A model generated the notes under the pieces. It was not told the DNA's origin, searched no databases, and saw only the letters and a program-made list of their open reading frames with translations. Source: an uncultured Hyphomicrobiales bacterium (lineage in GTDB: Bacteria; Pseudomonadota; Alphaproteobacteria; Rhizobiales; JAJFHR01). Taken from it: a DNA stretch of 42,601 nucleotides. Made by a program: the position numbers and the translations under genes. This document shows, one piece after another, positions 1-42,601 of this stretch. Within the stretch, counting starts at the first letter, position 1. Each line of letters opens with the position of its first letter. The stretch spans positions 1-42,601 of the forward strand of contig CAZVAZ010000003.1 of NCBI GenBank assembly GCA_964625235.1, given 5' to 3'.

Positions 1-535
1 TTTCTGAAGCGGTTTTCATTTCATCCCAGGTTGTCGGCACCGAGGCACCGGCTTTGTCCAGAGCATCCTTGTTATACCATAAAACCGGTGTGGATGAATT
101 GAACGGCATGGAGAGGAGATCGCCGTTGGGGGTTTGATAATAAGAGATAACCGCTGGCAGGAAAATAGATTTGTCCAGCTTGACGCCCGCATCTTTCATC
201 AGGTCTTCAATTGGATAAACAGCACCCTTGGCTGCCATCATTGTTGCTGTGCCCACTTCAAACACCTGAACGATATTGGGTTGTTTTTTGGCGCGGAAGG
301 CAGCAATCGCCGCTGTCATTGTTTCGGTATAATTACCTTTATAAACCGGTACGACTTTATACTTGGACTGCGTGGCATTAAAATCTGTTGCCATTTTATT
401 GATCCGCTCGCCATTTGTACCGCCCATGGCATGCCACCACTGAATTTCAGTTACGCCATCGGATGCAGCAAATGCCGAGCCTGCAGCAAGGCTCAAGGTT
501 AGTGCGGTTGTGGCTAATATTGCTTTTTTAAACAT
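1..535 (-). CDS. ugpB: sn-glycerol-3-phosphate ABC transporter substrate-binding protein (5' part; runs off the left edge)
   Basis: Not in the ORF track. Manual translation from ATG 535: MFKKAILATTALTLSLAAGSAFA (signal peptide)...TEIQWWHAMGG...YKGNYTETM...VQVFEVGTATMM...SMPFNSSTPVLWYNKD, typical of UgpB. GGGAGAG RBS upstream. Confidence 0.9.
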   Translation of the reverse strand, partial: MFKKAILATTALTLSLAAGSAFAASDGVTEIQWWHAMGGTNGERINKMATDFNATQSKYKVVPVYKGNYTETMTAAIAAFRAKKQPNIVQVFEVGTATMMAAKGAVYPIEDLMKDAGVKLDKSIFLPAVISYYQTPNGDLLSMPFNSSTPVLWYNKDALDKAGASVPTTWDEMKTASE

Positions 536-739
536 GATACATTCTCTCCCATTGAATATTTTCTTTATGAAGTGACAAATCTTGAATATCCACCTTGAAG
601 TGCAGTCTATGTAAGCCTATCGAATATTACAAGTAACCTCACGCTTGCGCGCGCGGATAGGTGCAATTTTTCTCTAGTGTTGTGATCCAAAAGGTCATAG
701 AGCACATGATTGAACTGGTTTTTGCAGGAATAAAACAAG

Positions 740-1702
740 ATGATTGATATCGTGAATGAAGTAAAACAGGCCGACAAGCGCATTCACGAACATATTCGAA
801 AAACCTATCTCGAACACTCCTCCGGGTATAGCGAAAAAACCGGAGCCGATGTATATTTCAAGCTGGAAAACCTGCAACATACGGGCTCTTTCAAGGCGCG
901 TGGCGCTTTAAACAAGATCCTGTCCTTGAGCGAGAAAGAACGTGTCCGTGGTGTGGTGACAGCCTCCAGCGGCAATCATGGTGCAGCGACCTCCTTTGCC
1001 CTGTCACAAATCGATTGCAGCGGCATTGTGTTTCTGCCGGAAAATGCATCGCCAGCGAAAATAGATGCCATTCGCAGGCTGGGTGCCGAAATTCGCTTTC
1101 ACGGCACTGATTCCGGTAAAACCGAACTTGCCGCCATTGAATTTGCCAGAAAAAATAACCGTACCTGGGTTTCACCCTATAATGACGCCACAGTAATCGG
1201 CGGACAGGGAACCATTGGTATTGAGCTGGTTGCACAACATGAAAGGCTCGATGCGGTGTTCATGGCGGTTGGTGGCGGCGGGATGATATCGGGTGTTTCC
1301 GCCTATCTGAAATCGGTGTGGCCCGATGTCAGGATGATAGGGGTTTCCCCTGAAAACTCTGCAGTGATGATGAAGTCTGTAAAAGCGGGTGAAATCCTCG
1401 ACATCCCCTCTTTGGATACATTGTCAGATGGCAGCGCCGGCGGCATTGAGCCCGGCTCGATGACATTTCCACTTGTGTGTGAACTGGTTGATCAATGGGT
1501 GAGTGTGACTGAAGATGAAATCGCCACAGAATTGCGGGGATTTATGAGCCTGCACCACCAAATGATTGAAGGTGCCGCGGCTGCCGCTATTGCAGGCTTC
1601 GTCAAAACAGCCGAACAATGGAAAGGCAAATCCGTCGCCATTGTCATCTGCGGGGCAAATATCTCTCTTGAAAAGCTCACCCACGTTCTGGCACAGAAAT
1701 AA
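740..1702 (+). CDS. PLP-dependent threonine/serine dehydratase family protein (short form, no regulatory domain)
   Basis: FKLENLQHTGSFKARGA (PLP lysine), SSGNHG, VGGGGMISG and CGAN motifs of fold-type II PLP enzymes; 320 aa. Confidence 0.9.
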   Translation: MIDIVNEVKQADKRIHEHIRKTYLEHSSGYSEKTGADVYFKLENLQHTGSFKARGALNKILSLSEKERVRGVVTASSGNHGAATSFALSQIDCSGIVFLPENASPAKIDAIRRLGAEIRFHGTDSGKTELAAIEFARKNNRTWVSPYNDATVIGGQGTIGIELVAQHERLDAVFMAVGGGGMISGVSAYLKSVWPDVRMIGVSPENSAVMMKSVKAGEILDIPSLDTLSDGSAGGIEPGSMTFPLVCELVDQWVSVTEDEIATELRGFMSLHHQMIEGAAAAAIAGFVKTAEQWKGKSVAIVICGANISLEKLTHVLAQK

Positions 1703-1917
1703 GCCAGAACAAAGACATAGGAAACCAAGCGCGTAATTTGTCAAAAGTTTGTAAGCTGTGCTGGTTTTCATACCCAATTGTCTGGGAATTTTCCTATCAG
1801 AAACTTTGATCATTCCTTTCCAAACTGAGTTTATCTGAACCCGGCATAGAACAATTTAACTTGATATTCTCTTCAAAATAAACAAGCATTCGTATTGATG
1901 AATGTAAAATTGGGAAT

Positions 1918-2244
1918 TTGATGATTAAAGTATCATATTGGTTGGTCCTGATAATCTATACTGTTTTCAATTCATCGGTGGCAAAAGGTGAGCCTGATCT
2001 TGAGTATGGAGAATACCTGTCATCTGAATGTACAGCCTGTCACTTGTTGTCAGGCAGACAAAGTAAAATCCCTACAATTATTGGGTGGGATCAAGGTGCC
2101 TTTATTACTGTAATGCGGGCCTATAGGGACAAAAAACTTAAAAGCGAAGTGATGCAGAACATTGCCTTTCGCCTGGGTGACGAGGAGTTGAAATCACTTG
2201 CCGCATATTTTGCCACAATCAAACCGGGGAAAAATCAAAACTAG
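1918..2244 (+). CDS. Monoheme class I cytochrome c, likely partner of the sulfide dehydrogenase
   Basis: Signal peptide, CTACH heme motif, C-terminal Met ligand region (VMQNIA), directly upstream of the FccB-like gene. The start may be ATG 1921. Confidence 0.88.
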   Translation: MMIKVSYWLVLIIYTVFNSSVAKGEPDLEYGEYLSSECTACHLLSGRQSKIPTIIGWDQGAFITVMRAYRDKKLKSEVMQNIAFRLGDEELKSLAAYFATIKPGKNQN

Positions 2245-2269
2245 AAACATTTTATGTAAGGAGGGAATA

Positions 2270-3544
2270 ATGGGAAACATTTCACGCAGAAAATTTGGAC
2301 TGCTTGCCGGAGCATCCGTTGCTGCCGGGGCGATAGTCATGCCGACCATAGTGCGTGCGGCAACGCCTAAAGTTGTTGTCATCGGCGGTGGTGCGGGAGG
2401 GGCGACTGCTGCCCGTTACGTCGCCAAGGGCTCCAAGGGGGCCATTGAAGTCACGCTTATCGAGCCAACAAGAAAATATTATACCTGTTTCTTTTCCAAT
2501 TTGTATCTCGGGGGGGTTCGGGATTTTGAATCGATCGGTCACACTTACGAAAAACTCGCTTACGATCACGGTATCAACGTTGTCCATGACTGGGCCACGG
2601 GCGTCGACCGCGACAAGAAGATGGTGGCGCTGTCTTCCGGTGCGATGGTGCCTTATGACAGGTTAATCATTTCTCCGGGTATTGATTTAAAATATGATTC
2701 TGTTCCCGGTTATTCAATCGAATCCATAAATTCCATGCCCCACGCATGGAAATCCGGCAATCAGGTGCAACTGCTCAAAGCCCAGGTGGAGAACATGAAA
2801 GAAGGTGGAACCTTTGTCATGGTAGCGCCACCAAACCCATTCCGGTGTCCGCCTGGACCTTATGAACGTATTTCCATGATTGCCAAAATCTTCAAGGAAA
2901 GAAACCCGACAGCGAAAATAATTATTCTGGATACCAAAGAAAAATTCTCCAAACAGGGCCTGTTTCAGGAAGGCTGGGACAACCACTATCCCGACATGGT
3001 TGAATGGCTGGCTCCGTCAATAACCGGAGGTATTAAAAACCTCAATCACCGGACCATGGAAATTGAAGCGGATCTTGATGTCTTTAAAGCTGATGCAGCC
3101 ACCGTTATTCCGGCGCAGACCGCAGGGAAAATAGCTGAATTGGCCGGACTGACCAACGATACAGGCTGGTGTCCCATTGTGCCCGCAACCATGCAATCAA
3201 CAATGGATGAAAATATTCATGTGATTGGTGATGCCTCCATCGCCAAATCAATGCCAAAATCCGGTTTTTCCGCCAACAGTCAGGCCAAGGTGGCCGCTAT
3301 GGCTGCACGCAGTGCTTTAACCGGCTCAAAGATGTTCGGTTCCAAATTTTCCAACACCTGCTGGAGCCTCATTGCTGTCAATGACGGTATCAAGGTGGGA
3401 GCGGCCTATGAAGCGGGCAAAGAAAAAATCGACGTGACAGCCAAGTTTATTTCCAAAACAGGGGAGGATGAAGCGGTGCGTAAAGCCACTTATGATGAAT
3501 CTGTTGGCTGGTACGAAGCAATTTCGGCTGACATGTTCGGTTAA
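2270..3544 (+). CDS. Flavocytochrome c sulfide dehydrogenase flavoprotein subunit (FccB/SoxF type)
   Basis: Start moved to ATG 2270 after the AAGGAGG RBS. Tat signal SRRKFG, VVVIGGGAGG FAD motif, FRCPPGPYER, MPKSGFSANSQAK, NTCWS. Confidence 0.92.
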   Translation: MGNISRRKFGLLAGASVAAGAIVMPTIVRAATPKVVVIGGGAGGATAARYVAKGSKGAIEVTLIEPTRKYYTCFFSNLYLGGVRDFESIGHTYEKLAYDHGINVVHDWATGVDRDKKMVALSSGAMVPYDRLIISPGIDLKYDSVPGYSIESINSMPHAWKSGNQVQLLKAQVENMKEGGTFVMVAPPNPFRCPPGPYERISMIAKIFKERNPTAKIIILDTKEKFSKQGLFQEGWDNHYPDMVEWLAPSITGGIKNLNHRTMEIEADLDVFKADAATVIPAQTAGKIAELAGLTNDTGWCPIVPATMQSTMDENIHVIGDASIAKSMPKSGFSANSQAKVAAMAARSALTGSKMFGSKFSNTCWSLIAVNDGIKVGAAYEAGKEKIDVTAKFISKTGEDEAVRKATYDESVGWYEAISADMFG

Positions 3545-3561
3545 CAATATGCGTTGAAACA

Positions 3562-3768
3562 GGTCCAGGCGATGGTCCGCTCGAGACCATCGCTTATTTC
3601 CACATCAGCGCTAAAGTCGAGTTTTTCGCGTGATCTGGCCGGATCACCAAAACGCCTGCCGGAGCGATCCCGGTCGCGGGCAGGTTTTAGATCGGCGGGC
3701 ATTTTGTTGCCGGTGATGGCATTGATGATCTCGCGGCCCGATGCCAGATTATAAACCCCACCGGGCCC
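3562..3768 (-). pseudogene. C-terminal fragment of an NAD-dependent epimerase/dehydratase
   Basis: Within ORF 3541..3897: PGGVYNLASGRE...RRFGDPARSREKLDFSADVEISDGLERTIAW matches the extended-SDR C-terminus. There is no N-terminal Rossmann part and an apparent internal deletion. Boundaries approximate. Confidence 0.7.
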
Positions 3769-3826
3769 ACTGATCCCAATGCATGAGCCGGAATTGAATA
3801 GAAAAGATGAGATAAGGTGACAGGTC

Positions 3827-4543
3827 TTAAAACAATACGGCAACGGCGGGATCAACATTGACATACTTGCTGTCAACGCGGCCAGCGCCAACGGCAACTT
3901 TTCTGGCCATATCTCTGCTCAAAAGTGATTCAACAGCAGTCTTCATCTTCGGATGGCGGGCCATGTTGCGGATCAATTGCTCCCGGGGCCATTGCACAAT
4001 TTGTGTGCCGGATTTAACTTGCGTTGTTGCAGAAGCCGGGGTGCCGAGCATCAGCGAAATTTCACCAATAAAATGCCGGGAGGGAATTTGAAAACGGCCG
4101 CAACCCTGCTCAATTTCAACCTCCCCTTCAATCACAAAATAAAGGTAGTCCGGAACTTTGCCAATCATCGTCAATGTCTCATCATCGGTCAATCTGCGTA
4201 TCTGACCGAGCTTCATAAAGAGCCTGAATTCTCCTGGCTGAATTTCACCAAACATTGAAAATAATGCTATTTGGTTGGCCGGAATCAACCGGACAGTGTT
4301 GCCTAATATAAGCACAGCCAGCCCGTAGATATTGGCAATTGACATAGCGGATGTTGCAATCATTGCTTCCCAAAGTGGCTCCTTGGCTGCAACCATGTAG
4401 TAGAACAGATAGACTATCGACCCGGTCAAAAGCAGAACGCGCAGTCTTAGTTGTCCTCGAAAGAGAAGAGCCGCAGCCTGGATTGCGGCAGCTAGAAAAA
4501 CCAAATTCCCCGGTGTAATTTGACTGCTTACGATTTCGTACAC
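3827..4543 (-). CDS. Membrane protein with C-terminal cyclic-nucleotide-binding (Popeye-like) domain
   Basis: Probable GTG start at 4543 after AAAGG. About 3 hydrophobic helices (LRLRVLL...YYMVAAKEPLWEAM), then LYFVIEGEVEI...FIGEISL...PASAT; the usual phosphate-binding Arg is absent. Confidence 0.75.
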   Translation of the reverse strand: MYEIVSSQITPGNLVFLAAAIQAAALLFRGQLRLRVLLLTGSIVYLFYYMVAAKEPLWEAMIATSAMSIANIYGLAVLILGNTVRLIPANQIALFSMFGEIQPGEFRLFMKLGQIRRLTDDETLTMIGKVPDYLYFVIEGEVEIEQGCGRFQIPSRHFIGEISLMLGTPASATTQVKSGTQIVQWPREQLIRNMARHPKMKTAVESLLSRDMARKVAVGAGRVDSKYVNVDPAVAVLF

Positions 4544-4677
4544 TGAACAACCTTTCCGTATCGCTGCAAATGAACCGATTTGGATTGAATGTGAAAACTG
4601 CTTACATTCACCGATACCGGTAATTGATTTGTGAAACACAATGAACCCGCAACATAAATCCGTTTGGAAACATTGAA

Positions 4678-4693
4678 TGTGGTTATTCGCACA
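4678..4693. promoter_or_regulatory. CRP-family-like box (TGTG-N8-CACA)
   Basis: TGTGGTTATTCGCACA in the divergent intergenic region; same geometry as TGTGA-N6-TCACA; a Crp gene is in the locus. Confidence 0.45.
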
Positions 4694-4813
4694 GTTCATT
4701 GAATTATCGGGAAATCGGAGAAAATGCTCCAAGCGCTTTAAATTATCAACGCAAGAAACAAACTGACCGACATCAGTGCAGCAAAACTTATTTGTCCAAA
4801 AAGAGTGGCGGAG

Positions 4814-4833
4814 TATGTGTGTTTTCCCACATA
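4814..4833. promoter_or_regulatory. CRP-family-like box (TATGTG-N8-CACATA)
   Basis: TATGTGTGTTTTCCCACATA, about 75 bp upstream of the peptidase ATG at 4906. Confidence 0.5.
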
Positions 4834-4905
4834 TTCCAGCGTCACTATCTGCCAGTATCTCCTCATTGAAGTTGATCCATGCAATTTTACAAGGAGGTAT
4901 TTCCA

Positions 4906-7794
4906 ATGTCTGATTCCACAATTCGAAACAAATATGGTGAAGTGGTTCATATGGGCCATCCAGCTGGCGTAGAGCAGGAGGCCGGTTTTGCCGGTGCCAC
5001 ACCTTCACAGATTGCCGACAAATATATCCAGTCACAATTGGCAACAATGGGCTTGCTTAAATCTCGTTTGGGAAATGACGAGGCCAGTCTTGCTGATCTC
5101 GAGCGTTCCAATGATCCGATTATCTCTGTTAGCAAGGAAAAGCGAATCGTAGGCGCGACGGTTGTTGTTTACGAACAATCTGCCATGGGTTTGCCCGTGT
5201 TTAACGCAACGATAGGTGTCTTGATCGATGATACCTCCCAATCGGTTTTATCGATGCAGTCTTCCGTGCATGCCACAATAAAAGTCATAAACCCCTCGGC
5301 AAAGAACAACGATCTGGATGGCGAAGAAAAGCCATTGAACAATACGGCGCTTAAGAAGGTTCTGGGATTTTCTCTATCTAAAATGGACAGTGGCCGCATC
5401 CATCGCCAGGTTATCTATCGCTTTGAGCCGGAAGAGCGTAGCGACGACTTTGAGGATTATGACGACGGCGGTTTCGAGCATCCGGGTTTGATAACGCTGG
5501 ATCTGCCGCCCGTTCCCAAAAATATCATTAACGGGGCGCATTACATTGTGAATGAAGTCCTGTTCAAAGCCCCGATGGATGAAAATGAAGCGTCTGTAAA
5601 CTGGCGAGCTCTGGTTGAGCCTGAAACAGGTGCGGTGCTGTATGTCCGTGCGCTTGTCGCAGGGGCAACAGCAATGATTTATGAACGCGATCCCCAAACT
5701 CAAAGCGGCGCATCAGTGACGGGGGCTTCTTCAAATGCTTTGTTGAACCCGTTCCGCACCTCTGTGACACTTGATGGATTGATTGGTGCCACACCGCAGC
5801 CATTATCCGGTGAATTTGTGGAAATTGTTGACCTAAGCGCACCTACTGTTGCGCCTCCGGTTGGCGCAAACCCGGCCAGTGCAATGAATTTCAACGTTCG
5901 CACCGATGATTTTTCGGCCGTTAATGCCTATTACCATTGCGATAATCTGTTCCGCACAATGCAGGATTATGGGCTTAATGTTACGTCGTATTTCAGCGGA
6001 ACAACCTTTCCTGTGCCTGTTGATCACCGTGGAAAAGGGGGCGCGTTGAATGCGGATGCACCGGGTAATGCAAGTGGTGACGGTATGGGAATGTTGCGCT
6101 TTGGTGTGCTGCAACCCGGTCAAACCGTCGGCATTGCGACATCCAACCGTGTCGTTTGGCATGAGTTTGGCCACGGCCTGCTATGGGATAATGTCAGCAG
6201 CCCGAATTTTGGTTTTGCGCATTCTGCCGGTGATGCACTGGCAGCGATTTTCAATGATCCCGGCAGCAATGAGCCTGATCGCGGTCATTCATTTCCCTGG
6301 ATAAATGAAGGAACACCGATTAGCCGGCGTCATGATCGTACAGTTGCGGGGGGATGGGCGTGGTTCGGTCCCAGCTGGAACACCCAATATGGCGGTGAGC
6401 AAGTCCTGTCTTCGACGCTGTATCGTATTTACCAGTCTCTTGGTGGTGCGTCATCGAATATCAGCAAGCAGAACCGTGCATCGGAGCTGACAACGTTCCT
6501 TATCTTCAAGGCAATCGGTTTGCTGAGTTCGACAACCCAGTTCCCGGAAGTGTACGAAACGGCTCTCGAAAATGCCGATAAAACCACTTCTAATTTCAAA
6601 GGAATACCCGGGGGAGCCGTGCACAAGGTTATCCGCTGGGGCTTTGAAAAGCAGGGACTGTTTCAGCCAAATGCTGCGCCCGGCCAGGGTAACAACGTGA
6701 TGACAGAGGGCAATCCGCCTGATGTTGATGTTTACATTGATGACGGCCGCAATGGCGAATATCAATACCTGGCCAATCACTGGTCCTGTCAAGACATGTG
6801 GGTGCGGAATTCAGCCGATGGCGGTCTGGCGCATCAACAGCCACTCGTTGGCTTGACAAACTACATGTATGTGCGGGTTAAAAGCCGCGGCATGCAGGAT
6901 GCAAACGGCGTCACCGTTGATGCATATCACGCTCTGCCGGGCACCGGTCTGGCTTTTCCCGATGACTGGGTGCCGATGGCCACGCCAACGCTCCCGGCCG
7001 CAGCACCGATTGCGCCCGGTGGAGAAACCATCGTTGGACCGTTTGCCTTTGTACCAACGCAGGTCGGACACGAATGCCTGATGGCAATCGCCCATGCCAA
7101 TGGTGATGCGGGAAATGATACAACGATTATGGGTACCGTTCCCGAGCATCGTCTGGTGCCGTTTGACAACAATATAGGTCAGCGCAATGTAAACCCGATC
7201 TATCCATCCTTCCGCTGGTTGATTAAATGGCTGGGTAAACACCTGATCTGGATTCGTAATCCGTTCAAAAAGCATGTCGTATGCGAAATTCGGATAAAAC
7301 TTCCGAAATTCCTGCGCAATCTCGGCTGGGATATGAAGGTCGTATCCAGGGGCGGCGCCAAGTTCGAACTGGCACCGCGTGATCGCCGCAAAATTGTCCT
7401 GTCCATCAACCCCGGTGAAGAATTCACGCCGGATATGGTGAAACGAGCAATAGCGCAGGGTGATCACGAGATCGCCATTGAAACCTATCTCGATGGTGAG
7501 CTGTCGGGCGGCATGTCCTATCCTCTGTCGTTTGATGCAATACCGGTGGATGACAAACCAACCGAAGATGATGACCGTGAACGCAAATGCAAATGCAAAT
7601 GCAAGTGCAAATGCAAGTGTGAGGAGGAGCGCAGAAAGTCATCCAAAAAACTCCCGCGCTCAACAATTGAGAAAATCGTCAACATACTGGACGAGGAAAA
7701 CCACCCGATCACAGATCAAAGTGCTGATCAAATGGTGATTAAACGCAGTGTTAAAACTGTCCGGATTGAAATCGATTTTGATGATGACGAGTAG
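4906..7794 (+). CDS. Large M36/M4-like (gluzincin) zinc metallopeptidase with propeptide-like N-terminus and beta-rich C-terminal domains
   Basis: AAGGAGG RBS before ATG 4906. FTP/PepSY-like segments (VVYEQSAMGLPVF; WRALVEPETGAVL), VNAYYH, VVWHEFGHG, FAHSAGD. No obvious signal peptide. Confidence 0.75.
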   Translation: MSDSTIRNKYGEVVHMGHPAGVEQEAGFAGATPSQIADKYIQSQLATMGLLKSRLGNDEASLADLERSNDPIISVSKEKRIVGATVVVYEQSAMGLPVFNATIGVLIDDTSQSVLSMQSSVHATIKVINPSAKNNDLDGEEKPLNNTALKKVLGFSLSKMDSGRIHRQVIYRFEPEERSDDFEDYDDGGFEHPGLITLDLPPVPKNIINGAHYIVNEVLFKAPMDENEASVNWRALVEPETGAVLYVRALVAGATAMIYERDPQTQSGASVTGASSNALLNPFRTSVTLDGLIGATPQPLSGEFVEIVDLSAPTVAPPVGANPASAMNFNVRTDDFSAVNAYYHCDNLFRTMQDYGLNVTSYFSGTTFPVPVDHRGKGGALNADAPGNASGDGMGMLRFGVLQPGQTVGIATSNRVVWHEFGHGLLWDNVSSPNFGFAHSAGDALAAIFNDPGSNEPDRGHSFPWINEGTPISRRHDRTVAGGWAWFGPSWNTQYGGEQVLSSTLYRIYQSLGGASSNISKQNRASELTTFLIFKAIGLLSSTTQFPEVYETALENADKTTSNFKGIPGGAVHKVIRWGFEKQGLFQPNAAPGQGNNVMTEGNPPDVDVYIDDGRNGEYQYLANHWSCQDMWVRNSADGGLAHQQPLVGLTNYMYVRVKSRGMQDANGVTVDAYHALPGTGLAFPDDWVPMATPTLPAAAPIAPGGETIVGPFAFVPTQVGHECLMAIAHANGDAGNDTTIMGTVPEHRLVPFDNNIGQRNVNPIYPSFRWLIKWLGKHLIWIRNPFKKHVVCEIRIKLPKFLRNLGWDMKVVSRGGAKFELAPRDRRKIVLSINPGEEFTPDMVKRAIAQGDHEIAIETYLDGELSGGMSYPLSFDAIPVDDKPTEDDDRERKCKCKCKCKCKCEEERRKSSKKLPRSTIEKIVNILDEENHPITDQSADQMVIKRSVKTVRIEIDFDDDE
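7583..7618 (+). repeat. In-frame hexamer tandem repeat GCAA(A/G)T x6 encoding (KC)6
   Basis: gcaaat gcaaat gcaaat gcaagt gcaaat gcaagt; the protein reads RKCKCKCKCKCKCEEE. Confidence 0.95.
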
Positions 7795-7804
7795 TTAAAC
7801 AGAT

Positions 7805-7836
7805 CGGAAGCCGGGTGACCGGCTTCCGCTTTTTTT
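7805..7836 (+). terminator. Rho-independent terminator
   Basis: CGGAAGCCGG-gtga-CCGGCTTCCG followed by a T-run, 10 nt after the stop codon. Confidence 0.85.
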
Positions 7837-7850
7837 CAGAGGAGGATTAA

Positions 7851-8402
7851 ATGTCAAAGGACAAAGACCCCACGGTTGGCAATCGCAAAATGCCGGTCCT
7901 GATCGCACTGTTTGCCATCATTTTCATTGCCATCTGGATTTGGTGGTTGTGGTGGCCGTATCCGATTACGACTGTATATCTGTCTCGCCATGCCGAGAAA
8001 CTTAACGCCACAGTCAACACACCACTTTCCGCTGCGGGAGAGATCCGCGCCGGAAAATTGGCACATGTACTGAAAGATGAGGGCATTGATGTTGTTTTTG
8101 TGACCGAGTTTGAGCGAACCCAAAAAACCGGAGAACCAACTGCCCTACAGGCTGGTGTCGCCATGATTCAATATGATTCTGGTGCACCGCAGGACCTGGT
8201 TGACACAATCCTTGCAGATTATGCCGGTGAACAGGTCCTGGTGATCGGACATTCAAACACGCTCGACAATATTGCCGCAGAGCTTGGAGTTTCGGGCGTC
8301 CCGGAGCTGAATGAAACGCAGTTCGACCGCTTGTTTATCGTGCATCGTTTTGGGTCATCGGCTCATCTGAACCGACTTCGCTACGGTTTGGAAACGCCCT
8401 GA
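7851..8402 (+). CDS. Histidine phosphatase family protein with N-terminal membrane anchor
   Basis: VYLSRHAEK, PLSAAGEIRA, RTQKT, VLVIGHSNT; hydrophobic N-terminal helix; GGAGG RBS. Confidence 0.85.
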   Translation: MSKDKDPTVGNRKMPVLIALFAIIFIAIWIWWLWWPYPITTVYLSRHAEKLNATVNTPLSAAGEIRAGKLAHVLKDEGIDVVFVTEFERTQKTGEPTALQAGVAMIQYDSGAPQDLVDTILADYAGEQVLVIGHSNTLDNIAAELGVSGVPELNETQFDRLFIVHRFGSSAHLNRLRYGLETP

Positions 8403-8431
8403 TTGTGACAGTGTGACAAAGGAGTTTGGAA

Positions 8432-10528
8432 ATGGCTGACAAATCAATAAAACGTGCCGTAATCATGTTGGATCAATTCACCGGGGAGTTGCGCAAAGAC
8501 GATGGCACCCTGATGGGCATCGACCTTTGGCCCGAGGTGGAAACGAGTATTGATGCACTCACGCGCGAAGGGGTCGAGGCAATTCTGGCCATTCCTTCTG
8601 CGGATTCAACGGAAGAAATACAAGACTTGTCCGATTGGGTGCCCGGGTTGAAAATTATCGCCATCACGCGGGAATTTTCCTATGCCAAAAACGAAGATTT
8701 TGCATCCGGTGCACGGTTGCAGACGGGAGATGCGCAAACCGCATTTGTGTCGAGTGATCGCCGTATGCGAGGAGATGCGGCACGCGCAGGCTTCAAACCC
8801 GCCCCCCACATCAGCCTGCTGCCGATGATGATGAAGGGTAAACGCATTGAGGCGGTACGCCTGACTGGACTGCGTGATACATTATGGAAGTATGGACAAT
8901 CCGACGAAGTAGTACCGATGCATTTTCAACCAACGCCGGAAGGAACGAATTGGGCTTTGATAGCGCTGGTCTCACCCGAAGCGCAAGCCAGAGCGGTAAT
9001 GTTGAAGTTTTCAATACAATCCCTGCCATATGATCCTATGATGGAGGATCTGCTGTGGGCGCGTATCGATTTAGACAGCAAAGAAACCCGAAAGGAGCTG
9101 ACAAAACGCAAAATACTGCACGCAGAGCCGGGACAGGTTCTACTGGCGCTAAAGCCGCAGGAAAATGCCCAGGCTCTCGATATTCACGGTGGCCATGGAC
9201 ATTTTGAACTGCTGATACCGGACCCCAACCTGCTGCGTGCAGCGCCGATTACCTCCGCAAGCCGCGGCCCGTTGGAAATTGACAAACTGCCGGAAGGGAT
9301 ACTCGAAAAGGTCAAAATCGACCCGCTGGTCAGAGACATTTTGATCCTGACAAAACCTTCTTGCGCCGCCGTAACTGCGTGCTACGAGGATGATCTGGAT
9401 CGCTATACCGGCGTGACAGACCTCGATTCGTCTGGCCCAATCATCTCACGCCACTCCGCACATCCCGATAATAAACGGGTGGAGACCGCGTTACTGAGCG
9501 ACCTGAGGGCTATGGGCTATTGCCCCTATCGGCACAACTTCATCCATGCGGGCGCAACACATTCTAACATTATCGCAGATCTGCCGGGGAACGGTGTGTT
9601 TCGCATAAAGGCCGAAATACTTGCCAAATATCGTAGAATTTTGCGCAAAAGGCCGTTTTCCAACCCGCTATCGAACTGGCAAAGTGAAATGGACGAGCTT
9701 GCGAACATGGAGTGGTTCCAAAGTGATGCACTGATAAAAATGCCAGAGCTGGAAATTCGCCGCCGAATCGAGAAAATCTTTCGCCTGCAACCGTGGTATC
9801 CGTGGTGGAAGAAACTCTGCCTTCTTTATGGCTACGGTGCCGACATTATTGTCGTCGGCTGCCACTTGGATTCCACAGCAGGATTTGAGCCGGTCTATTC
9901 TGCATCTACAGACGCAGCACCAGGACGCGATGATAACGGCTCCGGCCTTGCTGCCATATTATCGATGGCACGGTATTTTCGCAGCCTGAAAGGCAAACTG
10001 ACCCATACTGTTCGCTTCTGCTTTTTTAATGCCGAGGAATCGGGATTGATCGGCTCAAAAGCCTATGCTGGAAAGATGAAGTCGCTGAGGGCACCGATCC
10101 GTGCCGTTATCTGCGCCGACATGATGGGGTATAATTCGGATACCAATCGTATATTCGAAGTCCATGCAGGTTATACTGATCCGGCTATCCGCGACCTCAG
10201 CGTGCCTGTTGCCAACGAAATCGCGAGCTCAGCTGCGGCTTATGGACAACTGGCACCGGCACAGATTTATAAGGGAACCAGTTGGAGTGGCGCGCCTGAT
10301 CGTGATATTTATGATGGCGGCATCAATCGCTCGGACCATGCAGCGTTCCATCAACAGGGCTACAGTGCGGTTCTGGTCAGTGAGGATTTCTTTGCCAACC
10401 TGGCGTCTGAGCCGGGTGCGGACCCCAATCCAGATTACCACCTTCAGTCAGATTATTTTGTTGATCTGGATTATGCCAAAGACATTACCTGCGCGATTAA
10501 CAAAGCGGTGATCAATTTAGCGATTTGA
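8432..10528 (+). CDS. M28 family metallopeptidase with a long N-terminal extension (possibly degenerate HAD-like)
   Basis: VGCHLDS, PGRDDNGSG, FFNAEESGLIGS, DMMGY, RSDHAAF and PDYH are the M28 zinc and catalytic motifs. No signal peptide. TTG 8426 is an alternative start. Confidence 0.85.
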   Translation: MADKSIKRAVIMLDQFTGELRKDDGTLMGIDLWPEVETSIDALTREGVEAILAIPSADSTEEIQDLSDWVPGLKIIAITREFSYAKNEDFASGARLQTGDAQTAFVSSDRRMRGDAARAGFKPAPHISLLPMMMKGKRIEAVRLTGLRDTLWKYGQSDEVVPMHFQPTPEGTNWALIALVSPEAQARAVMLKFSIQSLPYDPMMEDLLWARIDLDSKETRKELTKRKILHAEPGQVLLALKPQENAQALDIHGGHGHFELLIPDPNLLRAAPITSASRGPLEIDKLPEGILEKVKIDPLVRDILILTKPSCAAVTACYEDDLDRYTGVTDLDSSGPIISRHSAHPDNKRVETALLSDLRAMGYCPYRHNFIHAGATHSNIIADLPGNGVFRIKAEILAKYRRILRKRPFSNPLSNWQSEMDELANMEWFQSDALIKMPELEIRRRIEKIFRLQPWYPWWKKLCLLYGYGADIIVVGCHLDSTAGFEPVYSASTDAAPGRDDNGSGLAAILSMARYFRSLKGKLTHTVRFCFFNAEESGLIGSKAYAGKMKSLRAPIRAVICADMMGYNSDTNRIFEVHAGYTDPAIRDLSVPVANEIASSAAAYGQLAPAQIYKGTSWSGAPDRDIYDGGINRSDHAAFHQQGYSAVLVSEDFFANLASEPGADPNPDYHLQSDYFVDLDYAKDITCAINKAVINLAI

Positions 10529-10745
10529 GGGCGATGTCGATATCTTGAAAAGGCGGATAATTGCCAACGGCATATGGGGTACTACGCCCGTGGTCGTTCA
10601 AATTGTAACGTTCAACATTTTAATTCGTTAAATTATTGAGTATAGTTTCTATATTGAATAAATTCATGCGTATGCACTCAATAATACTGGAGTTTTTTAA
10701 TTTCGATAACGATAGAGGAAAACCGCTGGCACGTTTGGAGGTGTG

Positions 10746-11435
10746 ATGGAGCAACGTAGTACAAATCTACTATACACCGTAAGTTTTTTTTCAGAAATGG
10801 GTGATCAGGAGATCAATCAGATTGGTGATTTATGCGATTGGCAACGATTTTCCAAAGGCAAAGAAATCATCGGCCAAACAGAAAAATCTACGGATATATT
10901 TTTTGTTATTGAAGGCCATGTAGCAGCAAAAAACTATTCACCTGATGGAAAAGAAGTAAACTATACGAAAATTGGACCCGGGGAAATGTTTGGTGAGTTT
11001 TCTGCCATTGACGGGCAATCCAGGTCAACGTCGATTGAAACTCTTGAAGAGAGTTTTATCGCGAGGATGAATTCAGCATTATTTCGCGAACTGATCGTTT
11101 CCCATCCTTCTTTGGGATTGAAACTGGCTGACCACCTGGTTCAGAAAAACCGCTACCTAACTCAGCGCGTTTTTGAATTCAGCACTCTTGCGGTCCGGTA
11201 TCGGGTTTGTGCAGAGCTGATCCGGATGATCGACACTTCGCAGACAGACGGTATTACCTGTTCTATCGAGCCAGCACCATCGCATTATCAAATTGCAACC
11301 AGAATAAGCACTCATCGTGAGGCCGTCAGTAGAGAGCTGGAAAGACTTTCTTCATCCGGCATACTTGAAATAGGCAGACAGAAAATCAAAATCCTGAATA
11401 TTCCGAAGCTCAAAAGCCTGATAGAAACTTTCTGA
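10746..11435 (+). CDS. Crp/Fnr family transcriptional regulator
   Basis: GPGEMFGEFSAIDGQSRSTS cNMP pocket; C-terminal HTH SHYQIATRISTHREAVSREL; GGAGGT RBS. Confidence 0.92.
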   Translation: MEQRSTNLLYTVSFFSEMGDQEINQIGDLCDWQRFSKGKEIIGQTEKSTDIFFVIEGHVAAKNYSPDGKEVNYTKIGPGEMFGEFSAIDGQSRSTSIETLEESFIARMNSALFRELIVSHPSLGLKLADHLVQKNRYLTQRVFEFSTLAVRYRVCAELIRMIDTSQTDGITCSIEPAPSHYQIATRISTHREAVSRELERLSSSGILEIGRQKIKILNIPKLKSLIETF

Positions 11436-11549
11436 TATCAGCACTTCGTGCCCATGCATTCCACGATCTACAACATCGCAGCCTATTATACTCTTTCGGC
11501 ACCGAAGGATATGTTCTAGTCTATATCATTATTCAAAGAGGAGTGTCTT

Positions 11550-12185
11550 GTGGCCAGCAAAGATTCACAGCAATATTGCATGCGCCCAATGAGCCCTGAA
11601 GACCTTGACGTTGTTTCATTGTGGTTTGAGCACTTAGCTGATCTTTCTTTATTCGACCGTAATTCTCCGGTACCAATTAACAAGACCATCATTGAGCGAA
11701 GCTGGAAGGAGGTTTTGACAGCTGCTGAACCTCGCCGTGGTTATTGGTTCACAATTGACAATGCTGCTGGTGATGTTTTGGGAATTGTCGGAATTGAAAG
11801 CATAAATTATGTAAACGGCGATGGCGTTCTTGCCGTTTATTTATCGGAACAGATACGAAGGAAGGGGTTGGGTATTCGCGCAAGTTGCTTACTTCTTGAT
11901 CTCGCATTTGAACAGCTGCGCTTGAACCGGGTTACATCATATTTTCGCGCTGACAATGAAGCCTCGCAAAAGCTAACCGCGATGGTCGGCTTTTCTCAAG
12001 AAGGAGTAATCCGCCAGGGGTGGTTTGCAAGTGGAAAGAGCTTTGATGTTCATATGGTTGGTATTTTGAAACGAGAGTGGTCGAAAACCCGCAAGAAATT
12101 GGAAAAGCAGCTGGATGCGTCAATCCAGTTGAAATTTGGCCGGTCGCCATCGGGGGCCAGAGTATGGCCAGAACAATCGGCCTGA
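11550..12185 (+). CDS. RimJ/RimL-type GNAT acetyltransferase
   Basis: RRKGLG acetyl-CoA motif, LAFEQLRLNRV, NEASQKL...GFSQEGVIRQ, DVHMVGILKREW. Confidence 0.88.
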   Translation: MASKDSQQYCMRPMSPEDLDVVSLWFEHLADLSLFDRNSPVPINKTIIERSWKEVLTAAEPRRGYWFTIDNAAGDVLGIVGIESINYVNGDGVLAVYLSEQIRRKGLGIRASCLLLDLAFEQLRLNRVTSYFRADNEASQKLTAMVGFSQEGVIRQGWFASGKSFDVHMVGILKREWSKTRKKLEKQLDASIQLKFGRSPSGARVWPEQSA

Positions 12186-12269
12186 GAGTTTAGGAGCTGG
12201 GGGTTATATCGCAGTGTTTGGTAGTGTCGCAAATCACTTGTATTGTGTGGCGTTGGAAAGTTTTGCGTC

Positions 12270-14033
12270 ATGAATGATAGCAAAAACAGGCCCCCTAGCC
12301 GCAGTTTGCAGGCAACGCTGTTTGCCGACATTGTCGGCTATAGCCAACTTATGGGTGAAGATGAAGTCGCAACCCAGAGAATTGTCAAAACCTACGTCGG
12401 TCTATTTGAGAATTATTGCCGCAAACATGAGGGTAAAATCGAACAGGTCCGCGCTGATGGCATATTCGCGATGTTTAACAGCGCAGTGAATGCAGTTAAC
12501 TGTGCAATGGATACACAACAAGCCATGGCCGAACTCAACGAAACTGCCGAGCGACCGGTCCAGTTCCGTGTTGGTATCAATCTTGGCGAAGTGCTCCGTG
12601 ATGACACGGGCGCTTATGGCGAAAGCCTGAATGTTGCCGCAAGGCTTGAGAGCATAGCCGAACCCAGTACTGTCTATGTTAGTGGAGCGGTCTATCAGCA
12701 GGTAAAGAACAGAATAAATTTTGGCTATGAATGTCTGGGCAGCCAGAAGTTAAAAAATATCAATGACCCTGTAGAAGTGTTTTGTGTCCATCGGGAAATC
12801 GAAGGTGTGACGATGGCCGCGAGCCCGCGCATCATGACCCGTCAACAACAAGCAGCGATACCTTCCAAACCGTCTGTTGTCGTGCTGCCGTTCATGGACC
12901 AGGGCGGAGACCCTTCTGAAAGCTGGTTCGTTGATGGCATCACAGAAGATATCACTTCCAATTTGTCGAAATTTCAAAACCTTTTCGTCATCGCCAGAAA
13001 TTCAGCGTTCCTCTACAAGGACCGCAACATCCGGCCGCAGCAGGTCGCCCGGGAGCTTGGTGTGCGCTATGTAGCGCAAGGCACCGTCCGGAGATCGGGC
13101 AATAGAGCACGGATTTCCGTGGAACTCGTTGATGCGGAAACCGAACGTACGATCTGGGGTGAGCGCTATGATCGTAATCTTGATGATATTTTTGACGTCC
13201 AGGATGAAATCGCCAATACGGTTGTCGCAGCAACCGCTGTTCAGATCGAGACGTCGGAAGCGGGGCGTTCAAATCTGCTGCCACCTGCAGACATGGCTGC
13301 TTATGACCTGGTGCTTCAAGGTCAGCAATATGTTTTCAAATACCGCCGTTCAGACAATCATGAGGCACGAAGATTATATCAGGCAGCCTTTGATGTGGAT
13401 TCCCGCTATGCCAGAGCTAATGCGGCGATCTCGCGAACCTTGAATATTGATTGGCGTTATGCATGGACTGAGTCCCGGGAATCAGCCCTTGATCAGGCGC
13501 TGGAGTTCGCTCAAAATGCCATTGCTTTCGATGCAACCGATGCGCGCGGGTTTGGTGAGCTGGGGTTTGCGCATCTCTATCGCAAAGAACATGACGCCGC
13601 CCTTGATGCCTATGGGCGGGCTTTGCGGCTCAATCCCAATGATGCAGATCTGATGTCGGATATGGCTGATGCCCTGTGCCATTGCGGGCGCTCAGACGAG
13701 GGCGTAACGCTGCTCGAAAAAGCCATGCTGCTCAATCCGTTTTATCCCGACCAGTATCTATGGCATCTGGGTGGCGCTTATTTTAATCTGACGCGATACG
13801 AAGATGCAGTTGTGGTGTTGCAAACAATGCACAATCCGGCAGAGGGCCGGCGTTTGCTTGCGGCGTGTTGCGGACATCTGGGGCGTATAGATGAAGCCAA
13901 GAATCATGCAGCAAAAGTACTTGAAGCACATCCGGACTTCTCGCTGACGTCGTGGGCAAACGTCCAGCCTGATAAATTTCAGGACGATGTTGAACACTTC
14001 ATTGAAGGGTTGCAAAAAGCGGGCCTTCAATGA
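12270..14033 (+). CDS. Class III nucleotidyl (adenylate/guanylate) cyclase with TolB-N-like and TPR domains
   Basis: LFADIVGYS, ADG, FRVGINLGEV, NVAARLE; PSVVVLPF...DGITEDI...FVIARNS; TPR-like C-terminus. Start placed at ATG 12270. Confidence 0.92.
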   Translation: MNDSKNRPPSRSLQATLFADIVGYSQLMGEDEVATQRIVKTYVGLFENYCRKHEGKIEQVRADGIFAMFNSAVNAVNCAMDTQQAMAELNETAERPVQFRVGINLGEVLRDDTGAYGESLNVAARLESIAEPSTVYVSGAVYQQVKNRINFGYECLGSQKLKNINDPVEVFCVHREIEGVTMAASPRIMTRQQQAAIPSKPSVVVLPFMDQGGDPSESWFVDGITEDITSNLSKFQNLFVIARNSAFLYKDRNIRPQQVARELGVRYVAQGTVRRSGNRARISVELVDAETERTIWGERYDRNLDDIFDVQDEIANTVVAATAVQIETSEAGRSNLLPPADMAAYDLVLQGQQYVFKYRRSDNHEARRLYQAAFDVDSRYARANAAISRTLNIDWRYAWTESRESALDQALEFAQNAIAFDATDARGFGELGFAHLYRKEHDAALDAYGRALRLNPNDADLMSDMADALCHCGRSDEGVTLLEKAMLLNPFYPDQYLWHLGGAYFNLTRYEDAVVVLQTMHNPAEGRRLLAACCGHLGRIDEAKNHAAKVLEAHPDFSLTSWANVQPDKFQDDVEHFIEGLQKAGLQ

Positions 14034-14047
14034 CGAGGGATAAATGC

Positions 14048-14584
14048 TTAATCCTTGTTGCCGCCGCTAAGTCTCGCACCTGATACACGAGCACCAGACA
14101 CTCTGGCACCTGAAACTCTGGCACCTGATACCCGCGCGCCCGAAACCCTGGCGCCGCTGACGGCAACACCACCACCGCCGTCGCCTTCGGGATCAAGCAG
14201 AAGCTGGCTCAACGGTCCGCTGGACATATCCAGGCGAATTGAAAAGTCTGCCTGATCGTAATTCCAGGTTCTTAGATCACTGGAAAAATTAAAATCCTGC
14301 GCCGCCATAGCGGTGCTCGCAGCGGTTTTGTTGTCCAGTTTCTTGCCCGCTCCATGCACCAGAAGAATTGTCGGCACTTCCAGTTCACAATATTTACCCG
14401 CATAGCTGTAACCATATATCCGAGCAAAGCCGGCGTTGGCGCCGTTGTTAAGCTGGTCTGCGAGAAAGTGATTGTTGCCGGATGCTTTTGCCGGATCGTT
14501 TGCGCTGTTTTTTTGAATTTTCAGATCATCAATTTGAAAGCCGATGAGAACGATTTTCGACGCACTAAGTAAAGTTTCACCCAT
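14048..14584 (-). CDS. 178-aa protein with C-terminal (VSGAR)x6 repeat; candidate YcaO/TfuA substrate or precursor
   Basis: GGAGG RBS before ATG 14584. Globular-looking N-terminus, DPEGDGGGG linker, then repeats. Last gene of the ycaO-tfuA-peptidase run. The substrate role is inferred. Confidence 0.75.
   Translation of the reverse strand: MGETLLSASKIVLIGFQIDDLKIQKNSANDPAKASGNNHFLADQLNNGANAGFARIYGYSYAGKYCELEVPTILLVHGAGKKLDNKTAASTAMAAQDFNFSSDLRTWNYDQADFSIRLDMSSGPLSQLLLDPEGDGGGGVAVSGARVSGARVSGARVSGARVSGARVSGARLSGGNKD
14072..14161 (-). repeat. 15-bp-period coding repeat, 6 x VSGAR followed by LSGG
   Basis: Codons GTC AGC GGC GCC AGG / GTT TCG GGC GCG CGG / GTA TCA GGT GCC AGA / GTT TCA GGT GCC AGA / GTG TCT GGT GCT CGT / GTA TCA GGT GCG AGA; all differences are synonymous. 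Confidence 0.97.
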
Positions 14585-14749
14585 TTTTTCCTCCAGAATT
14601 TCACCCACCCCCATGGCCGGAATCAGTGCGAGCTTTATTAGATAATTATACTATCACAACATTAACTGACCTCATGCAAGTATCTTCTACCCAGGAAGAT
14701 GCGGTGGCATGGTGCAATCCAGGAACAGATGACTGTTCCCGGGCGTGTT

Positions 14750-15985
14750 TTAATTGCCCAAGCCCGGTTTTATCAGGCCAATTTCACGTTTGCGAAAATT
14801 ATTCGAAATAATATGGTTGAAACGCCCGCCAGTAATGAGCCTGTCGACATCCTGCAGTGCGAGGTTGACCCCCTGATAGGTAAGGGTTCTGGCATCGAGT
14901 AATCTCCATGTATCTGCCAGATAGGTGCCAAGAAAATCACGCGCCAGCAACAAAGCTTCCTTGAAACCCTGTGGATCACGTTGATAAAAGCCGTCAAATT
15001 TCTCCTGCATAATTATGCCATAGCTGCTATCGCCTTCAAGCTTGTCAGAAAGGTCTTCCATTTCACGCGAAACCAGTCCGCCGTCCAGCAGATGTTCGTG
15101 AAATATGTCCACAAGAATATCAAATACGGCGCCGGTCAGCGGTTGAGACAGCTTGTGTTCATCGTCCCAGTTGCCGATGAAATCTGATAATACTGTGTCG
15201 TTGGCAGCCAGCCTGATTTGTCCGCGCTCCGAGTTTTCAGCGAAGCGGCTGAGCCGGTTCAACGTGTATAGATTTCCACGGGTGTTTTCCAGCACTGCAT
15301 TGACGACAGAATCGAAATGTAACGATGTCAGTAGTGCAACGAGATCGCCGGCAGAATCGTGAAATCCGTAATATTCCGGATTGTTTTCGTCCTGTGCGGG
15401 CATGCCAACCTCGCTGTAGATAATTCCGTGCCCGATTTCGTGCGCGATAACGTCAAAATTCAGGAAGAAGGCACTATAATTTTCATCCACCTTAATGCCG
15501 CCGGTTTCAAGGAAACCCCAACCCATGAAGGCATTGTCCACCGTGGGTAAAATAGAAAGCTCAAGCCGATCATAATCGCCTCTGAAATGCCAGTCTATCT
15601 GGCTGTCGAAATAGCGCTCCCAGACGTCGAGTGTAAACCGGGCACACCCAAACAGATGGGCGGCTTCAAATTCACGGGTGCCCGGTTGGAGATGGTCAAA
15701 ATGCCCGTCGGGGCCGGGAAGAGCTGGCGGATGAACGTCGGCGTGCCACGGAGGCAGGAACATAAACGGCTGTCCGTTTTCATTTTCATGCGCGCCGTAA
15801 TGCAGCTGTTTGTCAACCGGATAGACTGTGTACATGCGATTGTCCGACGGGCCCGGCTTGAGCGACCCCGCTGGCGATGACACATAGACTGTTTCCGGTT
15901 CCAGAGCTGTACCCATATCGGGAGATTGCGGATAAAGGCGGAACCGGGTACCATCTGATTCTTCTTGTCCCACCTGTATCACCAT
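14750..15985 (-). CDS. M4/M36-like HExxH zinc metallopeptidase (no signal peptide)
   Basis: DNAFM, FDVIAHEIGHGII, GFHDSAGDL; starts 6 nt after the tfuA stop. Confidence 0.75.
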   Translation of the reverse strand: MVIQVGQEESDGTRFRLYPQSPDMGTALEPETVYVSSPAGSLKPGPSDNRMYTVYPVDKQLHYGAHENENGQPFMFLPPWHADVHPPALPGPDGHFDHLQPGTREFEAAHLFGCARFTLDVWERYFDSQIDWHFRGDYDRLELSILPTVDNAFMGWGFLETGGIKVDENYSAFFLNFDVIAHEIGHGIIYSEVGMPAQDENNPEYYGFHDSAGDLVALLTSLHFDSVVNAVLENTRGNLYTLNRLSRFAENSERGQIRLAANDTVLSDFIGNWDDEHKLSQPLTGAVFDILVDIFHEHLLDGGLVSREMEDLSDKLEGDSSYGIIMQEKFDGFYQRDPQGFKEALLLARDFLGTYLADTWRLLDARTLTYQGVNLALQDVDRLITGGRFNHIISNNFRKREIGLIKPGLGN

Positions 15986-15991
15986 CTTTTT

Positions 15992-17329
15992 TCAATTGTC
16001 TGCAACACATTGCACGTAAAGGTATTCGCGAACAAGCATTTGGTAAAATTCTTCTCGGCTTTCCAGGCCGATATCACTGATATGGGTGTCGATTTCCGCC
16101 GGCATTTCCTGGCCCATCCTATGGCAAAAATACCAGTTTAACAATGCTATTTGCGGCACCCCTATGTCTTCGGGGCGCAGATTTGAGCGCCCGGATTTTT
16201 TAAGCATTCTATCCTTGGACCCTGCACGTTGTGAGAGGCTGGAATAATCACCATTCAGTTTCAGAATTTTGAGCACACTGTGTGTAAAGGAGCGAGGTCT
16301 GGTATCAAGAATACTCCTGATCCGGATTTCTTCGTCCAGCAGATCTTCCAGTTCCCGGGCACTGAGGTCGTTTTGTTGCAACCATCGATCCAGGTCTTCG
16401 CGCTTAAGCAGATTTTGTTGTCGCCGGAATGTATTGACCTTGCTGGCGTGGACGTGACTTTCGATGGAAAGATGTTGGCGCACTGAATCCTGAACAGCGA
16501 ACTCACGTAAAAGCGCTGCATCGCGCGCTGCATTGAAGTTGTCCGGCTGCAGTCTCAATTCATCCAGAATAAACCGGGTGTTAATGCCGGTATGGGGGGT
16601 GCCGTGCCATTGCGAAACAGCGCGGTCCCACAGGTTGGTCCACTCAAAGTCGAACAATGCTGTGTGTGGTTCTCTGTCGGTTTTAACTGTCTCGCGCATC
16701 GCTTCCAGCATCGCCACTGCGTCGATATGCTTTTGATCAACACGGCTGTTCTGCAGCCAGGTTTCAAACTTCTGCGCGTTTGGGGCGTCTAGTACATGCG
16801 CGCCTGCAAATGCGATCAGCGCCTCCCATGTCCGTTCACTGTAGAGGCGTGATTTTGCGAATTCACATAACGCCTGCCTGTCAATTTCTGTCAGGATGTT
16901 TTCGCCGACAGCAAATTCCAGCGTGGCACGAATATTTACCATCGGTTCACACAGCGGTATAAAACCTAATTCAGCCGGCCCGTGAATGATGGCAACTTCG
17001 TCATCATCCTCCAGTTTTCCGCATCTGTAATCCTCGTAGATTCTACCCACACCTTTCATGCCGAATTCGGCAAGTTCTGCAGCCCGCAAAGCGCCGATAC
17101 TTGACGCCCCGAAGACGTGTACGCCTTGTGCCAGTGCCCACAGAATTTCCTTGTGCCAGATTGCCGCAACACCATTAAAGTAGCCATCGATGATGCCGAT
17201 GCACTGCGGTTCCAGGGCCATCGCGCGGTAGACGTCACCTTGAGCTGCAGGTGGCAGACAAACAGCATCAATAATCGAAAGTACGTCAGCTTCGGGTATG
17301 GTCGGGCCTATGAAGATCACAACTGTCAT
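15992..17329 (-). CDS. tfuA: TfuA-like protein with a C-terminal extension of about 220 aa
   Basis: VIFIGPT, LPPAAQGD, IGIIDGYF, IWHKEILWAL, GASSIGALRAAEL, GMKGVG, DDDEVAIIHGP, MVNIRATL; overlaps the ycaO stop (ATGA). Confidence 0.93.
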   Translation of the reverse strand: MTVVIFIGPTIPEADVLSIIDAVCLPPAAQGDVYRAMALEPQCIGIIDGYFNGVAAIWHKEILWALAQGVHVFGASSIGALRAAELAEFGMKGVGRIYEDYRCGKLEDDDEVAIIHGPAELGFIPLCEPMVNIRATLEFAVGENILTEIDRQALCEFAKSRLYSERTWEALIAFAGAHVLDAPNAQKFETWLQNSRVDQKHIDAVAMLEAMRETVKTDREPHTALFDFEWTNLWDRAVSQWHGTPHTGINTRFILDELRLQPDNFNAARDAALLREFAVQDSVRQHLSIESHVHASKVNTFRRQQNLLKREDLDRWLQQNDLSARELEDLLDEEIRIRSILDTRPRSFTHSVLKILKLNGDYSSLSQRAGSKDRMLKKSGRSNLRPEDIGVPQIALLNWYFCHRMGQEMPAEIDTHISDIGLESREEFYQMLVREYLYVQCVADN

Positions 17330-24813: not shown

Positions 24814-26343
24814 TCAATGAAAGTATTGTGCGCCACGGATATTGTGATGGGTAATACCAGGCTCGTCCGTGGCGCGGGTTCGAGGTTGGCGATCCAGACC
24901 ATTCTTGAGAATGGAATGCAGGGATGTGTAAGAGCGGGCATTGATCTCCAAGGCACGCTCACAAGCGGCCTCAAGGCGCTCACGGCCAAAGGTTTTGGCC
25001 AGCCTCAAAATGCCAAGACAGGATCGGTATCCTTGTTCGGGGTGGCGGCGCTCGCGCATGATAACCTCAACATAGACTTCGGTGTTGGTGCCGATCCGTG
25101 CGGCCTGCCTGCGTATGCGTTCAGGTGTCCAATCCGCTTTGAACCGGTGATGGGCAGGCATATGATCTTTGTGGGTGGAATGCTGACGATTGCCCGAGGT
25201 GCGATGATGGGCAGCGACCCGTTTGCCTTTAAAATACACCTCTACAGTGCGCGCGGTGATCCGGGCCCATAATTTTTGCTTCAACAATTGATGGGGCACG
25301 GAGTAGTAATGCCGCCTGATATCGATGTGGTAATCCAGACCGGCGCGGCACTGTTTCCATTCGGCATAAACATAAGGCTCGATCGGCAAAGACTTCAGAG
25401 CAGGCTTGTCGAGCTTCTCAAACAAATCCCGTCGACTGGTCCCCAGATGCCGGGTCACTTTGTTGTTCAACTGATCCAACAACGGGCGAATGGCAGCATT
25501 CAGTTCATCAAGGCCGAAGAAGCACCGGTTGCGAAGCCGTGCCATAATCCAGCGCTCCACCAAAAGCACAGCGCTCTCGACTTTTGCCTTGTCCTTTGGC
25601 TTTTTTGGCCGGGCGGGAACAATAGCAGTATCATAATGGCGGGCCATATCGCCATAGGTACGGTTGATCGCCGGATCATAAAAACAGGCTTTGGTTACAC
25701 CGGCCTTCAGATTGTCCGGGACCACCTGTGCGGTCACCCCGCCAAAGAAATCAAAGGCCCGCACATGGCTCGAGACCCAATCAGGCAGTGTTTGCGTCCA
25801 ACTGGCTTCGACATAGGTGTAATTGGATGCTCCCAGGGTGGCGACAAATAATTGAGCCGTTCTCACTTCACCCGTCTTGGGACAAACCACATCCATTGTC
25901 GCCCCGGCATAATCCACAAACAGCCGTTCGCCTGCCGGATGACGTTGACGCATCACCGGCGATAGTCTGCCTTCCCAACGCGTATAAAGTTCGCAGAACC
26001 GGCTGTAGCCATATCCATCGCGATAAACGGATCGGTATTCTTCCCAAAGCAGAGAGAGTGTCACGCCCTTGCGGCGCAACTCCTGGTGCAAATACGCCCA
26101 ATCCGGCTGGGGATAGGAGCCACTGACTTCACCAGCCGTGCGCGCAAACAGCATCCGCTCAAGATCGCCATCACTCAGATCATCAGGCAATGGCCACGCC
26201 AGACCGGCCCCATCAGCGCGCCGCAAATAATCCGATACAGTCGCTCGCCCCAAAGACAGGCTGAGTGATATTCGACGCCCCGATAATCCATCAGCACGAA
26301 GCCGCAGGGCTTCTCGTATCTTCCGCATTGGCAATCTCTTCAT
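24814..26343 (-). CDS. istA: IS21-family transposase
   Basis: MRKIREALRL HTH, LLWEEY...GYGYSRFC, LFVDYAG, VPDNLK, KPKDKAKVE, YYSVP. Confidence 0.96.
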   Translation of the reverse strand: MKRLPMRKIREALRLRADGLSGRRISLSLSLGRATVSDYLRRADGAGLAWPLPDDLSDGDLERMLFARTAGEVSGSYPQPDWAYLHQELRRKGVTLSLLWEEYRSVYRDGYGYSRFCELYTRWEGRLSPVMRQRHPAGERLFVDYAGATMDVVCPKTGEVRTAQLFVATLGASNYTYVEASWTQTLPDWVSSHVRAFDFFGGVTAQVVPDNLKAGVTKACFYDPAINRTYGDMARHYDTAIVPARPKKPKDKAKVESAVLLVERWIMARLRNRCFFGLDELNAAIRPLLDQLNNKVTRHLGTSRRDLFEKLDKPALKSLPIEPYVYAEWKQCRAGLDYHIDIRRHYYSVPHQLLKQKLWARITARTVEVYFKGKRVAAHHRTSGNRQHSTHKDHMPAHHRFKADWTPERIRRQAARIGTNTEVYVEVIMRERRHPEQGYRSCLGILRLAKTFGRERLEAACERALEINARSYTSLHSILKNGLDRQPRTRATDEPGITHHNIRGAQYFH

Positions 26344-26424
26344 TGGGGTCCTCTCCGTTCAAAATGAACGAAGAATAACCACGTTAAGGATCGCCTCGCC
26401 GCAGCAAAATCTCAGGCAAATACA

Positions 26425-26520
26425 GGGTGGCCGGATGCCCCGGTTTCCCCGGCCGGATTAAATCGGTATGGGTGGCCGGATGTTATCGGAATCAGTGGCC
26501 GGATAACCCCGGAATACGCA
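26425..26520 (-). repeat. IS21 left end with multiple transposase-binding repeats
   Basis: Minus strand begins TGCGTATTCC and carries four ATCCGGCC(AC) copies. Confidence 0.88.
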
Positions 26521-26637
26521 ATACGGAAGCAGAAAAAATCCTTATCTAGACACATACCGCCATCAAAATATAGCCAGAGTCAGTGACAAACTGGCTGCGT
26601 GATGATCACTTAAGCGATGAAAAAACGGCGGACAGGT

Positions 26638-27204
26638 CTAACCTCTAACACTCATGATGGGCAGACTTGGATCGTTGGCATCAGATCGTCGCCAGTACGC
26701 CATGCAGGAGCGGCTCCCCAGTTCAGTCAGATCAAGTATGTTTGAATCCGATTGTGAAGTCGCTAACAATCCCATTTGGACAAGTTTTTGAACAGGTCCA
26801 TCTTGAAACCCGCGATCATTGATTGATCGGCCATTCTTGTTGAGAGAGAACCAACGGATTTTCGGTTCGTCGTCAGAGCGGATTAAACTATCAGGAACAA
26901 ACGTTGGTTTGGTCTGAAAGCTGCTGAAGCTTAAGGTCATATGCCACAACACATCCCGAGATCGTGGCGGTATGAGTATCCAATCAACACAGTCCTCAGG
27001 CTCTTTCACACTCGCGACAACATCCCCAGACTGCCGTCCTAGCTTGTAGGCGGCCACCATCGCTCGTTCGATTTCACCGATGGTGTTTTGAGATCTACCC
27101 ATTCGATTTGCCACACGATCAAGCGAAAGGATACGCCTCGCCTCTTCTTTGAACTGAGCGCGTAAAATTGGATCAAATTTTTTTCCAGCCATTATTCGAC
27201 ACAT
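26638..27204 (-). CDS. Hypothetical protein
   Basis: 188-aa ORF co-oriented with the GTPase operon; possible C-terminal winged-helix-like segment (KLVQMGLL...LTELG). The start may be 27192. Confidence 0.6.
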   Translation of the reverse strand: MCRIMAGKKFDPILRAQFKEEARRILSLDRVANRMGRSQNTIGEIERAMVAAYKLGRQSGDVVASVKEPEDCVDWILIPPRSRDVLWHMTLSFSSFQTKPTFVPDSLIRSDDEPKIRWFSLNKNGRSINDRGFQDGPVQKLVQMGLLATSQSDSNILDLTELGSRSCMAYWRRSDANDPSLPIMSVRG

Positions 27205-27283
27205 TTCCTAACGAGGTCACTACAGAATTTCCAAGAAGACAGATATCGTTAGTATGACCAATCTGGGGGCCGACTCACGAGAT

Positions 27284-29338
27284 TCAGTATCCTTTTAAGA
27301 TATGATTTATTATCGCGTATCGCTTTTGCAAATGAGGATCCTCCGCTTCCTTTAGAATGCCTTTTACCGCTTTGAGATACTGGCGCCCGCGATAACTATC
27401 ATTTGCTATGGAAACGAGAACTGCGAACTGTTCATCTATAGACGTCAGAGTCGCAAATGCGAGTGCGGGCCACCTATCTTCGACACAGTGTTCGATCAAT
27501 CCTTTGCGTAGACGATAGCATTTGTCCCACTCCTGCCAAAACATCGGCCAGGGTAACTTATCCTCCAATTGACTCCAAGATTTGTAGGACAATCGATTTC
27601 TTGCCAAAGCGTTATCAGTCGTCTCAAACCCAAATTCTGCCAGTTCAGCTGCGTTGTAGACTTCGTCATCAAAAGAACGTCTCAAAAGATAGGCCCGCAA
27701 CGTTAGTTCATCATCATCAGACAAGACGTTTCTGGTGTTCTCAATAGCGCTTAGCCACGGGTCCCTTTCCGAGTTGCTAGGGACATCTTCAGGAGAATAG
27801 AGTTGGCTAACCGCAAGAAGAAAATGCCGGTCGAGTTTGTCTACCGACGAGAAGAACGTTCCCAAACCACTAGGCGTTCCTATCGTCTCTAGCCATTGTT
27901 TAAGGTCTTCAGCGGTAATGTCTTTATCCGCATAGGTTTGATGCAAAGCAATCAGCAAGTCCAACCGGTTAATACGCACCAGAAGAGAGTCAGCGAGATC
28001 AATTCTTTTTGCGATTATTGCAGCTCGCAGGACTTCCTGATGAAAATCTAACTCGTTGAGCTTGTCGAGTACATTAGTGTGACTTTCATCAATAAGTGCC
28101 CAAGTCAAAGAACTCTGAAGCAGTTCCGAGCGGAGTTCGAGGGCTGTCGACAGCAATCCGGAAACTCTCTTGGCCGCCGTCAAAATATCCTTGATAGGAA
28201 CGGACGCTAGGGTTTCCAGAAATATCTCTTCTCCGATCTTGCCGGACCGGCTCATTTTCAAAAACAGCTTTGGCTGAGCCTTAAGTAAAGTTTGCCCAAA
28301 ACGTTTTGTACCATCGTCCAGCCGTCGCCTGTCTAATAAGTCAATATGGTCAATCATGTATGAAAGGACAGGTCGGCTGAGACCCGAGTGCTGTTTGAAA
28401 AGGCGTCTGACGACAATACCTTTCAGTGCACGCGCTGTGTTTGGTTCAGAAGGAGCAGGGATGAGCTTTAGTGCGGCTTCAATGTCAACTTGAGCCTGTG
28501 GCGCTCCTTCCATTAAGTTGAAGATGCTACACAGAATTGCGAAACTGCTTCTACCGTTTTGCAGATCACTCCCAGCGTGAAACAAGAACTGCCGCAATCC
28601 ATCCGATTTTGACATCGCAAGGTCTTCTATTGCAGTTCGCAGCCAAGATGGCTCCTTATCAGGAGAATTCGCATCGATCGCATTGGCAAACCGGCTCCGC
28701 ACACTCGGCATCGCTTTCGGTAAAAGTTGGAGATCAAAGAGGATATCTTTTGTCGATCTGTCTGCGGACGCCATTGTACAAAATCGAAATGACCGACGCA
28801 GCCGCGGCCATTGCTGTGCCCATAAAGCAAGAACCGCCTTCTCCGAGATCTCGGGATCGAGTTCGAAGGAGATGATTGGTTTCGAGGGATGCTGATAGAG
28901 TGCCGCAATAAGCGGTTTTGCAAATGATGCGACCTGCGGTTCAACCTGCGCAACCTGCTGCTCCTCATCGAACTTAACTGTATTCTTGTAAGATTCTGTC
29001 GTAGATTGCTCCGGCCTCCGGAAAAACTTTAGCAGATGTGTTGGGTCCACAGTGGTTGCGAGATCAACGAAATCAATCAAGAGTGTATGAGTCCAGACAC
29101 ATCCAGGCCGCGACATCTCAGGGGCCGGCCAAGTGCGAGCTAAGGCATACAGACCGGAAGTTAGAAGCGGATAGCCCGTTAAATAGCCTCGCGCCTCAAA
29201 GCGTGAGCCTGGACCTGAGGTGTCGCTGAGCACAAGAAGTGTCTTCGTATCTTGAGCGCTTAGCTCAATTGAAGATGCGACTGCCCGGTGGCCGTCTTTG
29301 TAACCATGCAGCGTTTGATTTAGCGTGACCGAATGCAA
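27284..29338 (-). CDS. GAP1-type (GTPase-associated protein 1, N1 domain) protein
   Basis: QTLHGYKDGHRAVASS...LSDTSG...YLTGYPL...YALARTWPAPEMSRPGCVWTHTLLI and LWAQQWPRLRRSFRFCT resemble GAP1-N1; follows two GTPases. Confidence 0.78.
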   Translation of the reverse strand: MHSVTLNQTLHGYKDGHRAVASSIELSAQDTKTLLVLSDTSGPGSRFEARGYLTGYPLLTSGLYALARTWPAPEMSRPGCVWTHTLLIDFVDLATTVDPTHLLKFFRRPEQSTTESYKNTVKFDEEQQVAQVEPQVASFAKPLIAALYQHPSKPIISFELDPEISEKAVLALWAQQWPRLRRSFRFCTMASADRSTKDILFDLQLLPKAMPSVRSRFANAIDANSPDKEPSWLRTAIEDLAMSKSDGLRQFLFHAGSDLQNGRSSFAILCSIFNLMEGAPQAQVDIEAALKLIPAPSEPNTARALKGIVVRRLFKQHSGLSRPVLSYMIDHIDLLDRRRLDDGTKRFGQTLLKAQPKLFLKMSRSGKIGEEIFLETLASVPIKDILTAAKRVSGLLSTALELRSELLQSSLTWALIDESHTNVLDKLNELDFHQEVLRAAIIAKRIDLADSLLVRINRLDLLIALHQTYADKDITAEDLKQWLETIGTPSGLGTFFSSVDKLDRHFLLAVSQLYSPEDVPSNSERDPWLSAIENTRNVLSDDDELTLRAYLLRRSFDDEVYNAAELAEFGFETTDNALARNRLSYKSWSQLEDKLPWPMFWQEWDKCYRLRKGLIEHCVEDRWPALAFATLTSIDEQFAVLVSIANDSYRGRQYLKAVKGILKEAEDPHLQKRYAIINHILKGY

Positions 29339-29341
29339 GGT

Positions 29342-30205
29342 TCACCTGACCAATCCGACGAAAGGAATCGTCAAGTCTTGCGTCTCGCCACTGTCTGTCA
29401 CGAGCTTTATGCGTTTGGACGGTCGATCGAGTTCCCTTAGCCGTTCCGCATCTTCAGAAGTTTCTTCTGGCTTTTTTGGATCATCATACATTCCGCCCTG
29501 CGCACTCAATCCACTGATTGTTAAAGTCCACTGGTCACCAGCAGAGGTTAGATATTGGTGTAGAAGTGGCAGGCGTTGCTTTAGATATTCTGAAGGCGAG
29601 AGGCCCTCGGCCTCGACGCGATCCCAAGCGGAAAGTAATACTGTCAGTGTTCGCGGGCCAACATCAAAAGGTTTTTCAGTGAGCAGCTGAAGTAGTTCGA
29701 CAATCTGAACCTGGGTTGGTGACATGCGCGGTTCCCAATCGACATCTTGACCTTCGTCCATTGGTAAACCCATACCTGCCATTTGTTCAGCTTCATCGAC
29801 TACCCATCTGGGACACTGAATTGTGTCAGCGTTGATGAACAACAATACATTATCACTCCGCAGCATTTCGACAATATCAGGCTCACATGTTCGATTTTCC
29901 CACATGTCGCGATAGGTCTCACCTGCGACATCTGGGAAATTAACCTGCAAGTCTAGACTGAAATCTCGCTTGGTCAGATTGATCTGGATATTCTGATTTC
30001 CCGTTTGTTGAGTTCGCTCTTGGACCTGTGCCTGTCGCCATCTGTTTGCGATATTTGTTAAATAGGCTGTGTTCCCGGCATGAAGGTTTTTCAAGCGCAG
30101 CTCGGTATCCTCTTCCTGCTCGGTGAGCAGATGCCAGAGAGCCGCTAGAAAGGTCGTTTTGCCTGAACCCGGAAGGCCAACAATCGAGATAGAAGGATGG
30201 CTCAT
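29342..30205 (-). CDS. TRAFAC GTPase (double-GTPase system)
   Basis: G1 GLPGSGKTT, G3 DVAGE, variant G4 SAWD. Confidence 0.85.
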   Translation of the reverse strand: MSHPSISIVGLPGSGKTTFLAALWHLLTEQEEDTELRLKNLHAGNTAYLTNIANRWRQAQVQERTQQTGNQNIQINLTKRDFSLDLQVNFPDVAGETYRDMWENRTCEPDIVEMLRSDNVLLFINADTIQCPRWVVDEAEQMAGMGLPMDEGQDVDWEPRMSPTQVQIVELLQLLTEKPFDVGPRTLTVLLSAWDRVEAEGLSPSEYLKQRLPLLHQYLTSAGDQWTLTISGLSAQGGMYDDPKKPEETSEDAERLRELDRPSKRIKLVTDSGETQDLTIPFVGLVR

Positions 30206-31239
30206 GTCGCAGTTCCCATCTTCTGTTTAGGCATCCGAACGTTCTGAATATTACGATTAGTCGGCATACTTGCCGGAATAGCGAGTTTGTCTTCAGCGCG
30301 GGGCCGAGTCCAAGACTGCAAAAGCTCATCAACGCCGGATCCACGATCCATGCTGGTATCGGCTGGCGCCGCTGCGAGATGGATTGACTTAAAGCTTTGA
30401 GCATGTGGCGTTAGAATCGTGGTTGCGAGCGTTACAACTTTATCGAAATCGGCAATGGCGCGATCTTTATGTTGAGAAGCGTTCACCAAATCCATCTTAG
30501 TCAACGCAAAAATGATATGAGGCTTACGCTCAAGAAACTCACCGTCTGCCAAAGCGCGGATCATGAGGCCTGTTTCGCTGCGGGTATTGTGACGTGTTTG
30601 ATTGTTTAGTAGCCTACCTCCGTCTACCAGTACTGTTACGGTGTCAGCGCGAGAAACTTCCGGAAATGGACCCGCTTGGGACAAATCGTCGGCCGCGGTT
30701 AAATACTCTTCTCCAGCGCGATCCCCCAGAAGTAATGTCATACCAGCAACGGCCGGTTCATAGCTGAGGTTAAGGTGATAAAAGCGAACGTCGCCGTGGC
30801 CTGTATGCGGCTGAGACGGTATGGCGCGTCTTGAAGCGGCACGAGAATCATGGCAAGCAAGTTCGAACGCGTGCAGTGTTTCTGAACCTGCGAAAGAAAG
30901 CTTTGCTACGGGTCCTTCTTGAAACAAATCGAATAGACTCGCAATAAGGCTGGTCTTACCGGCGTCTCTTGGTCCTACGATGGCAACTACGCGACCATCT
31001 TGACACCCTAACAGCATCGAAGCACGCGATACTGGGAGCGTAGTTGCGGGACGCAAGTTGATCAAGGTGTCGGTAGGCTCGGAGACTATCTCGGTTTCCA
31101 GCGTCGCATCTATCTCTTGATCTCGGCCATATGTGGGGCATTTATCGAAATCCAATCCCTCAAGGCAGCGACCTGTTTCGAATGCCTTACACTGGGGGTT
31201 GGCGCATTTGTGCTGTGTAGCTGATATGTCTGTGCTCAT
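30202..31239 (-). CDS. TRAFAC GTPase with N-terminal Cys-rich segment (double-GTPase system)
   Basis: CANPQC...C...C N-terminus; G1 GPRDAGKTS, G3 DRAGE, G4 TKMD. Confidence 0.85.
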   Translation of the reverse strand: MSTDISATQHKCANPQCKAFETGRCLEGLDFDKCPTYGRDQEIDATLETEIVSEPTDTLINLRPATTLPVSRASMLLGCQDGRVVAIVGPRDAGKTSLIASLFDLFQEGPVAKLSFAGSETLHAFELACHDSRAASRRAIPSQPHTGHGDVRFYHLNLSYEPAVAGMTLLLGDRAGEEYLTAADDLSQAGPFPEVSRADTVTVLVDGGRLLNNQTRHNTRSETGLMIRALADGEFLERKPHIIFALTKMDLVNASQHKDRAIADFDKVVTLATTILTPHAQSFKSIHLAAAPADTSMDRGSGVDELLQSWTRPRAEDKLAIPASMPTNRNIQNVRMPKQKMGTAT

Positions 31240-32333
31240 GGAAATTTTCGCAGCAGTTGTTCGCGATAAAACAGTTCACCAAGTGTCAGTGCTGCAAATT
31301 TTTCAGTTGCCTTAGTGGTCGTAATTTTGGCCCATGGATCAATCCAAGTCTTCTCGTCATCAACCTCAAGCCTGCGCGAGATGGCAAAGTGAAGCGGTTG
31401 GGTCACTGGCGATGGAGAAGTATCCCCGACTAACGTCGCCAGCCAGTCGGTATCTGCTCCGTTGATCATATTAGGTATTGAGAGTTTGGATTTATCTGTC
31501 AAACCAGCACGAGCCATAAGCGGACGAATTGATCGTAAGCCAGGTAGGATATAGGTTTCGTCAGCCAGCTCTTTGCCAAGAGCGAGTGGCATCACTGCTG
31601 CAGAAAGCTCCGTGAAATCGCAATCCAGTTCCACGCTACGGCCACCTAGGAACCACCAAAGCACCTGAAGTTCTTCATCCTGCACCTTTATGAACTTCTC
31701 AAGTGATCCCACCACACGTGTTTGGCGTGTCGTGACGCTGCGCAGTGCTGTTTGGACCTCCTTAGCCAACGCCAACAGATCGGATGCATCAATTGTTTCA
31801 GCCACTTCTTCGTCTGTTTTTCGACTTAAGCCCTCGCCAATCTTGAACGTGGTTGCTTTTTGATAATCGCTAAGATCTGGGCGCTCTCGCGCCTCGACGG
31901 ATCGGTGGTCTAGTGCGACCTCGGCCAGAGCCACGAGATCCATCGGAAGATTTGGTATTCTCGTTTCATTAATTGAAGCAGTTGTTACGCTAAGCGCTGC
32001 AAGGTCGCCCATGTGGTTGGACTGATTGAACATATTGACCAAAACAGTTGCAGCAAGAATCTGAACTTCGCGCTTGGCGGAGCCGGGATCAAAAGTTGGA
32101 TCTTTTCCCTTGAAGCAATGGTGTACGCGATCAAGAGTCGCCTGCGGGGCACCTTGACGGTCTATTCCAAAAGCCATTCTCACAATACCCTCGATTAAGT
32201 CCCGATCCGCACCTTCGGTAAGTTCTTTGATGGCTTCCATGCGAAATGACCGGCAAGCGTCGTCAGCATCGATTGAAACATCCCGATACCAGATTGGAAA
32301 GTCGGCCGTCAGGTTTGAAACATTTTCAGTCAT
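31236..32333 (-). CDS. All-helical protein, probably GASH (GTPase-associated system helical domain)
   Basis: Coiled-coil-like stretch ending QDEELQVLWWFLGG and C-terminal LFYREQLL; coupled by ATGA overlaps between the phosphoesterase and the GTPases. The call rests mostly on context. Confidence 0.65.
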   Translation of the reverse strand: MTENVSNLTADFPIWYRDVSIDADDACRSFRMEAIKELTEGADRDLIEGIVRMAFGIDRQGAPQATLDRVHHCFKGKDPTFDPGSAKREVQILAATVLVNMFNQSNHMGDLAALSVTTASINETRIPNLPMDLVALAEVALDHRSVEARERPDLSDYQKATTFKIGEGLSRKTDEEVAETIDASDLLALAKEVQTALRSVTTRQTRVVGSLEKFIKVQDEELQVLWWFLGGRSVELDCDFTELSAAVMPLALGKELADETYILPGLRSIRPLMARAGLTDKSKLSIPNMINGADTDWLATLVGDTSPSPVTQPLHFAISRRLEVDDEKTWIDPWAKITTTKATEKFAALTLGELFYREQLLRKFP

Positions 32334-33628
32334 CTTGATCCTTCACATCTCTCGACTTCAGCAGCGAGTTTTTCGAGTTTTTTCCGTTCCGCAGCTTTTA
32401 ACAGCGCCCGTCCGTATCGCTCGGCTTCAGGCGTTTTCATGTCGTCTTCGGTAATTAGGTCTAGTTTCAGGGCGATATCTCGTCTTTGACCAACTGTTAG
32501 CTGCCAAAAACGATAGACAAGATTCCTGGTTCGTTCGTCACTCATTGAGGCCTCTGCATCCGGAGCGGCTGCAAGAGCAACAGCTTCCTCTGTCAAGTCT
32601 GGGGTTGAGGGCGCGACACCGAGGTGCGTCTTTCTGTCGGGGATTGTGATGGTCTGTGTAAAGACTTCAGAGTCGTCGTTGTTCTGGACCGCACGAAAAC
32701 GCTCTGGGTTTGGTTGCCACTCTCTAAGACTAACACTGACGATGAGCTCGCGTGCGATGCCTTGGCCGCTCACCTTCACATCGATCAAGCTATATGCGGG
32801 TTGCCAGCCCGGTTCCTGCCGATCAGGATTGATTGCACCAGAATTTATTCTGACATAGTCTTGGGTCATTGTCGGTCGCTGACGATGGCGATGTCCGAAA
32901 AGATGCAACGCACATCTGTTGCAAATCTTTTCATCAACATCGCCCGCATCCAGAAACCAGTCAGGAGGATGGTGGCAAACCGCGACGTTCACAACATTTT
33001 CCTCAGGGTTAAACACTGTTTGGAGCGGGCTCAGATAAAGCTTCCCCGGCGCATCATCTTGTCCGGTTGGCCCTGAAAGGACCGCAGATGTCAGGCCGTG
33101 CAGCCGAAGCTTCACTCCCTGATCTAGGTCAAGATCCTGCTTCCAAGAAAGATGATCCGGTCCATATATTTGGCAGTTAAAGGCGCGTGCAAACTCATTG
33201 TAGGCGCCCAGTGGTTTGAGGAGCGCGCCAACGGTTTCAACATCTTCGAACTGAGCACGTAGTTCCCCTTCCCTCTGTTGTGGTTTGCACCGTATGATGG
33301 AATTTTGGGCGTTTCTAGTGGCGAGTGACTGACCAATTACGCGTCTGTCTACATCATGATTGCCAGGTACAACAAAGACGCGTTCAAGATGGCACCCAGT
33401 GGCTTCGATGAGCTCATGTATCCAGTTCTCGGCAACACGATACTCTGCGGGATCACCCTTGAAGGCGACGTCGCCAACAATAACGATCGCATCGATTCGG
33501 CCCAGCTTTTGTACTTGTCCCCGCAAGTCTTGAAGCATTCGAGTTCTATAAGGCAAGTCTGGATCAGTATCTGGGCGAAGACACTGAGGTTCTTTGAAAT
33601 GAATGTCTGAAACGTTTAAAATAAGCAT
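32330..33628 (-). CDS. Calcineurin-like metallophosphoesterase with C-terminal adaptor (GAAD-like) domain
   Basis: Start moved to ATG 33628. SDIH, GDVA, VPGNHD, HHPP, GHRH; low-complexity linker, then helical RNLVYRFWQL...KLAAEV. Confidence 0.85.
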   Translation of the reverse strand: MLILNVSDIHFKEPQCLRPDTDPDLPYRTRMLQDLRGQVQKLGRIDAIVIVGDVAFKGDPAEYRVAENWIHELIEATGCHLERVFVVPGNHDVDRRVIGQSLATRNAQNSIIRCKPQQREGELRAQFEDVETVGALLKPLGAYNEFARAFNCQIYGPDHLSWKQDLDLDQGVKLRLHGLTSAVLSGPTGQDDAPGKLYLSPLQTVFNPEENVVNVAVCHHPPDWFLDAGDVDEKICNRCALHLFGHRHRQRPTMTQDYVRINSGAINPDRQEPGWQPAYSLIDVKVSGQGIARELIVSVSLREWQPNPERFRAVQNNDDSEVFTQTITIPDRKTHLGVAPSTPDLTEEAVALAAAPDAEASMSDERTRNLVYRFWQLTVGQRRDIALKLDLITEDDMKTPEAERYGRALLKAAERKKLEKLAAEVERCEGSR

Positions 33629-33680
33629 GGGGTTTTCTATCACGAAATATTCAAGGCTTGTAGCGATTTGATTAGATGAG

Positions 33681-34907
33681 TCATTTTGAAGACCATAAGC
33701 TAGAGAGCGGCGCGGCAAACATGTTTTCAGCGAATGGGACGACCTGATTATGGTCATAGAGTACAATTCCTTGTACAAATTTGTCCCCGCAGGCATCCGC
33801 TAATTTCCGCATGCCTGAAAAATCTGATGACGAGACCGTCGCCGATGATTTCACCTCGATTCCGACCACCTGCCCCCGCCTGTCCTCCAAAACGATATCG
33901 ACTTCATTTTTGTCTTTGTCTCGGAAGTGAGAGAACAAACATCGCTGCTCACTCCATGTCGCTATTTTTTGCAATTCGCTGAAGACGAATGTCTCCAAGA
34001 CTGCCCCGAAAGATGTCCTATCCTTGCGAACTATATCCGGAGAGATTTCTCTCAGCGCTGCAAGGAGGCCTGCGTCAAAGAAATGGAGTTTTGGCGATTT
34101 TGTCAGCCGCTTCAGTTTATTGGTAAACCACGGTTGAAGCGTGTGAACGATGAACAGGCTCTCAAAGACGCCAAGGTATTTCTGCGTTGTGACATGGTTG
34201 AGCCCGATCGCGCCGCCAATCCCTGAATAGTTGACGAGCTGCCCTGAGTGTTCAGCGAGAATGTTCAGAAGCTTCGGCATAATGGCGAGTTGTTCTATCT
34301 GGGCCACATCTTTAACATCTCGTTGGACGATTGCGTCCACATAGCTTTGATACCAGTCCTGCTTACGGCCCCATTTTCGGCGGGTGATCGCTTCGGGATA
34401 GCCACCCGATAGAACGACTTCGATTAGATCGTCTCCGAGCACTACGCTCTCGACTGTCGGGTGTACGCCTTTGAACGCGTTGTTGAGAAATGCCGATTTG
34501 GAGCCTTCTATCTCCGATTTAGACAGTGGGAGCAGTTTCACCACCTCCATCCGGCCGGCGAGTGAATCTGCGACGCGGGGTACGGTCATTAGGTTGGCGG
34601 AGCCAGTCAGCAGGAATCGGCCCGGGCTTTTATCGTTGTCCACCTCGGTTTTAATGGCGAGCAACAGGTTTGGTGCACGCTGGATCTCGTCTATGACTGC
34701 ACGGTCAAGCCCGCGCAGGAATCCTACGGGATCGTTGTTCGCAGATGCGAGCACGGTGGCATCATCGAGGGTGAAGAAGGGCATCTCATCGGCCGCGATG
34801 TCTGTCGCCAAGGTCGTTTTGCCGGACTGTCGAGGTCCTGATATAAGAACAACCCGTGTGTCGGCCAAGGCCTCTTGTATTCTGTTTTTGGCGAAACGGT
34901 CGTACAT
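33681..34907 (-). CDS. AAA_14 ATPase with DUF4143 (PD-(D/E)xK-like) C-terminus
   Basis: GPRQSGKTT, IDEIQ, FLLTGS, SLAGR, GGYP, KSPKLHFFDAGL, EVDIV...IEVK. Confidence 0.93.
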   Translation of the reverse strand: MYDRFAKNRIQEALADTRVVLISGPRQSGKTTLATDIAADEMPFFTLDDATVLASANNDPVGFLRGLDRAVIDEIQRAPNLLLAIKTEVDNDKSPGRFLLTGSANLMTVPRVADSLAGRMEVVKLLPLSKSEIEGSKSAFLNNAFKGVHPTVESVVLGDDLIEVVLSGGYPEAITRRKWGRKQDWYQSYVDAIVQRDVKDVAQIEQLAIMPKLLNILAEHSGQLVNYSGIGGAIGLNHVTTQKYLGVFESLFIVHTLQPWFTNKLKRLTKSPKLHFFDAGLLAALREISPDIVRKDRTSFGAVLETFVFSELQKIATWSEQRCLFSHFRDKDKNEVDIVLEDRRGQVVGIEVKSSATVSSSDFSGMRKLADACGDKFVQGIVLYDHNQVVPFAENMFAAPLSSLWSSK

Positions 34908-34927
34908 TCATTGGTCCCAGCTAGCTC

Positions 34928-35006
34928 GACCGATTGAAAGTACACTCCTGACCAATTGAAAGTCAATGCCCGACCAATTGAAAGAGCAGAGGCGTCTGAT
35001 TGAAAG
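34928..35006. repeat. Four direct repeats at exact 22-bp spacing, consensus GACC(A/G)ATTGAAAG
   Basis: Copies start at 34928, 34950, 34972 and 34994 (last one GTCTGATTGAAAG), immediately upstream of the AAA-DUF4143 start. Confidence 0.92.
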
Positions 35007-35404
35007 GCACAATGCCGGAAGTCGAGGGATGATAGCCGAGGACACGGTTCGTCTGGAGCAGCGAAACTGTTTAGTGATTGTGGAGGGGCAGGTTCTCAGC
35101 CACGTTCCATCCATGAGAAAACACATGCGGTGCAATAGGTCTTGGGCTCTTCGTCCCGTGACCAGATATTGCTACGAGTAGCGATGTCGACCCGTTTTTC
35201 AGAACACACGTCAATTACCCGCACAGCGTCGTCACGCAACATCTTATGGTTCGCGATGGAGAACCCACAATTGCTGTTCGAGATTCGATACTTGCCTTTT
35301 CTACCAATCGCCTGATGCAGGGTTGAACACCTAAAGAGTAGCGCCTGCACGAAGTTATGATGAATATCTACAAGACGATAGTAAACTTATGTAATGGTGT
35401 CGGA

Positions 35405-36448
35405 ATGATATATGTAGATGGCCCCAAGAACTGGCAAGACCTCGAGCGTCGGGTGGAACAAATTATGCTTGAAGTCGGCTGCCGCGCCGAGCGAGGCCGC
35501 ACAATCAAAACGGTGAGAGGTACAGCTGAGATAGACGTACATGTTGTCGATGATTCTCGGAACCCACAACAAACAATGCTGTTTGAGTGCAAGAACTGGA
35601 ACCGAGCGATATCCAAAAATGCCATACATAGTTTTAGAACTGTAGTTTCGGATTCTGGAGCTAATGTCGGCTATTTCATTTCGCGTAAGGGGTACCAAAG
35701 CGGGGCTAAAGCAGCAGCAGAATCCTCAAATATCATTCTTCTAACCTGGGAAGAATTTCAGGAACATTTCTATGACCGTTGGCTGGGAACGGTTTCAAAC
35801 CATTTGATGTTCATCTGTGATCGCATCTATGAGTTAACATCAACTGATGAAGAGGATAGGCACTTTAACCGGCTAGCCTATGAGGCCGAAATAAAGGGAA
35901 GTGAAGATGCGTGGAAAATATTGAAACCGCTGGACACACTCTGTGTGGCGTTCTCACTTGGTTCGAGTTTGATAGGAGGAGCAGGTCCATCGGGCTTTAT
36001 TGAGATGGGAATGGCACCCGATCTGGAAACAAATGAGCAACTGAAACATCGCGCTTCACCAAGGGAAACTGTTGACGCGATGTTTGCAGCTGCTCCAACT
36101 GTGTACTCCAAGTATGTAGAATATCTGATGACATTCACGAACGGTGAATGCGGCGACGTATCTCTATTCGATGAAAAAACTCAGCTGGATTTGAAGGGCA
36201 GTAGCAAAAAACAAATAGAAAAAGAGCTTGGATCACCTAGATGGATCTCCAATTGGCTCAGGCCGAACGAAAAATTGCATTACAACGCATCGAAAACAAA
36301 GTTTGGAAATCCAATTGATCCAATTGCAGACCTGAAGATGTTTGAGGCTTGGACTGAAGAGATTTCCATTGAAATGACTTTCAAATCGGATCAGTCGGTT
36401 GATGAGTTTCATGTTGGGCTGAAAGAGTATTCTGGATTGCCGTATTGA
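35405..36448 (+). CDS. Mrr-like restriction endonuclease domain protein
   Basis: WQDLERRV...EIDV...LFECKNW...ISRKGYQSGA at the N-terminus; C-terminal part unrecognised. Start is 35405 or 35357. Confidence 0.82.
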   Translation: MIYVDGPKNWQDLERRVEQIMLEVGCRAERGRTIKTVRGTAEIDVHVVDDSRNPQQTMLFECKNWNRAISKNAIHSFRTVVSDSGANVGYFISRKGYQSGAKAAAESSNIILLTWEEFQEHFYDRWLGTVSNHLMFICDRIYELTSTDEEDRHFNRLAYEAEIKGSEDAWKILKPLDTLCVAFSLGSSLIGGAGPSGFIEMGMAPDLETNEQLKHRASPRETVDAMFAAAPTVYSKYVEYLMTFTNGECGDVSLFDEKTQLDLKGSSKKQIEKELGSPRWISNWLRPNEKLHYNASKTKFGNPIDPIADLKMFEAWTEEISIEMTFKSDQSVDEFHVGLKEYSGLPY

Positions 36449-36593
36449 GGCCGATTTATGATAATGCCCGCAGCGAGAACATGGCTCGTTGAGCCTTATA
36501 CTCAGATTTGAGATCGCTGTAACGTTTGGCGTTGCAGCTCAGTTGCTCCTCGCTTTATAATCGTGTAGTTTTTCCGCGTCGGGAGCGAAATGT

Positions 36594-37808
36594 TTAATCG
36601 GATTGATTGCGCGAAACGAACTTTTCTACATCCGAAAAATGCGCCTGTGAAAGCCAATGTTCAACCAGTTTGAGTCTGCCCTTTGCAACTAACGCGCGAT
36701 AGCCCTCGGCCAGTTGCATTGACCTGTCAATCAACTCCTTGGGGTTTTGGTGTAGCAGCATAATGGCGTTCTCATTCGTGTAATCTAGCCAATTCATAAT
36801 TCTGAAATTGATCGCGGTGTCGCCCCAACCATAACCGGACATAACCACAGACTGATTTTGCTTGAATACCTGATGCACTCTGTAAAATATTTCCGAGTAA
36901 ATCCCTCTATTGTAAGAGATAACCTTATTCACCCCTGAGAGGAATGCGGGCGTTTTTATCATGATCTTTTTGGTGTCGCCATTTCCCAATTTGCAGTTCT
37001 GAATGTCTTCTCCGCAAAAAATGGCTGGGTAGTTCATTCCCAACACACGATACCATTCAACGGAACCATGAGGTTTGAATATGCTGACTTTAACGTCCTT
37101 ATCATCGTAGAGGCGGTCGTCAAAAAATCGAAAATCACCATCTACCGGCCCGAACCCATCTACATACGGGATGGCATTTTCGATGAACAATCTTTCAACC
37201 AACGTGTCGTGATTAAGTGTCACAATATCCAACCTGTTTATGCGTGGGGAGCGGGCCAGTTCGACCAGCAGGTCCAATCCTCGAATGTGAGTCGAATGGA
37301 GGGATCCAGCCACAAGCCATTCAATAAATTCCGAAGTACGAGACGACAGGTGATATAAGGATATGAGTCGCTGTTCGCGAATATAGCCCTCTAACAAATT
37401 TCCGGCTCGTTCTTCGATTAGATCAACAAACGACCCCGTCATAGCGTCGTCAGTAAGACCAGCTCCGCTTTGCCTGAGTTGTTCACTGAGGTGGAACAAA
37501 TCCTCATAACTTGTGACTGAACGATAAATGGAGCCCGTGTTCTTGTATTTCCCGCCAGAAATATATGGAGCGAGCGTGGAAAGGTAGTGGCTATCAACCT
37601 TCGAAAGCAAACGTAAAAAACTTTGTATGTCGTCTATGTTTACAACATTCTTTCCGTTCGCATCGTCAGCGGAATAGAACTTCCCACGTTCATCCAAATC
37701 GCGAAAATACACTCCTTCCAATAAACGTCCAGTTATATCCAACACACCTGGCAAGCCAGACGCCAGTGAAACACCTGACCCTAAAAAAAGTAGCATTCTG
37801 TTCCTCAT
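36594..37808 (-). CDS. SIR2-like domain protein (putative defence NADase)
   Basis: FLGSGVS...GLP, IVTLNHDTLVE, KPHGSV, SGYGWGD. Confidence 0.85.
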   Translation of the reverse strand: MRNRMLLFLGSGVSLASGLPGVLDITGRLLEGVYFRDLDERGKFYSADDANGKNVVNIDDIQSFLRLLSKVDSHYLSTLAPYISGGKYKNTGSIYRSVTSYEDLFHLSEQLRQSGAGLTDDAMTGSFVDLIEERAGNLLEGYIREQRLISLYHLSSRTSEFIEWLVAGSLHSTHIRGLDLLVELARSPRINRLDIVTLNHDTLVERLFIENAIPYVDGFGPVDGDFRFFDDRLYDDKDVKVSIFKPHGSVEWYRVLGMNYPAIFCGEDIQNCKLGNGDTKKIMIKTPAFLSGVNKVISYNRGIYSEIFYRVHQVFKQNQSVVMSGYGWGDTAINFRIMNWLDYTNENAIMLLHQNPKELIDRSMQLAEGYRALVAKGRLKLVEHWLSQAHFSDVEKFVSRNQSD

Positions 37809-37904
37809 TCAGTTGTCGTTCGATGCTCCCAATATAGAAATATTTTGCATCAGAAACTCGGTTTAGATTGAAGTCCTGCTCTTGATAAATACAGCCTCTC
37901 GTAT

Positions 37905-38127
37905 TGGGGCATGGTCCTGAAGATCAGGAAAATCTCTCAAACTCCGCAGGTCGAACGTCGTTAGAAATTCTTCGGTGGTCACAAACGAGTGCCAGAGCCG
38001 AACCAATCGCAAACCCTGCCATTTCAAGGGTTTCCGGGGCGGATGCATCAAAGATCCATTTGGGTAAAATGGGTTTCGGTAGTTCGCCCTTGGCTGCATG
38101 GGTCGCTTGAATCATGCTACAGAGCAT
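37905..38127 (-). pseudogene. Fused remnant: N-terminus of a DUF1403-like gene joined to the C-terminus of an scpB-like gene
   Basis: One frame gives LPKWI...ETLEMAGFAIGSALA; another gives FVTTEEFLTTFDLRSLRDFPDL, which resembles the ScpB C-terminal signature. Confidence 0.55.
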
Positions 38128-38271
38128 AAATCACGACGGCGCTTATAGCCAGAATTATTGTATGAAACCGCCTAAGGTTAAGCACACGAACTGTGTCCAA
38201 TAATCTTGCATTATCAGACGCTTAAAGAAAATAGAAAGCAGTAATTCAGTTAATCGTCCTCCAATAAATAT

Positions 38272-39984
38272 TCATCTAGATATTCCTTTCGAAGCCCCGA
38301 TTTCAATGCCGGTAAATTTCTTCTTTCGCACCACCTGTTGCCATGGAACAAAGGCGAACTCCTTGCCTTTTTGAAGAATCGCAAATCGCCCTGAAGCCAG
38401 AATAACGGTCTTGCTAATCTGTCCTTTCAGTCGCTCGCCACTTGCCGTTGGCTGATAAATCAATCCAAGGTCTTTCTGAAGCTTCATAGCAACACGGCTC
38501 ACCTCTTTTCGTTGCAATGTCTCAAGTAGTTTTCGGCGGGCGATCATTTGCCCATTTTGTTCGGTCATCAGTTTTTCCCGTAGTAACCACTGTTGACGCA
38601 GTCTCAAAGCTCGGTTGGCTTCAGCACCAAAGCCTTTGTTGCGAAATTCAAGCGGTTTTTTCGACAACAGTTTTCGGTCCAGCCATGTTGCCCCATCCGC
38701 ACTGGCAAGATCGCGAAATGGTATATGGGATTCTATGAACACTCGGGCCGTCGCCTGTTGCGTTTGTCGCTGTTTACTTGGATCTTGCCCTCGTAATGTG
38801 ACTACCATATCTTTATTCGGCGGATCGTACTTGCTGAGACGACCAATCTCGGCGTAATGCAATTTACCATCCACCCCATCGACAACAGCATAATGACGGT
38901 CACTGAATTCATCTGATAATCCCAGAGCCACAAGCTTGCCTGTCATTTTCTTGCCCGGCTGGCTCGTGTCAAAAACAGAATAATCTGATGCACCACGGTC
39001 AATGCCAGCTTCTTTCAGCACAGCCTGCATCGTCTTGATAATGTCACCACGCTGACCAAGTTGTTTCAGAACCTGCTCAGTTCGTTCTTCGAGCTTCCAC
39101 ACACCCACTTTAAGTTCCTTTGCCAATCCCATGCTTTCCAGTTTACGGAGACGACCCATGCGGTGGCTTTGCCATTGTTGATCTTGATGGAGTGATGATG
39201 AGATGGTCAGAATTCCTTGGTCAGTATCTTTAATTAGTGACCGGTCAATCCGGGTGAACCGTTCGGACTGAACTTCCCGTTCAACCTTTTGATCAAGCTC
39301 GTGTTTGGTTTCAGGGCCAAGCTCCAGAGTAACAAGGTCACGGGCTCGCTCGCGCAATCCATGGGACAGATAATCACGTGCGATGATCAAATCACCGCCT
39401 TTGTCATCGCGACCCCGGATGATAATATGAGTATGTGGATGGCCGGTGTTGAAATGATCCACCGCCACCCATTCCAACTTCGTGCCAAAATCGCTTTCAG
39501 CTTGCTGCATTAAATCACGGATGAACGGTTTAAGGTCGTCAAGTTGCGCGCCGTCCTCCGGTGCTACAATGAAACGAAACTGATGCCGGTCGTCCTCGGT
39601 GCCTGCCAGAAATGCTTTGCCATCAACGCGATCATTTTCCTGCCCGTAAAGCTCGCCCGGCTCTCCCTCTCGTGTGACGCCGTCACGTTGAATATATCTC
39701 AGATGAGCACGGGCTGCACCAAGATCACCATTCGTGATTCTTGTAAACCGAGCTTTGATAATGACGCGTCGCCGCCCAGGTTGGAAACTTCGAACACGTT
39801 GGGAAGCTGCAACGGAATATCCTCGTCCTGACTTGCTGCCAGTAAATGTCGATCTGCTGCCTCTTGATTTTGGCTGGACCGTGCGTCGGATATCCCGGAC
39901 AATGCGATTAATGTATTTCTGATTTTTGCGACCCGACACAGATCGAATACGACCAAGCTTGGGTTGGAACTCGTCTGCAGCCAT
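38272..39984 (-). CDS. rlxS: VirD2-like relaxase with DUF3363 (RlxS type)
   Basis: FQPKLGRIR, RRVIIKAR, AHLRYIQRDGVTREG, DRHQFRFIVAPEDG, WVAVDHFNTGHPHTHIIIRG, GATWLDR. Confidence 0.9.
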   Translation of the reverse strand: MAADEFQPKLGRIRSVSGRKNQKYINRIVRDIRRTVQPKSRGSRSTFTGSKSGRGYSVAASQRVRSFQPGRRRVIIKARFTRITNGDLGAARAHLRYIQRDGVTREGEPGELYGQENDRVDGKAFLAGTEDDRHQFRFIVAPEDGAQLDDLKPFIRDLMQQAESDFGTKLEWVAVDHFNTGHPHTHIIIRGRDDKGGDLIIARDYLSHGLRERARDLVTLELGPETKHELDQKVEREVQSERFTRIDRSLIKDTDQGILTISSSLHQDQQWQSHRMGRLRKLESMGLAKELKVGVWKLEERTEQVLKQLGQRGDIIKTMQAVLKEAGIDRGASDYSVFDTSQPGKKMTGKLVALGLSDEFSDRHYAVVDGVDGKLHYAEIGRLSKYDPPNKDMVVTLRGQDPSKQRQTQQATARVFIESHIPFRDLASADGATWLDRKLLSKKPLEFRNKGFGAEANRALRLRQQWLLREKLMTEQNGQMIARRKLLETLQRKEVSRVAMKLQKDLGLIYQPTASGERLKGQISKTVILASGRFAILQKGKEFAFVPWQQVVRKKKFTGIEIGASKGISR

Positions 39985-40232
39985 TTTTCTATCTCCCAGT
40001 TATTATTGATTAACACTGAGATTGGGGTGGTTATGTTGAATGCCAAGATGGTGTCAAAAACCTCCCATGATCGCAGACGCTTGGGATTGAGTTGGTGTCA
40101 ACCGGTTGTTGGCGGCACCAAATGAATTGAACAATTCCAATGGCTTGGCCATCCCCCGGCACCATCTCTTTTATCTTGCTCTCACCAATCTCAATCTCCA
40201 CCCATCCACATCTAACCCAATCCTCCATCACC

Positions 40233-40760
40233 TCAATCCGATACCAGCCACACCGGCACCGCAATTCCGATGACAGATGGTGCTTTAGTGACGCCAAAAT
40301 ATCGCCCATCGAATGAACTGGGATGATCGGCAAGCAGGAATAATTCATCATATTTGAGCACGGTACAACCGCTCCATTGAGGTAGCTTTCGCCCTAATCC
40401 ATCTCGAGATTTTGCAAAAGCAACACGGTCTTGATTGACGAATATATTCAACCCAAACCGGCAAACAACATCACCGGAAACACCGGAAATGCGTTTGATT
40501 GCCGGTACATTTTTAGGCAAATACTGCCTCTGCCCGGCAAGAAATCTCGCCCATTCTGGCAGCTGTACGAACACCAAATCACCTGCTTTTGATGGTGAAC
40601 CTGTGATCCAATAGAATCCGATGGCGACGCTTTCTGAGGCGTTCCAGACGAGCTTTGGTGGTCCAAAATCAGCGAAAGATGCAGCCAATAGACCGCTTCC
40701 GGCAAGCATAAACGCGATGGAGAATCGTACATCACTACGCGTCCTCTTACCCTCAAACAT
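40233..40760 (-). CDS. traF: S26-family conjugative transfer peptidase (TraF)
   Basis: LVWNASESVAIGFY, RQYLP...IKRI...GDVVCR, LPQWSGC, SFDGRYFG. Confidence 0.92.
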   Translation of the reverse strand: MFEGKRTRSDVRFSIAFMLAGSGLLAASFADFGPPKLVWNASESVAIGFYWITGSPSKAGDLVFVQLPEWARFLAGQRQYLPKNVPAIKRISGVSGDVVCRFGLNIFVNQDRVAFAKSRDGLGRKLPQWSGCTVLKYDELFLLADHPSSFDGRYFGVTKAPSVIGIAVPVWLVSD

Positions 40761-40977
40761 TGGGCGTTTCCGACGTGGATGAACGCTTCGATGCGTCAGA
40801 CCAGGCGGTCAGATCATCAAGCGAATAGAGTACGCGCTGTCCGTGTTTGCGGTATTCAGGACCGTTACCATAGACCCGCATTTTGGCAAGCGTGTTGGGT
40901 TTAAGACCGAGAAATTCTGCGGCCTGTTTGGCATTCAGGAATACGGGTTTTTCGTTGGTTGCTTGATTGTCAGCCAT
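40753..40977 (-). CDS. rdfS: HTH_17 excisionase / recombination directionality factor (RdfS-like)
   Basis: FLNAKQAAEFLGLKPNTLAKMRVYGNGPEYRKHGQRVLYSLDDLTAW; overlaps traF as in rhizobial ICEs. Confidence 0.85.
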   Translation of the reverse strand: MADNQATNEKPVFLNAKQAAEFLGLKPNTLAKMRVYGNGPEYRKHGQRVLYSLDDLTAWSDASKRSSTSETPNV

Positions 40978-41097
40978 GATGATTTCCTTCTGTTTCAGCT
41001 CTTGGATATGAGCATTCAGGAGAAGACTGAAGGAGATCGGTATTGAGCGGGAGTGTCGGAGTTAACGCCGCAATTTACGACACGGTTTTGGGAAGAT

Positions 41098-41889
41098 TCA
41101 GTTAAGAAACTCGCGATAACCGCCGTTCAAAAGATGCAGACCCTTGCGTTTGGCGCGGGCGATTTCATCCTTGAAAGCCCGACTATCGAGGTTTTTCCAT
41201 TCCTTCAGGGTGCGTTTGCTGCCGTAAATTGCTGCACCAATTTCTCTCAGAAACGAACCTTCAATGGCCTTTTCGGCAGCAATCAGGTACTTCAATCGCC
41301 GCAACTGGGTGACATATGGCACCTGTTGCTTGGGCAATTTTACGCACTTTTTGACCGCTTGCACCACTTCAAGAGCTGCCATTGCACTGCGAACCTGATC
41401 AAGTCCGTCAATGAAAAAACGCATACGAACGGGGTGAAACAACACACTATCGCCACTGACTTTCAGGCATGAAGAATGTATTCCAACACGCATATACAGG
41501 TTCTGAAACACCGGTCCAATGATGAGAAAAATACGGTCAAATCGTGAGGTTCTTTCATCAAAGTCAATGTTATCATCTGATGAATTGGTCGCAGTTGACG
41601 TTGCCTCAACACTCCAGCCAATGTCATCGGAGTGCCATGCAACATGGGCGGCGCTGGACGCAACATCGGGGTCGGCCATGTATATCAATCCCCATGTTTT
41701 TGCATAAGGACACCCTCTACGAATCCGAACAAAGTCAGTTTTTGATGAATGATCAATGACCTTAAGAAGCCGGGCGCGGCTCAGTCGATAATCGTGCTGG
41801 TAATCAGGATTACGACGCAGAAACTCCCATGCCCAGTCAGCATTATTAAACGATGCGATCGTGTTGAAATCTGGAAATGTGTCGGTCAT
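41098..41889 (-). CDS. FseA-like transcriptional activator (DUF6499 + DUF2285) in a single ORF
   Basis: WAWEFLRRNPDY, WGL..ADP, C-terminal G.FLREIGAAIYG...W...LLNGGYREFL; upstream of rdfS. Start ATG 41889 (the track gives 41910). Confidence 0.8.
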   Translation of the reverse strand: MTDTFPDFNTIASFNNADWAWEFLRRNPDYQHDYRLSRARLLKVIDHSSKTDFVRIRRGCPYAKTWGLIYMADPDVASSAAHVAWHSDDIGWSVEATSTATNSSDDNIDFDERTSRFDRIFLIIGPVFQNLYMRVGIHSSCLKVSGDSVLFHPVRMRFFIDGLDQVRSAMAALEVVQAVKKCVKLPKQQVPYVTQLRRLKYLIAAEKAIEGSFLREIGAAIYGSKRTLKEWKNLDSRAFKDEIARAKRKGLHLLNGGYREFLN

Positions 41890-42023
41890 GGCAAAACAAT
41901 GCCGGGGCAATCTCCCTCGAGCGCAAATTCAATGCGCGCAGTCGCTCCCCAACCACAACCGTAGTATGCACTGAATTATGTCTGACATTGTGGCACCAGG
42001 TACTTTTTATTGACCAGATTCGG

Positions 42024-42059
42024 AAAAAGAATACCCCCGCATCGTGTGATGCGAGGGTA
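42024..42059 (-). terminator. Rho-independent terminator after the DUF736 gene
   Basis: Minus strand TACCCTCGCATC-acac-GATGCGGGGGTA then TTCTTTTT. Confidence 0.75.
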
Positions 42060-42068
42060 ATGTTTTTG

Positions 42069-42392
42069 TCAGTCGCGAGGGTTCCAAATGAGGGCAAAGA
42101 CGTTCTTGTCGTCCTGACCGGCAGCCTTGCCGAGATTGGCATAGAGCTTTTTGGGGCCGAATTCCGGTGCTGCGATTGACAGGGAAACATATTCCTTGCT
42201 GGTGCTGGCGGATTTGCGAACCCATGCGGCACCTACTTCGATGCCTTCGGCAAAGACCCGGTAGTCGGGCTGGTTGTCTGAAGTCTTGTCAGCGTTTGGT
42301 ACGATGATGATTTCAGCGCGGATGGAGAGGGTTTTCAACTCGCCTTTGTAGCTTCCGTCTTTGAGTTTTGTGACATGTCCGATAGCAGCCAT
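42069..42392 (-). CDS. DUF736 family protein
   Basis: MAAIGHV...GELKTLSI...PDYRV...EVGAAW...YVSL...PEFGP..LYANLG...ALIW; AAGGA RBS. Confidence 0.92.
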   Translation of the reverse strand: MAAIGHVTKLKDGSYKGELKTLSIRAEIIIVPNADKTSDNQPDYRVFAEGIEVGAAWVRKSASTSKEYVSLSIAAPEFGPKKLYANLGKAAGQDDKNVFALIWNPRD

Positions 42393-42601
42393 GATGTTAT
42401 TCCTTTTCGTTTTATTGTGGCAGAAAGCTTTTCTTCCTGCCTTGCGGCGAAACCAAAAGACCGTTCAAAGGGCGGGTGCATCGCGACCAAAGGAAGGGAC
42501 CGCAACGAAGTGTAGGATCAGCAGGCGTGCTGTTTTTTGGGCACTTGTGCCTGCGCGAGGAGATGCATTCTTCATGCATCGGGGAAAAAACTGCTCGCCG
42601 A

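Follow-up and report, generated by a model that had tools for sequence, protein, structure and literature searches.

The locus studied here raises the question of what keeps several copies of one pentapeptide, VSGAR, identical at the end of a small protein encoded beside a YcaO and a TfuA. The window, that is the whole stretch of 42,601 nucleotides from an uncultured Hyphomicrobiales bacterium, contains the features collected in Table 1. The repeat gene is the last one of a minus-strand YcaO-TfuA-peptidase operon, and the genes for the CRP-type regulator, the GNAT and the TPR cyclase lie on the opposite strand. Its likely start is the ATG at 14584; homologues begin at the same Met and a GGAGG is found five bases 5' of the ATG, while the longest open reading frame would start at 14614. 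A plus-strand ORF of 66 aa running over the repeat (14055-14255) was rejected as a shadow frame. Scanning the locus for promoters and terminators gave nothing above shuffles, and no shared motif was seen when upstream regions were compared by eye.

Table 1. Features of the repeat-tailed gene and of its module in the window
Feature	Coordinates	Strand	Basis
CRP/FNR-type regulator, accessory	10743..11435	+	domain match
GNAT acetyltransferase	11550..12185	+	domain match
Class III nucleotide cyclase with TolB-like and TPR region, convergent with repeat gene	12243..14033	+	domain matches
Repeat-tailed protein, 178 aa: beta-rich folded domain of ~130 residues, Gly-rich linker, repeat tail	14048..14584	-	ORF, homologue starts, model
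Seventh, variant unit LSGG	14060-14071	-	directly after sixth VSGAR unit
Six exact VSGAR units (candidate repeated core)	14072..14161	-	translation, codon test
Thermolysin/fungalysin-like (M4/M36 fold) zinc peptidase, HEIGH motif	14750..15985	-	motif, homologues, Foldseek
TfuA with C-terminal extension (weak TIGR04500/NifM-like match, far below cut-off)	15992..17329	-	PF07812 E 2.9e-45
YcaO; overlaps tfuA start; no C-terminal PxPxP	17326..18594	-	PF02624 E 4.8e-82

Translation of the minus strand from 14161 to 14072 gives six VSGAR units, followed by LSGGNKD and a stop. The initial annotation had claimed that the six units differ in DNA and agree in amino acids, and its codon counts were reproduced exactly: all six 15-mers are distinct, with four codons used for Val, four for Ser (one AGC, the rest TCN), three for Ala, four for Arg and just two for Gly. 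The mean pairwise difference between units is 4.87 nt, against 4.83 nt for a random draw from the codon usage of the window (p=0.50), and the silent sites are therefore saturated. At least 14 base changes are required, all of them silent, with a rough neutral probability of 9e-8 when changes are taken as independent. Units 3, 4 and 6 are apart by only 1, 1 and 2 nt, which may reflect more recent copying between some units. Compared with L001, the nearest named orthologue, the tail is fully identical over its first 30 residues (30/30) with 23 of 30 codons changed, and the N-terminal part, at 70% identity, is less conserved than the tail. The same holds between orthologues in general, where the tail is more conserved than the folded domain and close pairs keep their units in register. 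Exact arrays were found in 46 of 52 loci; all units are distinct in 35 of them and the mean observed/saturated ratio is 0.83, from which it follows that silent divergence is typical and that some arrays are more homogeneous than chance. The repeat tail is under strong selection at the protein level.

Family members were collected by a word search (49 other proteins) and by a profile search, from whose 186 clusters at E<=1e-30 the 150 best were taken. All 49 word-search matches end in a tail of this kind, two of them in an imperfect one; orthologues lacking the tail, or with unconserved tails, would have spoken against the early suggestion of a selected repeat. An exact tandem unit is present in 165 of the 199 proteins (the 49 plus the best 150 of 186), with period 5 in 133, period 7 in 26 and periods 4, 8, 9, 10 or 12 in the remaining six; the other 34, which include imperfect, truncated and single-unit tails, have none. 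Tails from the genome loci add periods 6 and 8. Units are mostly of 5-8 residues, exact copy number goes from 2 to 10, and some homologues have one unit. Among 250 sequences, a partly redundant set, 65 unit types were distinguished: Gly is present in 63 and missing from two, Ser is present in 48, 17 have no Ser, Thr or Cys and 13 no Arg or Lys. A V, I, L, M, F or Y residue is found in 63 of 68 unit types, while five are without a bulky hydrophobic residue. On the YcaO tree, sister loci have repeatedly exchanged Arg for Lys, or the reverse, throughout the array. Since register is conserved and yet such switches occur, the array is both old and turned over, and selected for uniform units. The view that the repeat is old and selected rather than a product of recent slippage thus held at the protein level, with saturated silent sites and no amino-acid change, but the exclusion of slippage was too strong, given the 2-10 copies and the array-wide switches. 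The unit is lineage-specific and internally uniform within an array. The tails of two loci, L038 and L051, appear frameshifted, and that of L032 may be.

The protein was modelled with AlphaFold on 122 sequences. A beta-rich domain is predicted at about residues 1-130, most blocks having pLDDT values of 77-96 and one loop 62-69, while the repeat tail, at pLDDT 45-54, is unstructured in the monomer model, with neither strands nor helix. No match at E<=0.001 was obtained in the Foldseek PDB and viral sets, an ESM Atlas search with the repeat protein gave no usable match, and the best row of a wide VIA fold search (Z 3.5, rmsd 6.4, to GroES) is below significance; the top three rows are GroES-type ring subunits, at Z 3.0-3.5 only. 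This absence of a fold match does not amount to a new fold. In homologues the folded domain takes inserts of 100-230 residues, a tolerance which makes it unlike a disposable leader. Inserts matching phage virion families, for instance tail fibre and head decoration, occur in 28 of 57 homologues of at least 240 residues, and the window's protein has no virion-type insert. A search of viral contigs confirmed no relative, and a simple hydropathy scan for a signal peptide found no long hydrophobic stretch in the repeat protein.

Conservation of the neighbourhood was evaluated on loci drawn from genomes (51), metagenomes (best 80 of 341), plasmids (3 of 48 records) and further genomes. These gave 152 distinct loci, of which the 67 with at least 5.5 kb upstream and at least 2.5 kb downstream were used for the synteny counts. 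The cyclase is present in 65 of the 67, the peptidase in 65, YcaO in 62, TfuA in 62, a GNAT (of either of two types) in 51 and the CRP-type regulator in 12. In 62 of 67 loci no more than 6 kb separates the repeat-tailed gene from ycaO-tfuA, which makes it a co-located candidate precursor by synteny only. Both the cyclase with its TPR region and the protease accompany the repeat gene more constantly than YcaO-TfuA does, a point missing from the initial annotation. Two Paracoccus loci (L042, L139) are without the peptidase and L146 is without the cyclase; L043, which was kept in the counts, has no YcaO, TfuA or cyclase; its peptidase is truncated, the genes upstream are unrelated, and the locus looks mis-joined. 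The position of the cyclase varies, being convergent, downstream or upstream, and in distant loci the cyclase is a STAND-type protein. In one locus (L072) two repeat-family matches, at 1163-1567 and 5559-5918, flank a single ycaO-tfuA-peptidase block. The module is widespread among bacteria yet patchy: it occurs in 11 of 400 other genomes of the order, in none of four in the genus, and in 21 of 301 genomes of the family around one Hoeflea genome.

We also built trees of the cyclase domain, the sensor region, YcaO, TfuA and the peptidase from 57 complete loci. All five require equal numbers of unit changes (18 counted exactly, nine by class), which indicates that the block is inherited whole and that the cyclase is a co-inherited member of it. 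The five trees tie, and co-variation does not single out the neighbour that contacts the tail. Unit type correlates more with the sensor region (rho 0.65) than with YcaO (rho 0.29), in comparisons whose pairs are non-independent.

Concerning the enzymes themselves, adjacent ycaO and tfuA genes with intact motifs, by which TfuA-YcaO thioamide RiPP loci are recognised, are found in the window. The Glu, Arg, Asp and Gln motifs of the ATP-binding type, which we take to be catalytic, are invariant in 26 aligned YcaO copies. The C-terminal extension of TfuA is missing in L008-L011, L014, L017, L022, L024, L026, L027 and L035 and is therefore dispensable. The peptidase has no Pfam match in the window; by Foldseek its fold is that of M36/M4 (E 1.2e-7), and it carries the HExxH motif, the downstream ligand and the thermolysin-like fold expected of M4/M36 gluzincins. 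HExxH is invariant in 43 aligned copies and no signal peptide is evident. FHES.xD is found in 114 of 120 peptidase homologues, while the window copy and its 98% twin read FHDS, so that Asp stands at the usual third-ligand Glu, a feature common to this one homologue in 120. The window copy also ends about 20 residues early, and in-frame text past its stop (14690-14760, minus strand) aligns with the conserved C-terminal tail of homologues; the 98%-identical protein ends at the same point, so the stop is not an assembly slip. Judging from the sequence, the Asp ligand and the early stop would both count against this copy being fully active. In the cyclase, both metal-binding Asp residues and the Asn/Arg pair are conserved in 55-57 of 57 copies, and divergence is lower in the TPR region than in the catalytic domain (mean distance 0.64 vs 1.03). 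Four ThiS-family matches were found elsewhere in the genome; among the conserved neighbours there is no ThiS/ThiF, ThiF/E1 partner, dehydrogenase or transporter. A Pycsar anti-phage system was considered and rejected: the cyclase and CRP match PADLOC models at the domain level only, the other module genes give 0 matches, and the locus does not combine a PycC cyclase with a cNMP-binding TIR or membrane effector.

Other features of the window and genome were recorded in their own right. Directly upstream of CRP-GNAT-cyclase, the region 4879-10528 of the plus strand encodes a fungalysin-like HExxH protein of 971 aa that has a (KC)5 run close to its end, together with a SixA-like phosphatase and an M28 peptidase of 700 aa, a set not conserved in other module loci. 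An integrative element at 23035-42000, separate from the module, carries an integrase, relaxase pieces, an S26 peptidase and a RovC-like regulator, and as cargo a double-GTPase conflict system (GAP1-N1, DO-GTPase1/2, GASH, GAAD-phosphoesterase), an Mrr nuclease and a SIR2-like gene. A second YcaO of the genome (L057, 2535-11265), without adjacent TfuA, lies behind a 966-aa ORF with lipase-, trypsin- and nuclease-like parts by eye; its locus faces a peroxidase-like ORF, a 170-aa ORF and a TPR regulator, all named by inspection.

One clade lacks the modifying enzymes at the locus. Rhizobium plasmids carry the cyclase, the peptidase, the repeat protein and a small ORF of no known family, with no ycaO-tfuA, and a TfuA search of two Rhizobium plasmids bearing the module gave no match. 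Three more loci share this layout, five in total. TfuA matches were found in 27 of the 29 genomes that carry the repeat gene. Two have neither a TfuA nor a YcaO match (genomes chosen with a 95% completeness filter, figures not shown), and one genome has both on another contig. With midpoint rooting, the five loci form a single clade (support 100) nested in the YcaO-bearing tree, which argues for one event of YcaO-TfuA loss and hence for one natural experiment. Their tails have stayed repeats, three imperfect and two exact, and in two Rhizobium copies 28 of 29 tail residues are identical with 14 of 27 codons changed. A repeat tail conserved after the loss of YcaO-TfuA has therefore a job without thioamidation. 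In this clade an ORF of 110-130 aa without Pfam match follows the repeat gene (L138 10600-10932, L140 9614-9955, L156 9604-9996, L167 9630-9989), and in one genome encapsulin (Linocin_M18) and amine oxidase-like genes lie upstream of the module (L167 667-4061).

The module is a real, selected case of the repeated-core TfuA-YcaO kind, whose closest known relative is the thiovarsolin pathway of Streptomyces varsoviensis (VarA, VarY, VarT). There a TfuA-YcaO pair has as its neighbour a precursor whose core is repeated, with one to five repeats in the family, and the products are short, N-acetylated, thioamidated peptides freed by proteolysis (PMC6511847). The VarA repeats are imperfect and the paper finds the cluster without a dedicated protease or acetyltransferase (PMC6511847), whereas here exact units stand behind a folded domain of 130 residues, and peptidase, GNAT and cyclase-TPR are co-inherited, with one clade doing without YcaO-TfuA. 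Leaders of TfuA-YcaO RiPPs are short and unstructured, in contrast to the predicted folded domain of about 130 residues, often with large inserts, found here. Archaeal YcaO-TfuA forms thioglycine in McrA, a thioamide at a protein Gly (PMC5589413). Gly is also the near-invariant residue of our units; unlike them, McrA offers a single site in an enzyme, with no repeats and no release. E. coli YcaO, which thioamidates uL16, recognises a folded surface and not a leader (PMC13063428). This is a precedent for the folded N-domain, although it involves no TfuA, a housekeeping substrate and no repeats. In RRNPP systems (Rap-Phr, arbitrium), lineage-specific peptides of 5-8 residues come from a precursor encoded beside a TPR receptor, and in Firmicutes these precursors are secreted and re-imported. 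Here, in contrast, the protein shows no evident signal peptide, a cyclase would form the output, and binding to the TPR region is putative. The open-access literature searched contains no description of the module and no match to the VSGAR motif. The consulted text of PMC8120280 does not mention this layout and one of its supplementary text files gave no match; its other supplements, with cluster and precursor lists, may include such loci. The part seen of PMC8939145 concerns other loci. The protein size of 178-400 residues probably hides the family from mining tools made for short precursors.

We propose, with odds that we put a little short of even, that the VSGAR array is the tail of a multi-core precursor whose units are thioamidated, cut to short peptides and sensed by the cyclase. 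The RiPP core was the best of the three readings offered by the initial annotation, YcaO-TfuA being adjacent. By analogy with known TfuA-YcaO chemistry, each unit would receive a backbone thioamide, probably on the near-invariant Gly or beside it. Thermolysin cleaves preferentially before hydrophobic residues, and the cytoplasmic M4/M36-like peptidase would cut before the one present in most units. The GNAT may cap the released peptides. The cyclase might then recognise these through its TolB/TPR region and, in the same cell, alter its cyclic-nucleotide output to a CRP-type reader; this is the step of which we are least sure. The thioamide would be a stabilising or specificity add-on, because one clade does without YcaO-TfuA, and identical copies could give several ligand molecules, or avid binding, per precursor. 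A more daring version, which we regard as a long shot, is a new intracellular peptide switch. In it the folded domain, which in many lineages has captured a domain of phage virions, would respond to a trigger, phage assembly for example; the peptidase would then release many identical peptides of 5-8 residues at once, protected by thioamides, to activate a TPR- or STAND-gated cyclase, and the units would be private keys co-evolving with the receptor.

It is also conceivable, though unlikely, that the locus is an ordinary multi-core thioamide RiPP, with units that end up as a small natural product, exported or toxic, and with a cyclase and a CRP that do no more than regulate the operon. The adjacency of YcaO-TfuA in 62 of 67 loci and the patchy distribution agree with this, and repeated cores, GNAT and protease fit the thiovarsolin steps (PMC6511847). 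However, a transporter is absent from the conserved neighbours, the tail is still conserved after YcaO-TfuA loss, and the cyclase is more constant than YcaO-TfuA. We are about as doubtful of a tail that stays attached, where the folded domain forms an oligomer or filament displaying many (thioamidated) units, or the tails polymerise in an amyloid-like way to activate the cyclase, and the peptidase activates or clears the assembly. The N-domain is predicted to be well folded, with long strands, and the GroES-type fold rows, the virion-type inserts, the STAND-type cyclases of distant loci and the loss of the peptidase from two loci would all suit such an assembly. On the other hand, units of 5 to 8 or more residues, together with single-unit homologues, are hard to fit to one register, the units are Gly/Arg-rich and soluble-looking, and the tail is unstructured in the monomer model.

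The remaining two explanations concern the unit itself. That YcaO forms oxazolines from the Ser of each unit, as in azole-type RiPPs, rather than thioamides, is in our opinion very improbable: Ser is found in 48 of 65 unit types, but the 17 without Ser, Thr or Cys do not provide each core with a suitable residue, TfuA is adjacent, and neither a ThiF/E1 partner nor a dehydrogenase is among the conserved neighbours. A C-terminal PxPxP marks azole-forming YcaOs, and it is absent in 25 of 25 YcaOs. The initial annotation had also suggested a pentapeptide-repeat beta-helix for the tail; we took up this reading as a DNA mimic or similar, co-opted at the locus. The likeness of A-R-V/L-S-G to PF00805 is superficial, and the weak match of the window tail reaches 17.7 bits, below the cut-off of 20.2, although the SGASL tails of homologues reach 43.7 bits, four of nine long homologues scanned pass the cut-off, the family profile matches designed beta-solenoids, and period 5 dominates among exact tails. 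Against a beta-helix, Val and not Leu or Phe occupies the core position, six plus one units make less than two coils, 41 of 211 tails have a period that is neither 5 nor 10, a strict pentapeptide pattern fits just seven of 211, and the AlphaFold monomer gives the tail no helix and low pLDDT. Because the unit changes across relatives while the tail is kept, we consider this reading practically ruled out.

Returning to a precursor whose peptides would be sensed by the cyclase, there is a fair chance that the module is a distinct peptide-cyclase signalling system. Class III cyclases of the TolB/TPR type are widespread in Alphaproteobacteria, and few of their ligands are known. For most TfuA-YcaO clusters of proteobacteria no substrate is known (PMC8120280). 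The locus pairs a named candidate TfuA-YcaO substrate with a candidate cyclase ligand. More than 60 variants of the unit occur in nature, and cultured, tractable strains exist that have lost YcaO-TfuA (Rhizobium) or the peptidase (Paracoccus) from the module.
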